The notes under the pieces are model-generated. The model saw nothing but the letters and a program-made list of their open reading frames with translations. It searched no databases and was not told the DNA's origin. A DNA stretch of 64,000 bases from Verrucomicrobiia bacterium (GTDB lineage Bacteria; Verrucomicrobiota; Verrucomicrobiia; Palsa-1439): positions 69,068-133,067 of the forward strand of contig JBBISF010000001.1 of the NCBI GenBank assembly GCA_037441425.1, written 5' to 3'. Positions within the stretch are counted from its first letter, which is position 1. Every line of letters begins with the position of its first letter. Position numbers and translations under genes: made by a program. Positions 1-64,000 of the stretch are shown piece by piece.

Positions 1-578
1 AATTCCTGCTGAATCCGAAAACCGGTTGGGTTGCCGGTTGGCGCAGCCGTGATGGGGAACTGCACGACTACGCGTTTACTTGGGTCAACGGCGTCACGGC
101 CGCCTTCGGCTTATTGGACCAGCCCGTGGCGCGCCGGGCACTGCACGGGCTTGAAAAGCTGCGGCGCACACAACGCGTGGACTCCGGCTTCAGCGGTGTG
201 CCGTTCAACCTCTGGCCCATTCGCCGCGACGATCATATGCTGCCCAAAACGTGGGGCGTATTCCCGACCACGCCCACATTTGAGTTCTACACGGACGGCG
301 CGATGGGCGCGATTTTCGCGATCTATTACCTGCGGGCGCTGGCGGATTGCGGGTTGCGGCAATCGGCGCGGAAGTTGGCCAACGAAATGGCGGCCGGCTA
401 CGAGGCCGGGTTCTGGACGGGCGGCACCGGCAGCGGCGTCGAATTCCGCTCTTGGGATGGTTTGTGTACCGGCTACGAAGGCACGTTCGTCGGGAACTTT
501 GCTCCGTTGTACGGCATCGCCATTGAACAAGGTCTGATCAAACCTCCCACCCCCGAATGGTGGCCGGCGGGTGGTTGA
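1..578 (+). CDS. C-terminal fragment of a putative glycoside-hydrolase-like protein; gene begins upstream of the window
   Basis: The frame beginning at nt 3 is open to the window edge and reads as a globular protein (FLLNPKTGWVAGW...TWVNGVTAAFGLL...SWDGLCTGYEGTFVGNFAPLYGIAIEQGL). The listed 114..578 ORF only uses an internal TTG. The alternative 31..537 frame is low-complexity. Confidence 0.4.
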   Translation, partial: FLLNPKTGWVAGWRSRDGELHDYAFTWVNGVTAAFGLLDQPVARRALHGLEKLRRTQRVDSGFSGVPFNLWPIRRDDHMLPKTWGVFPTTPTFEFYTDGAMGAIFAIYYLRALADCGLRQSARKLANEMAAGYEAGFWTGGTGSGVEFRSWDGLCTGYEGTFVGNFAPLYGIAIEQGLIKPPTPEWWPAGG

Positions 579-675
579 GGGCGGTCGCGCCTGTCATGAA
601 CGTCTGCCGCCATTCGTTCATCCGTTGTGCACGCACCACCGCAGGAGGGCACGATCTACCGGGGCCGCCCGATGA

Positions 676-2004
676 TCAATGCGGCAGGCCGAAGACGTAA
701 TAGACTAGGCACAGTAAACCCAGCACAACCGAGCCGCCGTTCAGTTCTTGCCCGCGGCCCGTGGCGATCTTCATCACCGGGTACAAGACCAGCCCGGCCG
801 TCAACCCGTTGCCGATGTTGAAGGTGAACACCATCATGACAATCGTCGCGAAGGCCGGCACGAGTTCGGTCAGATCGTCGAAATCAATCCCGCGCACCGA
901 GTTGATCATGAGCACGCCCACCGCGATCAGCGCCGGGCCGTAGGCGTATTTCAATTGCTGGAGCGGCGCGACCAACGGAATGAAAAACAGGGACACGGCA
1001 AACAACGCCGCCGTTGTCACCGCCGCCAAGCCGGTGCGCGCCCCTTCGCGGATGCCAGTCGCCGATTCGATGTAGGCGCCGCTGGTGGACGTGCCGAGCA
1101 CGCCGGCGACAACGCAACTGACGGCGTCCACCATCATGGGGCGTTCGATTTCCGGGAAGTTCCCTTTCTCATCCAACATCCCGCCCGCCGCGCCGACGCC
1201 AACCAGTGTGCCCAGCGTGTCGAGGAAACTCATCAGAAACAACGTCAGCAGCACCGGCAAAAAACTCAGTTGCAGCACGCCGCGAATATCGAGTTTCAGC
1301 GCGATCGGACTCAAGCTGTATTCACCGGTAAACGGCCAGGCCGCGATGCCGGCGGGCAACTGCGCCACGCCCAGAAACCATCCCAGCACGGCGGTGACGG
1401 CAATGCCAATGAGAATTGCACCGGGAATGCGCCGGTACATCAGCACGGCGATGAGCGCAAATCCCAGAATGGCCAACCAGACTTCCGTCTGGCGCAGATT
1501 GCCGATCACCACCGGTACGGCTGGCGAGGCTGATCGGGTGACGATGCCGGTTTCAAACAGTCCGATGAACGCCAGAAACAAACCGATCCCGGCAGCGAAA
1601 CTGTGTTTCAAGCTGACGGAGATGGAGTTGGCCAGCCAGGAACGAATCTTGAGGACAGTGATGACCAGAAACGCCACGCCGCTGATGAACACCGCACCGA
1701 TGGCTTGCGGCCAAGTGGCCGTGAATCCCATCGCCGCCAAACCAAACGCGATGAAGGCGTTCTCCCCCATGTAGGGCGCGACCGCGATGGGCCGGTTGGC
1801 ATACAAGCCCATCAGCAGCGAGCCGATGGCCGCCACCAGAATCGTCGCCACCGTGCTCGGACCGGCGGGAATGCCGATGGCCTTCAGGATCGCGGGGTTG
1901 ACCACGATGATGTAGGCCATCGTGATAAACGTCGTCACCCCACCCAGCACTTCGATGCGCACCGACGTGCCGCGTTCGCGCAAGCGGAAGAGACGCTCGA
2001 ACAT
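676..2004 (-). CDS. NCS2-family purine permease (AzgA/PbuG-like guanine/hypoxanthine permease)
   Basis: The N-terminus MFERLFRLRERGTSVRIEVLGGVTTFITMAYIIVVNP is the hallmark of AzgA/PbuG permeases. It is a 442-aa polytopic protein. Confidence 0.85.
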   Translation of the reverse strand: MFERLFRLRERGTSVRIEVLGGVTTFITMAYIIVVNPAILKAIGIPAGPSTVATILVAAIGSLLMGLYANRPIAVAPYMGENAFIAFGLAAMGFTATWPQAIGAVFISGVAFLVITVLKIRSWLANSISVSLKHSFAAGIGLFLAFIGLFETGIVTRSASPAVPVVIGNLRQTEVWLAILGFALIAVLMYRRIPGAILIGIAVTAVLGWFLGVAQLPAGIAAWPFTGEYSLSPIALKLDIRGVLQLSFLPVLLTLFLMSFLDTLGTLVGVGAAGGMLDEKGNFPEIERPMMVDAVSCVVAGVLGTSTSGAYIESATGIREGARTGLAAVTTAALFAVSLFFIPLVAPLQQLKYAYGPALIAVGVLMINSVRGIDFDDLTELVPAFATIVMMVFTFNIGNGLTAGLVLYPVMKIATGRGQELNGGSVVLGLLCLVYYVFGLPH

Positions 2005-2047
2005 AAATTGTACGCCCCTTCAGAGAAGCGGCCTACATGACCGGCCA

Positions 2048-2398
2048 CTACTCCCCGGCTTCGAACAACTCAAATTGATTGTTGTCCGGGTCCTTGACTG
2101 TGATCGTCCGTCCCACCGAATCCGTCACCACGGCGCCGACGAATTCCACGCCGCGCTGCTTGAGCGTGGTAATCGTTCCATCCAAATCCTCCACCGCAAG
2201 GCTGACGTACGGATTGCGCGCGCCGCCGTGCGGTTCGGCTTGTTGCAGACCCAGGTGAATTGCGCCGAGATCAATCTCCGCCCATTGCGCCGCGTCATCC
2301 CGGTAAGCGACTTTTAATCCCAGTGATTTCTCGTAGAACGCGCACGCCCGGTTCAAATCCGCCACTTTAAACACCACATTTTCAATTCCCGTAATCAT
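2048..2398 (-). CDS. VOC-family (glyoxalase/bleomycin-resistance fold) protein
   Basis: MITGIENVVFKVADLNRACAFYEKSLGL...VKDPDNNQFELFE is a typical single VOC domain. Start taken at the ATG at 2398; the upstream in-frame ATG at 2437 is also possible. Confidence 0.7.
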   Translation of the reverse strand: MITGIENVVFKVADLNRACAFYEKSLGLKVAYRDDAAQWAEIDLGAIHLGLQQAEPHGGARNPYVSLAVEDLDGTITTLKQRGVEFVGAVVTDSVGRTITVKDPDNNQFELFEAGE

Positions 2399-2460
2399 GA
2401 TGGCCTCATTACTAGGCCACCGGTCACGACGGGTCAAGCGCAGCTTTGCCGGAAGGAAGA

Positions 2461-2940
2461 TCAGGATTGGCCGGCCAGTGCGGGAGTGGGCGGCGCGAAG
2501 TAGAGGTTGAGGTGCTGAAGGAACGCTTGCGAATCGAGCGGCTTGGGCAGGAGTTCATCCACACCGTCGCGGAACTCGGGCGGCAAAAATTTAGGATCCA
2601 CACCGGTAATACCGATTACTTTGGCGGCCGGACTAAGTTGCCGGACAAACTGCAACGTCTCCGCGCCATCAAATTGTGGCATGTCGAAATCCAGCAGCAC
2701 CACTTTGACGTCTTCAGGCGCGTACCGGAGGACGTTCAGCCCTTTCGGGCCGCTGGAGGATTTCAAGACGTTGAACCCCGCCTCGCGGAGCAGCCCTACT
2801 GTAACGTCCAAGTAGCTCGCGTCATCATCAATGACCAGCACCGTGTGTCGCTGGCGCTCCTGCTCTTGTTCCGCTTCCGCGCGCTCCCTGGCAGAATTGT
2901 CATCAATGAATAATGCGCCCAAAGAAGCAAAGAGTCCCAT
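2461..2940 (-). CDS. stand-alone response-regulator receiver domain protein (CheY-like)
   Basis: VLVIDDD...VVLLDFDMPQFDG...KVIGITG has the acidic pocket and a conserved Asp in a receiver fold. There is no output domain. Confidence 0.7.
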   Translation of the reverse strand: MGLFASLGALFIDDNSARERAEAEQEQERQRHTVLVIDDDASYLDVTVGLLREAGFNVLKSSSGPKGLNVLRYAPEDVKVVLLDFDMPQFDGAETLQFVRQLSPAAKVIGITGVDPKFLPPEFRDGVDELLPKPLDSQAFLQHLNLYFAPPTPALAGQS

Positions 2941-3135
2941 ATGTCTGTCCCCTCATCAGTTAGCGGAACCACCCGGCCCGACGGTTTCCCACGTTCATCC
3001 GTGATAATTTGATAATTCCGGTGCGAACGTTTTTGGCCCACGCCGTGCAGCCGCCAAGTACGGGCAGGCACATCACGACACTCTTCTCGCATTTGTCTGT
3101 GGGTTGCGTTCTCACCACCACCTCTAAAAAGCCGA

Positions 3136-4503
3136 TTGCGTGCCAGCGACGGGCGCCTGCTCAATGGTGATCAGGCGGGACGCTGCCGGGGTATTCCGAA
3201 CCGGCTTGACGCCGGGAGGCTGATTGATAAACTTTATCAAAACTTCCATTTGAGCAAGATCGCCTCCATCTTGGTTGCCGGTTGTTGTCTATTGGGTGGC
3301 CCAGCTTGGGCCGCCGAGCCAACCGTCCTGGCGCATTACATGCCGTGGTTCAAGGCGGAGAAGCAACCGGATGGCACGATGGTTTGGGATCATTGGCAGT
3401 GGTACGGCAAGGGACCGAAACATGATCCCGACGACATCCTGCCGAACGGTCACCGCGACATCTGCTCGATCTACTATCCGCTCATCGGCCCGTACGACGG
3501 ACGCGATCCCGATGTGCTGGAGTACCACATGTTGACGGCCAAAGTGGCCGGGATTGACGGCTTCGTCGCCGATTGGTACGGGCCGCATAGTTTCGCCGAT
3601 CAAGTCTTTGGCGCGATGGTGGCGGCTGCCGAGCGCTGCCGGATGCGCCTCGCCATCTGTTTGGAGGAGAAATCATTCTTCCCGCCGTACAGCCAAGCCA
3701 AAACCCGCGCGGAAGCGATGGACGTGATGACGGCGCAGGTGGAATACGTCCTCGCGCGATACGCGCGATCGTCCGCGTACCTGCGGCGGAACGGATTGCC
3801 GGTTCTGTTTGTCTTTGCTGGTTGGGAACAAACCGGCCTCGGCCCGAACACATTTTCACCCGAGGAATTGACGGCGATCATGCGCCGATTCCAGGATCAC
3901 CGGTTCCTCTACGTGCGCGGCGGCGTGGATTTCCGGTACACCGACTCCGCGCGCGGCTGTTACCTCTGGAGCGCGGATGGCCGCCCGCGCGATCCGGCAT
4001 ACAAGGAGGCGTGCGCCGCGCGGAAGAGCGGGCAGATTAATTATTGGGTTGGCGGCGTGTGCCCGGGGTTCAACGATGCCGGGGTGTGGGGTTGGGGCAA
4101 CGGCCCGCGGATTACAGACCGGCGGGGCGACAAAGAATACCGGGAAAGCTGGCAGGACGTGTTGACGTACCGGCCGGACGCGGTGCAGATCATCACGTGG
4201 AACGATTTCGGTGAGGGGACGACGATTGAGCCGGCAGAACCGTATGGATTCGAGTTCGTCAATCTCACCGAACAGTTCGTGGCCCGTTTCACGGGTCGGC
4301 GGGCTTATCTCAAGGATAATCGCTGGCCTTACCGGATCTTCCAACTGCGGCGCAAGATCGAAACATTGCCGGAAGGGCCGGACCGCAAGGCGTGGACGCG
4401 GTCGGTGGATCGGTTTGTGGAGGCGTTGATTGGCGGACGGCGGTGGTTCATGGAACACAGGTTAATCAGCATGGAGCGTGCACTGGCAGGAGGCGGCAAA
4501 TGA
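3136..4503 (+). CDS. secreted TIM-barrel glycoside hydrolase, GH99/GH71-like (putative endo-alpha-mannosidase family)
   Basis: Signal peptide KIASILVAGCCLLGGPAWAA, then AHYMPWF...WDHWQWYG...YYPLIGPYDGRDPDVLEYHMLTAKVAGIDGFVADWYG. The true start may be the TTG at 3250, which gives a canonical signal peptide, rather than the ATG at 3136. Confidence 0.5.
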   Translation: MRASDGRLLNGDQAGRCRGIPNRLDAGRLIDKLYQNFHLSKIASILVAGCCLLGGPAWAAEPTVLAHYMPWFKAEKQPDGTMVWDHWQWYGKGPKHDPDDILPNGHRDICSIYYPLIGPYDGRDPDVLEYHMLTAKVAGIDGFVADWYGPHSFADQVFGAMVAAAERCRMRLAICLEEKSFFPPYSQAKTRAEAMDVMTAQVEYVLARYARSSAYLRRNGLPVLFVFAGWEQTGLGPNTFSPEELTAIMRRFQDHRFLYVRGGVDFRYTDSARGCYLWSADGRPRDPAYKEACAARKSGQINYWVGGVCPGFNDAGVWGWGNGPRITDRRGDKEYRESWQDVLTYRPDAVQIITWNDFGEGTTIEPAEPYGFEFVNLTEQFVARFTGRRAYLKDNRWPYRIFQLRRKIETLPEGPDRKAWTRSVDRFVEALIGGRRWFMEHRLISMERALAGGGK

Positions 4504-5402
4504 AGCGACAATTCGCGGCGTTCATCATGGGGATGGCGATGTGGAGCGTGACCGGGAAGGCGTCGGAGATCGAGTTGTTCCGCGCTTCGCAAGCCGGGGA
4601 GAAGGCCTGGGTGTGGGACACGGCGCAGGCCAAGCAAACCAACGGCAAACTGTTGGTCCGCCTGCATAACGCCGCGGGCGATTCCGGTAACGCGTTCATT
4701 GCGGATCGTTTCCCGTATTTTCCCAACGAGAAAATTGAGGTCACCGTCACCGAGGTGCCGCGGGGGAACTACACGTTGCAGGTGCTGGGCTTCCGCAAGG
4801 ATCACCCTGTGGCCACAGCCAATCTGATTGATGGTTCGGTTGCCACGGGTCGCCAGCAATTTGATCTCAAGGCCGCTGGGTTCGGCAAGGGCGTGGATCA
4901 GGTGATGTTCAAGGTGTGGGTGGGCGGGGCGAAAGCCGCGGCGGTGCTGCTGGATGATCTGGTCCTCACGTTGCCGCTGGATGGTTTTACGGCGGCGCTG
5001 GACGAATCGTTTCAAGACGCGGCGGCATGGGAGAACGAAAGTCTCGCCGTCAGCAATTCACCGGCCGGGCTGCTCTTCACGTTGAAACCCGGCACGAGCT
5101 ACGGCTCTGTCCGCGGCCTGAAGCGGCTCGCGCAGCAGCCGGGTTTGACGTTGTTATGGAACGTCGCCCGCGCGGATGCCGGTGACGCGTCGCTGCAAGT
5201 TGTGGCGTTCGATTCGGACGGCAAGTATCTGACGTCTCTGGATGTGGTGAAGAACGCGCAGGCCGGTTGGCACGCCGCGGCGCTGGATTCGTTGAGTTGG
5301 CCGGCGGGCACGACCAGTTTCGAAATCAAAATCTGGGTGGGCGGCGAACCTTCAGCGGTTGTACGTTTTGGACGACTACTGATTCTCCGGCCCGCGCCGT
5401 GA
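4500..5402 (+). CDS. secreted protein with two tandem beta-sandwich (CBM-like) repeats, translationally coupled to the upstream hydrolase
   Basis: ATG 4500 overlaps the hydrolase TGA (ATGA) and is preceded by AGGAGG at 4487-4492. It has a signal peptide, MKRQFAAFIMGMAMWSVTG. Internal repeats end in KVWVGGAKAAAVLLDDLVLT and KIWVGGEPSAVVRFGRLLIL. Confidence 0.6.
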   Translation: MKRQFAAFIMGMAMWSVTGKASEIELFRASQAGEKAWVWDTAQAKQTNGKLLVRLHNAAGDSGNAFIADRFPYFPNEKIEVTVTEVPRGNYTLQVLGFRKDHPVATANLIDGSVATGRQQFDLKAAGFGKGVDQVMFKVWVGGAKAAAVLLDDLVLTLPLDGFTAALDESFQDAAAWENESLAVSNSPAGLLFTLKPGTSYGSVRGLKRLAQQPGLTLLWNVARADAGDASLQVVAFDSDGKYLTSLDVVKNAQAGWHAAALDSLSWPAGTTSFEIKIWVGGEPSAVVRFGRLLILRPAP

Positions 5403-5417
5403 TCGGCGGGCGGATTA

Positions 5418-6113
5418 TCATTGGATGTACCAGTCGTTGTTGTTGAACACGTAGAACGCCCGCGCGACCGTCAGGTATTCGACGGACATATCCGCAAAGA
5501 GGTAGTTGCCGCCGTTCCCATTCTGGTGGATGAAGCCGGGAATGGTGTCGAGACTACAAAAGGAGAACTGGCCCACGTATCCCCGATTGGACGGCGCGTC
5601 GCCGGGCCTTTCAGCGATTAGGATCAGGCGGTTCTTCGCCGTGCCGACATCGTCCAATCGGTGGATCGGTGCCTTGCCGAAAGTTCCGAACGGCAAATCC
5701 GTCCACGTGTACGGCGCATAGGAAACTCCGCCGTTGGCGGCATAGGAGCGCGGCGACAGGGCTGAACCAGTGCGCGGCCATGGGTCACTGGGACACAGGA
5801 AAATGGCTTTCGAATTACTCAGATAGGGTAAGAGCTTGATATCCCATGTCACGCCACCGGGATCGTCGATGGGTGGGAGATAACCGTCGTAATCACTGGC
5901 GTAAAGATGCAGGGCTTGGCTGAGATTGCGGAGGTTGCTGACGCAGCGGGCCATGCGGCCTTTTTCCCGGGCATTAGAAAGGGCTGGTAGGAGCATTGCC
6001 GCCAGAAGAGCGATAATCGCGATGACGACCAGCAATTCCACAAGGGTAAAGGCTGCTTTTCGAGCCTTTTCTGGCCTTGACAACCCCAAGTCTCTCGTGT
6101 AGTAATTAGCCAT
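5418..6113 (-). CDS. prepilin-type N-terminal cleavage/methylation domain protein with DUF1559 (pseudopilin-like; PVC-lineage hallmark)
   Basis: [27 protein letters not shown] is a type IV pilin N-methylation motif, followed by a DUF1559-like body ([22 protein letters not shown]). Confidence 0.8.
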
Positions 6114-6217
6114 TGATTAACATTATCAATGTGGTAAGGTTCCATAGTTCGGGCAACATGTCAAACTCAAACGCAAAATCCCAGCCACAGACGGCGGGAG
6201 GAAGAAAGAGGGACAAT

Positions 6218-6835
6218 ATGAAAAACATAGCAGGAAAACTGGTGTTTTGTGCCATCGTTGGCTGCGGTTTACTGCTCGCCTGTACAGCGCGGGCGACAAT
6301 TATCTGGTCGGAGGACTTCTCGAATGTTAGCGACTGGACAGTCATCGCCGATCCGGGTGGTGGTTCGACCATCACGTCGGACGGTAATCTGGGGCTGCTT
6401 TATGTTAACGCGGCCAACAATCAGGCGGCGTTCGGTCCCCAAACGGGTGTCGCGCCGTTTGTCCCGTTTGATCCTAATTACAAGGCCAGTTACACCATGG
6501 GGTTCACAGTCGCCGCGATCACATACTCGACCAGTTACGATATTGCCTTGGACGAGTTTAACTCGGGCGGAAACTATATCGGAACAGTGTGGCAGGTTTT
6601 CCCGACGGCGAGCACCAGCACGTTTGTCGGCTCGACGAGCGTGTCACTCGGCGCGTTCACGTACACGGCCGGGACAACGTACCTGATGCCGAAGATCACG
6701 GTGCACACCGGCGACCCTGCCCAAACCGTCAGTTTCGACAACCTGCAATTCGATCTAGCCGTGCCGGAGCCTTCCGTGGTGGCGCTCTTGGCTGTTGGGT
6801 TGGGAATGGTATGGCAACGGCGCCGGCACCGGTAA
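6218..6835 (+). CDS. PEP-CTERM sorting-domain secreted protein
   Basis: GGAGG precedes the ATG at 6218. Signal peptide LVFCAIVGCGLLLACTARA. C-terminal VPEPSVVALLAVGLGMVWQRRRHR is PEP, a TM helix and a basic tail. Confidence 0.7.
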   Translation: MKNIAGKLVFCAIVGCGLLLACTARATIIWSEDFSNVSDWTVIADPGGGSTITSDGNLGLLYVNAANNQAAFGPQTGVAPFVPFDPNYKASYTMGFTVAAITYSTSYDIALDEFNSGGNYIGTVWQVFPTASTSTFVGSTSVSLGAFTYTAGTTYLMPKITVHTGDPAQTVSFDNLQFDLAVPEPSVVALLAVGLGMVWQRRRHR

Positions 6836-6882
6836 AACGATTGACGCGCGGGTGCCTGCGCGGCAAACTGTGGCCTCTCAGA

Positions 6883-8310
6883 ATGAGCGCGGCTCGCGCC
6901 AGCACGAGTTTCGTCGTCGCCACAATCTGTTTGGTGGTGCTGTGTGGTTGCAGCCCTACTCCCAGGGACCGGACTCCCGATGGACGCGTGATCGTTCACT
7001 ACTGGGAGAAGTGGACCGGGTTTGAAGGCGACGCGATGGATGCCGTCGTTGCGGATTTCAATGCGTCGCAACATCACATTCTCGTTCAAAAACTCACGGT
7101 CAGCCAGATTGATCACAAGCTGATCCTCGCCACTGCCGGTGGTGATCCGCCCGATGTTGCGGGTTTGTGGTCGCACACGGTACCGGATTTCGCCGAGAAG
7201 AACGCGCTGATGCCGCTGGACAAGTTCGCCGCGCAAGCCGGCATCAAATCCACGGACTACATCCCGGTCATCTGGCAACTCTGTTGCCATCGTGGGTTCC
7301 TGTGGGCGTTGCCGAGCACGCCGGCTTCGGTGGCGTTGCATTGGAACAAAAAACTTTTTCGTGAAGCGGGGCTTGATCCGAACCGGCCACCGCGCAGGCT
7401 CGACGAACTCGACGCCATGAGCGACCGGCTGACCATTGTCGAGATTCAACGCGGCGGAAAGACGGGGCGGGTCCGGTATACCGATCTGACTCCTGCCGAA
7501 CGGGAGGCCAAGAATTTCAGCCTCATACAGGTTGGCCATCTGCCGCAAGTGCCGGGGTGGTGGATGCAGATGTGGGGCTATTGGTTTGGCGGCTCATTGT
7601 GGGATGGCAACCGCAGGATCACCACGGCCAGCCCGGAAAACGTGGCGGCGTTCACGTGGGTGCAGCAGTACGCGCAGAAGCTCGGCGTGGACAACCTGCG
7701 CAGCTTCGGCGCGTCGTTTGGCAATTTCTCGTCGCCACAAAGTCCGTTCCTCGCCGGCAAGGTGGCGATGGTATTGCAGGGCGTGTGGATGTACAACTTC
7801 ATCAGCAAGTACGCGCCGCAATTGGAGTGGGGCGTGGCCCCGTTCCCGGCCAAGGACCCGCAACGGTTTCCGATGGTGACGATTGCTGAATGCGACGTGC
7901 TGGTGATACCCAAAGGCGCGCGGCATCCCCGGGAGGCGTTTGAGTTCGCGCGCTATGTGAATTTGCAAAAGCCGATGGAGAAACTGTGTCTGGGCCAGCG
8001 CAAGTTCAGTCCGTTACTCAAGGTCAGCCCGGAATTCATCGCACGGCATCCGAACCCTTACATCCAGACGTTCATCGAACTGGCCAAGAGTCCGCACGCT
8101 CGGTACGTGCCGCAGCTTTCGATCTGGCAGGAGTACCGGGACGAAATGCAGGTGGCGATGGATCGCATCCTGGCGTTGGAAGCGCCGCCGCAGGAAGCGC
8201 TCGACAACGTACAGCAGCGAGTGCAATGGCGGTTCAACCGGGTCCAGTGCCGGTGGGACGCCGTGCAGGACGAACGCCTCAAGGAATGGAACAACTATGA
8301 CGCGCGGTGA
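6883..8310 (+). CDS. ABC transporter substrate-binding lipoprotein (family-1, sugar)
   Basis: Lipobox LVVLCGCSP. SBP_bac_1-like length and composition. First gene of an SBP-permease-permease-GH130 set. Confidence 0.8.
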   Translation: MSAARASTSFVVATICLVVLCGCSPTPRDRTPDGRVIVHYWEKWTGFEGDAMDAVVADFNASQHHILVQKLTVSQIDHKLILATAGGDPPDVAGLWSHTVPDFAEKNALMPLDKFAAQAGIKSTDYIPVIWQLCCHRGFLWALPSTPASVALHWNKKLFREAGLDPNRPPRRLDELDAMSDRLTIVEIQRGGKTGRVRYTDLTPAEREAKNFSLIQVGHLPQVPGWWMQMWGYWFGGSLWDGNRRITTASPENVAAFTWVQQYAQKLGVDNLRSFGASFGNFSSPQSPFLAGKVAMVLQGVWMYNFISKYAPQLEWGVAPFPAKDPQRFPMVTIAECDVLVIPKGARHPREAFEFARYVNLQKPMEKLCLGQRKFSPLLKVSPEFIARHPNPYIQTFIELAKSPHARYVPQLSIWQEYRDEMQVAMDRILALEAPPQEALDNVQQRVQWRFNRVQCRWDAVQDERLKEWNNYDAR

Positions 8311-9181
8311 ACGCCGACAACTCTGGCTGGGGCTGGCCTTCATCAGCCCGTGGATCATCGGGTTTCTGGCGTTCACGCTCTACCCGGTGCTCGCGTCCAT
8401 CTACTATTCGTTTTGCGACTACGACGTGCTCTCCAAACCGGTCTGGGTCGGCACGCTCAATTTCCACGACATGTTGACGGACAGCGCGTTCTGGCAATCG
8501 CTTTGGAATACGCTGTATTACGCCGCGTTCTCCCTGCCGCTCGGGCTGGTGATTTCGTTGGTGGTGGCCGTGTTGCTGAACCAACCGGTCCGCGGCCGCG
8601 CGGCATTCCGCGCGATCTTTTTCCTGCCATCGCTGATCCCGATCGTGGCCGGCTCGATGATTTGGCTATGGATCTTGAACGGCAATTTCGGATTGTTGAA
8701 CCACGCGCTGGAGTTGATCGGCATCAAGGGCCCGCAGTGGCTGGCCGATGAGAAGTGGACGAAACCGTCATTGATCCTGATGTCGCTGTGGGGTTGCGGT
8801 AACACCATCGTCATTTACCTCGCCGCGTTGCAGGACGTGCCACGGTCGTTGTACGAGGCCGCGGAGATTGACGGCGCGACGGCGTGGGCGCGGCTCTGGC
8901 ACGTGACCGTCCCGATGATCTCGCCGGTCATCTACTTCAACCTCATCATGAGCATCATCGGTTCGCTGCAAGTGTTCGCCAATGCCTATATCATGCTCGG
9001 CGGCGGCGGGCCGAACCGCTCAGCGCTGTTCTACGCGGTGTACCTGTACCAAAACGCGTTTGAGTACCGGCAAATGGGTTACGCCTGCGCGATGGCGTGG
9101 GTGTTGTTCCTCATCATCCTGTTTCTGACGTGGGTCGCCACGCGCACCACGCGCAAACTCATCTTCTATGGAGGGGAATAA
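8297..9181 (+). CDS. sugar ABC transporter permease (MalF/UgpA-like)
   Basis: It has 6 TM helices and the EAA loop AAEIDGATAWARLWHVTVP. Confidence 0.85.
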   Translation: MTRGERRQLWLGLAFISPWIIGFLAFTLYPVLASIYYSFCDYDVLSKPVWVGTLNFHDMLTDSAFWQSLWNTLYYAAFSLPLGLVISLVVAVLLNQPVRGRAAFRAIFFLPSLIPIVAGSMIWLWILNGNFGLLNHALELIGIKGPQWLADEKWTKPSLILMSLWGCGNTIVIYLAALQDVPRSLYEAAEIDGATAWARLWHVTVPMISPVIYFNLIMSIIGSLQVFANAYIMLGGGGPNRSALFYAVYLYQNAFEYRQMGYACAMAWVLFLIILFLTWVATRTTRKLIFYGGE

Positions 9182-9184
9182 CGC

Positions 9185-10102
9185 ATGCGTGTCCTGTCCC
9201 GCATCCTGATCTACCTGCTGTTGCTGCTCGGTTCGGTCATGTTTCTCATCCCGCTGGTGTGGATGATTTCGACCGGTCTCAAACCGATCGAACAAACCAT
9301 GTCCATGCCGCCGACGTGGCTCCCTTACCGGTTGTACGTCAAAGCAGACGGCAAGTTGACCGAGATTCAGCAGGCCGACTTGGGCAAGTACCCGGCCAAC
9401 GAGATCGTGAAGAAATTCGCCCCGCGCTGGGGCAACTTCGCCGCGGCCATCCGCGCGATGAAGTTCTTCCCGCTCTACCTCAAGAACACGCTCGTGCTCT
9501 GCCTCCTCACGGTGATCGGCACGGTATTCTCCAGCGCGCTCGCGGCGTATGGTTTTGCGCGCATCGAATGGTTGGGCCGCAATAAGGTGTTTCTCGTGGC
9601 GCTGGCGACGATGATGGTGCCGTTCCCGGTGGTGATGGTGCCGTTGTACTGCATGTTCCGCGCGCTGGGCTGGATCGGTACACTCAAACCGTTGTGGGTC
9701 GGCTCGTTCTTTGCCGGGGCGTTCAACGTGTTCCTGCTCCGGCAATTCTTCATGTCGATTCCCAAAGACCTATCCGAAGCTGCCCGGATCGACGGCTGCA
9801 GCGAGTTTCGTATCTTCTGGCAGATCATCCTGCCGTTGTGCCGGCCCGCACTGATGGTCGTCGGCCTGTTCCAGTTCATGGCGACATGGAACGATTTTCT
9901 CGGCCCGCTGATTTACCTGACCGACCAGAAGGATTTCACGCTGGCGCTCGGCCTGCAGTTCTTCCAGAGCCAGCACGGCGGCACCGAGTGGCATTACCTG
10001 ATGGCCGCCAGCACGTTGGTCGCGTTGCCGATCATTGTCCTCTTCTTCTTCACGCAAAAAACATTCATCGAAGGCATTTCGATGACCGGTCTCAAGGGCT
10101 AA
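9185..10102 (+). CDS. sugar ABC transporter permease (MalG/UgpE-like)
   Basis: EAA loop EAARIDGCSEFRIFWQIILP. It starts 4 nt after the upstream permease. Confidence 0.85.
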   Translation: MRVLSRILIYLLLLLGSVMFLIPLVWMISTGLKPIEQTMSMPPTWLPYRLYVKADGKLTEIQQADLGKYPANEIVKKFAPRWGNFAAAIRAMKFFPLYLKNTLVLCLLTVIGTVFSSALAAYGFARIEWLGRNKVFLVALATMMVPFPVVMVPLYCMFRALGWIGTLKPLWVGSFFAGAFNVFLLRQFFMSIPKDLSEAARIDGCSEFRIFWQIILPLCRPALMVVGLFQFMATWNDFLGPLIYLTDQKDFTLALGLQFFQSQHGGTEWHYLMAASTLVALPIIVLFFFTQKTFIEGISMTGLKG

Positions 10103-10105
10103 CCA

Positions 10106-11173
10106 TTGAATACATTCAAACTGAAGCGTTACACGGACAACCCCATCATCAGTCCCACCGCAGATTCATCGTGGGAAAATATCTGCACCTGCAATCCCGG
10201 GGCGTGGTGGGACGGTCGCCAAGTCCACTTACTCTACCGGGGCGGCCCGGACACTGACCAACACCCCATCCATTTCGGTCTGGCCGAGAGTACCGATGGT
10301 TTCCACTTCGCGCGCGTCTCGGGCCGGCCCGTCTTCAGTCCCGCGCCCGGCAGTTGGGACGGTGGCTGCATTGAAGACCCGCGCATTGTCCGGTTTGGCG
10401 ACACCTACTTTGTCACCTACGCTGCGCGGATGTTTCCGCCGGCCGCCTACTGGCGCAAGAAATTCCCCCTGAACGCCTTCAATCCGCCGTTGCCCCCGGA
10501 AGCGCCATTGGCCGCCCGCAAAAACCTCACCCGCTCCGGCTTGGCGTTGACGAAAGATTTTCGCGCGTGGCACCGGCTCGGCCCGCTTACCGCCGCCGAT
10601 CTCGACGATCGCGACGTAATCGTCTTCCCCGAACAGGTCGCCGGCCAGTTCGTCCTGCTCCATCGCCCCGGCAGTTGGGTGGGCCCCACCTACGGATGCG
10701 AACGCCCGTCCATCTGGATGTCGTTCAGCGACGACCTGTTGTGTTGGCGGAACGAGCACTTGCTCGCCCAACCGGTTTTCGATTGGGAATGCCGGAAGAT
10801 CGGCGGCAGCACTCCGCCCATCAAGACCACCAAAGGTTGGCTAACCCTCTACCACGGCGTCGACGACCAAATGATCTACCGCGTCGGGGCCATGCTCCTC
10901 GATCTGAAGAATCCTCTGCAAATCCTTGGTCGCACCCCCCAACCAATTCTGGAACCGGTTGCCGAATATGAGCGGGCCGGCCTGGTCCCTAATGTGGTCT
11001 TCCCCTGCGGGAATGTCGTCATCAACGGCACACTGTTCGTGTACTACGGCGGTGCCGACAAGGTTTGCTGTGTCGCCACATGCCCGTTGATGGACCTGGT
11101 CGAATACACCCTCGACCACCCGCCATTGCACACCCAGAGTACCAGCGCGCGCGGTCTCGGCATAGGACATTAA
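10106..11173 (+). CDS. GH130-family glycoside hydrolase / beta-mannoside phosphorylase
   Basis: NPGAWWDGRQVHLLYRGG...GLAESTDGFHF...WDGGCIEDPRIVRFGDTYFVTYAA is the GH130 five-bladed propeller signature. Confidence 0.8.
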   Translation: MNTFKLKRYTDNPIISPTADSSWENICTCNPGAWWDGRQVHLLYRGGPDTDQHPIHFGLAESTDGFHFARVSGRPVFSPAPGSWDGGCIEDPRIVRFGDTYFVTYAARMFPPAAYWRKKFPLNAFNPPLPPEAPLAARKNLTRSGLALTKDFRAWHRLGPLTAADLDDRDVIVFPEQVAGQFVLLHRPGSWVGPTYGCERPSIWMSFSDDLLCWRNEHLLAQPVFDWECRKIGGSTPPIKTTKGWLTLYHGVDDQMIYRVGAMLLDLKNPLQILGRTPQPILEPVAEYERAGLVPNVVFPCGNVVINGTLFVYYGGADKVCCVATCPLMDLVEYTLDHPPLHTQSTSARGLGIGH

Positions 11174-11186
11174 ACCCCAGCCGCAC

Positions 11187-12266
11187 CTACCAGCGGGCGA
11201 TTTCCACGGCCAAGGCGAGGGCTTGTTCGTACACCACGTGCCGGGTGGGACAATCCAATTCCTGCGACAGCAGCGCGCCTTCGTCGTTCGGCCAGAGGGC
11301 GCGGCGCCGCGGGAGTTCGCACATCCGCGGCAGCCGCGCGACGGCGCTGGCGGTTTGCCGGCCGTGATCTTTGTGGACGACGAACTCTCCGGCAGCACTC
11401 TTGAGGGTGACGGCCATCAAGCCGACGTGGCGCGCTTCGGAATCGTGGCTGACGGTCAGGTGTAACCGGCGTTTCGCGACGGTTGGTGTCCAATCCAAGT
11501 GCGAAGCCAGCCAGCCGGCATATAACTCAGCGCGCAACCGGCCGCCCGGACCTTCACCGTGGATAATTTCCACGGATTCCAAGTGGGCGAGTTCGGTCCG
11601 GCATTCGGGGGTGTCGAACAGTTCCGCGGTCAAGCCGCGCCAGAACGCAAGGCGGGTCCAGCTCAAGTCGGCAAACCGGCAACGGCGATGCGCGGCAATT
11701 GTTTTCGCCAAGTCGGGCAGCGGAACCTCGTCCCAATACGAGGTATCGAAGATGAACCGGTCGGCCACAGCGAGAAGACGCCGGAAAAGGTCGGGACGTT
11801 TCAGGAAGTTGCCGCGCCACCAGAGCACGGTCGGCAAATCGGATTCGAGCAACGGCAGCACCGTCCCCGGCAGTTGGGCGACGCCGGGGCCGGCGGCGGC
11901 GATGGAGATTTGTTCGCAGCAGACTTGTTTGCGTTCGCCGCCGGCGAGGTGACAGTGCGCGGCGATGGACGCGCTGAGCGCGGCCTGTCGTTCCTCCGGG
12001 CGCGCGAGCAGGACGATGGCGCGACAAGGATGCCGGCTGGTGAGTGCGGCGATGATGTCCGCAGCGTGGTCGCGGGCGGTTTCGTCTTCGGCGTAGGCGA
12101 CGAGGTTGAAGAGGCTGGCGCGGGTGACGATGCCGGGTTCGTTCGCGGCGGCGATTTCCCAGAGGGCGGCAAGTTGGTGCTCAATCTCGACGACGTCCAC
12201 GGCGGTTTCGACACCGGCAGTGAAGGATTCGAGTCGCGGCGCGCCGGGCATTACGGTCGCCTCCAA
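11187..12266 (-). CDS. opcA: glucose-6-phosphate dehydrogenase assembly protein OpcA
   Basis: A 359-aa OpcA-like protein immediately downstream of zwf and overlapping it by 16 nt. Confidence 0.7.
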   Translation of the reverse strand: MEATVMPGAPRLESFTAGVETAVDVVEIEHQLAALWEIAAANEPGIVTRASLFNLVAYAEDETARDHAADIIAALTSRHPCRAIVLLARPEERQAALSASIAAHCHLAGGERKQVCCEQISIAAAGPGVAQLPGTVLPLLESDLPTVLWWRGNFLKRPDLFRRLLAVADRFIFDTSYWDEVPLPDLAKTIAAHRRCRFADLSWTRLAFWRGLTAELFDTPECRTELAHLESVEIIHGEGPGGRLRAELYAGWLASHLDWTPTVAKRRLHLTVSHDSEARHVGLMAVTLKSAAGEFVVHKDHGRQTASAVARLPRMCELPRRRALWPNDEGALLSQELDCPTRHVVYEQALALAVEIARW

Positions 12267-13780
12267 TGCCGGCCATCGCGTTCAATGAACGCGTCGGCTT
12301 GCGGCGGTCCCCACGTGCCGGCTTCGTAGGGGAACGGGGGCGGTGATTGTTGCCACCCGGTCAGCACGGGATCGAGAATCGTCCACGAGCGTTCAGTTTC
12401 GTCGCCCCGGATGAACAACGTGGAATCGCCGCTGATCGCGTCGTGGAGGAGACGTTCGTAAGCGTCGGGCGAACGCGCGCCGAAACTGCCGCCGTACCGG
12501 AAATCCATTTTGACGGGTTGGATGTTGAGCGTGGTGCCGGGGACTTTGGCGTTCACGCGGAACGAAATGCCTTCGTCGGGCTGGATGCGGATGACGAGGA
12601 CGTTGGTTTGGAGCGGCGCGGCGATGTCCGCCCCGAACAGGACGGCCGGCGGCGCTTTGAATTCGACGGCGATTTCGGCGGCGCGTTTGGGCAGGCGTTT
12701 GCCGTGGCGGAGGTAGAACGGCACGCCCGACCAGCGCCAGTTATCAATGTAGAGTTTGAGGGCGACGTAGGTTTCCGTTTGGGAATCGGGCGGCACGTCG
12801 GCTTCGTGATGGTAGCCGGGGACGGACTGGCCGGCGAGGGAGCCGGCGGCGTATTGGCCGCGCACGGTGAACTCGGCGACCCGTTCCGGCGGGATGGGCC
12901 GGACGGCGCGGAGGACTTTCACTTTTTCGTCGCGGATCACCTCGGCTTCGAGCGAGGTGGGCGCTTCCATGGCCATCAACGCCAGCAGTTGCATCATGTG
13001 ATTTTGAACCATGTCGCGCAGCGCACCGGCATGATCGTAGTACCCACCGCGGGCTTCCACGCCGAGGGTTTCGGCGACGGTGATCTGGACGTGGTTGACG
13101 TACTTCTGATTCCACAAGTGCTCGAAGATCTCGTTGGCAAACCGGAGAACCAAGATGTTTTGGACGGTTTCCTTGCCGAGGTAATGGTCAATGCGCAGGA
13201 CTTGGCATTCGTTGAAGACGCCGGTAATGATGCGGTTCAACTCCCGCGCGGTTTCCAGGCTTCGGCCAAACGGTTTTTCAACGATGATGCGCTGCCCCGG
13301 TGAAGTGACCAAGCGGGCGGCGCCGAGTTGCTGGACAATCTGTGCAAACTGCGTCGGCGGCGTCGCCATATAGAAGAGCCGGTGGCCGGCGGTGCCGCGT
13401 TCCCGGTCAACCTTCTCCAGCAGTTTTCCAAGAGCTGTGAAATCATTGGGGTTCGCGTAATCGCCTTGGTGATAGAAAATTCCTTGAGCCAAACCGTCCC
13501 AGACGGCCGGGTTGATCGGCAGGAAGCGGGCGTGTTGTTCAACATCCCGGCGCAGTTCGGCGCGAAAATCCTCATGGCTCTTGGGTCGCCGCGCAAAGCC
13601 GATGATGGCAAAACCGGCGGGCAACTGTCCTTCGTGAGCCAGGTTGTAGAGCGCCGGCAGAAGTTTGCGACCGGTTAGGTCGCCGGTCGCGCCGAAGATC
13701 ACGACCGCGCATGGTCCCGGACTGGGGCGGGAGACAATGCCGGCGCGCAACGGATTGGTTTTGGAATCGGTCGGCTCCAT
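12251..13780 (-). CDS. zwf: glucose-6-phosphate 1-dehydrogenase
   Basis: VIFGATGDLTGRKLLPALYNL is the NADP-binding motif and RIDHYLGKE the substrate motif. The alternative start at 13807 sits only 11 nt from the upstream terminator. Confidence 0.9.
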   Translation of the reverse strand: MEPTDSKTNPLRAGIVSRPSPGPCAVVIFGATGDLTGRKLLPALYNLAHEGQLPAGFAIIGFARRPKSHEDFRAELRRDVEQHARFLPINPAVWDGLAQGIFYHQGDYANPNDFTALGKLLEKVDRERGTAGHRLFYMATPPTQFAQIVQQLGAARLVTSPGQRIIVEKPFGRSLETARELNRIITGVFNECQVLRIDHYLGKETVQNILVLRFANEIFEHLWNQKYVNHVQITVAETLGVEARGGYYDHAGALRDMVQNHMMQLLALMAMEAPTSLEAEVIRDEKVKVLRAVRPIPPERVAEFTVRGQYAAGSLAGQSVPGYHHEADVPPDSQTETYVALKLYIDNWRWSGVPFYLRHGKRLPKRAAEIAVEFKAPPAVLFGADIAAPLQTNVLVIRIQPDEGISFRVNAKVPGTTLNIQPVKMDFRYGGSFGARSPDAYERLLHDAISGDSTLFIRGDETERSWTILDPVLTGWQQSPPPFPYEAGTWGPPQADAFIERDGRHWRRP

Positions 13781-13817
13781 GCCGGGCAACGCACGGCAAC
13801 GTAGCACAGCCGGTCGG

Positions 13818-13866
13818 GAAAGAAAAACGAAAAGGGGGAAAGAAGCGGCTGCGGCTTCTTTCCCCC
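13818..13866 (-). terminator. rho-independent terminator downstream of flp
   Basis: A perfect 13-bp stem GGGGGAAAGAAGC/GCTTCTTTCCCCC (13834-13846 and 13854-13866) with a 7-nt loop. On the minus strand it is followed by UUUUCGUUUUUCUUU. Confidence 0.7.
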
Positions 13867-13888
13867 TCTCGTTATCTGCGTCAGCAAA

Positions 13889-14062
13889 CTATTGCAGGTT
13901 CGTGTTGACGCTTTGGAGTTTGCTGTTGACGTTGGTGCCGATACCTTTCAGCACCAAAATCGCCACCACTGAGATCAAGGCGAGGATGAGTGCATACTCA
14001 ACCAAGCTCTGACCTGAGCGGCCGTTAAATTTCCGCATCACTTTGGCGAGCTTCTTCTTCAT
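13889..14062 (-). CDS. flp: Flp/Fap-family type IVb pilin
   Basis: MKKKLAKVMRKFNGRSGQSLVEYALILALISVVAILV contains the Flp G-x4-EY motif. A strong SD, GGGAGGTGA, lies 5 nt upstream of the ATG at 14062. The 14095 start in the ORF track is a TTG. Confidence 0.8.
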   Translation of the reverse strand: MKKKLAKVMRKFNGRSGQSLVEYALILALISVVAILVLKGIGTNVNSKLQSVNTNLQ

Positions 14063-14102
14063 GGAATCACCTCCCATCGAGTTTATTGGTTTCAACTGTC
14101 AC

Positions 14103-14131
14103 TGCTCTCCATCAACAGTTCCCGTGCCACG
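14103..14131 (-). promoter_or_regulatory. candidate sigma-54 (-24/-12) promoter upstream of flp
   Basis: The minus strand reads TGGCACG-GGAA-CTGTT about 60 nt upstream of the flp ATG. The -24 element is perfect, but the -12 is degenerate (GT instead of GC). Confidence 0.2.
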
Positions 14132-14285
14132 TTGGTTACGGAACAAGGTAATCGCTCTAGACCGCTGGAATTAAGCCAATTAGCGGATGTGCTGTCTGAA
14201 AAAGGCTTTTCTTTTTTCTACGAAAGTCGCTCGTTTCAACGAACATGTGAGCCAAAAAATGTTCAACAATTGGACACCGGCTGGC

Positions 14286-15830
14286 CTATCTGAGCAGTTC
14301 GTACAATCTGTTGCCCGATCCTTCCACCGGCCGCGTTATCAGAGGGGTGAAGTACCGGGCATAGATGTTCACGTCCATACCGGGCGGCACCACGAGCAAA
14401 ACCTGCCGATGATTCTCTGTGTCCAAACCGCTGACGAAACTCAAATGTTCGCCTTGCACGCACCACAAGGGTTTGCCGGGCGGGCTGGGGATGGTCGGGT
14501 CCGGTGCAAGTTGGTATTGCCGAAACTCGGGCAGGTGTAACTGAAAGATCCGCAACCCAAAACTGTAATGGGCGGCCAGCGCGTGACAGATCACCGTGTC
14601 CGCTGGCTGGTAACGTGAACGAATCGCGGTGACAACTTGCGCCACTTGCCGGTCATGTTGGCGAATCTCCCGCGCGGTGCGGCCATATCCGAGCAACACG
14701 TCATCCCACCGTTGGGGCCAAGCGAGGAACACGAAAATGTTGCCAGCCGCCACCAACCCCACCACCGTCAGGTAACACCAGTTCCGCCGCAACTGGGCCA
14801 CGACGGCCGCGCTCAATGACAACAAGGCCGGCAAGTAACCCAGCACATGTCCCGGCTGCGAAGTGAATTGAATCACGGTGCCGAATAGCACCATTGGCAC
14901 AATCCACAGCGCCAACACCCGGCCCGCCCGGCGATGGGCCGTATCCCACACCTGTTTTTGTTGAGGCGACATCCCCCACACCCGGTAAACCACCGCACCC
15001 ACCAGCGGGACGACGCCCAAGAGCAGGCCATTCCAACAAAAGGCGATGGACAGATAGCAGTTCGTGAACAGCGCCGGCCAACCACCGCCGGTCAACGTGC
15101 CGGAAGCGTTATTCTGGTTGTAGCGCCGGACGATGTCCCAATAAACACGCCAACCTTCGGATTGATGTAACATCGGGAAAAACCAGCTTGCCCCCAGACC
15201 GAGCGCCACCAGGATCGCCACCAGGAGTTTCAGCAGCCGCCGGGTCGAAAAATGCCAAAACACATACGCCAATAACGGCAACAGCACGGGCACGGTCTGT
15301 TGCCGGATACCGCCGACCACCGCAACGAGGACTCCCACGCCGACGGCGTCCCCCCAAGTCCCACCGCGTTGCAGCGCCCGCCAACACCACCAAACCGTCA
15401 GGCAAATCCCGCACGCGTCCACCACATACGTCAGTGCCACTTCGCTGTGAAACCAGAATTGCGGACTGGTCAGCGCGAAAAGCCCGGCGGCCAGACCCGC
15501 GCGCCGCCCGAACATTCCGCTCCCCAATCCATAGAGCACGACCGGCACGGCACTACCAAACAGGACATCCAGCCACACCAGACTTGCGTGCGGATCACCC
15601 ACCGCGAAATTCACCAATCGCCCCAGCATCACATACAGGAAGTAGCCGGGCGCGTGCGGCTGACTCAAGGCGACATTGTACGCCTGGATCGCCAACGCAA
15701 ACTGGGCGCCATCCCAGTGGTACGCGTACTGACTGCGGAACGGCACCCGCAGCGCGAAGGCGACCACCAGCAACAGCAACGTGATGCGCCCATCGGTTGT
15801 GGATCGTTTACCGGGCTTGGGGGATGTACA
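14286..15830 (-). CDS. polytopic membrane protein, GT-C-fold glycosyltransferase-like (ArnT/PMT-like)
   Basis: About 515 aa with more than 10 predicted TM helices. YHWDGAQFALAIQAY in the first extracytoplasmic loop carries an acidic residue. Start chosen at 15830, just after the upstream gene stop; 15890 is possible. Confidence 0.55.
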   Translation of the reverse strand, partial: CTSPKPGKRSTTDGRITLLLLVVAFALRVPFRSQYAYHWDGAQFALAIQAYNVALSQPHAPGYFLYVMLGRLVNFAVGDPHASLVWLDVLFGSAVPVVLYGLGSGMFGRRAGLAAGLFALTSPQFWFHSEVALTYVVDACGICLTVWWCWRALQRGGTWGDAVGVGVLVAVVGGIRQQTVPVLLPLLAYVFWHFSTRRLLKLLVAILVALGLGASWFFPMLHQSEGWRVYWDIVRRYNQNNASGTLTGGGWPALFTNCYLSIAFCWNGLLLGVVPLVGAVVYRVWGMSPQQKQVWDTAHRRAGRVLALWIVPMVLFGTVIQFTSQPGHVLGYLPALLSLSAAVVAQLRRNWCYLTVVGLVAAGNIFVFLAWPQRWDDVLLGYGRTAREIRQHDRQVAQVVTAIRSRYQPADTVICHALAAHYSFGLRIFQLHLPEFRQYQLAPDPTIPSPPGKPLWCVQGEHLSFVSGLDTENHRQVLLVVPPGMDVNIYARYFTPLITRPVEGSGNRLYELLR

Positions 15831-17310
15831 CATAATAAGTCCGGTCGCAATGCGCGAGCCGGTAAGTAGCAGCCAACCGGTAGCGCGCACGCATCAACGT
15901 CAACCAACGCTCGGGAAAAAATCGCCACCGATCAGATTGATCTAAGGGGCGCAACGCGACAATCGCTCCGAACGCGCCCGTCGTGATCTGCCGGCATACC
16001 GCCGCATCATCGAATCGGCCGTGTTCTTGCATGACCGCCAACGCGCTGGCATCAGTCAGATAAACCGGGCGGCCGCAACGCAATGTCAGATAGGGATCTT
16101 CGATCAGCAATGGATCGCTCCAAGCCCTCATGGCGGCCAGCAAGTGCTCCCACGCTTGGACTTGCGCCGCGCGCATCGCGCGGTGGTGGACGATTTCCCG
16201 TTCATAAATCGGCCAGCGCATCACGCGTTGCCCCAGCGTCAGCACGACCGCGCCACAGGTCAGCCCCAGCCAGGTGAACCGCAACCATTGACCGCCGCGC
16301 ACCACGGCCCAGCGGTCGAGCAACAAGGCCGCCAGGACGCAGCCCACCGCCGCCGGTTCCAAGTAATGACTGGGAGCCGTTCCCGGATTGGTTGTCCGCA
16401 CAAACGCGAATACCAAGGCGACTCCAAAATAGCGTTTCAGAAACGTCGTCGTCTTGTCCCCGGTCAGGCACGTCAGGCCCACAATCCCGCCCAACAGGCT
16501 GCCCGGATGCAACGCCAGCACCGCCAGCAACATCGTGACCGGCCACCGCCATTCGGTAAACAGACTGAGCCAACCGGTGACGTTGGGCAGGAACGCGCCA
16601 TGGCTCAGCCACTGCGTCAGCACCGTTGTGCCACCCACCACGGCGGCCCAGCCGGCGGCCAACGCGACCGCTTCGCCCCATCGCTTCTGCCGGCATTCCT
16701 CCCATAACACGACCAGCAACGCAGCCGTCGCAGTTTGTTTGCAAAGGAACGCCAGCACCAACAGACCCATCGCCCCGGCCCGCCCCCACCCACTGTCACA
16801 CCGGCAGTACAACCACACCCCACTCAGCGACAGGAACAACGCCGCCGCGTCCGGTCGGAAGGCAATCGCGTACTCGGGCGTCAGATTCCCGGCCAGCCAC
16901 AGCAGCATCCCGAACGCCGCCACCAACCGGCCCCCGCCCGCTTGACGAACGACCAGCCAGATCATGACTGCAATCCCGCCCCACGCCACCCACGTAAATA
17001 GCCGCCCGATCACCAACGTCCCGACTGGCCCGGTCTTGAGACCCCGCGCGCACCAGCCCGGCAGATAGTACATCAGCGGCGGATACGGACTAACCGCATA
17101 AGGTGGGACGGAGAAGTTCCCATACGGGCAACGCCCTTCCCGCACTTGCGTCAATCCATACAGGGTCACACCTTCCGACAGGGCGGTTTCTCCATCCAGG
17201 TCCAGAGAGGAGATCGAGCGCGCTTCCCAGAGCGCGGTCGACACGACCAGACAGACCACCAAACACCATGTCACTTTGCGTAGCTCCCCGGCTGGACGTT
17301 GGATATTCAC
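15808..17310 (-). CDS. polytopic membrane protein, GT-C-like glycosyltransferase candidate
   Basis: The GTG start at 17310 overlaps the upstream TGA (GTGA). The first 150 aa of the 652-aa ORF are low-complexity readthrough. The first loop has LDLDGETALSEG, and about 12 TM helices follow. Confidence 0.5.
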   Translation of the reverse strand: MNIQRPAGELRKVTWCLVVCLVVSTALWEARSISSLDLDGETALSEGVTLYGLTQVREGRCPYGNFSVPPYAVSPYPPLMYYLPGWCARGLKTGPVGTLVIGRLFTWVAWGGIAVMIWLVVRQAGGGRLVAAFGMLLWLAGNLTPEYAIAFRPDAAALFLSLSGVWLYCRCDSGWGRAGAMGLLVLAFLCKQTATAALLVVLWEECRQKRWGEAVALAAGWAAVVGGTTVLTQWLSHGAFLPNVTGWLSLFTEWRWPVTMLLAVLALHPGSLLGGIVGLTCLTGDKTTTFLKRYFGVALVFAFVRTTNPGTAPSHYLEPAAVGCVLAALLLDRWAVVRGGQWLRFTWLGLTCGAVVLTLGQRVMRWPIYEREIVHHRAMRAAQVQAWEHLLAAMRAWSDPLLIEDPYLTLRCGRPVYLTDASALAVMQEHGRFDDAAVCRQITTGAFGAIVALRPLDQSDRWRFFPERWLTLMRARYRLAATYRLAHCDRTYYVYIPQAR

Positions 17311-18557
17311 GCGCCTTGCCTCGACGGCTGTTTGGCGTTGATCATTTGACGGAGGAAGAACCGCGCGACCAATAGCATCCCGGCCAAGGGCAGCGAGTTT
17401 ACCAGGAGCTTCAGGTACAGATCGTGTTTGAGAAACGGGGTTTCCCAGCGATTGATGTTGTAGAGATTGTTCAGCAGGACAAACGCCAGTCCCATGATGA
17501 GCCACTCCCGGTAATCCGTCTTCCCGGCAAGCTGCGCGCACGCCACGGCCATCGGAAAAATCAGGAACACCAGATAATGGCCCCACGTCATCATGCCGCC
17601 CACCAACATCACGACGCTCAGCCAACAGAATTCCATTTCCAGGCTGCCGCCCCACCGGGCGCATGCGCCATATCCCGCCACCAACAACAACATGCCAACG
17701 CCGATTCCGCAAGTACTCCATAATTCCGCGACTGCATCCGTCGGGTGAAAATGGTCGGGCAAACATCCCAGCTTCATCATAAAGGACGGCAGACTGAAGT
17801 TATAAATGCTTTCGACCGCGTAACGTTGGAGGTACGGAACGGCATAGACTTCAAAGTCCCACCACCGGCCGGGACCTGTAGCCAACACGGTCAACGTGAT
17901 GAGTCCGGCTACCAGCATCAGGCGTTTGCCGCGGACGGCCCAAGAACCGTGGCTCCGCCATAAAAACCAGGGCAACAGTACGAATGGGTAAAGTTTGATC
18001 ACGCCGGCAATCGTCACCAAGATGCAGGCGACAGTGGATCGTCCCCGCTGCAGTTGTACGTAGCCGGCCAGCACCAGCGCCGCCAACAGAAGCTGGGTTT
18101 GCGCAAAACCAAAATGCCACAACAATACCGGGGACGTGAGTACGGCGCAGATGATCCAGTCGCGCCCGTGTGCGAGCCGGTCATCCAACAACCGCATGGT
18201 CAGCCAGAGAATCACCGCCAACGCGAGCGCTTGGACCAAGGTCCACGCCAGCATCGCCCCTCCCGGCGGCAACAGCGCAAACGGAACAAACAACCAGAGC
18301 AATCCCGGTGGGTTGGTCGCGTACGGAATGCGTGCGGACACCTCAAAGCCGTATTTGGCGTAATAAGTCGCGAGCGGCGTCGAATACACCGGCAAACCCT
18401 CCAGCAGCACCCGGCTGGAGACGTAGTAATGCGAAAAATCAATCGTGTGCACCCGCAGCGGCAACACCGCCACAATCCGCCACACGCACCAGCCGGCCAG
18501 CGCCACGGCCACGAGGCGAATCAAGCGTGAATGCAAAATGCACAGCAGGCGGTTCAT
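17307..18557 (-). CDS. DUF2029/GT87-like membrane glycosyltransferase (polyprenol-P-mannose mannosyltransferase-like)
   Basis: A 416-aa protein with about 11 TM helices. It resembles DUF2029/GT87, including KLYPFVLLPWFLW. Confidence 0.55.
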   Translation of the reverse strand: MNRLLCILHSRLIRLVAVALAGWCVWRIVAVLPLRVHTIDFSHYYVSSRVLLEGLPVYSTPLATYYAKYGFEVSARIPYATNPPGLLWLFVPFALLPPGGAMLAWTLVQALALAVILWLTMRLLDDRLAHGRDWIICAVLTSPVLLWHFGFAQTQLLLAALVLAGYVQLQRGRSTVACILVTIAGVIKLYPFVLLPWFLWRSHGSWAVRGKRLMLVAGLITLTVLATGPGRWWDFEVYAVPYLQRYAVESIYNFSLPSFMMKLGCLPDHFHPTDAVAELWSTCGIGVGMLLLVAGYGACARWGGSLEMEFCWLSVVMLVGGMMTWGHYLVFLIFPMAVACAQLAGKTDYREWLIMGLAFVLLNNLYNINRWETPFLKHDLYLKLLVNSLPLAGMLLVARFFLRQMINAKQPSRQGA

Positions 18558-18566
18558 GGGGTGGTT

Positions 18567-18582
18567 CTGATTTGGTAATCAG
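18567..18582. promoter_or_regulatory. inverted repeat CTGATT-N4-AATCAG in the 5' leader of the GT87-like gene
   Basis: CTGATTTGGTAATCAG lies 10 nt upstream of the minus-strand ATG at 18557, in the divergent intergenic region. Confidence 0.3.
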
Positions 18583-18635
18583 CCTAGCAAGTTTTCTTCC
18601 AGACCGCGAGCCGGCCGCACCGCGCGGCTTTGGAG

Positions 18636-18663
18636 TTGCGCCTGCGTTTCGGGCCGTTATACT
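18636..18663 (+). promoter_or_regulatory. candidate sigma-70-type promoter for the plus-strand triple-paralog operon
   Basis: TTGCGC, then a 16-nt spacer, then TATACT. AGGAGG follows at 18671-18676 and the GTG start at 18683. Confidence 0.3.
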
Positions 18664-18682
18664 GCGCGGCCAGGAGGATGGC

Positions 18683-20140
18683 GTGGCTGACGATCTGCCC
18701 CGGCAGGCTTGGCGCTGGTGGCTCCCATCAGTAAGTCAATGGTTGTGGCTGCTGCTCGTGTGGCTGCTGCTCACACCGGCATGGCGAACCGTCATGGTGT
18801 CGGCCGATGGCGATCCGTGCATGCATTGGGCGGTCGGCAAATGGATGCTGCAGCACCGGGAGATTATGCAGGCCGATGTCTTTTCCTACACCCGGTCCGG
18901 CGCGCCCATTATTTCCACGGAGTGGCTGGCGGAGGTGATCTTCGCCTTGGCCGGGCGGTGGGCGGGTTTGGATGGTCTCGCCATCGTGGCGGCGTTTGTG
19001 ATCGCGACGACGTTCGCGCTGTTGCACCGGCAGTTGGTCCGCGAGGGGGGCGACTTGTTGGTGGCCACCGCCGTCACGTTGCTGGCGGCATGGGCCGCCA
19101 CGAACCATTGGCTGGCACGCCCGCACGCGTTCAGCTTCCTGATGATTCTGCTGTGGCACGCTGCGTTGCGCGTGCACGAACGGGACGGCAACGCCCGACG
19201 GCTTGTCATGTGGTTGGCGGTTCTGGCAGTCTTGTGGGTGAATTTGCACGGCGCGTTTATCGCCGGTTTTTTCGTGCTGGGCGCGTATTGGCTCGGCGCG
19301 TTCGTGGAACGGGACCGTCGGAAACTCGGCCAGTTGACGCTCGCCGGTGTGGTTGCCGGCGCGGCCACGTTGCTCAACCCCAGCGGCTGGCGGCTGCACC
19401 TCCACAACCTCGAATTCCTCCAATCCAAGTTCTTCACGGGCTATCTCGCCGAATATCAGTCCACCAACTTTCAGGCAGCGAGTGGCGTGGGGTTTCTCAT
19501 TTGGTTGTCGCTGCTGTTTCTGGTGCTGGTGTTGAACCGGCCACGGTGGACGGCCGGCGAGATTTTCCTGTTGCTGTCGTGGGGGTACTTTGCGCTTTAC
19601 GCCGGCCGCAACATCGGGCTGCTCGCCATTCTCACCGCGCCGCTCGTGACGCAGTCCATCGCGCTAACCGGCGTGGGAGCGCGCCTGTCGGCCAGACTGC
19701 GGCGACTCAATGAAGCAACCGGCAGTTGGCTCCTGATGGTGGCGCTTGGCGTGGCCGCCGTGATTTTCCTGCCGCCGAGCGCCAAGATGCCGCCCAAGAC
19801 TTGGCCGGTCCCGGCCGTGGAATATATCCGCCACCACCCCGCCGAGTTTACCGGCAACATGCTTAATCAATACATGTGGGGCGGCTATCTGATGCTGTAT
19901 TTGCCGGAACATCGTGTGTTTGTGGATGGCCGGGCGGATTTCTACGGCGAAGCGTTGGTGAAGGATTTTCAACTCGTCACCTCCCTGCGACCCGGTTGGC
20001 AGACCCCGCTCGAAAAATATCATATCACCTGGACGTTGATGCCGACCGACCATCCGTTGAATCAAGCGCTGGCGCTGCTGCCGGGGTGGCGGCAAGTGTA
20101 CACCGATCCGGTCGCCACCATCTGGCGCAAGACCCCATGA
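18683..20140 (+). CDS. GT-C-like polytopic membrane protein, paralog A of a tandem triplet
   Basis: GTG start with a perfect AGGAGG 6 nt upstream. The upstream part of the 656-aa ORF is antisense overlap. Motifs VMVSADGDPCMHWAVGKWML, WVNLHGAFIAGFF and WGGYLMLYLPEHRVFVDGRADFYG. Confidence 0.6.
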   Translation: MADDLPRQAWRWWLPSVSQWLWLLLVWLLLTPAWRTVMVSADGDPCMHWAVGKWMLQHREIMQADVFSYTRSGAPIISTEWLAEVIFALAGRWAGLDGLAIVAAFVIATTFALLHRQLVREGGDLLVATAVTLLAAWAATNHWLARPHAFSFLMILLWHAALRVHERDGNARRLVMWLAVLAVLWVNLHGAFIAGFFVLGAYWLGAFVERDRRKLGQLTLAGVVAGAATLLNPSGWRLHLHNLEFLQSKFFTGYLAEYQSTNFQAASGVGFLIWLSLLFLVLVLNRPRWTAGEIFLLLSWGYFALYAGRNIGLLAILTAPLVTQSIALTGVGARLSARLRRLNEATGSWLLMVALGVAAVIFLPPSAKMPPKTWPVPAVEYIRHHPAEFTGNMLNQYMWGGYLMLYLPEHRVFVDGRADFYGEALVKDFQLVTSLRPGWQTPLEKYHITWTLMPTDHPLNQALALLPGWRQVYTDPVATIWRKTP

Positions 20141-21537
20141 ATCAGCGCCTGCCTGTCATCGTTTTCCTGGGGATGGTCGCCGTGCTGGCGACCCATTGCA
20201 TTTACGATCCGGATGTCTGGTACCATCTCGCTGTCGGCGATCACATTCTCACCACACACCAAGTTCAGCACACCAATCTGTTCTCCTTCACCTACCCCCA
20301 GCATCCATGGATTGACGTGTATTGGCTGTATGACTGTCTGCTGGCCGCGCTGTGGCGGCTGGGCGGGAGCTTGTTCGTAATTGCGCTGAAAGTCTTGTTG
20401 AATCTGGTGTTGGCGGCGCTCGTGGTGTTCGGCCTGCGAGACCGCCGTCAACAATTGACCGGTGGGGAAACCACGGTGCTCATGCTGGCGTGGTTGGTCA
20501 TGTTGCCCCGGCTGTCGGATCGTCCGGAGTTACTGAGCTATGTCCTGCTGGCCGCGGTCCTCGTCCTCATCCGGCAAGGCCGCCTGTGGTGGTGCATCCC
20601 GATTCAAATCGTCTGGGCCAACGTCCACAGTCTGTACTATCTGGGCCCGGTGCTCTTGTTACTATACGCCGTGGCCACGCGGCAGGCGCGGGTGTTACCG
20701 GTCGTGCTGGCTACCGGTCTAGCCTGTCTCGTTTCGCCGTACGGCTGGAACAACTTGCGGGTGGCCGGTGAACTCATGCACACCTTGCGCGTATTGGGCA
20801 ACCAAGTGCAGGAATTCCCCAGCCCGTTTCACCCGCGCGCCTGGGCCAGCGGCGCCAACTCGCTGCTGTTCCTGATATGGGTCGTCGGGGGCGGCCTCCT
20901 CCTGCTCCGGTCGTGGTCCCGACAAACGTTGTTTGATGGATTCATCATCCTGCTCAGCGTCGGACTGGCGATGCGCACCCAACGCGCCGTCCCGCTGGCG
21001 GTGCTCTGTTCCTTGCCGGCGGTCCTGTTGGCCGTCCGCCAGTTGCCGGCAACCAATGGCGTGTTGCGCTGGGTGGCGGTTGGGTTCATGGGGCTGATCG
21101 CCGGGGATTTTCTGGCCGGCACCCACTACCTGATCCGCTCGCCCCGAGGTGATCTCACGTTCGGGATCCGGGTGTATCCCCGGAATTTTCCGAACTCGGT
21201 CGTTGATCTCCTGACCGCGCTGCCGCCCTCGGCGCGGGTCGCCAACGTTCATTTTCATACCGGCGGATTTCTGATTTGTGCGTTTGCGGGCGCGCGACCG
21301 GTTTTCATTGATCCCCGCTTGGAGGCGTATCCCCGCGAGTTCATCGCCGCGTACGATGCCAGCCTTCAAAGCGCCCAACGTTTTTCACAGTTCACCGACC
21401 GCTTCCGGGTCACTCACGCACTGATCATCAAAGACAACGCGGAAGCTTGCCGGCTGGCCCGCTGGCTGGCGGGCGACAAGGGCTGGCGCCGCGTTTCCGG
21501 TAATGAGCAAGCCGAACTTTACGAACGCACCCCATGA
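20136..21537 (+). CDS. GT-C-like polytopic membrane protein, paralog B (more diverged)
   Basis: The ATG overlaps the upstream TGA (ACCCCATGAA). Motifs DPDVWYHLAVGDHIL, VWANVHSLYYLGP and C-terminal PVFIDPRLEAYPREF. Confidence 0.6.
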
Positions 21538-23030
21538 ACAATCGCTCGTCTTTTCCCCGCGTTCTCGTGCCCTCGGTTGGCGTCGGCCTCTGGGTGATTG
21601 TGTTTCTGATCCTGACCTTGTCGAATTGGCGCTTCGTGTTGGTCAGCGCCGATGGCGATCCGGCGCTGCACTGGCGTATGGGCGACTGGATGCTCACGCA
21701 TCACGCCATCCTGCACACCGATCAGTTCTCACACACCCAGCCGGATGCGCCGTTCATCACCAAGGAATGGCTGAGCGAGATTCTCTTTGCCGGGGCGGGC
21801 GACCGTCTGGGGTGGAACGGATTTGTGCTGGTGGCGGCCATCCTGATCGCGACCACGCTTTGGCTGTTGCACCGGCAACTGCTCACTGAAAACTGTGAGC
21901 CGTTGCTGGCCGCCGGGTTGGTGGTGCTGGCGACCTTTGCCATGTCGCAACACTGGCTGGCGCGCCCACATTTGTTCACGCATTTGCTCGCCTTGCTGTT
22001 TGCCCTCAAGCTGCGCGCGTTCGCCCGCAATCGACTGCCGGTTACCCGGTTGTTCGCGTGGCTGGTTCCGCTCATGGTGATGTGGGTGAATCTGCACGGC
22101 GCGTTTTTCATCGGGTTCGTGTTAATTGGCTGTTACTTGGTGGGGATGGTTTTGGATCGCGCGCAGTGGGCCCGGTCTAAAACATTCGCTTTCGTGTTGC
22201 TTGGTTGTTTGGTCGCTTCTTGGCTGAACCCGAACGGTTGGAATCTGCACGCCCATATCATCCGCTTCATCCACAGCCCGACATTGACGGGTTACACCAA
22301 CGAATTCCGCTCACCGGATTTCCATTCGCCGGCGATGCACGGGTTCCTGCTGCTGTTGCTGGTGGTCGCTGTCCTGTTGACCTGGATCCGGCCGCGGCTC
22401 GCCAAGGCCGACATTATCCTGCTGGCGGTGTGGGGTTATTTTGCGCTCCACTCGGTGCGCAACATCCCGATCTTCGCCATCGTGGCAGTGCCAATCTTGG
22501 GTGAATATCTCAGTCATTGGCTGCGGGAACGCTGGACCGGTGGACGATTGCCGGTCACGCAGCGCGTCGCCGAGCGCTTTCACCGGTGGCAACCGGGGCG
22601 CGCCGGGGCGGGCGTGATCGTTCTGACGGTTGGTCTCGTGGTGTACGTGATGCAAACCGGGCGGCTGCGCACCGATTTACTGCCGGATCGCTTTCCGGTG
22701 CAGGCGGTGGAATTTCTCCGGCAACACCCGGAGCAGATTCATGGCGAGATGTTCAACGCCTATGGCTGGGGGGGGTACTTAATGTTGGCGCTGCCGGAGC
22801 ACAAGGTTTTCGTGGACAGCCGCAATGATTTCTACGGTGCCCGGTTCATGAAGGCATTCGATCGGGCGGACAAAGTGCAGCCCGGCTGGGAAGAGGTCTT
22901 TCAGAAATACAACGTCGGCTGGACGTTGCTGCCGGTCGCGCATCCGTTAAACAGTCTGCTCGCCTTGCAGCCCAAGGTTTGGAAGGACATTTATCGCGAT
23001 CACGTCGCGGTGATTTACGCGCGCCGGTAG
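21534..23030 (+). CDS. GT-C-like polytopic membrane protein, paralog C
   Basis: The ATG overlaps the upstream TGA through the same ACCCCATGAA junction. Motifs VLVSADGDPALHWRMGDWML, WVNLHGAFFIGFV and WGGYLMLALPEHKVFVDSRNDFYG. Confidence 0.65.
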   Translation: MNNRSSFPRVLVPSVGVGLWVIVFLILTLSNWRFVLVSADGDPALHWRMGDWMLTHHAILHTDQFSHTQPDAPFITKEWLSEILFAGAGDRLGWNGFVLVAAILIATTLWLLHRQLLTENCEPLLAAGLVVLATFAMSQHWLARPHLFTHLLALLFALKLRAFARNRLPVTRLFAWLVPLMVMWVNLHGAFFIGFVLIGCYLVGMVLDRAQWARSKTFAFVLLGCLVASWLNPNGWNLHAHIIRFIHSPTLTGYTNEFRSPDFHSPAMHGFLLLLLVVAVLLTWIRPRLAKADIILLAVWGYFALHSVRNIPIFAIVAVPILGEYLSHWLRERWTGGRLPVTQRVAERFHRWQPGRAGAGVIVLTVGLVVYVMQTGRLRTDLLPDRFPVQAVEFLRQHPEQIHGEMFNAYGWGGYLMLALPEHKVFVDSRNDFYGARFMKAFDRADKVQPGWEEVFQKYNVGWTLLPVAHPLNSLLALQPKVWKDIYRDHVAVIYARR

Positions 23031-24416
23031 CTAGCGGATGGCGTCGGGATCAATACTGAACTTTTTGAGTTTGGCGTAGAGCGTCGTGCGGCTGATTTGC
23101 AGTTGTTCCGCCGTGCGTTTGATGTTGCCGGCGTGTTGCCGGAGGGTGCTGAGTAGGATTTGCTTCTCTGGTTCTTCGAGTTGATCCGCCAACCGGGGCG
23201 AAACCTGAGCGGAGGAGACTTGGGAGAGTCGCTTGGGTAAATCGGTTTGCTCCACCAGGGGCGATTTGGCGAGCACGACCGCCTGCAACACCACGTTTTC
23301 CAGCTCGCGGACGTTGCCCGGCCACCGATACGCGTTCATCAGCGCAATGGCCGGGTCGGTGAATCCGCGCACGTCTTTGTGGTGTTGCCGGCTGAACCGG
23401 CGGAGAAATTCCATCGCCAACAGAGGAATGTCTTCCACCCGTTCGCGCAGCGGCGGGACGCGGATTTCCACGACGTTCAGCCGGTGGAACAGGTCTTCCC
23501 GGAAACGTCCGTCCGCCACGCACTCTTCCAGTGCTTGGTTCGTTGCGGCGACAATCCGCACATCCACTGAAATTGGTTTCGCTCCTCCCACCCGCTCAAA
23601 GGTCCGGGTCTGCAAGACGCGCAGCAGTTTGGCCTGCACCCCCAGATCGATGTTGGAAACCTCGTCAAGGAACAGCGTGCCGCCGTTGGCCCGTTCGAAC
23701 CGGCCAATATGCCGGTCGGTCGCGCCGGTGAACGCGCCTTTTTCGTGGCCGAAGAGTTCGCTTTCCAACAATTCGCGCGCGAGCGCCGAGCAATCCATCG
23801 TCACCAGCGGTTTGCCATGCCGGGAACTGGCTTCGTGAATGGCCCGCGCCACCAACTCTTTGCCCGTGCCGGTTTCACCGAAGATCAACACGTTCGCGTA
23901 GCTATCGGCGATGGTCTGGATCAACTCGAAGATGTCCTGCATCTGCGCGTTGCGGCTGATGATGCCGTAGAATCCGGGGGCGGGTTCCGCCAGCAGACCC
24001 CGGTGTTGCGGATCGGCTAAATCCGCCCGCACGCTCCGTTGTCGTTGCTGAGCGGCTCGGATTACCGACTCGCGCACCGCCTCAATCGACGGCGCTTGTA
24101 GCCCGCGCTCTTGGTAATCAAAGACACCCAGTTTCGTAGCTTGCACGGCTTGAGTAACCGATGGTCTGGCCGTGCAGATGATGAACATCACATTGGGATG
24201 GATCTGCCGAACCTGTTCGAGGAACGCATCGCCGTTTGCACCGGGGAGGTTAATGTCGGCCACAAGAAGATCGATACCGCGTGCCTGCAACAACAACAGC
24301 GCATCATCAAACGTATGGGCCGAAAGCACTTCAAAGTTGTCTTTGATGAGCGCCTCAGACACACCCAACGTCCAAGACGCATCGGTGTCCAAGAGTAGCA
24401 CTTTGAACTTTGGCAT
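23031..24416 (-). CDS. sigma-54-dependent Fis-family response regulator (NtrC-like: REC + AAA+ + HTH)
   Basis: Receiver KVLLLDTD...LLVADINLPG. Walker A GETGTGKELVARAIH. GAFTGA motif HEKGAFTGA. C-terminal Fis HTH RTTLYAKLKKF. Start ATG at 24416 (MPKFKV). Confidence 0.85.
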   Translation of the reverse strand: MPKFKVLLLDTDASWTLGVSEALIKDNFEVLSAHTFDDALLLLQARGIDLLVADINLPGANGDAFLEQVRQIHPNVMFIICTARPSVTQAVQATKLGVFDYQERGLQAPSIEAVRESVIRAAQQRQRSVRADLADPQHRGLLAEPAPGFYGIISRNAQMQDIFELIQTIADSYANVLIFGETGTGKELVARAIHEASSRHGKPLVTMDCSALARELLESELFGHEKGAFTGATDRHIGRFERANGGTLFLDEVSNIDLGVQAKLLRVLQTRTFERVGGAKPISVDVRIVAATNQALEECVADGRFREDLFHRLNVVEIRVPPLRERVEDIPLLAMEFLRRFSRQHHKDVRGFTDPAIALMNAYRWPGNVRELENVVLQAVVLAKSPLVEQTDLPKRLSQVSSAQVSPRLADQLEEPEKQILLSTLRQHAGNIKRTAEQLQISRTTLYAKLKKFSIDPDAIR

Positions 24417-24482
24417 GTTCAGCCGTCGCTTATGAGTGTCAACCGTCGCCGGGAACTTTCTCGGACCGACTTGGCAGATTCT

Positions 24483-24497
24483 CTGGACAGTGTCCAG
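24483..24497. promoter_or_regulatory. perfect 7-1-7 palindrome CTGGACA-G-TGTCCAG upstream of the sigma-54 regulator gene
   Basis: It lies about 70-80 nt upstream of the minus-strand ATG at 24416. Confidence 0.35.
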
Positions 24498-24641
24498 CAA
24501 CCGATGAGCCAGACCCAGATGAACAGAGCCAATCCAGCCGCATGGCAGCGCATGTTCATAGCCATCCGAGCCTTGTTTGTCAAGGCTGCCGGAGCGGTTA
24601 AGACAGCTTACCGGGACTAGGATGACACAGCGGTGAACATG

Positions 24642-24923
24642 TCAAAAAAGAGAGAGCCGGTAATCTTCGATGACCAAATCGTGCGAGTGCTCGATGAAGT
24701 CAACAATTTTGGAGAGAATCTGGTTGGTAAACTGCCGGTCGTTGCCGACGGTTACCACAGCCAAGACGGCGGATTGCCACTGGTCGTTGTCTTCCACCTC
24801 GACAATGGAGATGTTAAAGCTGCGGCGCACCCGGTCTTTCAAGCTCCGCAGAACTATCCGTTTCGCCTCGAGCGAATCGGCTCCGGGAATTGAAATCTCA
24901 ACCGCTAACGCGCCAATGACCAT
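24642..24923 (-). CDS. DUF503-family small protein
   Basis: A 93-aa protein, MVIGALAVEISIPGADSLEAKRIVLRSLKDRVRRSFNISIVEVEDNDQWQ, typical of DUF503. Confidence 0.55.
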   Translation of the reverse strand: MVIGALAVEISIPGADSLEAKRIVLRSLKDRVRRSFNISIVEVEDNDQWQSAVLAVVTVGNDRQFTNQILSKIVDFIEHSHDLVIEDYRLSLF

Positions 24924-24929
24924 CCAGCA

Positions 24930-25712
24930 TCACATGCCCATCACTTCGTATCCGCAATCCACGTACAACACCTGGCCGGTTGTCGCGGTGGACATCTCGC
25001 TGGCGAGAAACAGACCGGCTTGACCCAGCTCGGACGGTTCGAGGTTCCGTTTCATCGGCGTGTGTTCTTCGTAGTGCTTCAGCATCTGTGTGAAACCGGA
25101 AATGCCGCGCGCCGCCAAGGTGTTGACCGGTCCCGCGCTGATGGCGTTGACCCGGATTTTCTGCGGGCCGAGGTCATACGCCAGATACCGGACACACGCT
25201 TCCAGCGACGCCTTCGCCACGCCCATCACGTTGTAATGCGGCACCACCTTTACCGCGCCATAATACGACATCGCAATGATCGAACCGCCGTTGGTCATCA
25301 AGGGGGCCGCCGCCCGCGACAGAGCCACCAGTGAATAGGCACTCACGTCTTGCGCGATGCGGAACGCTTCCCGGGAAGTGTTGATGAATTGCCCTTCCAG
25401 GGCATCTCGCGGCGCAAACGCCACGGAATGCAGCACCATGTCCAGCCGGCCACCGAAATCTTTGGCTACATTCTCAAAGACCCGCGTGATGTCTTCATCG
25501 CGCGTCACGTCACAGGGATACATGGGTGTGTCCGGCCCAAACGTGCCCACCAACTCCTCCACATTGTCCTTGAGCCGTTCTCCCTGGTAGGTGAACGCCA
25601 GCCGTGCTCCGGCTTCCGCCCACGCCTGCGCGATTGCCCACGCGATTGAGCGTTTGTTGGCCACGCCGAACACAATCCCGGTCTTGTCCGTCAGCATCGA
25701 ATTGGATTGCAT
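24930..25712 (-). CDS. fabI: enoyl-[acyl-carrier-protein] reductase (NADH), FabI
   Basis: GIVFGVANKRSIAWAIAQ, the Y-x6-K region (YNVMGVAKASLE), and FabI family length. Confidence 0.9.
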   Translation of the reverse strand: MQSNSMLTDKTGIVFGVANKRSIAWAIAQAWAEAGARLAFTYQGERLKDNVEELVGTFGPDTPMYPCDVTRDEDITRVFENVAKDFGGRLDMVLHSVAFAPRDALEGQFINTSREAFRIAQDVSAYSLVALSRAAAPLMTNGGSIIAMSYYGAVKVVPHYNVMGVAKASLEACVRYLAYDLGPQKIRVNAISAGPVNTLAARGISGFTQMLKHYEEHTPMKRNLEPSELGQAGLFLASEMSTATTGQVLYVDCGYEVMGM

Positions 25713-25754
25713 AGGGGGCGGATTGTCTGAGAAACCGCCGGCCCCGTCAAGCCG

Positions 25755-27692
25755 TCAGCGCAAATACGTATCCAATACCCGCAGCACTTCCGCCACGCTC
25801 CAGGCTTGGGCGAAACAACCCACCGGGTGGTGCGGTTCGTCGCCGTCGAAGATTTCGGAGATTGAACCCAAACCGGCCTCCTCCAGGTGCGCGAACAAAG
25901 GCTGCAACAACCGCGCCATTTCCTTCTTCTGCGGCTTACCCGGGCCGTGGACTCGGGCGTAAGCGTCACAGTACGGGCCGATCAACCACGACCACACCGT
26001 GCCTTGGTGATAGGCGCAATCGCGTTGCCAACGATTGCCGGCATAGCGGCCCACGTATTTCTCGTGCTGGGGCGACAAGCTGCGCAACCCGTACGGCGTG
26101 AGCAAATGTTGGGTGACCACTTCGAGCACGTGCTTTTGCTGCGTTTCATCCAGTGGCGAGTACGGCAGGCTCACCGCAAAAATCTGATTGGGACGCACGG
26201 ATGGGTCCCGGAAATCCTCGCGAACGACGTCGTAGAGATAGCCGCCCTCAGAGAACCAAAACGCTTTCAGGAAACTTGCCGCCACCCGGTCGGCTTCCTT
26301 GCGCAACGGCACGGCGGCATGAACGTCGGCGGCCACTTTTTCCTCCAACTCCGCCAGCATCAAAAGCGCATTCAACCACAGCGCATTGATCTCGACCGGC
26401 TTGCCGTGTCGCGGCGTGGGCACGTACCCGTCCACCTTCACATCCATCCAGGTAAGCTGCGTGCCCGCCTTGCCGGCCGTGATCAGACCGTCGGCGTCCG
26501 CATGAATGTCGTAGCGCGCGCCCGCCGCGTAACCCTTGATGATGTCACGACCGGCCGGCAAGAGGGCGCGGGTGCCGTCCTTGTCGCCGGTCGCCCGCCA
26601 GTATTTCCATACCGCCACCACGAACCACAATGCCGCATCCACGGTGTTGTACTCGGGGGTCTCGCCGGCATCGGGGAAGACGTTCGGCAACATCCCGCAG
26701 TCGCAGTACTTCGCATACGTCTGGAGAATCTGCCGGGCGACGTCGTAATGGCCAGTGGTCAACGTCAATCCCGGCAGAGCAATCATCGTGTCCCGACCCC
26801 AATCGGTAAACCACGGGTAACCGGCCAGCACGGTCAGATTGTCTTTCCCGCGCCGCGCAATGAACGAATCCGCGGCAATGATCAGTGCCCGCCGCACCGG
26901 GTCGGTTTCCCGGTCAAACTGGCTCCGCCGTTCGCGTTCCCGGGTCAACAACCCTTCCGCCTTGCCGTTCTTGCCCTCGGTGGAAACGACGAGATGGGCC
27001 GTTTGTCCAGCCGGCAGACGAAACGTCAGTTCAAAGGGCGTGAACAGGTCTTCCTCAAAATCCAATCCCCGTTCCTGTTCTATCGGGTAGATGAATCGCT
27101 GATACCAGTCCGGTTTCGTTTCAACCGCGTCGGGCCGGCAATGAAAATACAAACGCGGCAAGCCTGGGTACGGTTGAACGGATAGCCCGCGCTCGTTTCG
27201 CTCGACCGACAGATTGACGGTGTCGTTGCGCTCGGTGAGCGCGTTGTAATCCCGGCAGGCCAGCAACGGTCGTAACCGGAGTTCGATCGGGGCGCGCGAC
27301 CGGACATTCCGATAGCCAATGACGACCGTATTCTCGCCGTGAACCAGCGTGACCGTTTTCTCGATTTCGAAATCGCCGGTCACGTAGCGGAACAGCGGCC
27401 ACGGACGCAGTTGAAACTCGATTTGGATGTTGAACCCGTGGGGATACACCGTGCCGGGATAGAGATTGGTGGACAAATGCGCGTCGCCGACCTGTTCTTC
27501 GATTTTCGAGAGCAACACGTACCGCTCAACCGGCGGTTTGAGGGAGGCGACCAACAGACCGTGTTGCCGGCGGGTGTTGGCGCCGATGATGGTCGAACTG
27601 GCGAAGCCGCCGATGCCGTTGGTTTCCAGCCACTCCTTGGAGAGGGCCGTCTTAAGATCCTGACAATCTGTTTTGCCGAAGCTCGTCCGCAC
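25755..27692 (-). CDS. glycogen debranching enzyme (amylo-alpha-1,6-glucosidase family, GDE_N plus (alpha/alpha)6 barrel)
   Basis: N-terminal EWLETNGIGGFASSTIIGANTRRQHGLL and C-terminal GTVWSWLIGPYCDAYARVHG are typical of archaeal-type GDE. Confidence 0.8.
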   Translation of the reverse strand: MRTSFGKTDCQDLKTALSKEWLETNGIGGFASSTIIGANTRRQHGLLVASLKPPVERYVLLSKIEEQVGDAHLSTNLYPGTVYPHGFNIQIEFQLRPWPLFRYVTGDFEIEKTVTLVHGENTVVIGYRNVRSRAPIELRLRPLLACRDYNALTERNDTVNLSVERNERGLSVQPYPGLPRLYFHCRPDAVETKPDWYQRFIYPIEQERGLDFEEDLFTPFELTFRLPAGQTAHLVVSTEGKNGKAEGLLTRERERRSQFDRETDPVRRALIIAADSFIARRGKDNLTVLAGYPWFTDWGRDTMIALPGLTLTTGHYDVARQILQTYAKYCDCGMLPNVFPDAGETPEYNTVDAALWFVVAVWKYWRATGDKDGTRALLPAGRDIIKGYAAGARYDIHADADGLITAGKAGTQLTWMDVKVDGYVPTPRHGKPVEINALWLNALLMLAELEEKVAADVHAAVPLRKEADRVAASFLKAFWFSEGGYLYDVVREDFRDPSVRPNQIFAVSLPYSPLDETQQKHVLEVVTQHLLTPYGLRSLSPQHEKYVGRYAGNRWQRDCAYHQGTVWSWLIGPYCDAYARVHGPGKPQKKEMARLLQPLFAHLEEAGLGSISEIFDGDEPHHPVGCFAQAWSVAEVLRVLDTYLR

Positions 27693-27792
27693 CAGCGTGT
27701 GTTTCCGGCTGAATTGCCGGTGATGTTACACCCGCGCTGCCGTCACGGGAAGAAAATTGTGTTCTACCGCTGGACGCGAGCGCCCTGGACGG

Positions 27793-29859
27793 TCAGGGAG
27801 CTTGCGGGCTGTCGTTCCCGGTTGTGGATGGTTCGGCCTCGTCCAGGTTGTGATGGCCGACGACCATGCCGTCGTCCAGAGCGTTGCGTTTGACGGTCTT
27901 CAACGACCGGAACAGTTGGATCAAATCGCGAATCCCGCCCCACGTGAACCACACCGTGGTCACGACGCCGATGATGAAGGGCAGGAAGATCACGTAGATG
28001 TACCAGTAGTGGCCCCACGTGACCAGCGACCACGGCCGCCATAAATACCACGCGGTACCCACGAGAAACACGATAAACCAGAACATGCTCCAAATGAACA
28101 CACTGCTCGATAGAATCTTATCCCCCAAGGTGAATTCGTGATCGAAACCCAAGATGCCACCCCACGTGAACCGGCGTTGGGCGGTGGTGAGCGATTCACC
28201 GGGCTTGGTTTCGATGGCGTACTGGCCGCGGTGCAACATGCGGTCCATGTTGAAGTCCTCCTTGCAGGTCAGCAGGGAAATCACGATGTAGAGCGCAATG
28301 GCGACGACCATGGCGATGAACCACATCCATTGGCCGTTGATGGGAAACTTATCCGCGTGGCGCGCCAGATACTCGTGGACGGTGCCGGCCGGGAACAACG
28401 TCACCAGCTTCGGCTGGAGCTGGGTCCACATCTGTTCCAGGACGATGGCGCCGGTGGCCAGAACCGAGCCGGTCAACATGCTCACCCAAGCGGCAATATT
28501 GGTGCCTTTCTTCCAGTACAACCCGCCCAAGACCGCGCACCCGGAGCCGCCCAGGAAGATCGTGCCGGTAATGGCGAAGAACATCAGGATGTACTGGGTC
28601 TGGTTAAAGAACAGTCCAAAGAGAAACGCAAACAACCCCACGCCCGCAATTGACCAGCGGAGCAGCCGGATGTGTTGCTTGGGCAAAAGGGGTTTCTTCC
28701 AGAACGGCAGCAGCACGTCCTGCACAAAGATGCTGCCCCAGGAGTGCATGTAGGAGCCGTCACACGCGAGCATCGCGAAAAACATGATGCACGCGAACGA
28801 GCCCTTAACGCCAATGGGCAGGAGAAAGCTCAACGCCACCGGCACGCGCATCTGCTCCTGGATTTGTGCTTGGGGGATCGCCTTCAGTGCGTTGGTCACC
28901 TGCGCCGCCCCGCCGGCAAAGTCCGGGTTATTCAAATACGTGAACGCGCAAACTCCCAGCAACGAAATCATCACCGATCGCGAGACGCCGCGCCAACCAC
29001 CCAGAATATTGCCCATCTTGGCTTCATGCGGGCTGGCGGCACTGGCCCGAAAGGCGTGCCCCCCCTGCCACGACATATAGGAGTAAATGCCGCCGACAAT
29101 CCCGATCAAGACGTACCAGATGTTGAAGTCCTGCGCGCTGGCCGTGTCGAACGGATTGAGCATGGACTGGCCCTTCGGCGCGGCGGCCAAGGCCGTGTAA
29201 ATCTCCGACCACTTGAAGATGCACAACAAGGCCACCGCCACCACCAGATAAAGCACCCCGGACAGCAACCCTTCCAGACAATCGCTGATCATGATGGTCA
29301 ACTGCCCGCCGATCAGGGTCACCCCCAGCGCCGACGAAATGAAGATGGCCATCACCATGCCAAACGTCGGCACCGTGTGCCCCCAAACGGTGAGCGTCTG
29401 GGGCCAGCCGCAGTAGTTGACGAAGAACCGCGCGCCGACTGCCGGGAAGATGCCGAAGTTCAGAACACCCGAAATCCACGCCAGAATGCCGGTCAGAATC
29501 CGAAACCCTTTACTGTAACGAACCTCAAAGAGTTGGGACATCGTCAGCACCCGCGTTTCCCGGTAGCGGTAGATGACAAACCCGGTCAACGTGACGATCA
29601 ATCCGATGGGGATGCTCAACGATTGCCACCAGTTGATGGCGAACCCGGTTTTGTAAATGTACTCAAAAATCGCCACGGCGCTGACCGCGCCAAAACCAGC
29701 TTCCCCCGCGGCGTTGCAGACCAGATACCGGCCCGCGCACCGGCTGGCCGCCATGAAATCCGCCACGCTTCTCACGTAGCGCCGCGTCGCCCACGAGACG
29801 ATGACGATGACCACAATCGGCACGACCATGATGGCGTAATCAACCCAATGCATTCGCAT
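27793..29859 (-). CDS. sodium:solute symporter family (SSS) transporter
   Basis: A 688-aa protein with about 14 TM helices and an SSF-like N-terminus. Confidence 0.8.
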   Translation of the reverse strand: MRMHWVDYAIMVVPIVVIVIVSWATRRYVRSVADFMAASRCAGRYLVCNAAGEAGFGAVSAVAIFEYIYKTGFAINWWQSLSIPIGLIVTLTGFVIYRYRETRVLTMSQLFEVRYSKGFRILTGILAWISGVLNFGIFPAVGARFFVNYCGWPQTLTVWGHTVPTFGMVMAIFISSALGVTLIGGQLTIMISDCLEGLLSGVLYLVVAVALLCIFKWSEIYTALAAAPKGQSMLNPFDTASAQDFNIWYVLIGIVGGIYSYMSWQGGHAFRASAASPHEAKMGNILGGWRGVSRSVMISLLGVCAFTYLNNPDFAGGAAQVTNALKAIPQAQIQEQMRVPVALSFLLPIGVKGSFACIMFFAMLACDGSYMHSWGSIFVQDVLLPFWKKPLLPKQHIRLLRWSIAGVGLFAFLFGLFFNQTQYILMFFAITGTIFLGGSGCAVLGGLYWKKGTNIAAWVSMLTGSVLATGAIVLEQMWTQLQPKLVTLFPAGTVHEYLARHADKFPINGQWMWFIAMVVAIALYIVISLLTCKEDFNMDRMLHRGQYAIETKPGESLTTAQRRFTWGGILGFDHEFTLGDKILSSSVFIWSMFWFIVFLVGTAWYLWRPWSLVTWGHYWYIYVIFLPFIIGVVTTVWFTWGGIRDLIQLFRSLKTVKRNALDDGMVVGHHNLDEAEPSTTGNDSPQAP

Positions 29860-30039
29860 AGATCATCTCCATTCAAACGTTGAATACCGTTAGCACCCGT
29901 CTCGGGGCGAAACCCGTGGCCGATCCCAGTCTGCGGCTTTCCGATAATTGGGACTTCCTATACCGGCTTTCGGCGACGGCGGCAAACACAAAACGGACGA
30001 CGCTTTACACCCCGGCTAGTCGTGCTAGTGTGCTCGCCC

Positions 30040-31221
30040 ATGACCGCGCCCAAATTCCGGTTATCGCAGTACTTCATCCTCGAAGGGGTGAGCGCTGTCG
30101 CTGCGACGCTGTTTTTGTATTGCGCCTTCTTTTGGACGAAAGCGAAGTTCGGGTTCACTGATACGCAAAACCTGTTGCTGACGGCCACGCAAGGACTGGT
30201 GTACATCCTGATGACCCTCCGGGGCGGCAAACTCTCCGACCGCTGGGGATATGACCGGATGTTGTCGGTCTGTTTGCTGGGAACGGGCGTCGCGCTGGTC
30301 GTGGGCTGGCTACCGGGTTGGCGGGGGCTGCCTTTCATGCTCGTGGCGATTTACACGTTCTTCATCGCGCCCACCTGGCCGGCATTGGAGGCCGCGATCC
30401 TGCACTGTCCCGGCGAGACCACCATGCCCAACCGGCTGGGCCTCTACAACGTCATCTGGGCGCTGGGCGACGGCATTGGCTTTGCCGTCGCCGGAATTCT
30501 GTTCGCCTGGCGACCAGACTCCATCGTCTGGGTGGCCGGACTGCTGCATCTCTGTCTGTTCGTCTGGATGAAGTTCGCCCCGCGCAACCGCCACGATCCC
30601 GGACAATCCGCGATGCAACTTTCGCATCATGGCGACGCGGTGGCGCGACCGGTGAAACGTCGCTTTATGCACACCGCGTGGCTGGCCAATGGGTTGGGGT
30701 TCATGATGCTGGCCGGATTCAGCGCGTTGACGCCTTTCGTCGGTCAACGGCTCGGCTTGGCACCGCGCAACACGATCTGGCTGGCCAGCACGCTGTTGTT
30801 TGCGCGCACGGCCGCATTCGCGCTGTTCTGGAAATGGGAAGGCTGGCACTACAACCGGGGCTGGCTGCGGGCGGCGATGTGGCTGGGACCGGTCGCGCTT
30901 GCCGGGACGTTCTGGGCCAGGCAACCGGCCATCGTGTTCGCGGCGCTGGTTCTCCTCGGCATCGCCTTGGGGCTTTCGTATTCCGGCTCGCTGTACTACT
31001 CGCTGGACTACGGCGCGAACAAAGGCGAAGTGGGTGGCCAGCACGAAGCCATTCTGGGCTTGGGCATTCTCGTGGGTCCGTTGTTGGGGGCGCTCGTGTC
31101 CGGACTTGGCGGCGGCGCCGCGGGCGCGGAACTCACAATCGTACTCCTCGCGGTCGGCGCGACCGGAGTCGGGCGGCACTTCATTGACCGCGCGCTCACC
31201 ACCGAGGCGCGCCGCCCGTAG
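30040..31221 (+). CDS. MFS transporter
   Basis: 12-TM composition with an MFS loop motif (GGKLSDRWGYDRM). Confidence 0.7.
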   Translation: MTAPKFRLSQYFILEGVSAVAATLFLYCAFFWTKAKFGFTDTQNLLLTATQGLVYILMTLRGGKLSDRWGYDRMLSVCLLGTGVALVVGWLPGWRGLPFMLVAIYTFFIAPTWPALEAAILHCPGETTMPNRLGLYNVIWALGDGIGFAVAGILFAWRPDSIVWVAGLLHLCLFVWMKFAPRNRHDPGQSAMQLSHHGDAVARPVKRRFMHTAWLANGLGFMMLAGFSALTPFVGQRLGLAPRNTIWLASTLLFARTAAFALFWKWEGWHYNRGWLRAAMWLGPVALAGTFWARQPAIVFAALVLLGIALGLSYSGSLYYSLDYGANKGEVGGQHEAILGLGILVGPLLGALVSGLGGGAAGAELTIVLLAVGATGVGRHFIDRALTTEARRP

Positions 31222-31269
31222 TTTCGCCTTGCACTGCGGGTTCGATTCGCGGAACCTGCGGCTGGGTTT

Positions 31270-32253
31270 ATGCGCCGTATGCTGAAAGCCGCCGCCGACC
31301 AGACCATCCACCGCGTTGCGGATGAAGCGGGCGTGTCCATCGTCTCGGTTTCCCGGGTGTTCAACGATTACCCGCACGTCAGCACGGCGATGCGCCACCG
31401 CGTCCTGCAAGCCGCCCGCACGATTGGCTATCGCCCGCGGTTCGTGAGCAAGCCGAAATCAATCGCGGTGGTCATCGGGCACCTCGACATTCTGAGCGCC
31501 GGGGATTACAAGACCCGGCTGGTGCTGCACATCGTGCGGGTCGCCGCCCGGCACGGCTACCTGGTGGAGTTCATTCCCTACAACGCCATCGACCTCGCGA
31601 CCAAACGCCTTGTCAACGGCGTCATCGAAGTCGGCCTGACCCAGCGCGAGATCGTCCAACTCGAACACCTGCCGCCCGTGCCGGTGGTGCTGGTCAACCA
31701 ACAACCCCGGCGGACCGCCTGGAGTTCCGTGACGTCCGACCATTACGACGAAGGTCGCGCGGCCACCGCGCATCTCGCCCAAGCCGGCCACCGCCGGATC
31801 GCCTTGGTGCTGGATGAATTGGAGGGGTGGGGCGTCGAACAACGCGCCGCGGGCTACCGGGATGTTTTGGCGGCGCAAACGCCGAATGATTTTTCACCGC
31901 TGATTCTGCCCGCGGACACCCTGTCGCCGCTCGACATCGCCCGCGCGATCATCGCCCAGCAATGCACCGCCTGCGTCAATCTGACCGACAACCACGGGTT
32001 CGCCCTCCTCGACAGCCTGACGAACGGGCTCGGCCTGAAAATCCCGGCGGACATCTCTGTGGTATGCCTGGAGAACGAATCCGTGAGCCAGTTTCTCACT
32101 CCGCGCCTCACCACCATCGCCCAACCGTTGAGCGAGCTGGCCGAAATCGCCGTCCAATGCATTGTGCAGGGCGATCAGCTCGACAAACACAGCTTCCACC
32201 GTGTGCTCCGCTGCCAGTTGATCGCTCGCGACTCCGTGCGGTTGCTGCCGTAA
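31270..32253 (+). CDS. LacI-family transcriptional regulator
   Basis: HTH IHRVADEAGVSIVSVSRVFND, then a periplasmic-binding-fold sugar-sensor domain. Confidence 0.8.
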   Translation: MRRMLKAAADQTIHRVADEAGVSIVSVSRVFNDYPHVSTAMRHRVLQAARTIGYRPRFVSKPKSIAVVIGHLDILSAGDYKTRLVLHIVRVAARHGYLVEFIPYNAIDLATKRLVNGVIEVGLTQREIVQLEHLPPVPVVLVNQQPRRTAWSSVTSDHYDEGRAATAHLAQAGHRRIALVLDELEGWGVEQRAAGYRDVLAAQTPNDFSPLILPADTLSPLDIARAIIAQQCTACVNLTDNHGFALLDSLTNGLGLKIPADISVVCLENESVSQFLTPRLTTIAQPLSELAEIAVQCIVQGDQLDKHSFHRVLRCQLIARDSVRLLP

Positions 32254-32322
32254 GTCGGCTCCGCCGTGGATCATCGCAGACGCGGCAGTAACGCTTGATC
32301 GCGCGGCAACACCGCGTCCTTC

Positions 32323-34542
32323 TCACGCTGTATACGGCAGCGGGAATTGGGCGGTGAGGGCGCGTACTTTGCCGCGCACCTTGTCGGCAACGGCCAGGTT
32401 GCCGGGATTCTCCAGCGCTTCGGTCATCAACCCGGCAATCTGCTCCATCTCCGGCTCTTTCATGCCGCGGGTGGTGACGGCGGGCGTGCCGACACGGATG
32501 CCGGAGGCGACCATCGGTTTCTCGGGATCGAACGGAATCATATTCTTGTTCACCGTGATCCCGGCTTGGTCGAGCGCCTCCTGCGCAACCTTGCCGGTCA
32601 ATTTCTTCGGCCGCAGATCCACCAACATCAAATGATTGTCCGTGCCGCCACTGACGATCCGGAAACCGCGTTTGCTCAGGGCGGCCGCCAATACGGCGGC
32701 GTTCTTGACGATCTGGCGTTGGTAGTCCTTGAACTCCGGCCGCAACGCTTCCTGGAAACAAACGGCCTTGGCGGCAATGATGTGCATGAGCGGGCCGCCT
32801 TGGATGCCGGGGAAGATTTGGGAGTTCACCGCTTTCGCGTGCGCTTCCTTGCAGAGAATCAATCCCGCGCGCGGGCCGCGCAACGTCTTGTGCGTCGTGC
32901 TGGTCACGATGTCGGCGTGTGGAACCGGGTTCGCATGCACGCCGCCCGCGACCAGCCCGGCAATGTGCGCCATGTCCACCACCAACGCCGCGCCCACGGC
33001 CTTCGCGATGGCCGCAAATCCGGCAAAATCGAGCGTGCGCGGGTAGGCACTGGCTCCGACGACGATGATGCGCGGTTTCTCGGACTGAGCGAGCCGCGCC
33101 ACTTCGTCCATGTCGATGCGTTCCGTCTGCTGGCTCACGCCGTACGGCACGATCCGAAACAATCGGCCGGAGAAATTGACCGACGCGCCGTGCGTGAGGT
33201 GTCCGCCGAAGTTCAGGCTCATCGCCAAAATCGTGTCGCCCGGCTTGGCCAACGCGAAGTACGCGGCCATGTTGGCCTGGCTGCCGGAATGGGGCTGGAC
33301 GTTGGCATGTTCCGCGCCGAACAGTTGTTTGGCACGATCAATCGCCAATTGCTCCGCGACGTCCACAACCTCACAGCCACCGTAGTAGCGCTTACCGGGA
33401 TAACCTTCGGCGTATTTATTCGTAAGCACGCTGCCGGCCGCTTCGAGGACGGACGGGTTGACGAAATTCTCGCTGGCGATCAGCTCGATGTTTTCCTGTT
33501 GGCGTTGCTTCTCGCGTTGGACAACCGTGAAGATTTCCGGGTCGGTTTGCGCCAGCGCCGAACTCTTTTTCAGAGTCAGACCGGGTTTAAGCGGCGGCTG
33601 ATCCATCTTCTGCACCCGCCGCGCGTGCCGGCCGCCCGCAAACGGTGTCCTGAGCCAGACATCGAGAATGCGGACGGCCTGCTCGTTGTTCAGCTCGATG
33701 CCGGACAGGACAAGGACGTTGGCGTCGTTGTGTTCGCGACTGAGGCGCGCCCATTGCTCACTGCCGACCATCGCCGCGCGCACGCCGACGACACGGTTGG
33801 CGGCGATGCTCATGCCAATGCCACTCTTGCAGATCAATACGCCCCGCTCGGAATTGCCGGCGGCGACTTCCTCGGCAACCGCAAACGCGTAGTCCGGGTA
33901 ATCGCACGGCTCGGTCGAATTCGTGCCGAGATCGGTGAACTGATAACCTTGTTTGGTCAGCCACTCTTTCAACGCCGCCTTCATCTCCACGCCGCCGTGA
34001 TCGGCCCCCAACACGATGCGCGGCGTGACGGTCTGGGTTTCAGTGGTTTCGCTCAAGGTTTTCTTCATCACACGTTCCGTTTGATCAATGAACTCCAACA
34101 CCGAGGGCAAGGCGTCGCGGATTTGGTCGCGCGTTTGCCGGTACACTCCCACCGGCGAGCCGATCGGGTCGGCAATGTCCCGACTCTCGTCCGGCGGCAC
34201 TTCCTGAAACTCCCGCAGCACGAAAATCTTCTCCGCCGCCTCCGGGTACAACGCCTGCAGCAAATCCTGCTGCTGCCGCGTCATCGTGAACACGAAATCC
34301 GCCTGCTCGATCATCCCGGCCCGCAACGCCAAGCTGCGGTGATGCGTCAGATTACCGCCCAACTCCGCCATCACGTCCACGGCCAAATCGGTGGCCGGTT
34401 GCCCATCCACCGCGCCGATGCCGGCTGAGACGCACCGGACATCGCCGCGTTTCCGCGCGAGCTTGTCCATCAACGCTTCCGCCATTGGACTGCGACAGAC
34501 GTTGCCCGTGCACACAAACAAAATGGTTTTCACTTTTGCCAT
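32323..34542 (-). CDS. tri-domain fusion of low-molecular-weight phosphotyrosine/arginine phosphatase, ribose-5-phosphate isomerase B and serine hydroxymethyltransferase
   Basis: aa 1-157: [14 protein letters not shown] is the CX5R P-loop of LMW-PTP. aa about 175-305: [21 protein letters not shown]...[17 protein letters not shown] is RpiB/LacAB. aa about 313-739: ELIASENF...THKTLRGPR is SHMT with the PLP lysine. One uninterrupted 739-aa frame. In-frame Met codons at 34071 and 33606 mark the domain starts. Confidence 0.8.
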
Positions 34543-34554
34543 CGCGTCCGCCGC

Positions 34555-35673
34555 TTACTGCCAGGAGAGCAACACCCGGATGCCCTTCAAAACATCCACC
34601 GCCCGCTGCAACACCACGTCCCGCACGTTCTGGATTTCGCCTTTGTCATCCGCTTCCTTCTCACCCTTGTCCCCGGCCGGTTGCGACAAATCCAGCCCCA
34701 CCGACTCGCCGCGAAACGCCTTCAACAACTCCGCCTCCGACCGCACCTGCTTCGGCAACGTCGGCTGCAAACTCACCGTCAACGTCACGTTCGTCGCGGC
34801 GGACGACAACACCTCCCGCTCCACGCTCGGATCAATCGACACGAAAATATCCGGCGCGATCCCGTTCGGAAACACGTCCGTCACCGGCATGTTCTTCGGA
34901 TCGCCCGGCTCCAACACCACCTTCGCCGACGCCAACCGCAAAATCTGACCGTCCACCAACGGCACATCATCCCACGCCACTGCCGAGCCGGCCGTCAAAC
35001 TGCCGATCACGATCCCCCGGTCCTGCGCCCGCAACGCGCCGACCAACGCCTCCGCGCTCCCGGTCGTGTGCGCATTCACCAGCAACATCAACGGCGCTTC
35101 CGGCACCCGCACAAACGCGCCCGCCGCCGCCGTGCTCGCGTGGAACACCTCGTTACTCTGCCCAGCCCGCTTGATGACGAACAGCTCCTGCCCGTCCGCC
35201 AAGAACCGACTCGCGATCGCCGCCGCCGCCGCGTAATCGTCCCCACCCGCGTACCGCAAATCCAGCACGTACCCGGTCGCCTTGGCGTCCACGAACTTCT
35301 TCAACTCCACGTCCAACGGATTCACCGCCGCGCCCGTCACCGCCACCAAATGAATGTAACCAATGTCCGGCTGGATGATTTCCGCACGCGCCACCGGCGC
35401 CGTGCCGGCCGGCAACGCCGTGCTCGACTCGGTCAGCTCCATGCCGTTCGTGCCGTGCGCCGAGGGCGACAACAGCACCGCGCCCCGCCCGATGGAGCTC
35501 AGGATCCCGGCCACGCTCGCCGCCTGCAACGACTGATTGTCCACTTGATTGGCGTCCACGTAATGCGTCTTCAACGCCCGAATGACTTGCGTCACTTCAT
35601 CCGTGGCATTCGTCTCCGCCCCGACGCGACCGGCCACCACGACCGCCGCCAAAAACAAAATGAGTTTCTTCAT
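34555..35673 (-). CDS. S41-family peptidase (C-terminal processing protease-like), secreted
   Basis: Signal peptide MKKLILFLAAVVVAGRVGA. VLDLRYAGGDDYAAAAAIASRFL...NAHTTGSAEALVGAL resembles the S41 catalytic region. Confidence 0.65.
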   Translation of the reverse strand: MKKLILFLAAVVVAGRVGAETNATDEVTQVIRALKTHYVDANQVDNQSLQAASVAGILSSIGRGAVLLSPSAHGTNGMELTESSTALPAGTAPVARAEIIQPDIGYIHLVAVTGAAVNPLDVELKKFVDAKATGYVLDLRYAGGDDYAAAAAIASRFLADGQELFVIKRAGQSNEVFHASTAAAGAFVRVPEAPLMLLVNAHTTGSAEALVGALRAQDRGIVIGSLTAGSAVAWDDVPLVDGQILRLASAKVVLEPGDPKNMPVTDVFPNGIAPDIFVSIDPSVEREVLSSAATNVTLTVSLQPTLPKQVRSEAELLKAFRGESVGLDLSQPAGDKGEKEADDKGEIQNVRDVVLQRAVDVLKGIRVLLSWQ

Positions 35674-35685
35674 GTGCTTGCTGTT

Positions 35686-36963
35686 TTATTTCCGCCGCGC
35701 CAACGCGCGGGCCGCAATATCGCGCCGGTACTGCGCCCCGTCAAAATGAATCCGTTCCACCGCCTCATACACGCGCGTCACCGCCCCGGCAATGTCCGCC
35801 CCGAGCGCCGTCACGCCGAGCACCCGGCCGCCGTCCGTGACAATCGCGCCTTTGCCACCGCGCCGCGTCCCGGCATGGAACACCGACACGTTAGCCAACG
35901 CCTCCGCCTCCTTCAATCCGGTAATCGGCTTGCCCTTCTGATAACTGCCGGGATAACCGCCCGCGGCCAGCACCACGCACACTGCCGCGTCCTTCTTCCA
36001 CCGCAACTCCACCTCCGCCAACCGGCCCGCCGCCGTCGCTTCCAACGCGTCCAGCAAATCCGAATCCAACCGCGGCAACACTGCCTGCGTCTCCGGGTCG
36101 CCAAACCGCGCGTTAAATTCCAGTACCTTCGGCCCGTCCTGCGTCAACATCAGCCCCGCGTACATCACCCCGCGAAACTCAATCCCCTGCGCCCGCAACC
36201 CGGCCAGCGTCCGCTCAAAAACTTGGTCAATGACCGGCTGATGCTTCTTCAACACCGCCGGCGTGGGCGAATACGCGCCCATCCCCCCCGTGTTCGGCCC
36301 GGCATCATTGTCGTAAATCCGCTTATGATCCTGCGCCGACGCCAACACCCGGAACGTCTTCCCGTCCACCAACGCCATCACGGACGCCTCTGCGCCGGAC
36401 AAACATTCCTCCAACAAAATCCGCTTCCCGGCGTCGCCGAAAATCCGGCGCTCCAGCATGTCCCCAATTGCCTGCTCGGCTTCCGCGACGGACTCCGCGA
36501 CGATCACTCCCTTGCCGGCCGCCAATCCATCTGCCTTCACCACCACCGGCGCGCCCGTCTTCCGCAGATACGCCCGCGCCTTGCCGGCCTCCTCGAAAAT
36601 CTCCGCCCGGCCCGTCGGCACCCCGGCCTGCAACAATATCTGTTTGCAGAATACCTTACTCCCCTCCAACTGCGCCGCGCGCTTCGTCGGCCCGAACACC
36701 CGGAGCCCCTTGGCCTGCAGCGCATCCACAATCCCGGCGCACAACGGCGCTTCCGGTCCCACCACGGTGAAATCGATCTGCTCCTTCACCGCCAACGCGA
36801 CCAGTTGACCGATATCTGTGGCCGCGATCGGCACGCACTCTGCCTGTTGGGCGATGCCGGCATTACCGGGTGCGCAGTAGAGTTTGGTGACACGTTTGCT
36901 TTGGGCCAATTTCCAAACGAGCGCATGCTCCCGCCCGCCGCCGCCGATGATCAGGACTTTCAT
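35686..36963 (-). CDS. purD: phosphoribosylamine--glycine ligase
   Basis: MKVLIIGGGGREHALVWKLAQS...ATP-grasp core. 425 aa. Confidence 0.9.
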   Translation of the reverse strand: MKVLIIGGGGREHALVWKLAQSKRVTKLYCAPGNAGIAQQAECVPIAATDIGQLVALAVKEQIDFTVVGPEAPLCAGIVDALQAKGLRVFGPTKRAAQLEGSKVFCKQILLQAGVPTGRAEIFEEAGKARAYLRKTGAPVVVKADGLAAGKGVIVAESVAEAEQAIGDMLERRIFGDAGKRILLEECLSGAEASVMALVDGKTFRVLASAQDHKRIYDNDAGPNTGGMGAYSPTPAVLKKHQPVIDQVFERTLAGLRAQGIEFRGVMYAGLMLTQDGPKVLEFNARFGDPETQAVLPRLDSDLLDALEATAAGRLAEVELRWKKDAAVCVVLAAGGYPGSYQKGKPITGLKEAEALANVSVFHAGTRRGGKGAIVTDGGRVLGVTALGADIAGAVTRVYEAVERIHFDGAQYRRDIAARALARRK

Positions 36964-37073
36964 AACTCGCGTGTGGCGACTCTAGGGGAACCCGCGAACG
37001 AGAGCAATGTGGAAAAGCGTCCGGCAGGAATTGTCACGACCCTCACCGAGCGCTGTCCGCCCCCCCCGGGTCT

Positions 37074-37850
37074 TCAGCAGGCACCCGTTAGGCGGACGGG
37101 GTAAAGAGGCGACTTCGCAAACTTCACGACACCATCCTCGATCAAGGTCACCCACTTGTTGTTGAAATCGACACAGTAGTTGGTGCTGCGCGGCTTGATC
37201 TTGTTCGGCTTCCATTTCACCACGCCCTCGCTGTCCGGCGAGGCGTGCGGCGTGTGGCCGACAATTTGATTGAACCCGTCAATCGGTTCGAATTCCCGGT
37301 TGAAATCCAGCCACGTGATCCCGCCCGGCCGGCGGCCGTAACCGCCGCCGCGCGCCTGACCGGCCATGAAGATGGGGTCGGGATTGCCATTCAGGAGGTT
37401 GTGCCGGCCAATCTCACATACTCGTTTGATGTAATTGAGTTCCACGCCATGCACCGGATGACTGAACCAGCGTTGGTGAATGCCCGCATGACTGAATAAA
37501 ATCCCCTGCGAACAATGACACAGTCCCATCCGCTCCCAATCCCCGGCTGTCAGCACGGCGACAATCGCCTCCCTCTTCGCGTCCGTATTGTCGCTGCAGA
37601 ACGCGTACGGACAACCGTACCCGTACCAGACATCATGATTGCCCAGTAAATGGATGCGCTTGGGTTTGCCCAACGACTCCTTTAACCACCGCGCCGTTTC
37701 CCCCGCCTGTTCGGGCGTGTCACGAATCCCATCAAAGTAATCGCCGAGAAAGATCACCTCATCATACGTCTGCACCGCGAGGTAAGTTTCCACCCACTGA
37801 TACCGGTGATGCAAATCGGAGATGATAATCGAGCGCATGTGAAAGCCCAT
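37074..37850 (-). CDS. calcineurin-like metallophosphoesterase
   Basis: IISDLHH, FLGDYFDG and LLGNHD are metal-binding motifs. Start at MGFHMRS; the first 28 aa of the ORF are Cys-rich readthrough. Confidence 0.7.
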   Translation of the reverse strand: MGFHMRSIIISDLHHRYQWVETYLAVQTYDEVIFLGDYFDGIRDTPEQAGETARWLKESLGKPKRIHLLGNHDVWYGYGCPYAFCSDNTDAKREAIVAVLTAGDWERMGLCHCSQGILFSHAGIHQRWFSHPVHGVELNYIKRVCEIGRHNLLNGNPDPIFMAGQARGGGYGRRPGGITWLDFNREFEPIDGFNQIVGHTPHASPDSEGVVKWKPNKIKPRSTNYCVDFNNKWVTLIEDGVVKFAKSPLYPVRLTGAC

Positions 37851-37881
37851 CAGCCGCGTCCGGAAGCCCCCACCCTTGCGC

Positions 37882-38046
37882 TCATAATTCGGGCAACAAG
37901 TGGGTGCGCGTCGCGAGCATCCACACCACCCCAAAGATGATGCCGAAGATCCCCACCACCATCAGCGGCAGGCCGGCCCCCTCCGCTTCCTGTCTTCGTC
38001 CATAAACGAAAATCACGATGCTCACCAGCAGTGTGACGATGTCCAT
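37882..38046 (-). CDS. small two-TM membrane protein (hypothetical)
   Basis: MDIVTLLVSIVIFVYG...LPLMVVGIFGIIFGVVWMLA lies upstream of and co-oriented with the phosphoesterase. Confidence 0.3.
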   Translation of the reverse strand: MDIVTLLVSIVIFVYGRRQEAEGAGLPLMVVGIFGIIFGVVWMLATRTHLLPEL

Positions 38047-38099
38047 AAACCGCTTCCCCGCAGTTGTAGCAACCGCCGCCGCCCCCGGCAATCCTGTTA

Positions 38100-39611
38100 T
38101 TGCCGGTCCGTTTGGGCAAGTTCTGTCAACGGGTAACGTCGCTTGTCTCTCAACCGGACCGCGACTACACTGCCGGTGTGAGTCCGCTGGAGAAAATCAA
38201 CGATTGGCTGTGGGAATTGCCAGCGGGGTACAAGTCGGGAATGCGGGTGCCGGGGCGGATTTATGCCTCGGAGAAAATGCTGGAGCACATCGTCGGCGAT
38301 AACTGCCTGGAACAGGTGGCGAATGTCGCGTTCTTGCCGGGGATCCAGAAGTATTCGCTGGCGATGCCGGATATTCATTGGGGGTACGGGTTTCCCATCG
38401 GCGGGTGTTGCGCGACCGATCCCCGGCAAGGCGGCGTGATTTCTCCGGGCGGGGTCGGGTACGACATCAACTGCGGGGTCCGGTTGATGCGGACGAATTT
38501 GACGCAGGCGGAGGTCGCGCCGCGGATCAAGGAATTGGTGGCGCAGTTGTTCCGCGATATTCCGTGCGGGCTGGGGCGCGGGAGCGATCTGCAGTTGACG
38601 GTGGAGGACGAGCGGAAATGCGTGCAGCAGGGCGCGCATTGGGCGGTGGAACATGGGTTCGGCAGCGCCGATGATCTGGATTTCATCGAGGAACGAGGCC
38701 GGTTGGCGGAGGCGGAGCCGTCGAACATCACCACCCGGGCGTTGGAACGCGGGAAAGGTCAACTCGGTTCGCTCGGCAGCGGGAATCATTTTCTGGAAGT
38801 GCAGGTGGTGGACGAAGTGTTCCACGCGGACGCCGCGGAGGTGATGGGGTTGGCGCAGGGACAGGTGACGGTGATGATTCATTGCGGGTCGCGCGGGTTT
38901 GGGTATCAGGTGTGCGACGATTATCTGAAGGTGTTGCGGGATGCGCCGCGCAAGTATGGGATTCATCTGCCCGACCGGCAATTGGTGAGCGCACCGGTGC
39001 ACTCACCGGAAGGCGAGGAGTATCTCACTTCAATGCGGTGCGCGGCGAATTATGCGTTTGCCAACCGGCAGGTGTTGATGGCCAAGGCGGAGAAGGCGTT
39101 CCGGCACGCGCTGCGGATTTCGCCGAAGGAACTGGGGATGGAATTGGTGTACGACGTGCCGCATAACATCGCGAAGTTGGAGGAGCATGGCGGGCGGACG
39201 GTGTGCGTCCACCGGAAAGGCGCGACGCGGGCGTTTCCGCCGGGGCATCCGCTGATTCCGGTGCGGTACCGGAGCATCGGGCAACCAGTGTTGGTGCCGG
39301 GGGATATGGGCCGGTATTCGTTTGTGCTGGTGGGAACGCAAGGCGCGATGGAACAAACGTGGGGCACGGTATGCCACGGCGCGGGCCGGATGATGAGCCG
39401 GGCGCGGGCGAAGAAGGAACACAGTTTCCAAGACCTGCAACGGACGATGGATGAACGCGGGGTGGTGATGATGGCCCAAGGGCGAGGGACGGCGTTGGAG
39501 GAGGCGCCGTGGGCGTATAAAGACGTGGAAAACGTGGTGGATGTTTGTCATAATGCCGGGCTGGCGAGGAAAGTGGCCCGCTTGCGGCCTATCGGCGTGG
39601 TGAAAGGTTAA
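38100..39611 (+). CDS. rtcB: RNA-splicing ligase RtcB (3'-phosphate/5'-hydroxyl nucleic acid ligase)
   Basis: AMPDIHWGYGFPIGG, GVGYDINCGVRL, GSGNHFLEVQ and HNIAKLEEH are the RtcB metal and GTP site motifs. Confidence 0.85.
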   Translation: MPVRLGKFCQRVTSLVSQPDRDYTAGVSPLEKINDWLWELPAGYKSGMRVPGRIYASEKMLEHIVGDNCLEQVANVAFLPGIQKYSLAMPDIHWGYGFPIGGCCATDPRQGGVISPGGVGYDINCGVRLMRTNLTQAEVAPRIKELVAQLFRDIPCGLGRGSDLQLTVEDERKCVQQGAHWAVEHGFGSADDLDFIEERGRLAEAEPSNITTRALERGKGQLGSLGSGNHFLEVQVVDEVFHADAAEVMGLAQGQVTVMIHCGSRGFGYQVCDDYLKVLRDAPRKYGIHLPDRQLVSAPVHSPEGEEYLTSMRCAANYAFANRQVLMAKAEKAFRHALRISPKELGMELVYDVPHNIAKLEEHGGRTVCVHRKGATRAFPPGHPLIPVRYRSIGQPVLVPGDMGRYSFVLVGTQGAMEQTWGTVCHGAGRMMSRARAKKEHSFQDLQRTMDERGVVMMAQGRGTALEEAPWAYKDVENVVDVCHNAGLARKVARLRPIGVVKG

Positions 39612-40255
39612 TGGATAGCACCGAAAAAATCCCCCTGAATATCGCGGTGGATGCGGCGTCCAAATCTGGTGATGAACGCGCCCGAGTGGAACCGTCGGAC
39701 CGCGAAGTGGTGGAGCGTTGCCAGCGGGGCGAACTCCGCGCCTATGAGTTGCTGGTCAACCGTTACCGGCAACGGGTCTATGCGCTGGCGTATGGCATGT
39801 TGCGCAACGAACCGGATGCCACCGATGTCGCCCAAGAAGCCTTCGTGCGCGCCTGGCAGGGCATCCGCCGCTTCCGCAAGAACGCGTCGTTCTACACGTG
39901 GATTTACCGGATCACCACCAATCTCTGTATTGATTTTGTCCGGAAACGAGATCGTCAGCCGACGACGACGTTCGAGGAAGCGCTGGGTCCTGACACCGAC
40001 GCGGACGTGGCGGAGCCACCCTCGACCAATCCACTGCCCACGCAAGAGGTGGAGCGCAAGGAATTGCGGGAACAGATTGACGCCGCGCTGGCCGAGCTTT
40101 CACCCGAGCATCGCGCCGTTGTGCAACTCCGGGAGTTTGAGGGACTGGAGTATGCCGAGATCGCCAAGGTGGTCGGCTGCTCCATCGGCACGGTCATGTC
40201 GCGACTGCATTACGCGCGGAAACATTTACAGAAACTGTTGAAGGACGACTTATGA
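39611..40255 (+). CDS. ECF-family RNA polymerase sigma factor (sigma-E-like)
   Basis: Region 2 YRQRVYALAYGMLRNEPDATDVAQEAFVRAW and region 4 EFEGLEYAEIAKVVGCSIGTVMSRL. The ATG overlaps the rtcB TAA (TAATG). Confidence 0.85.
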   Translation: MDSTEKIPLNIAVDAASKSGDERARVEPSDREVVERCQRGELRAYELLVNRYRQRVYALAYGMLRNEPDATDVAQEAFVRAWQGIRRFRKNASFYTWIYRITTNLCIDFVRKRDRQPTTTFEEALGPDTDADVAEPPSTNPLPTQEVERKELREQIDAALAELSPEHRAVVQLREFEGLEYAEIAKVVGCSIGTVMSRLHYARKHLQKLLKDDL

Positions 40256-40815
40256 AGGTGCATCAATCCAAATACCTGAGCGCGTTGCTCGACGGCCAAC
40301 TCGGCGGCCTGCGGCGGTGGCGCGTGGTGCGGCACGTCCGCGTCTGCCCGACTTGCGCCGCGGAATATCGCAAGCAGCGGCACGTCCGCCGGCTGTTGCG
40401 GGCCAACCCGGCGCCGGCGACCATGGACGATGCGCCGGAGTTTTTCTGGTCGAAAGTCAAAGCGGAGATCGAACGGCGCGGTGATGAGGTCGTCGCCACG
40501 CCGTATCCCCGGCTGAGTTGGCGCGACCGGCTCTCCCAACATCAAGCCGCATGGGCGACGGTAACCGTGTTGCTGGTGGCGTTGCTGGCCGGGTTCTGGA
40601 CATGGCGGCCCCCCCGGCCAATTGCCGGCAAGGCGCCTGTCGCGGCGGCAAAACCGCTGGCCGTCGTGGAGCGCGTGACGACCTCGTTGCCCGACACTGT
40701 CGCGACCCCGATTCAGTCCAAGGAAGCCGGCATGACGGTGATCTGGGTTTCCGGCCTGCCGTGGACACCCAACATGACCGTCATGAAAACCCTCTACGCC
40801 AGCCTGGATTCCTGA
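40252..40815 (+). CDS. anti-sigma factor (zinc-finger ZAS-like, single TM)
   Basis: ATGA overlap with the sigma gene. Motif HVRVCPTCAAEYRKQRH. TM helix AAWATVTVLLVALLAGFWTW. Confidence 0.7.
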   Translation: MKVHQSKYLSALLDGQLGGLRRWRVVRHVRVCPTCAAEYRKQRHVRRLLRANPAPATMDDAPEFFWSKVKAEIERRGDEVVATPYPRLSWRDRLSQHQAAWATVTVLLVALLAGFWTWRPPRPIAGKAPVAAAKPLAVVERVTTSLPDTVATPIQSKEAGMTVIWVSGLPWTPNMTVMKTLYASLDS

Positions 40816-40818
40816 CCT

Positions 40819-41241
40819 ATGCGTTGGCCGATCCTGGCAATCTCGTTGCTGCTGCTGGCCGCCACCACCGAGGCCGCTTCCGTTCGCGTCCGCCTCATTC
40901 GCGCTTCCAATCAAGAGGCCGTTAGCGATCCCAGACTCGACGATATCGCCCCTAAACTGAAAGCTGTTTTTGGGTACACGCATTACGATCAACAGGGGAT
41001 TGCCCACGGCATTCTCCAACAAGGCAAACGCCTCAGGCTTTACCCGGGCGAAGGATTTACCCTGTTTGTGCGCCCCAAAAGCGCGGCCGGGAAAGTCCAC
41101 GAACTGGAAGTCGAGTTGTACTCCGGCAAGGTTTCCGTCACCAAAGCCACCGTCAAGATCGCCGAGAACAGTTCCATTCTCATCAATGGCCCAGAAGTCG
41201 GCGCAACGTTGATCATCATTTCCATGACCGTCTTGGAATGA
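40819..41241 (+). CDS. secreted hypothetical protein (third gene of the ECF operon)
   Basis: Signal peptide MRWPILAISLLLLAATTEAAS. It starts 4 nt after the anti-sigma gene stop. Confidence 0.5.
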   Translation: MRWPILAISLLLLAATTEAASVRVRLIRASNQEAVSDPRLDDIAPKLKAVFGYTHYDQQGIAHGILQQGKRLRLYPGEGFTLFVRPKSAAGKVHELEVELYSGKVSVTKATVKIAENSSILINGPEVGATLIIISMTVLE

Positions 41242-41290
41242 TCGTGGCCGGCATTGACAAGCCGCCCACCCCGCCCCTACTCTGCCCGGC

Positions 41291-41734
41291 ATGTTGAACG
41301 ACAAAATCGTCGCGGACCTGAAAGCCGCCATGCTCGCCAAAGACGCCCCGCGTCTGGCCACGTTGCGCCTGCTCAAATCGGCCATCGAATACTACAAGAT
41401 CGAAAAGAAACAGGAACAGCTCACCGACGCCGACGTGACCGCCGTCATCAAGAAACAGATCAAACAACGGCAGGATTCCATCGAAAGTTTCGAGAAGGGC
41501 GGGCGCGCCGATTTGGCCGACAAGGAGAAGGCCGAGTTGGCGATTCTCAAGTCGTACCTACCGGAAGAACTCGCGCCGGCCCAGATTGAAGAAATCATCG
41601 CTGCCACCATCACCGCGCTGGGCGCCACCACCAAGGCGGACATGGGCAAGGTGATGAACGCCGTCCAAACCAAGCTTGCCGGCCGTGCGGACAACCGACT
41701 CGTCAGCCAAATCGTCGCCGCCAAGCTCATCTAG
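41291..41734 (+). CDS. GatB/YqeY domain protein
   Basis: ADLKAAMLAKDAPRLATLRLLKSAIEYYKIEKK...LAILKSYLPEEL is a YqeY signature. Confidence 0.8.
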   Translation: MLNDKIVADLKAAMLAKDAPRLATLRLLKSAIEYYKIEKKQEQLTDADVTAVIKKQIKQRQDSIESFEKGGRADLADKEKAELAILKSYLPEELAPAQIEEIIAATITALGATTKADMGKVMNAVQTKLAGRADNRLVSQIVAAKLI

Positions 41735-41782
41735 ATCGTTGTGGTTCGGCGCGCTGTTGGTGCCCTGCTACACGGAATCACT

Positions 41783-41928
41783 GTCACACCGGCTGTCACA
41801 AACTTTAGTCGCAAACGGTCACAGTATGTCATCGCCTGTCACGGCAAGTGTCGGGGCAAAGGTCGTGGAAATGCCTGTGAACGTTGGTCAAGGTCACGGC
41901 TTGTCGCCGTGTGTCACGAATGGTGACA
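41783..41928. repeat. array of at least 6 [T/G]GTCAC[G/A] direct repeats ending in a TGTCAC-N5-GTGACA inverted repeat
   Basis: TGTCAC occurs at 41783, 41795, 41837 and 41913. GGTCAC occurs at 41817 and 41893. GTGACA occurs at 41923. The core matches the tRNA-Asp anticodon-arm sequence CTGTCACGG. Confidence 0.5.
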
Positions 41929-41938
41929 ATGGGGAAAT

Positions 41939-42016
41939 TGGCGGGAGTGACGGGGCTCGAACCCGCAACCTCTGCCGTGACAGGGCAGCGCTCTGAACCA
42001 GTTGAGCTACACCCCC
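41939..42016 (-). tRNA. tRNA-Asp (anticodon GTC), CCA encoded
   Basis: The reverse complement folds as a cloverleaf. Acceptor GGGGGTG/CACTCCC, D stem GCTC/GAGC, anticodon stem CTGCC/GGCAG, loop CTGTCAC, T loop TTCGAGC, then GCCA. Confidence 0.9.
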
Positions 42017-42108
42017 GACCGCCGAGGGCGGAAATGCGAATGTCAAAAACCGAAAGTCGAAACCAACTTGTTTCGAATTCCGAAATTCGGACTTCGTGCT
42101 TTCCTTCA

Positions 42109-42185
42109 TGGTGGGCGCTAAAGGACTCGAACCTTTGACCCCCTCGGTGTAAACGAGGTGCTCTGGCCAACTGAGCTAAGCGCCC
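42109..42185 (-). tRNA. tRNA-Val (anticodon TAC), CCA encoded
   Basis: Acceptor GGGCGCT/AGCGCCC, D stem GCTC/GAGC, anticodon stem CCTCG/CGAGG, loop TTTACAC, T loop TTCGAGT, then ACCA. Confidence 0.9.
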
Positions 42186-42293
42186 AACGCGCGGTATGGT
42201 TACAGGCATTCCCCCCGCTTGTCAACGCGTTGGTTGGGGTTGTCAGCGCGCCCGGTTCCCGTATATTACCTTGTTGCACGAGAGGAGGACGGC

Positions 42294-43139
42294 ATGTATC
42301 CCATAATCTTGCTCGGCACGGATGGATCAGCAACGGCCACGGCGGCCACGCAGTACGCCGTGACCTTGGCCCGCCAACTCCAAGCCCAGTTGCGGGCGCT
42401 TTACGTGACCGATATCCGGATTCTCGAAGGCCCGTTGCTGACCGGCATTTCCGGAGCCCTCGGCGCGCCACCCTATTCCGCCTTGTTGCCCAAGCTGCAA
42501 GAGATTCAACGCGCGAAGGCCGCCGCCATCTTGGGCGCCGTCGCCCAGCAGGCCCGGGCGGCCAGGGTCTCCTGCAAAACGGCCCATGAAACCGGCGGGC
42601 TGGTGAACGTGCTGCTCGATTACGAAAAGGAAGCCGATTTGGTCGTGCTCGGTCAACGCGGTGAGCACGCCCAATGGACCGGCAATATGCTCGGCTCCAG
42701 CGTCGAACGCCTGCTGCGCGCGTCGGTCAAACCCTGCCTCGTCACCCCGGCCCAGTTTCGTGAGTTGCACTCCTTGTTGCTCGCCTACGACGGCAGCGGT
42801 GAGTCGCGGAAAGCGCTCCAAACCGGGATCAATCTTGCCGACGCGCTCAAGGCGGAATTGACGATCCTGACTGTTTGCCAAGGCGAAACCGAGGACAACG
42901 CCTCCAGGTTTCTCAAAGAAGCGCTGGACCAAGCCCGGAGCCGCAGTCTTTCCGCCCACGCCCAACTCGCCCACGGCAACCCGGAAACCGAAATCCTCAC
43001 GTGGGCCGCCAAACTCGACGCCGACCTGATCGTCATGGGCGCCTACGGGCACACCCGCATCCGGGAATTCATTCTCGGTTCGGCCACCGCTCACGTTCTG
43101 CATAAAGCTCAAGTACCGGTATTGCTGGCGCGCGGATGA
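42294..43139 (+). CDS. tandem universal stress protein (two UspA domains)
   Basis: GAGGAGGA precedes the ATG at 42294. Two repeats of the ILLGTDGS...VVLG...GS Usp fold, each with the G-x2-G-x9-G(S/T) ATP motif. Confidence 0.8.
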   Translation: MYPIILLGTDGSATATAATQYAVTLARQLQAQLRALYVTDIRILEGPLLTGISGALGAPPYSALLPKLQEIQRAKAAAILGAVAQQARAARVSCKTAHETGGLVNVLLDYEKEADLVVLGQRGEHAQWTGNMLGSSVERLLRASVKPCLVTPAQFRELHSLLLAYDGSGESRKALQTGINLADALKAELTILTVCQGETEDNASRFLKEALDQARSRSLSAHAQLAHGNPETEILTWAAKLDADLIVMGAYGHTRIREFILGSATAHVLHKAQVPVLLARG

Positions 43140-43350
43140 AAGCAATGCTGCTCCCCCAACCGGCGGCGGTGGAAACCGCGCCGTTGCCAATCATTCCCGG
43201 ACATCAGATCGTGGGGGTGGACGAAAAGTCCGGGCAACGAGTTGGCGTTCCGTGACTGCATCGGACTTGTGGAAAATGTGATTTCTGTCGCCGCGCGCGG
43301 CGCGGCGGTGTTGTTGGTGTGATAACCGGGGTGTGCTACTATCCGCGCCC

Positions 43351-44487
43351 ATGCGAGTTGGGCGCATTCGGTTTGACCGCAACGAGCTAGCGGGCGCGTT
43401 TGGCGACATCGGGACGGACCTGCCGTTGCTGGTCGGCGTGATTTTGGCGGCGCGATTGGATTGCGCCAGCGCGCTCATTCTGTTTGGTTCGATGCAGATT
43501 CTCAGCGGGTTGGTGTACGGCCTGCCGATGCCGGTCCAGCCGCTCAAAGCGATGGCGGCCATCGTGATCGCGCAGAAGTTGAGCGGCAACGTTCTGTTCG
43601 GCGGCGGGCTGGCCATCGGCGTGATCATGTTCCTGCTGACGGTGACCGGGTTGATTGACTGGTTGGGGCGGGTGGTGCCGAAAACGGTCATTCGCGGCAT
43701 TCAATTTGGGCTGGGACTGCAACTGGCGATGTTGGCCGTGAAAGACTACGTGCGGGCGGATGGCGCGACTGGTTACGCATTAGCCGGGACCGGAGTGGTC
43801 ATCATTGTTCTGCTGTTGGGCAATCGCCGGTTTCCGGCCGCGTTGTTTGTGCTGGCGGTCGGCGCGGTGTACGCCGCCGTGTTCAAGTTGCATTTCGGCG
43901 CGGTGCGCGACGGGATTGGATTTCGGTTGCCGGAATTCCACGCGCCGACTTGGGACGCCATTCTGACTGGATTGGTCGTGCTGACAATTCCCCAGATTCC
44001 GTTGTCGCTCGGCAACTCGATTCTGGCCACCCGCCAGATTGCGGAGGACTACTTCCCGGACCAAAAACTGACGGTGCGCCGGATCGGTTTCACCTACTCG
44101 TTGATGAATCTGATCAACCCGTGGTTTGGCGGCATCCCGACCTGCCACGGTTCGGGCGGCATGGCGGGGCATTACACGTTCGGCGCGCGCACGGGCGGCT
44201 CAGTGGTCATCTACGGCAGTATGTACGTTCTACTCGGAGCGTTTTTCAGCGGCAGCTTCGGTTACTTGATTGACGTGTTTCCCAAACCGATTCTCGGCGT
44301 CATCCTCGCGTTTGAAGGACTCGCGTTGCTGCTGCTTGTGCGCGACATCGCCGGCTCGAAGCGCGATTTGTTGGTGGCGCTGCTGGTTGGATTGATGGCG
44401 GCCGGACTGCCGTACGGTTACGCGGTAGGGTTGCTTGCCGGCTGTGCCTTGGTGTATTTGTGGCGCGGCCGTGAAGAACTGAAATGA
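43351..44487 (+). CDS. MOT1-family (SulP-related) putative molybdate/sulfate transporter
   Basis: ELAGAFGDIGTDLPLLVGV resembles the MOT1 FGDLGT motif. About 10 TM helices. Confidence 0.6.
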   Translation: MRVGRIRFDRNELAGAFGDIGTDLPLLVGVILAARLDCASALILFGSMQILSGLVYGLPMPVQPLKAMAAIVIAQKLSGNVLFGGGLAIGVIMFLLTVTGLIDWLGRVVPKTVIRGIQFGLGLQLAMLAVKDYVRADGATGYALAGTGVVIIVLLLGNRRFPAALFVLAVGAVYAAVFKLHFGAVRDGIGFRLPEFHAPTWDAILTGLVVLTIPQIPLSLGNSILATRQIAEDYFPDQKLTVRRIGFTYSLMNLINPWFGGIPTCHGSGGMAGHYTFGARTGGSVVIYGSMYVLLGAFFSGSFGYLIDVFPKPILGVILAFEGLALLLLVRDIAGSKRDLLVALLVGLMAAGLPYGYAVGLLAGCALVYLWRGREELK

Positions 44488-45236
44488 AACCCATCATCGG
44501 TATTGTACCGGAGTCCATCACGCTGAAACACCGGTGGGATGGACACGGCTCATTTTGCGGTTCGTCGTACTCGCACGCGATCGAACTGGCTGGCGGCCGA
44601 CCGCTGGTGTTGCCGCTGACCTGCAACCATGACTTGCTGAATCAATTTCTGGATATGTGCGGCGGGCTGCTGTTGATCGGCGGCGGCGATGTCAATCCCG
44701 CCCGGTACGGCGCCCGGCTGTGCCCGGCGGAAAAGAACAAACTCTGGGGCGTGGATGATCAACGCGACGAGATGGAAATTTATCTTTGCCGGCGGGCGGT
44801 GGAGCGTGACTGGCCGGTACTGGGTGTTTGCCGGGGCATTCAACTCCTGAACGTCGCGTACGGCGGGACGCTTTTGCCGCACATCACCGGCCACAGCGTG
44901 CGGCAGACGGACGCACTGGCGCACCGGCTCGAGTGGGCGTCCCCGCAACAATTGCCGGTCTGCCGATGGGTCAACACCAGCCATCATCAAGCGGTGGATC
45001 GCGTGGCGCCGGGGTTCAACGTCGTCGCCCGCGCGCCGGATGGGATCATCGAAGCCATCGAGAAACCGGACGCGCGGTTCTGCTGCGCCGTGCAATTTCA
45101 CCCGGAGCGACTCTTGAAAAAATCGTCGGCCTGCCGGCAGTTGTTTATCGCGCTGGTCAAAGCCAGCGGGCGAGATTCTCGCGGTTCTTGGCGTACAAGT
45201 AGGCGAGCACTAGCAGGATCACGCCGAGCACGATGA
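44484..45236 (+). CDS. class I glutamine amidotransferase-like peptidase C26 (gamma-glutamyl-GABA hydrolase PuuD family)
   Basis: ATGA overlap with the transporter. Catalytic triad region GVCRGIQLLNVAYGG and SHHQAV. Confidence 0.8.
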   Translation: MKPIIGIVPESITLKHRWDGHGSFCGSSYSHAIELAGGRPLVLPLTCNHDLLNQFLDMCGGLLLIGGGDVNPARYGARLCPAEKNKLWGVDDQRDEMEIYLCRRAVERDWPVLGVCRGIQLLNVAYGGTLLPHITGHSVRQTDALAHRLEWASPQQLPVCRWVNTSHHQAVDRVAPGFNVVARAPDGIIEAIEKPDARFCCAVQFHPERLLKKSSACRQLFIALVKASGRDSRGSWRTSRRALAGSRRAR

Positions 45237-47526
45237 ACGATAGAATCCGGTGGGGCGTGCTCATCTGGCGCAGATCGTAAAAGAGCACCCGCAACAGCGC
45301 GCCGCCCAGCGCGACGAGTCCCCCGATCCGATACGGTCGCTCTTTGGTGGCGAAGCCGACGATCAGAAACGCAAACCCGCACACGGCCCAGCCCAGAGAC
45401 AAAGACGATGGGTCCACGAGATGGTAGGTGGCGAACACCGCTTCGGCGGTCATCAAACCGATCAGCCCGGCGCCCGTCCAACGCAAGGCCGTCTCGCTCA
45501 GACGCAACCGGTGACCGCGCCACTCGATCAGGTTCTCGACGCCGCCCAGAATCCATAAACTGCACGCCAGATTCACCCAGGCGTAATACCGGGAATCAAA
45601 CTCGCCCCGGTAATCGCCCAAGTATTTCAAAAGCCCCGCCACCCCGGCCGCCACGCCGAGCCAAAAAAACGTCCGCTCCCGCACGACAATCCCGGCCCCG
45701 GCCAGCAACGCAGTCTCCATCGCAAACGCCGTCAACCGCCAGTGAACGGGGCAGTACTCTACCGTTGTCATGACCGCGACGATCATCGCCGCAATCCCGT
45801 AAGGCAGCAGGATGCTCCGCTCACTCACCGGTCGGTCTTCGGTTTCTTGCGTACGTTCCCGGCCCCAAGCCACTAGCCCGAATCCCAGCAAGACGGCGAT
45901 CAGCCCGAGCGACGGGTCCAGCGGCCAGAATCGATCATCCGCCGCCGTACCCATGAATTTCAGAAACGCCCACGCCACCGGCAAGTGCGCCGCCCACACG
46001 ATCTCCCGGATGCGGAGCAAGCCGCCGAGGCCGGCAATCAGGATTGCCTCCGCCAACCAGACCCAGCGCAAGGCGGCAGGCGAGAATTGGTTGTTGGCAA
46101 CAAACATGGCGAGGATTGTGGCGAGAGCCGAGAAAAATTGTGCACTGACCGATCCGCAACCTTCCACGCGGGCGGCAATCAATCCGACTGCGCTGGCGAA
46201 CCATCCGGCCCAGATCATCCGGTTGTCTCCACCCGGCAATTTATCGAGGGTGACGAGGAAGGCGAAGAGATACGCCGCCCGCCCAACCCATGCCACGCCG
46301 CGTGACTGAACGGCGCGCGCCAGCCACAGCAACAACAAACTCTCCACCGCGAGCGCGGCGACGAGTTGGACGCCTTTGAAATAATCCATGACCCCCAACG
46401 TGACGATGATGATCCCCTGCAGAAAGAGTAGATCCATCGGGCCGCGGTCGGGCGCGAACCGTTGGTGCGCCACGGCCGCGGTGATGAGTAGGAGACTGCC
46501 GAAGCTAAACAGGAATACCCATTGCCGGCTGGAGTAAGCGTGTTGCATCAGCAGCGCAAACAGGATGAAGAAGAACGCGTTATTGAGCGTCAGCAGCCCC
46601 TTGCGTTCCGGCAACTCCAGCGCGTCGCGGCGCGCGAGCAACCCGCCGACCGCAAACACCACCCAGTACAACGCGAGGAACGCGGCCCGCAGCCGGAAAT
46701 CCCCGGCGCTGAGATAGTCCCGGTCGAACAACAGCCGGCCCAGATCCATATGGCGATTCAGTTGCCAGACCCACAGCATGTAGGCCAGATACGTGGCCAG
46801 CACCGCGAGATAGGAGATGTGAACCCACCGGTTGCGCCACAGAAAGAACATCGCCGCCAGCGCCAGCACCGCGTTGGCCGCCAGCGTGAATGGGGCGACA
46901 TCGCTGATGATCGTCGTGTAGTAGCCGAAAAACAGTGCCATCCCGGCCAGCAGCGCGGATTGCCGGGCTTGGGCAATCACGATGATCACGCACACGACCA
47001 CCGACAGCAGGGCGATGGCGAGCGGCGGACTTTGAATCACGCGCAGCGCCGGCACGTGATGCGCGGCGTACGTCACGAAGTACGCCAGCGCCAGCCCGCC
47101 GGCGAACAACACGCGCGCCAGATACGTCATCCGCTTCTCCAACCACCGGCCCAGCACGCACAAGACCCCGCAGCAAGCGTAGCTCAGCGCGACCTTTTGC
47201 GACGCGGTCAGGCGGGGAAAATAGTACGCTGCAAAAAACGCCATCCCGGTCAGCAACAGCGCCATTCCGATCCGTGGCAGCCACACCGTGCCCAACCGGA
47301 CTTCGAAGGATTCCTGGGGAGGAATGGACAAAGGCGGCGGGGCGGCGATGAGCGGCGGGGTTTCTGGAGGGCGCGGCGCCTGCCGCGCCACCGGCGAGAC
47401 CGGCAAGGGCGGCGGCTGAGGCGCGGGTGTTGCGACTTGCTCCAATCGCCGGCTGACATCCTCCAGCTTCTCGTGGAGCTGGCGAATCTCTTCGCGCAAC
47501 TGCTGGATTTCGTGCTGGTCGCTCAT
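45157..47526 (-). CDS. DUF2339-like large polytopic membrane protein with N-terminal coiled coil and Pro-rich linker
   Basis: MSDQHEIQQLREEIRQLHEKLEDVSRRLEQV, then PAPQPPPLPVSP, then about 20 TM helices. Its 3' end overlaps the convergent C26 gene by about 80 nt. Confidence 0.55.
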   Translation of the reverse strand: MSDQHEIQQLREEIRQLHEKLEDVSRRLEQVATPAPQPPPLPVSPVARQAPRPPETPPLIAAPPPLSIPPQESFEVRLGTVWLPRIGMALLLTGMAFFAAYYFPRLTASQKVALSYACCGVLCVLGRWLEKRMTYLARVLFAGGLALAYFVTYAAHHVPALRVIQSPPLAIALLSVVVCVIIVIAQARQSALLAGMALFFGYYTTIISDVAPFTLAANAVLALAAMFFLWRNRWVHISYLAVLATYLAYMLWVWQLNRHMDLGRLLFDRDYLSAGDFRLRAAFLALYWVVFAVGGLLARRDALELPERKGLLTLNNAFFFILFALLMQHAYSSRQWVFLFSFGSLLLITAAVAHQRFAPDRGPMDLLFLQGIIIVTLGVMDYFKGVQLVAALAVESLLLLWLARAVQSRGVAWVGRAAYLFAFLVTLDKLPGGDNRMIWAGWFASAVGLIAARVEGCGSVSAQFFSALATILAMFVANNQFSPAALRWVWLAEAILIAGLGGLLRIREIVWAAHLPVAWAFLKFMGTAADDRFWPLDPSLGLIAVLLGFGLVAWGRERTQETEDRPVSERSILLPYGIAAMIVAVMTTVEYCPVHWRLTAFAMETALLAGAGIVVRERTFFWLGVAAGVAGLLKYLGDYRGEFDSRYYAWVNLACSLWILGGVENLIEWRGHRLRLSETALRWTGAGLIGLMTAEAVFATYHLVDPSSLSLGWAVCGFAFLIVGFATKERPYRIGGLVALGGALLRVLFYDLRQMSTPHRILSFIVLGVILLVLAYLYAKNRENLARWL

Positions 47527-47661
47527 ACCGGTCATCCCGACAGACGCGTCCGGACTTCTGCTTGATCCGCGCGTCAGCCTATCAGGGTTTCCCCCGGCTG
47601 CCAAGCATCGAGGCAACGCAGGTCCCCGCCGGTTCCACGAAGGCGCGAATCGTCAGCTTGG

Positions 47662-48915
47662 CTAGGTCACCAGCGCCAGCCAGACGAGCAATCCCGCCAG
47701 CGCGACCAGGGTCACCGGCACGCCCAGCCGGGCGAAATCACGAAACCGGATGGTGATCCCCAGTTCGCGGGCCTGTTGCACGACGATGATGTTGGAGACG
47801 CTGCCCAGAATAATGAGGCTGCCGCCAAAACTGTTGGCCAGCGCCAGCACGTAGGCTGTCGGCGGCTGCGTGACGTTGGTCAGTTTGATCAACAACATCA
47901 CCGCCGCGGAGTTGTTGATCAAATTGGAGAGCGCGGCTGTCACCACGGCGAGGACGGGCAGCGCGTGGAGGTTCAAGCCGATTTGCGCCAGCCACGGCAC
48001 CGCGCGCGCGCCGCAGCCGGTGGCTTGAAACGCGCCCGTGACCACAAACAAACCCATGAACAGCACCAGAATCGGCCAATCCACCAATCCCAGCAAATCC
48101 TCCGTCCGGAATTTCGGACTGGCCAGATGAATGCCCGCCGCCGTCAGCGCGATGATTTCCTTGGGCACGTTCGTGAAGAAAAACGCGATGACCAGCGCTA
48201 GAATGACCAAGCCCTTGAGCGTGTGCGGCCGGTTGAACGGTTGGGGAGCGAATTTCGCCGCGGTGGGCGGCGGCCCGGTCCAGACGAGGCGGCGCCGCGA
48301 CATCACCCAGATGATCACATACGCGCTGCCGAGGGCAAAGAGCACCGGCACCAGGCACCACCACACGTAGTGTCCAAAACTTAGCCGGGCGATCTGGGCG
48401 ATCAGCATATCCTGCGGATTGCCGACCAGTGTGGCGGCCGCACCGATGTTGCTGGCGAGCGCGAGCGCGATCAGGAACGGCACCGGATTGAGTTGCCGGC
48501 GGAGCAGCGCGGTCGCCACCACCGGCGCGAAAACAAAACAGACGATGTCGTGGTTCAAAAACGACGACAACCCGGCGGTCACCAGCATCAGCTGGCCCAG
48601 GAACCGCGCGGGATTCTCCAGCCGGCGCGCCAGCCCGGCCGCGATCCTGTCGAAGAATCCGGAAAGCCGCAACTGCGCTGACAAGACAAAGAACCCGAAT
48701 AACAGCAGGATCGTCGGCCAGTTGATGAATTCCACCACGTCCCCCGTCGGCAGGCCCGAGAAAATCATCATCGCGATGGCCCCCAGCAGGACAATGCCCG
48801 TGCGATCCAGCTTCAGGCCCGGCACGCGGCCGACGGCGATCCCGAGGTAGGTGAGCGCGAAAATCAACAACACGGCGACTGGGGCGGGGGGCGGAGTGAT
48901 GGGGGCCGCGTTCAT
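47662..48915 (-). CDS. ArsB/NhaD-superfamily anion permease
   Basis: A 417-aa protein with about 12 TM helices and the two-repeat architecture typical of ArsB/NhaD/CitMHS-like transporters. Confidence 0.65.
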   Translation of the reverse strand: MNAAPITPPPAPVAVLLIFALTYLGIAVGRVPGLKLDRTGIVLLGAIAMMIFSGLPTGDVVEFINWPTILLLFGFFVLSAQLRLSGFFDRIAAGLARRLENPARFLGQLMLVTAGLSSFLNHDIVCFVFAPVVATALLRRQLNPVPFLIALALASNIGAAATLVGNPQDMLIAQIARLSFGHYVWWCLVPVLFALGSAYVIIWVMSRRRLVWTGPPPTAAKFAPQPFNRPHTLKGLVILALVIAFFFTNVPKEIIALTAAGIHLASPKFRTEDLLGLVDWPILVLFMGLFVVTGAFQATGCGARAVPWLAQIGLNLHALPVLAVVTAALSNLINNSAAVMLLIKLTNVTQPPTAYVLALANSFGGSLIILGSVSNIIVVQQARELGITIRFRDFARLGVPVTLVALAGLLVWLALVT

Positions 48916-48934
48916 GCCGGATCTGGGGCGCCGG

Positions 48935-49804
48935 TCAGGAGGCGAGCCGCTGGCGAATGGCCCGCAGTTCCTGACGGTGGCGCGGGTTGGGTTTGGGGTA
49001 ACGCATCTGCAAGCCGGCCAATGTGTCGAGGATCACCTGGGAGATGATGAGCCGGGCGTTCTCCTTGTCGTCGGCGGGCACGACGTACCACGGGGCGTCC
49101 GGGGTGCTCGTCGCGGTCAGGCAGTCCGCATATGCCCGCTGGTATTCCTTCCACAACCGGCGCTCCGCCAGGTCGGCCTGGCTGAATTTCCAGTTCTTCT
49201 GCGGATCGTCAATCCGCGCCAGCAAACGCCGCCGCTGTTCGTCCTTGGAAAGGTGCAGGAAGAACTTGATGATCCGCGTGCCGTTGGCGTGGAGATGTTT
49301 TTCCAGATCCACGATTGAGCGGTAGCGGTGCTCCCAAAGTTTGTGATCGTTCAGGGTGTCGTCCGGCAGGTTCTGCGCGCGCAGAATTTCCGGGTGCACC
49401 CGCACAATCAACACCTCTTCGTAATACGACCGGTTAAAAATGCCGATGCGCCCGCGTTCCGGCAGGCAGCGGGTCGTGCGCCAGAGGAAATCGTGCTCCA
49501 ACTCCTGCGTGCTGGGATGTTTGAAACTGAATACCTGGCAGCCCTGCGGATTGACGCCGGACATGACGTGTTTGATCGCGCCATCCTTGCCGGCGGCGTC
49601 CATGGCCTGAAAAAGCAGCAACACCGCATACCGGTTGTGCGCGTACAACAAGCTCTGCCGATCGCTCAATTGCGCCACGTGCTCCGCCAATAATTTCGTG
49701 TAGTGCTTCTTGGATTTGTAGAATGGCGGTACCCGCGTGGGCCATTGGCCCAGCCGCACCGTCCCCCCGGCGCGCACCCGGAATTGCTTGATCTGAATTT
49801 TCAT
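48935..49804 (-). CDS. ppk2: polyphosphate kinase 2 (single-domain PPK2)
   Basis: Walker A GKDG ([15 protein letters not shown]), then [14 protein letters not shown], the PPK2 lid and Walker B region. Confidence 0.85.
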
Positions 49805-49864
49805 GACCTGCCTCCCGCGTTCCTTTCTTCATCCGCCGGCGCGGTAATCCACCCCCATCATGTG

Positions 49865-50743
49865 CTACCGCACACCGGAAATGTCAACCGGATGTTTGGA
49901 CTCCCCGCCCGCCAGAGCGTGTCGCGCCCCGGCCAAGCGATATGCGCGGGGGCTTCGGGCGGTGAGCTTGCGGAAGACGCGGCTGAAGTAGAGCGGATCG
50001 TCGTAGCCGACTTGCCGCGCGATGTCGGCAACCAGCAAGGCGGTGTGCTCCAACAGATGTGCCGCGTGCTGGACACGCAACTGGGTGAGGTACTGCATGG
50101 GGGTCCGGGCGGTTTGACGCTTGAACGTCCGGAGCAGGTGGCCTTCGCTACATCCGCATAAACGAGTCAGATCGGGAAGGCAAATCGTCTCCGTGAAGTG
50201 ATCGTGCAAATAACGAATGACCCGGTTGGCCACGCTGTCTTCGCCCGGCTCTTTGCCCGCCGACGCCAGCCGCAGAAACCAGCCGACCGCCATCGCCGTC
50301 ATCCCGTCGAGTTCGTGTCCCACCCCGCCGCCGTGTTGCCGCGCGAAAATCCAGCACTGCTCCATAAATTTCGTCAGGGCTTGGCTTTGGACGGTGATCG
50401 GTTTCGGTAGGGTCCGGTGATTGAGCCGCGTCGTCCGAAATCCCAACCAGATCGTATCCAACACGCCCCCGCTGTCTTCCCGGTGCGACACATTGCGCGG
50501 GATCAGACAGACGGAGTTGACGGTCAGGGACAGACGTTCTTTCCACACGAGCGCGCCGTTGCCTTCCAAGACGCTAAACAATTCCCAGTAGTCGTGGGCA
50601 TATAAATGGGGGTTTTCCCGGGGGGCGCGCAGGCGGTCGAGGTACAACGGCGTGAACTCCGTTGACCGTCCCCGCAAGTGTTTGTCCTCCCAAAGATGTT
50701 CGCCGAACAGGTGCACGCACGGATTATTAAGCGGTTCGCGCAT
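49865..50743 (-). CDS. AraC-family transcriptional regulator (cupin sensor + HTH)
   Basis: C-terminal dual HTH ...IRYLHDHFTETICLPDLTRLCGCSEGHLLRTFKRQTARTPMQYLTQLRVQHAAHLL. Confidence 0.8.
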   Translation of the reverse strand: MREPLNNPCVHLFGEHLWEDKHLRGRSTEFTPLYLDRLRAPRENPHLYAHDYWELFSVLEGNGALVWKERLSLTVNSVCLIPRNVSHREDSGGVLDTIWLGFRTTRLNHRTLPKPITVQSQALTKFMEQCWIFARQHGGGVGHELDGMTAMAVGWFLRLASAGKEPGEDSVANRVIRYLHDHFTETICLPDLTRLCGCSEGHLLRTFKRQTARTPMQYLTQLRVQHAAHLLEHTALLVADIARQVGYDDPLYFSRVFRKLTARSPRAYRLAGARHALAGGESKHPVDISGVR

Positions 50744-50848
50744 GTCGGACAGCCTAGTGTGATCGGTTTGGATTGTCCATCTGTTAAAGCAGTCGGGTGC
50801 ATGGACGACAGGGGGTAGTTGCGCTAGCCTGACCGACGAGGTGGCGCC

Positions 50849-51574
50849 ATGAATCGAACAACCGAAATCGAGTTGTACAACCGGGATGGCTTCTTGATCG
50901 TGCGCGGCGCGGCCAAGGACGAACCACTAAAACGTCCGCAAAACGAGCTTGATCGGCTGCGGACTGACGTGGAAAACGGCACGTTGCGGGGCAATCATCT
51001 CATGGAAAATGATCGCCAGGCGCGCGTGGTGTTTGATCCTTACGATCACTCACCAACGTTGCGTGAGCTGGTAAACCGACCGGAGATGCTGGAGCGGGCC
51101 AAGGCCATCGTGGGCGGGAAAATCCATCTCCATCACACCAAATTGATGTGTAAGCCGGCATTGGAAGGCACGGCGCAACCGTGGCATCAGGACCATTATT
51201 ACTGGCCCGGCAAGAAACCCAATCAAATGGCGGTGTTCGTCTGCATTGATCCCAGCACCGAGGCCAACGGTTGCCTACGCTGCATTCCCGGCACCCACAC
51301 GAACGGCTTGCGCGAACATCATCAGGAATTTCACGAGAAAACAGGCGAGCGTCACTGGGTCTGCAACGTGTCGAAAGAAGAACTCGACCGGCAGGTGTTG
51401 TTCCTCGGCGAGCCGGGCGACCTGATTTTTTTCGGTTCGCTTACGATCCACGGTTCGGAGGGCAACCAGTCACCAATGCCACGCCGCGCAGTCATCTTCG
51501 AGTACGACGAACTGGGCAATCTACAACCCGGCATCGGCTGGGGCGCGCCGTTGCCCAAGGTGGAATGGACGTGA
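50849..51574 (+). CDS. phytanoyl-CoA dioxygenase-family Fe(II)/2-oxoglutarate oxygenase
   Basis: HQDHYYWP...CIDPSTEANGCLRCIPGTH is the HxD...H facial triad of the PhyH family. Confidence 0.8.
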   Translation: MNRTTEIELYNRDGFLIVRGAAKDEPLKRPQNELDRLRTDVENGTLRGNHLMENDRQARVVFDPYDHSPTLRELVNRPEMLERAKAIVGGKIHLHHTKLMCKPALEGTAQPWHQDHYYWPGKKPNQMAVFVCIDPSTEANGCLRCIPGTHTNGLREHHQEFHEKTGERHWVCNVSKEELDRQVLFLGEPGDLIFFGSLTIHGSEGNQSPMPRRAVIFEYDELGNLQPGIGWGAPLPKVEWT

Positions 51575-51581
51575 TGATTCC

Positions 51582-52610
51582 GTGAACCACCGGCTGGGTT
51601 GTTGGAGTTTAATGAGTATGCTTACTGTCACCACGTCGGCTGTCGGACGGGAGATTCCGCCGAACGATCCGGCGTTGCGCTATACCGGTTGCGTACGAGT
51701 GGATGCCAACGCCGAACACGCGCGGTTTGACCGGTGCGTGCCGGCGGATGGCGGCTTCCAGTATGATGCGCCCGGCACGCACGTCAGTCTGCGGACGGAT
51801 GCCCTGTCTATTGTGGCCCGGTTTCGGGGCAACGGCTTGCAGACGCGCCGGGATGCGGTCAATGGCGTTGGTGTGGTCATGGTGGACGGTCAACGAAGTG
51901 GAACTTACCGAGTGGACGGGACAGCCATCAACTCAGTGACGGTGTTGAACGTCACCAATGCGGTTATGCGTGACGTGGAAATCTGGTTGCCTTACGCCGA
52001 GTCCGTGGATTTTCTTGGATTGACCGTCAACGATACCGCGCGCTTGCAGCCCGTTCCCAAACGGGCGCGACCCCGGTATGTGGCATACGGCGATTCGATC
52101 ACCCAGGGGTTTTGGGCGACGGACGTGACGTTCACCTATCCGGTATTGGTGGCGATGCGCAACGGTTGGGAGTTGGTCAACCTCGGTTGTGGTGGGCGAC
52201 AAGCAACGGCGACCGATGGCCAGGTAATCGGTTCGGTGCCGGCGGATGTGATTACGATTCTGATCGGGTTCAACGATCATTACGGGAACAAACCGCTGGA
52301 TCGTTACCGGGCGGACGTGCGCGGGATGCTTCAACGCATCCGGGCTGCGCAACCGCAGACGCCCATTTACCTCATTACCCCGCCGTGGTCCACGGAGCCG
52401 TTTCCGACCAAATTGGGACTGCATTTGGAAGATTATCGGCGCGTGCTGCGCGCGATTGCAGCCGAAGCGCACGATGCGCATCTCCATATTGTCGAAGGAC
52501 CGGACCTGATACCAGCGGACGCGGGATTCTTCGCCGACGGCATCCATCCGAACGACCGTGGCTTTCGCAGTCTCGCGGATAAACTGGCCCCTCAATTAAA
52601 AACACCATGA
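51582..52610 (+). CDS. SGNH/GDSL hydrolase with N-terminal beta-sandwich domain (carbohydrate esterase-like)
   Basis: YVAYGDSITQG is block I with the catalytic Ser. DGIHPND is block V with Asp and His. Confidence 0.75.
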   Translation: MNHRLGCWSLMSMLTVTTSAVGREIPPNDPALRYTGCVRVDANAEHARFDRCVPADGGFQYDAPGTHVSLRTDALSIVARFRGNGLQTRRDAVNGVGVVMVDGQRSGTYRVDGTAINSVTVLNVTNAVMRDVEIWLPYAESVDFLGLTVNDTARLQPVPKRARPRYVAYGDSITQGFWATDVTFTYPVLVAMRNGWELVNLGCGGRQATATDGQVIGSVPADVITILIGFNDHYGNKPLDRYRADVRGMLQRIRAAQPQTPIYLITPPWSTEPFPTKLGLHLEDYRRVLRAIAAEAHDAHLHIVEGPDLIPADAGFFADGIHPNDRGFRSLADKLAPQLKTP

Positions 52611-53542
52611 CCGGCAAACAACGTTTCCTGAAAACACTGCGGTTCGAGCAACCGGACCGGCCGCCGCATTTTGAGACCATGTTTGAACTGGAGCACGACG
52701 CGTTCGGGCTGCAGTTCCCGGATCGCAACTCCTGGGATTGTTCCGGCGCGGCACGGGAGAAACAGATCGCCACGTGCATGACCGTGTACGAGCGGATCGT
52801 GGAGCATTATCAATGGGACGCCCTCTGCGTGTATTGGCCGTGGGGCGACCCGGCGGGGGTGCGGGCGGCGAAGAAAACATTTAGCGAACAAATCGCCATC
52901 GGCGGCATGGTCGGCGGGGGACTGTGGTGCATCGACCAGATCACGGATTGGGAACAGTTCGCCGGCGATATGGCGGAGTACCGTGATCGAATCCATGCCG
53001 AAGCCGAACACCGTTGCCGAGATGCATGCGAACGGATTGATCGTCTGACCGATGCCGGCGCGGATTTTGTTTATCTACCGCATGATGTGGCGTTTAACGG
53101 GGGAACATTCTGTTCACCAAAAGATTTCGCAGAGATTGTCACGCCGTATCTGGCGCGGTTGGTGGCCCGGGTGAAACAGCACGGCGCGATCGCCTTCTTC
53201 CACAGTGACGGCAACCTGATGGGCGTGCTCGACCAGATATTGGCCTGTGAACCGCATGCGTTGCAATCCATTGACCCGATGGCCGGCATGGACATCGCCG
53301 TGGTCAAGCAACGCACGGTCGGCAAGCTGGCCCTGATGGGCAACGTGCAATGTAATTTAATGCAGGACGGTCCGAAGGAAGCGATTCGGCAATCAGCGTT
53401 GTATTGCCTCCGCCACGGCAGCCCGGGCGGCGGCTACATCTTCTCCACCTCCAACACGATTTTCCCCGGCCTGCCGCTGGAGCATTACGAATACATGCTG
53501 GATGTCTTCCGAGAATTCTGCCAAGAATCCGCGCACGTGTGA
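52607..53542 (+). CDS. uroporphyrinogen-decarboxylase (URO-D)-like family protein
   Basis: URO-D/MtaA-like TIM barrel (LKTLRFEQPDRPPHFE...). ATGA overlap with the SGNH gene. Confidence 0.65.
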   Translation: MTGKQRFLKTLRFEQPDRPPHFETMFELEHDAFGLQFPDRNSWDCSGAAREKQIATCMTVYERIVEHYQWDALCVYWPWGDPAGVRAAKKTFSEQIAIGGMVGGGLWCIDQITDWEQFAGDMAEYRDRIHAEAEHRCRDACERIDRLTDAGADFVYLPHDVAFNGGTFCSPKDFAEIVTPYLARLVARVKQHGAIAFFHSDGNLMGVLDQILACEPHALQSIDPMAGMDIAVVKQRTVGKLALMGNVQCNLMQDGPKEAIRQSALYCLRHGSPGGGYIFSTSNTIFPGLPLEHYEYMLDVFREFCQESAHV

Positions 53543-55887
53543 AAACCATTCATCTGATTCCAAATGCCCATCTCGACCCCGTCTGGCTCTGGGACTGGCG
53601 CGAAGGCTTGAACGAAGGTCTCATCACCTGCCGCACCATTCTTGACTTGATGGACGAGTTTCCCGAACTCACATTCGTCCGCGGCGAAGCGGCCATTTAC
53701 CGGCACATCCAACGTCACGATCCGCCAACGTTCCGCCGCATCCTGCGGCAGGTGGAAGCGGGCCGGTGGGACATCGTCGGTGGCACGGTCGTTCAACCGG
53801 ACACGAACCTGCCGGCAACGGAGACGTTTCTGCGCCACTTCGAGCACGGGTTGGGCTATTTCCAGAAAACGTTTCACCGCCGGCCCGCCGTGGCGTGGGC
53901 AGCGGATTCATTTGGCCACAGCGCTGGCTGGCCGGACATCTACGCCGCCGCCGGCATGACCGGGGTCGCCTTCTCCCGGCCAGCTCCCGCGCAACAACCG
54001 GTATCCCGGCCGGCCTTTTGGTGGGAAGGCGCCAGCGGGGCGCGGATTCTGGCCTACCGGATTCCACTGGGCTGGTACGGCACGGAACGCGACGAAATCC
54101 CGCGCCGGCTCGACGCCTGCCTTCACGCCGCGCCCGATTGGGGATTGGACAACATCCCCATCTTCTGCGGACTCGGCAACCACGGTGGCGGGCCGACCCG
54201 CCGGCAGATGCAAGACATTCGTGCGTGGGCGGTGCGGCATCCCGAAGTGCGTGTCGTGTATTCGGGGTTGCACCGGTTGTTCGCCGCCTTGCGCCACGAG
54301 AAAAACCTGCCCACCCACCGGGGGGAGCTGAATTTCTGTCTGCGCGGCTGCTACGCCTCGGTGGCGAAACTCAAGTTCGCCTACCGGAAGACGGAAGCCG
54401 GTTTGCTCCGCGCCGAACGCAGCGACGCCGTCATCAGCGCGGCGACCGGCAAGCCGCCGGCAGATTTGCGCGAAGCTTGGGAATCGGTGCTCTTCAACAC
54501 GTTCCACGACATTCTGCCCGGCTCCAGCATCGAGCGGGCGTATGACGATCAACTCGCCTGGCTTGGCGGCGCGTACCACGCCAGCCAGCGCGCCGAATTG
54601 GATGCGTTGAACGCGTTGGCCGCTCGAATTGACACCACCGTAAAAATACCGGCGGGCGACAGGCCGAGCGGGGTGCCGCTGCTGGTGTGGAATCCGCATC
54701 CGTTTCCCTACCGGGGCCACGTCGAACTCGAAGCCTCGCTGGATTACCGGCCCATCTGGAAATACCAAAATCACCCCGCCGACCTGCCCGTGCGTGTCCT
54801 TGGTCCGAACCGCCAGCCGGTGCCATTCCAACTCATCGCCACCGAGCACGACTCGCTGCGGGATTTGGCGTGGCGCAAACGCGTTGTCGTCCCGGTCGCC
54901 ATTCCGGCGCTGGGGTGGAACATATTGGAAATGGGCTACGTCGAAGGCCTCCAACCGGCCGGCCGACAGTTCGCGAGCCCCTTCACCGTTCGGGCCGGGC
55001 GCGATATCCGGATTTACCGGAACGGCAAACCGTTCGTGACGCTGTCCGCCATCACCGTTGAGGACCCGTGGGGTTCGTGGGGCGGCATGAACGAAGAACC
55101 GGCCTCGATTGATTTGTCCACTGTCCGGCATCGTTGGCGCGTCGCCCGCGTGGAACCGCTGGAGCGCGGCCCGGAACGCACGGCGCTCTGGGTGCAACTG
55201 GTCGGCGGGCGCTCCCGGCTGGAACTCACTTTTTATCTCACCCGCGACCGCGATGCGGTGGACGTGGCAGCGCGGGTATTCTGGAACGAACGCTCCGCCC
55301 GCTTGAAGCTCGTGATGAGCGGCGGCGACCATGCGGAATTTGAAGTGCCGGGTGGCACCGTCAAGCGTGGGCCGTGCGGCGAAGTCCCGGGCGGCCGCTG
55401 GGTGCGCGTGCCCGGTAAGTTCGGTTTCGCCAGCGACGCGCTGTATGCGTTCGACTGCAAGAATGGCGCGTTGCGCGCGACGATTTGCCGCGCCAGCCGG
55501 TATGCCAGCGACGTGAAAATGGCGGCCCGCGCCGAGCCGTGGCAGCCGGCGGTGGATACCGGCGAGTTGCGTTTCCGGTTCCTGCTGGCGCCGGCCAACG
55601 CCGCGTTGCCGCAATTGGCGGCGCAGTTGGAGCAGCCACCGGTGGTGGTACACGCCGTGCCCAGCCCCGGCAAGTGGCCCCGGGCTGGTTCACTGGCGCG
55701 CATTGCGCCGGATTCGCTGACGGTGCTCGCCATCAAAGACGGCATTCTGCGGGTGCAGGAAACCGCCGGCCGCGCGACCACGCCGCGCGTCACGTGGCTC
55801 GGTAAGAAACTCAAGTTAACCCGCGTTGCGCCCTACCAAATCGAGACGTGGCGCATCGCCAAAACAGGAAAGAGGAAGCTGATATGA
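53539..55887 (+). CDS. GH38-family alpha-mannosidase
   Basis: The GTG start overlaps the upstream TGA (GTGA). HLIPNAHLDPVWLWDW...FVRGEAAIY...WDIVGGTVVQPDTNLP is the GH38 N-terminal catalytic-domain signature. The first about 45 aa of the listed ORF are readthrough. Confidence 0.8.
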   Translation: MKTIHLIPNAHLDPVWLWDWREGLNEGLITCRTILDLMDEFPELTFVRGEAAIYRHIQRHDPPTFRRILRQVEAGRWDIVGGTVVQPDTNLPATETFLRHFEHGLGYFQKTFHRRPAVAWAADSFGHSAGWPDIYAAAGMTGVAFSRPAPAQQPVSRPAFWWEGASGARILAYRIPLGWYGTERDEIPRRLDACLHAAPDWGLDNIPIFCGLGNHGGGPTRRQMQDIRAWAVRHPEVRVVYSGLHRLFAALRHEKNLPTHRGELNFCLRGCYASVAKLKFAYRKTEAGLLRAERSDAVISAATGKPPADLREAWESVLFNTFHDILPGSSIERAYDDQLAWLGGAYHASQRAELDALNALAARIDTTVKIPAGDRPSGVPLLVWNPHPFPYRGHVELEASLDYRPIWKYQNHPADLPVRVLGPNRQPVPFQLIATEHDSLRDLAWRKRVVVPVAIPALGWNILEMGYVEGLQPAGRQFASPFTVRAGRDIRIYRNGKPFVTLSAITVEDPWGSWGGMNEEPASIDLSTVRHRWRVARVEPLERGPERTALWVQLVGGRSRLELTFYLTRDRDAVDVAARVFWNERSARLKLVMSGGDHAEFEVPGGTVKRGPCGEVPGGRWVRVPGKFGFASDALYAFDCKNGALRATICRASRYASDVKMAARAEPWQPAVDTGELRFRFLLAPANAALPQLAAQLEQPPVVVHAVPSPGKWPRAGSLARIAPDSLTVLAIKDGILRVQETAGRATTPRVTWLGKKLKLTRVAPYQIETWRIAKTGKRKLI

Positions 55888-56621
55888 ATAAGAAAGTGGC
55901 CCTCATTACCGGTGCCGCGCGCGGCATCGGCTTCGGAATCGCCGCCTGCCTCGCGCGGGATGGCTTTCAAATCGCCATTGCCGATATGGATGGCGCGGCC
56001 GCCCAGAAGGCGGCGGACAAGTTTGGCGGGCTAGGCGTCGCCTGCGACATCACGCAGCGCCCCCAGGTCGTGCATCTCATCCAGAAGACGCTGGAGCGTT
56101 TCGGCCAGATTGACGTGCTCGTCAACAATGCCGGCATCTGTCCGTTCGTGGACGTGATGGAGATGAGTGAGGAGATGTTCAAGAAGACCATTGATGTGAA
56201 TCTGACCGGCGCGTTTCACTGCACCCAACTGGTCGCCAAGGAAATGATCAAGCGCGGGCAAGGCGGACGTATCGTGTTCATCACGTCGTTGGCGGTGAAT
56301 GTGACCGGCGCGGCGCAAGGCGACTACGCGGCATCCAAGGCGGGTCTGCACATGTTGATGAAGAGTTTCTCGATTGCGCTCGGCCCGCACGGCATCACCT
56401 GCAACGCCGTGGCGCCCGGGATGATTCTGACCGACATGACCCGGCATTACTGGGAACAACCCGGCCCCGCCGAGATGATCAAGAAACGGGTGCCGGTTGG
56501 CCGCATCGGGACGCCCGAAGACATCGGCAACGCCGTGGCGCTGTTGGTTTCCGACAAGGCCAACTACATCAATGGCGTCGGCCTCATTGTGGACGGCGGT
56601 CATCAAGCGGTGTGTGCATGA
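55884..56621 (+). CDS. SDR-family oxidoreductase
   Basis: TGAARGIGFGIA, NNAG and YAASKAG (Y-x3-K). ATGA overlap with the GH38 gene. Confidence 0.85.
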   Translation: MNKKVALITGAARGIGFGIAACLARDGFQIAIADMDGAAAQKAADKFGGLGVACDITQRPQVVHLIQKTLERFGQIDVLVNNAGICPFVDVMEMSEEMFKKTIDVNLTGAFHCTQLVAKEMIKRGQGGRIVFITSLAVNVTGAAQGDYAASKAGLHMLMKSFSIALGPHGITCNAVAPGMILTDMTRHYWEQPGPAEMIKKRVPVGRIGTPEDIGNAVALLVSDKANYINGVGLIVDGGHQAVCA

Positions 56622-58654
56622 GATGCACCACCGGCAAGTGGCACGGCGACCAGTACTACTTTGGGCTGCATTACGATCTGCACGCAAACAAGGGTGATGC
56701 CGAACTTGGCACCCGCTGCGGCGAGAAGGAACTCGTGCCGATGTTGCGGCGTATGGCGCCGGATTGGGTCCAGACCGACTGCAAAGGGCACGCCGGTTAC
56801 TTAAGCTGGTTTGCCAAAACGCCCGGCTCGGCGATCCCGCCCAAACTGAAGAAGGATGCGCTCCAGCAGTGGCGCGACGCGACGCGCAAGCTCGGCCTCC
56901 CGCTGCACTGCCATTACTCGGGTATTTGGGACCAGGCTGCGGGTGCGAAACATCGCGACTGGTGTGTGGTCGGTCCCACGGGCAAGGCGGTGGGCGCGCC
57001 GTTCGGCGGCAATGCGAACAAACCGACCTTCGAGAAGATGTGCCCCCGCTCGCCGTACCTCGATAAGTTGATGATCCCCCAGTTGCTGGAGTTGATCGAC
57101 CGCTACGACGTGGATGGTTTCTGGATCGACGGCGATCTGTGGGCCGCCGAGCCGTGCTACTGCCAACGCTGCCGCAAGGCATTTACGGCAAAGACTGGAC
57201 TGAAGTCGCCGCCAACTAACGAGAAGGATGCGCATTGGCCGCGCTGGTGGACGTTCACGCTGGAGAGCTTCGAGGAATACGTGACGCGTTACTGCGACGC
57301 CGTGCATCGCCACAAACCGGGCGTGCTGGTCTGCTCGAACTGGCTGCAGACGTTCACGAACCCCGGCGCGCCTAAAGTACCGACCGATTGGATCAGCGGC
57401 GACAACACCTATGTGTACGGTCTGGACGGCAGCCGTTGCGAAGCCCGGTTTCTGTCCACGCGCGGCAAACACTGGGACATCATGCTCTGGAACTTCTATT
57501 GCTCGCACGGGATGGGGCAGGCGGCTTCCCCGTGGACCGCCAAGCCCGCCCAGATGTTGATGCAAGAGGCGGCCGTACTACTGGCGTTCGGTGGGTCGGT
57601 GCAGATTTACGAAAACGGCGGTGGTGTGCGCGACGGCCGCTTGATTCCGTGGCGGCAAAACCGGTTGGGTACGGTCAGCCGGTTCGTCAAACAGCGCCGC
57701 GCTCTCTGCCAAAATACTGAAACGCTTCCGCAAATCGCCGTCCTGCACTCCGAACATCACATCCGCGCCACCACCCGCGGCAAAAACCTGATGTGGAACG
57801 TGGACACCACACCCGTCAGAGGCGCTGTATTTGCGTTACTCGAAAACCACTTCGGTGTGGACATCCTCGACGAATGGGCATTGCTCCCACGATTGGCCGA
57901 GTTTCCGGTGGTGGTCGCACCCGAGCGCGACGCCATGTCGGCGCCGATGGTGGCCGCCTTGCGAGAATATGTGCGGAATGGTGGCCATCTGATCGTGTCG
58001 GGTGCGGAGTCGTTCGACCGATTCAGCGGTGCGTTCCTCGGCGTGACGGCCGGCAAGATCGAGAAGAAGGCAACGTATCATATTCCCGCCACGGACGGTT
58101 CGGTGCCGTTATACAGCGAAGCTTGGCGGCTGGTGAAGCCGACGACGGCCAAGTCTCTTGGGCGGCTCGGTCGCCAGCCTTTTCGAGATAGTGAGTTGAC
58201 GCTGCATCCGGCAGCCACACTCAACCGGGTGGGCCGAGGTGCCGTCGCGTACATCCCGGCGGCCGTGTTCCGCGACTTTGGTCATAACCGCTACCCGCTC
58301 ACCCGCGCCTTTGTCGGCGAAGTCGTGCTCCAGCTCGCCGGCCGGTTCGAGATTGAAGTGACCGCGCCGGTTTGCGTGGACGTGGCGTTGCGGCGCAAGG
58401 GTGACAAATCCATCGTGCACCTCATCAACCGCTCTAGTGGCATCCCCAACCAACCGAATAACGGCGCTGTTGACGAGATTCCGCGTGTCGGCCCCATCAC
58501 CATGACGCTGCGCAGCCCCCGACGACCCGCAGCCGTTACCGTGGCGCTGGAGAAATGCGGCTGCGTCTGGAAATATGCCGCCGGCAAACTCACCGTCACG
58601 CTTGATCAGTTTGCCATTCACGCCGCCGTGGTCATCAGAAAGGCAAAGCCATGA
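56618..58654 (+). CDS. putative glycoside hydrolase (TIM-barrel GHL-type N-domain plus beta-galactosidase-trimerisation-like GATase1 domain)
   Basis: YYFGLHYDLH...DGFWIDGDLW in the N-domain. PVVVAPERDAMSAPMVAALREYVRNGGHLIVSG matches a GH42M-like domain. ATGA overlap with the upstream SDR. Confidence 0.45.
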   Translation: MRCTTGKWHGDQYYFGLHYDLHANKGDAELGTRCGEKELVPMLRRMAPDWVQTDCKGHAGYLSWFAKTPGSAIPPKLKKDALQQWRDATRKLGLPLHCHYSGIWDQAAGAKHRDWCVVGPTGKAVGAPFGGNANKPTFEKMCPRSPYLDKLMIPQLLELIDRYDVDGFWIDGDLWAAEPCYCQRCRKAFTAKTGLKSPPTNEKDAHWPRWWTFTLESFEEYVTRYCDAVHRHKPGVLVCSNWLQTFTNPGAPKVPTDWISGDNTYVYGLDGSRCEARFLSTRGKHWDIMLWNFYCSHGMGQAASPWTAKPAQMLMQEAAVLLAFGGSVQIYENGGGVRDGRLIPWRQNRLGTVSRFVKQRRALCQNTETLPQIAVLHSEHHIRATTRGKNLMWNVDTTPVRGAVFALLENHFGVDILDEWALLPRLAEFPVVVAPERDAMSAPMVAALREYVRNGGHLIVSGAESFDRFSGAFLGVTAGKIEKKATYHIPATDGSVPLYSEAWRLVKPTTAKSLGRLGRQPFRDSELTLHPAATLNRVGRGAVAYIPAAVFRDFGHNRYPLTRAFVGEVVLQLAGRFEIEVTAPVCVDVALRRKGDKSIVHLINRSSGIPNQPNNGAVDEIPRVGPITMTLRSPRRPAAVTVALEKCGCVWKYAAGKLTVTLDQFAIHAAVVIRKAKP

Positions 58655-59394
58655 AAATTGATCTCACCAACAAAATTGCCGTGGTCACCGGCGCGACCGG
58701 TGAATTGGGCCGGGTGATGGCGAGGAAGTTAGCGGCGTGCGGCGCACGCGTGGCCATCCATTATCACAAGGCTGCCGACAAAGCGGCGGCGCTGCAAAAG
58801 GAACTGCCGGGTTCCTGTGTCGTGCAGGCGGATGTGACCAAGCCCGCCGACATCCGCCGGATGCGCGATGAGATTCACCGGCAACTCGGTGCGCCGGACA
58901 TCATCGTGAACAACGCCGTCATCCAGTACCAATGGACGCAGGTGCTGCAACAATCAGTGGACGATTACCGGTCGCAGTTCGAGAGCTGCGTGTTGCACAA
59001 CGTGCTCATGGCGCAAACGTTCGTGCCGGCCATGATTGAGAAAAAGTGGGGGCGCGTCATCGCGATCAATACCGAGTGCGCCATGCAGAACTGGCCGAGT
59101 CAATCCGCTTACGTCTCCGGCAAGCGGGGCATGGACGGCGTGTTGCGGGTGCTCGCCAAAGAAGTTGGCGAACACGGCATCACCGTCAATCAAGTCGCCC
59201 CCGGCTGGACGGTCAGCGAAACCCGCCCAGCCGCCGGACGTCCCGACTGGTATCTCAACGGTGTCCCGCTGAAACGCTGGGGCGAGGATCGGGACATTGC
59301 CAACGCCGTCGCTTTCCTCGCGTCAGATTTGGCCCGGTTTATCACAGGTGTTTATCTTCCCGTCTGCGGCGGCAACGTGATGCCGGCCATTTAG
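58651..59394 (+). CDS. SDR-family oxidoreductase (FabG-like)
   Basis: VTGATGELGRVMA, NNAV and YVSGKRG. ATGA overlap with the upstream gene. Confidence 0.8.
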   Translation: MKIDLTNKIAVVTGATGELGRVMARKLAACGARVAIHYHKAADKAAALQKELPGSCVVQADVTKPADIRRMRDEIHRQLGAPDIIVNNAVIQYQWTQVLQQSVDDYRSQFESCVLHNVLMAQTFVPAMIEKKWGRVIAINTECAMQNWPSQSAYVSGKRGMDGVLRVLAKEVGEHGITVNQVAPGWTVSETRPAAGRPDWYLNGVPLKRWGEDRDIANAVAFLASDLARFITGVYLPVCGGNVMPAI

Positions 59395-59398
59395 TCTG

Positions 59399-60529
59399 AT
59401 GAAGATCGTTGTCGCGCTCGATAAGTTCAGGGGCAGTCTCACGGCGACGGAGGGGTGTGAAATTGTCCGGCAGGCGCTGCTGAAAATGCAGCCGGATTGG
59501 GAAATTGTGGTGAAACCGATGGCCGATGGCGGGGAGGGAACTGCTTCGGCATTGCAAACATCGCTCGGCGGCGCGTGGATCACGGCACCGGTGACCGGGC
59601 CATTGCCGGGAATGTCGGTGGACGCGCGTTATCTGTGGGTGGCAGAACCGCAATTAGCAGTCGTGGAGATGGCGAATGCAAGCGGGTTGGTGTTGCTGCC
59701 GCCGGAACGGCGTGACCCGCTCAAAACCACAACGTTCGGCACGGGCGAGTTGATTCGTCACGCGATGGAACGCGGAGCACGACGCATTCTGCTCGGCGTG
59801 GGCGGCAGCGCGACGGTGGACGGCGGGGTGGGGGCGGCGATGGCGTTGGGCGGGAAATTTCTGGATGAGAGTGGACGACCCGTTGGTCTGGGTGGTGGCG
59901 AGTTGGAGAAGATCGCCCAGATCGGACGGCCCGGCGGTCTGTCACTGCCGGTGATCGAAGTGCTCTGCGATGTGGATAATCCGCTGTGCGGTGAGCACGG
60001 CGCGGCGCGGGTGTTCGGTCCACAGAAGGGCGCGACGCCGGAGGGGGTGGCGCGTCTGGATGCCGGGCTGGCGCATTTGGCCCGGTTGGTTTGGGAACAA
60101 TTCGGGAAGAAAATCGCGGCGGTGCCGGGTGCGGGCGCAGCGGGTGGATTGGCGGCGGGCGCAGGGGCGTTCCTGGATGCGCGGTTGATGCCGGGCGCAG
60201 AAACGATCATGGCCTTAACAGAAATGGAAATCAGCTTGCGCAATGCTGATTGGGTGATTACCGGGGAGGGCCGATTCGATGCACAGTCGTTGCGCGGGAA
60301 GGTGGTCTCGGCTGTTACCAAATTGGCCAGGCAACATGGCGCACGAGTGGCTGTTTTGGCAGGGGCGGTGACGGTGGCGGAATCAGCGTATCGCGCGGCG
60401 GGCGTGGAGGTTGCGATTTCGTCGCAGCCCCCGGGAATGGCGCTGGAGCAGGCGTTGACGCGGGCCCCGGAATTATTGGCTGCCGGGGTTCAACGATTGG
60501 CGGCAAATTGTTTGGCGTCGGGGCGTTAG
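59399..60529 (+). CDS. glycerate kinase (GlxK/GarK family)
   Basis: MKIVVALDKFRGSLTA...PMADGGEGT...LLGVGGSATVDGGVGAA...VITGEGRFDAQSLRGKV is the glycerate kinase I family signature. Confidence 0.85.
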   Translation: MKIVVALDKFRGSLTATEGCEIVRQALLKMQPDWEIVVKPMADGGEGTASALQTSLGGAWITAPVTGPLPGMSVDARYLWVAEPQLAVVEMANASGLVLLPPERRDPLKTTTFGTGELIRHAMERGARRILLGVGGSATVDGGVGAAMALGGKFLDESGRPVGLGGGELEKIAQIGRPGGLSLPVIEVLCDVDNPLCGEHGAARVFGPQKGATPEGVARLDAGLAHLARLVWEQFGKKIAAVPGAGAAGGLAAGAGAFLDARLMPGAETIMALTEMEISLRNADWVITGEGRFDAQSLRGKVVSAVTKLARQHGARVAVLAGAVTVAESAYRAAGVEVAISSQPPGMALEQALTRAPELLAAGVQRLAANCLASGR

Positions 60530-60574
60530 CCGTCCGCGGCCCGGTCTGGTTATTGCTTTTTGAGGGGCCAAGCC

Positions 60575-61273
60575 ATGAGCGAAACCCTCACCGTTCTGCC
60601 GGCTCCGGCCCCGGAGACCAAAAAAGAGGTCATCCGGTTGGGTGATCTGTTTTCCGTGGCGGACCAGATTCAGGCGCTTTGTCTGGCGCAGAAGACAGCG
60701 GAGATCCGGCTGGTCAACGTGGCGCCCTCCGGCTGCCTCAACATCGTGGAAGGTGAGGTGGTGCACGCGCAGTTTGGCAATCGCACAGGATTGGAGGCGG
60801 CCATCGCGCTGATCAACTTGCGCGACCCGGCTTCCGAGATTCATACCGGCACCCTGCCCAAACAACGGACAATCCATCTGGGATTCGTCCACATCCTGCT
60901 GGAGGCGGCCGGGCGCAAAGACGAAACGCTGGCCGGTGAATACCCGTCGGTGGAGGCGAAGCTTGCGCCGGTGCCGGCCACGTTACAGGTGATTTTACCG
61001 GATCGCACCATCCATCATCTGCTGGAGCCGGGGCTGACATTGATCGGGCGTTCGCCCTTCAACGACATCGTCGTCCCGGACGAGACCATCTCCAAGCGGC
61101 ACGCGAGCATTGCGGTTTCCAGCGGCGGCGTGTTGCTGCGGGATTTGGATTCCACAAACGGCACGTTCGTCGAGGGGCAGCACGTCACGGATTGGCACTT
61201 AATCGGCCTGACGCACCTGAAGTTCGGCAACATCGACGCCTACTTCACGCCGCCACCCGAGCCGGAAAAATAA
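60575..61273 (+). CDS. DUF4388 (PATAN-like) plus FHA domain protein
   Basis: N-terminal GDLFSVADQIQALCLAQKTAEIRL...IVEGEVVHAQFGNRTGLEA. C-terminal FHA LIGRSPFNDIVVPDETISKRHASI...DLDSTNGTFVEGQ. Confidence 0.7.
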   Translation: MSETLTVLPAPAPETKKEVIRLGDLFSVADQIQALCLAQKTAEIRLVNVAPSGCLNIVEGEVVHAQFGNRTGLEAAIALINLRDPASEIHTGTLPKQRTIHLGFVHILLEAAGRKDETLAGEYPSVEAKLAPVPATLQVILPDRTIHHLLEPGLTLIGRSPFNDIVVPDETISKRHASIAVSSGGVLLRDLDSTNGTFVEGQHVTDWHLIGLTHLKFGNIDAYFTPPPEPEK

Positions 61274-61279
61274 AACCGG

Positions 61280-62182
61280 CTACGCCACTTCCTGCGCGAC
61301 CCAGTGCTCCTGGCTGACTTCGCGCCATTCGGTTTTCACATCCTGAATGCGCCGCCGGGCCTCTTCGGGGGAAAGGTCGTCGAGCACGAGGCGCTGCCGA
61401 CGGCGCGCGGGGTCCACGTCCGGCACCGCGGAGAGCAACGCCTGCGTGTACCGATGCTGTGGATTCCGGTAAATCTCCGCCGCTGACGCTTGCTCGACGA
61501 TTCTGCCGAAGTACATCACCAATACCCGGTCGCTGATGTGCTCGACCACCGCGAGGTCGTGCGCGATGAATAGGTAGGTGAGTTTTAGTTTCTCCTGCAA
61601 CTCCTGGAGTAGATTGATGATTTGCGCTTGCACGCTCACGTCCAACGCGCTCACCGGCTCGTCGCACACGATGAACTTCGGTTGCACGGCCAGCGCGCGG
61701 GCGATGCCGATGCGCTGGCGTTGGCCGCCGCTGAATTCGTGCGGATACCGGCGCGCGTGATCGGGTGAAAGCCCCACCGCGTTGAGCAACTCCGCCACCC
61801 GGTGGCGTTCCGCCTGCCGGTTGGCGCAGAGTTTGTGGATGCGCAGGGCTTCGCCAATGATGTTGCCGACGGTCATCCGCGGATTCAACGAGCCGTACGG
61901 ATCCTGAAAAATCATCTGGGCGTGCCGGCGAGAAGCGCGCCGATTGGTAATCGGCTGACCGGCAAAAAGGACTTCGCCCGCCGTCGGTTCAATCAACTGC
62001 AAAATCGTGCGTCCCAGCGTCGTCTTCCCACAGCCGGATTCACCGACCAGACCGACGGTTTCGCCTTCGTTGATGGCGAACGAGACGCCATCCACCGCCC
62101 GCACCCACGCGACCGGCCGCTGTAACACCCCGGCGCGCACCGGGAAATGGGTCTTGAGGTTTTTAATTTCGACAAGGCTCAT
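61280..62182 (-). CDS. oligopeptide/dipeptide ABC transporter ATP-binding protein (OppF/DppF-like)
   Basis: Walker [10 protein letters not shown], signature FSGGQRQR, Walker [13 protein letters not shown]. Confidence 0.9.
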
Positions 62183-63132
62183 GATTCAGCCAACGGGCAG
62201 CGCACCCGGCCCTTCAGCAACGCCGGTTCAGGATCAACCCGGCACTCCGGGCGCGCGATCTCGCAGCGTGGATGAAACTTGCAGCCGGCCGGCAAACGAG
62301 CGGCGTTGGGCACACTTCCGGGAATGGAGTGAAGCCGTTCGCCCGCTGCGCCCAATCGAGGGATCGAACGCATGAGGGCGATTGTATAGGGATGCAACGG
62401 CTTGGCCAGCAGCGCGGCCGCCGGCGCGTATTCCACAATCCGTCCGGCATACATCACCGCGACGTTGTCCGCAATGTCGCCGACGATACCGAGGTTGTGC
62501 GTGATGAGCAGGATGCTCATCTGTAACTGTTGTTTCAGTTCCTTGAGCAGGTCGAGAATCTGCGCTTGGATCGTGACGTCGAGTGCCGTGGTTGGCTCAT
62601 CGGCCACCAAGAGAGCTGGCTGACACGCCAGCGCCATCGCGATCATCACTCGTTGCTGCATTCCACCACTGAATTGGTGTGGGTAATCCCGCATCCGTCG
62701 TTCCGGCTCCGGAATGTGAACCAACTTTAACAATCGCACCACTTCGGCGTCGGTCGCCACGTCCGGCCGGTGAAGCTGGAGCATTTCTTTGATCTGGTAA
62801 CCGACACGAAATACCGGATTCAGTGAGGTGGCCGGTTCCTGAAAGATGTAGGAAATTTTTGCGCCACGGATTGCCCGCAGCCGCTCTTTGTCCATCTTCA
62901 GCACATCTTCGCCATCCAGCCGAATCTCGCCCCCTTTGTACTTGCCGGGCGGCGTGGCCACGAGTTTGGCCAGCGATAAGGCCGTCACGCTCTTGCCGCA
63001 CCCGGACTCGCCGACCAACGCCAGCGTCTCGCCACGTTCGATGGTAAACGACACTCCATCCACCGCCCGGACTTCTCCTTCGTCCGTGAGGAAACTTATC
63101 CGTAGTTCGCGGATGTCGAGGAGCGCGCTCAT
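62179..63132 (-). CDS. oligopeptide/dipeptide ABC transporter ATP-binding protein (OppD/DppD-like)
   Basis: [35 protein letters not shown] overlap with the downstream ATPase gene. Confidence 0.9.
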
Positions 63133-64000
63133 GCGGTCTTAGCTTCAGCGGTTCGGAGTTTGGGGTCAAGCGCGTCGCGCAGGGCGTCGCCAAACAGGTT
63201 GAGGGCGAGGACGAGGAAGAACATCGCCGCCGTCGCGCCGCCGAGTTCCCACCAGTTTCCGAGCCAGAGGCGTTGTTTGGCGTCGTTGATGATCGCGCCC
63301 CAGCTGGGTTCGTTGGCGATGCCGATGCCGAGATAGGTCAGGACGACTTCGGCCAGAATCAGGTTCGGAAAGCTCAGGGAAAAATTGATGATGATCAGGT
63401 GGAGCACGTTGGGCATGATGTGGCGGAATATAATCGAGGTATGACTGGCGCCGAGCGCCCGGGCGGCCAACACGTACTGCCGTTCGCGGTGCTTGAGGTA
63501 TTCGCCGCGGATGATCCGGCAGAGACCGACCCAGCCGGTAAAGCCCATGCCGGTGCAGATGGCCAGCAGACCGGGATCAATGTAACGCGTCACGGATTGC
63601 ATCGCCGGGCTGCGTTCGACGGCGGAACGCGAGACGTAGGCGATAGACATGATGAGGAGAATTCCCGGTACTGACGCCACGACCGAGTACAGATAAACGA
63701 CCACGCTGTCCAGTTTGCCGCCGAAGTAACCGGCCAGCGCGCCCAGTGTGAATCCGAGCGGGATAACGATGATGGACGTCAGTAACCCAATCTCAAACGC
63801 AATGCGCGTCCCTTGGATGAGTTGGTTGAGGTTATCACGCCCGGCAAAGTTGGTGCCCAACACATGCTTGAGGGTGGGCGCTTCGTTGCGAATTTCGTAG
63901 TGCGAGATTTTGTATTCGGGGACGATGCCACGCACCTTGGCGCTCCAGTAAACGCCTTCCGCGTACAGCCAGGTTGCCGCGTACACGCAAAGGATCGCCA
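63129..64000 (-). CDS. oligopeptide/dipeptide ABC transporter permease (OppC/DppC-like), 5' end beyond the window
   Basis: [19 protein letters not shown] is the OppC/DppC periplasmic-loop motif, here only about 40 aa from the window edge. The EAA region is [19 protein letters not shown]. The frame stays open to nt 64000. Confidence 0.8.

Follow-up and report, generated by a model that had tools for sequence, protein, structure and literature searches.

An AraC-divergent operon joining GH38 alpha-mannosidase, GH151-like and glycerate kinase genes: a possible catabolic mosaic in an uncultured PVC bacterium

Operon layout and gene junctions

The window analysed here is a 64,000-nucleotide stretch of DNA from a Verrucomicrobiia bacterium. 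Open reading frames and Pfam matches between positions 49865 and 60529 reveal a real, tightly packed operon of eight plus-strand genes, with an AraC-family regulator gene divergent from it upstream (292 aa; 49865..50743, minus strand; HTH_18 78 bits, HTH_AraC 57 bits; the public call is identical). The order is PhyH-type dioxygenase, SGNH esterase, URO-D-like protein, GH38 alpha-mannosidase, short-chain dehydrogenase SDR1, GH151-like protein (Pfam GHL6), SDR2 and glycerate kinase, and the successive gaps are 7, -4, -4, -4, -4, -4 and +4 nt. The five 4-nt start/stop overlaps lie at 52607, 53539, 55884, 56618 and 58651; four are of the ATGA type and one, at the GH38 start, is GTGA. Eight overlaps of 4 nt are found among the 29 same-strand junctions of the whole window, and five of these belong to the operon. 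A run of consecutive overlaps this long is not due to chance.

This layout had been described in an initial annotation, and its coordinates, junctions, gene order and domain calls are confirmed, the latter throughout by Pfam. The statement that seven of the eight genes start within 8 nt of the preceding stop holds for the genes as called, but it depends on the SGNH start. Public gene calls for the contig match exactly in eight of nine genes (AraC, PhyH, URO-D, GH38, both SDRs, GHL6 and kinase) and place the SGNH start at ATG 51618 (330 aa) instead of GTG 51582; with that start, the PhyH-SGNH gap may be 43 nt instead of 7 nt. The order GH38-SDR1-GHL6-SDR2-kinase is also found in a separate Logan assembly, and therefore the arrangement is not an assembly chimera. 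A ninth same-strand gene, encoding a DUF4388+FHA protein (60560/60575-61273), follows 30-45 nt past the kinase.

The 105-nt divergent intergenic region (50744..50848), read directly from the sequence, is presumed to hold the promoter and operator. It contains no recognisable sigma-70 consensus, inverted repeat or Rfam element, and we therefore only infer this role. The initial annotation did not recognise the gene combination as described, and the literature searched likewise gave no description of it.

The GH38 alpha-mannosidase

The GH38 gene (53539..55887, plus strand) has a GTG start and encodes a 782-aa protein with no signal peptide, which matches Glyco_hydro_38N at 169 bits and Alpha-mann_mid at 52 bits; the Pfam GH38C match to its C-terminal half is weak (17 bits). 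The protein is cytoplasmic. It belongs to a large, PVC-centred GH38 clade that has no characterised member. Residues H11, D13, D123-S-F-G and H323-D324 are invariant throughout this clade and in E. coli MngB, and as judged by alignment the catalytic residues are intact.

The best solved relatives are Ams1-type alpha-mannosidases (yeast Ams1; PDB 7VQO, 6LZ1 and 5JM0), with E-values of 1e-36 to 7e-41. Taken with PDB entries 7UFR-7UFU, presumably bifidobacterial N-glycan GH38s, these cytosolic class-II enzymes give the best match to the catalytic and middle domains (7e-41 to 1e-32 over residues 4-340). These differ by an N-terminal extension of ~280 residues that is missing from the window protein, and the alignment begins at about residue 285 of their chains. 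Cytosolic class-II alpha-mannosidases exo-trim free oligomannose within the cell. SpGH38 is matched with an E-value of only 2.7e-4; in sequence, the SpGH38 and E. faecalis GH38 structures are both more distant from the window enzyme than the Ams1-type ones are.

E. coli MngB is a GH38 enzyme able to act on a mannosylglycerate derivative. Like the window protein it is cytoplasmic and starts directly with the catalytic domain, and the metal-binding and nucleophile residues (H11, D13, D123, H323, D324) are common to both. The window GH38 was nevertheless rejected as an MngB relative: it reaches 50.9 bits with the MngB equivalog model NCBIfam NF007331, whose cut-off is 1138, and BLASTP identity to MngB is 22%, confined to 359 N-terminal residues. 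The loci differ as well. A PTS transporter and a GntR-type repressor accompany MngB in E. coli, and no mng partner gene is present in the window; conversely, the mng locus lacks the glycerate kinase, SDR, dioxygenase and second hydrolase genes that are all present in the window operon.

The GH151-like protein

The gene between SDR1 and SDR2 (56618..58654, plus strand) encodes a 678-aa three-domain protein (Pfam GHL6 and GH42M). It had been annotated initially as a second GH-like enzyme; the GH assignment is correct, and on sequence and model comparison the protein can be named a GH151-like alpha-L-fucosidase homologue of putative activity. The closest comparison is ALfuk2 (PDB 6TVK), with which phmmer gives a full-length alignment (E 4.8e-17). 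In a Foldseek comparison the structure model (pLDDT 90) fits 6TVK (E 3.7e-42, TM 0.79/0.81) better than GH42 (1e-27), and the three-domain architecture is common to both proteins over the full length (TM 0.8). D171 aligns with D154, the nucleophile of ALfuk2 (PMC10154630). The acid/base Glu235 faces Ser260, which is flanked by invariant Asp257 and Asp262, and the His503 position is off by two residues in the alignment. Identity to ALfuk2 is 21%, and the fucosidase specificity is putative.

ALfuk2, the GH151 enzyme of Paenibacillus thiaminolyticus, acts only on aryl-fucosides and fucosyl-disaccharides (PMC10154630), and this narrow range of small substrates fits the cytoplasmic finishing role proposed below. 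In other loci, GH151-like homologues adjoin GH95 and GH29 fucosidases. The GH151-like identity points to fucosylated glycans and not to compatible solutes.

The other operon proteins

The first gene (50849..51574, plus strand) encodes a 241-aa PhyH-family Fe(II)/2-oxoglutarate dioxygenase (PF05721, 123 bits) that carries the HxD motif (WHQDH) and a distal His; its top NCBIfam match, ectoine hydroxylase, reaches 82.6 bits, far under the cut-off of 336. The SGNH/GDSL esterase that follows (51582..52610, plus strand; 342 aa from the GTG) is a two-domain protein, as are its closest solved relatives 3SKV and 4LHS, and Lipase_GDSL_2 matches residues 168-328 at 95 bits. The URO-D-superfamily protein (52607..53542, plus strand; 311 aa; PF01208, 91 bits) is a putative enzyme. 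Its AlphaFold model (pLDDT 93) has UroD and an MtaA-like methyltransferase as best folds, at 13-17% identity, and H199-x-D201 stands in place of the H-x-C zinc motif of MtaA. Homologues in different phyla are 63-82% identical. An adjacent SGNH-then-URO-D pair is seen again in Hydrogenedentes, where its neighbours are GH106 and melibiase genes.

SDR1 (55884..56621, plus strand; 245 aa) is an aldose-1-dehydrogenase-like short-chain dehydrogenase, which passes the cut-off of NF005559, the glucose 1-dehydrogenase subfamily (222.8 bits versus 215), and has 7B81/7DO5 as best PDB match. SDR2 (58651..59394, plus strand; 247 aa; adh_short_C2, 150 bits) is FabG-like and reaches no NCBIfam equivalog cut-off. 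Non-phosphorylative oxidation of L-rhamnose, L-fucose and aldohexoses offers a comparison, as the top NCBIfam match of SDR1 is the L-rhamnose 1-dehydrogenase Lra1. Diketo-hydrolase variants of such pathways include a second SDR, as does the operon. However, SDR1 falls under the Lra1 equivalog cut-off (245 versus 400 bits), and no lactonase, dehydratase, aldolase or hydrolase partner gene of these pathways is found in the operon or the rest of the window. The operon also encodes no transporter, and with all of these genes missing the route beyond SDR1 is incomplete. For plain glycan trimming, a set with two SDRs, a dioxygenase and a URO-D-like protein is odd, and it may instead point to one specific small-molecule substrate.

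The last gene (59399..60529, plus strand) encodes a 376-aa class-I glycerate kinase (PF02595, 423 bits), a bona fide family member by TIGR00045 (408.9 bits; cut-off 168).

Related loci

The comparison covered 170 loci with homologues of the window GH38, i.e. 136 non-redundant groups and 2.6 Mb. The nearest relatives of the cluster stop at the second SDR. Loci L005-7 and L091-92, with a GH38 79% identical, have AraC divergent from PhyH (73% identical in L005-7), a 64-aa URO-D remnant, GH38, SDR1 and SDR2; the AraC protein of L005-7 is only 38% identical to that of the window. The remnant corresponds to URO-D residues 244-304, with 79% identity, and therefore the ancestor carried SGNH and URO-D genes that were later deleted. 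Locus L013 (GH38 72% identical) has the order PhyH-URO-D-GH38-SDR1-SDR2, with PhyH in the same position, and L073 has SDR1-SGNH-GH38-SDR2. Orthologues of SDR1 (60-82% identity) and SDR2 (64-86%) adjoin GH38 in L005-7, L013 and L073.

The conserved core is PhyH, SGNH, URO-D-like, GH38 and two SDRs. Related Phycisphaerae also have this uncharacterised cassette, and an Abditibacteriaceae genome has part of it. The initial annotation proposed to check whether the gene set co-occurs in other genomes; the core cassette does, but the GH151-like gene and the glycerate kinase are both missing from the orthologous clusters (L005-7, L091-92, L013 and L073).

Other neighbours of the GH38 clade, counted in the 136 locus groups, are sugar-binding regulators (19), Gfo/Idh/MocA oxidoreductases (11), URO-D-like proteins (7), GH2 beta-mannosidase-like proteins (6) and second GH38 copies (6), as well as GH141-like, GH95-like, GH28-like and GH39-like proteins. 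An SSF transporter lies directly downstream in four. The window itself also encodes a GH99-like protein, along with an ABC-transporter-GH130 mannoside operon at 3.1-11.2 kb.

A proposed mosaic operon and its possible role

The explanation we favour, with about as much confidence as doubt, is a catabolic operon of mosaic origin, under AraC control and with translationally coupled genes. It would carry out the cytoplasmic finishing of imported decorated manno- and fucosides. The substrate assignments all rest on family membership. Small decorated manno- or fucosyl-oligosaccharides would enter through transporters whose genes lie elsewhere, acyl groups would be taken off by the SGNH esterase, and the GH38 enzyme, with its Ams1/MAN2C1-like catalytic domain, would remove terminal alpha-mannose. 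The GH151-like enzyme might cleave alpha-L-fucose from very short substrates. SDR1 could turn a released sugar into its lactone, with further tailoring steps by PhyH, the URO-D-like protein and SDR2, and the kinase would either draw on glycerate that a non-phosphorylative cleavage route yields further downstream or simply be co-transcribed. The GH151-like gene would have been inserted into the core cassette between SDR1 and SDR2, and the kinase attached after SDR2, both in this lineage only.

The initial annotation read GH38 and glycerate kinase together as a pathway for mannosylglycerate, glucosylglycerate or a glycerate-capped mannoside, in which GH38 frees glycerate and the kinase phosphorylates it. 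The MngB precedent, a cytoplasmic GH38 with intact catalytic residues and a genuine kinase 4 nt past the SDR2 stop, probably co-transcribed in this genome, agree with this. The reading is nonetheless improbable, given that the GH38 is not MngB-like and is closer to Ams1-type enzymes, that the window has no PTS (MngA-type) or other mannosylglycerate transporter, and that PhyH, URO-D, SGNH, both SDRs and the fucosidase-like gene are left unexplained. In addition, no glycerate kinase is found within 10 kb of a GH38 homologue in any of the 170 loci, about a quarter of which have <3 kb of sequence downstream of GH38, and none of the three lineages that carry the orthologous cassette has one there. 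The kinase is most likely, from these comparisons, a late add-on appended in this lineage only, and it does not define the pathway. It is a tentative but sizeable possibility that the kinase and the following FHA gene are unrelated housekeeping genes abutting the operon and read through. The DUF4388+FHA gene is unrelated and yet starts only 30-45 nt past the kinase, and therefore tight spacing here is no guarantee of a shared pathway; the absence of the kinase from related loci is also in line with our estimate of ~0.5 chance occurrences in 2.6 Mb, if a 5 Mb genome has about one such gene. Against this, no terminator or promoter was detected, by a consensus scan that is uninformative for this phylum, and an SDR1-type aldose 1-dehydrogenase could supply a non-phosphorylative route leading to glycerate. 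With a gap of 4 nt, a local functional link and selection for joint expression in this organism are therefore still conceivable.

A further reading, which we consider unlikely although less so than mannosylglycerate catabolism, takes PhyH-URO-D-GH38-SDR-SDR, with or without SGNH, as a dedicated pathway for a single small decorated mannoside, e.g. an O-methylated and/or O-acylated mannoside as in algal N-glycans. The dioxygenase and/or URO-D-like enzyme would strip a non-glycosidic group, and the SDRs would oxidise or reduce the product. L013 keeps the five families in order even though identity to the window proteins is only 37% for PhyH and 28% for URO-D, which suggests selection on the family combination. 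An integrase-flanked Abditibacteriaceae locus has GH38, SDR1 and SDR2 49-64% identical, and the tight translational coupling of the window genes also fits. On the other hand, L005-7 lost SGNH and most of URO-D while PhyH, GH38 and SDR genes are still intact, and the core can therefore do without URO-D and SGNH. Another URO-D-like gene, 80% identical, belongs to a locus (L178) that has no genes related to sugars. The Cys ligands of MtaA-type methyltransferases are missing from the URO-D-like protein, and its gene has no corrinoid protein gene nearby. The literature searched offered no biochemical precedent. The same reading draws on URO-D-like genes at most ~3 kb from GH38 homologues in Akkermansia-like, Kiritimatiellia, Lentisphaerae and Phycisphaeraceae loci, with two URO-D copies in each of two loci (L103 and L069). 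This recurrence of URO-D-superfamily proteins next to the GH38 clade is the most interesting point that remains.

Organization of the operon and its transcription signals

An ORF map combined with a Pfam scan reproduces the gene list and coordinates of the initial annotation. Eight genes on the + strand encode a PhyH dioxygenase (50849–51574), an SGNH/GDSL esterase (51582–52610), a URO-D-like protein (52607–53542), a GH38 protein (53539–55887), an SDR termed SDR1 (55884–56621), a protein with GHL6 and GH42M domains (56618–58654), a second SDR, SDR2 (58651–59394), and a glycerate kinase (59399–60529). An AraC regulator gene is divergent (49865–50743, − strand). Public gene calls are identical for eight of the nine proteins, and the order GH38-SDR1-GHL6-SDR2-kinase is also present in an independent assembly (L171).

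From PhyH to the kinase, junction spacings are +7, −4, −4, −4, −4, −4 and +4 nt. The five overlaps of start and stop codons that had been claimed are all seen, four as ATGA and one as GTGA. The window has 29 same-strand junctions, eight of them with a 4-nt overlap, and five of these eight lie here. The arrangement is that of a single operon: the genes share one strand and have overlapping or abutting codons, with gaps of 4 nt and 7 (or 43) nt. The larger gap depends on the start codon of the SGNH gene. The close PhyH-SGNH spacing proposed before stands at 7 nt with the GTG start at 51582, but it becomes 43 nt with the public ATG start at 51618. Export of the esterase has been considered, a reading that would hinge on the GTG start.

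A scan of 49.5–61.6 kb with sigma-70 and terminator consensus sequences gave fewer sites than shuffled controls, the consensus being uninformative for this phylum, and therefore does not decide whether the kinase gene has its own promoter. An operator was sought in the AraC-PhyH intergenic region, but the repeat search gave two short two-copy direct repeats that are unconvincing. An Rfam search of the window found no riboswitch; the sole matches are two tRNA genes (41942–42016 and 42112–42185, both − strand). The AraC regulator is 38% identical to that of comparison locus L005 (6371–7078, − strand), whereas structural genes show 73–86% identity; the regulator may have been replaced, or it may evolve much faster than the structural genes. 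A gene for a DUF4388 and FHA protein (60560/60575–61273, + strand) starts 30–45 nt downstream of the kinase gene. This protein is functionally unrelated, and close spacing is thus no proof of a common pathway.

The GH38 protein and its neighbourhoods

The GH38 protein has a catalytic N-domain (PF01074, 169 bits, cut-off 25) and a middle domain (PF09261, 52 bits, cut-off 31). The match to the C-terminal beta-sandwich PF07748 is weak (17 bits against a cut-off of 25); many members of the clade have a precomputed match to this domain. There is no signal peptide. Catalytic motifs are intact: when 22 clade members are aligned with MngB, the mannosylglycerate hydrolase of E. coli, none of H11, D13, D123-S-F-G and H323-D324 varies. 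As in GH38 enzymes generally, H11 and D13 are presumably metal-binding and D123 the nucleophile in a DxFGH-type motif, with H323-D324 as the HD motif.

Similarity to MngB is limited. With the MngB equivalog NF007331 (cut-off 1138 bits) the score is 50.9 bits and the match is confined to residues 2–326; a BLASTP alignment covers 359 N-terminal residues at 22% identity. Among solved structures, the best matches are alpha-mannosidases of the type of yeast cytosolic Ams1 (E 7e-41 to 1e-32); E-values are 1.9e-7 for the E. faecalis GH38 structures 3LVT/5KBP and 2.7e-4 for SpGH38 (2WYH). PDB entries 7UFR–7UFU are, we assume, bifidobacterial enzymes. Judged by sequence, the GH38 protein is not MngB-like and not of the mannosylglycerate type. 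It belongs to a very large clade, with 48–79% identity, found in Planctomycetota, Verrucomicrobiota, Lentisphaerota, Kiritimatiellota and others. The best match among GTDB representatives has 72% identity, and it is through its relatives that the source organism is placed with Phycisphaerae and other PVC bacteria.

In total, 170 loci around GH38 homologues were taken from genome and metagenome collections, searched by tblastn with all window proteins, and reduced to 136 non-redundant groups (2.6 Mb). Neighbours within 6 kb of GH38 were clustered and the clusters labelled by Pfam; counts are of locus groups. The recurrent neighbours comprise GntR/LacI-type sugar regulators (19 groups), Gfo/Idh/MocA oxidoreductases (11), URO-D-like proteins (7, often <3 kb away), SDRs, GH2 beta-mannosidase-like proteins and second GH38 copies (6 each), GH141-like and GH28-like proteins (5 each), GH95-like/DUF5703 proteins (4 and 3) and GH39-like proteins (4). 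SSF transporters are encoded immediately 3′ of GH38 in four groups. Neighbourhoods of this kind, with mannosidase and fucosidase families co-recurring in them, are characteristic of the catabolism of oligosaccharides and not of compatible-solute use.

The window has a second mannose-related locus at 3136–11173 (+ strand). A gene for a GH99/GH71-like protein (3136–4503) is followed by those of a sugar ABC transporter, i.e. a substrate-binding protein (6589–8310) and two permeases (8297–9181 and 9185–10102), and then, with 3-nt gaps, by a GH130 beta-mannoside phosphorylase gene (10106–11173). The transporter and GH130 genes make up a mannoside operon, and the locus could supply or complement the substrates of the GH38 operon. 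Elsewhere on the − strand there are a G6PD-OpcA gene pair (11187–13807) and a 739-aa ORF (32323–34542) that looks like a triple fusion, with Pfam matches to an LMW phosphotyrosine phosphatase (residues 7–146), an RpiB/LacAB isomerase (176–313) and a serine hydroxymethyltransferase (330–705).

The GH151-like protein

The GHL6 protein aligns over its whole length with ALfuk2, a GH151 alpha-L-fucosidase (PDB 6TVK; phmmer E 4.8e-17). Its AlphaFold model (pLDDT 90) has the three-domain fold of GH151, consisting of a TIM barrel, a Rossmann-like domain and a beta-sandwich. Foldseek places 6TVK at the top (E 3.7e-42, TM 0.79/0.81), with GH42 enzymes next at 1e-27. On the modelled fold, the protein is GH151-like and a putative alpha-L-fucosidase.

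In ALfuk2 the nucleophile is Asp154, the acid/base is Glu235 and His503 has a complementing role (PMC10154630). D171 of the GHL6 protein, part of the invariant motif DGFWIDGD, is paired in the alignment with residue 183 of the 6TVK chain, which would correspond to Asp154 if the chain lengths of 689 and 660 reflect a 29-residue tag offset. Alignment is of low confidence at the other two sites: Ser260 aligns with Glu235, with invariant D257 and D262 nearby, and a His is found two positions off His503. Activity of GH151 enzymes is restricted to aryl-fucosides and fucosyl-disaccharides (PMC10154630, a review). Homologues elsewhere (70–79% identity) are encoded beside GH95 and GH29 fucosidases, or are solitary.

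SDRs and the URO-D-like protein

SDR1 exceeds the cut-off of the glucose 1-dehydrogenase subfamily NF005559 (222.8 bits against 215), but its top match, the L-rhamnose 1-dehydrogenase Lra1 model NF053807, stays below cut-off (245.3 bits against 400). The best PDB match is 7B81/7DO5, which we take to be L-rhamnose 1-dehydrogenase. SDR2 is generic and FabG-like.

The URO-D-like protein (PF01208, 91 bits; model pLDDT 93) has the URO-D TIM-barrel fold. By Foldseek, its model resembles UroD (2EJA) and an MtaA-like protein (4AY7/8), with TM 0.74–0.78 and 13–17% identity. The zinc site of MtaA-type proteins is His-x-Cys...Cys; the window protein has H199-S-D201 in place of the H-x-C motif. It falls under the equivalog cut-offs of both HemE (26.5 against 303 bits) and MtaA (36.7 against 400). 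A PDB sequence search found no match and the fold search found UroD, MtaA and MetE only, and therefore a function cannot be transferred.

Homologues with 67–80% identity are solitary (L178) or encoded right behind an SGNH gene (L181/L182), and the latter pair adjoins GH106 and melibiase genes. URO-D-superfamily genes are also seen in sugar loci of Hydrogenedentes, Akkermansia-like and Kiritimatiellia genomes: L181/L182 (8838–10939), L103 (6770–7729 and 11960–13099) and L069 (4844–6016 and 8866–9900), the last two loci with two copies each. Neighbouring genes are for SGNH, GH38, GH106, GH32, Gfo/Idh/MocA and ABC-SBP proteins. We know of no role of URO-D-superfamily proteins, PhyH dioxygenases or SDRs in carbohydrate catabolism.

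A mosaic history

Co-occurrence of the whole gene set in other genomes holds in part: SDR1 and SDR2 flank GH38 in three lineages, but none of the three has the GH151-like gene or the kinase gene. Of the 136 groups, 98 extend 3 kb or more beyond GH38 on its downstream side, and many comparison contigs are short. The SDR orthologues have 60–86% identity. Loci L005-7 and L091-92 (GH38 79% identical) have the order AraC, PhyH, a 64-aa URO-D remnant, GH38, SDR1, SDR2. A Phycisphaeraceae locus (L013, 72%) shows PhyH-URO-D-GH38-SDR1-SDR2, and an Abditibacteriaceae locus (L073) SDR1-SGNH-GH38-SDR2, followed by integrase genes.

The remnant (L005 8080–8274, also in L006, L007, L091 and L092) is in frame, its stop overlaps the GH38 start, and in L005 it is 79% identical to residues 244–304 of the window URO-D-like protein. 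DNA likeness between L005 and the window runs on briefly past the PhyH stop, up to the deletion junction. Remnant and DNA likeness together show that the L005 lineage lost SGNH and most of URO-D in a deletion, which in these closest relatives is recent. The GH151-like and kinase genes appear to be additions specific to the lineage of the window. The operon has a mosaic history, and there is no conserved link between GH38 and the kinase.

Proposed function and alternatives

Each individual part is of a known family, and as a whole the gene set follows the plan of a cytoplasmic glycoside-finishing operon under AraC control. Short manno- or fucosyl-oligosaccharides would be imported, de-acylated by the SGNH esterase and trimmed by the GH38 and GH151-like enzymes. 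SDR1 would oxidize a freed aldose, and PhyH, the URO-D-like protein and SDR2 may perform tailoring steps of unspecified kind. Glycerate for the kinase may come from a non-phosphorylative branch; for such a downstream pathway, however, a search of the window found no gene for a lactonase, dehydratase or aldolase. A biosynthetic cluster was also considered and rejected, as the genes cover two families of exo-glycosidase plus an esterase but include no glycosyltransferase, and the GH genes that neighbour related loci are catabolic.

The initial annotation had read GH38 and glycerate kinase together as a sign of mannosylglycerate-type catabolism. The kinase itself is bona fide: TIGR00045 (408.9 bits; cut-off 168.45) and PF02595 (423 bits) place it in class I (GlxK/GarK family), and it attains neither the glycerate 2-kinase nor the glycerate 3-kinase equivalog cut-off. 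However, tblastn found a glycerate kinase homologue around GH38 in none of the 170 loci, and NF007331 is far below cut-off. In the E. coli mng reference locus MngB is partnered by the PTS transporter MngA and the GntR regulator MngR; in contrast, neither the cluster nor the window's other ORFs scanned with Pfam gave a PTS or GntR gene. The proposal has neither comparative nor sequence support, and for this one genome a mannosylglycerate route is quite unlikely. Just as plausibly, the kinase is a passenger, which the FHA gene behind it also appears to be. The window's only other link to this compound is a weak MGH1-like domain match (E 1.6e-10), a domain named after mannosylglycerate hydrolase, in a GDE_N/GDE_C glycogen-debranching-type protein (25755–27692, − strand), far weaker than the GDE assignment.

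Another possibility is a conserved cassette aimed at one decorated mannoside, with URO-D-like proteins as unrecognized carbohydrate-tailoring enzymes. This is rather doubtful: loci L005-7 do without SGNH and URO-D, and a close URO-D homologue is found in L178, a locus without sugar-related genes. In its specific form, PhyH-URO-D-like-GH38-SDR-SDR would constitute a new route for modified mannosides, in which a URO-D-superfamily enzyme, with H-x-D where MtaA has its zinc-thiolate site, and an Fe/2OG dioxygenase strip a non-glycosidic decoration, for instance an O-methyl or carboxyl group; such a route we consider unlikely. If it were true, URO-D-like proteins would be a new carbohydrate-active accessory class widespread in PVC bacteria.

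If the glycoside-finishing reading is right, the operon is one further lineage-specific glycan-finishing operon, and the practical gain is a corrected annotation, i.e. a GH38 that is not mannosylglycerate-type, a GHL6 protein that is GH151-like and a kinase that is an add-on. The gene combination, suspected to be undescribed, indeed has no counterpart in the searched literature on GH38/mannosylglycerate, GH38/GH151 and URO-D/glycans. Of most interest is the cross-phylum recurrence of an uncharacterized GH38 clade with URO-D-superfamily, PhyH and SDR genes. PVC bacteria play a major part in degrading the glycans of algae and hosts, and one such cassette, once characterized, could uncover new sugar-tailoring chemistry in these organisms.
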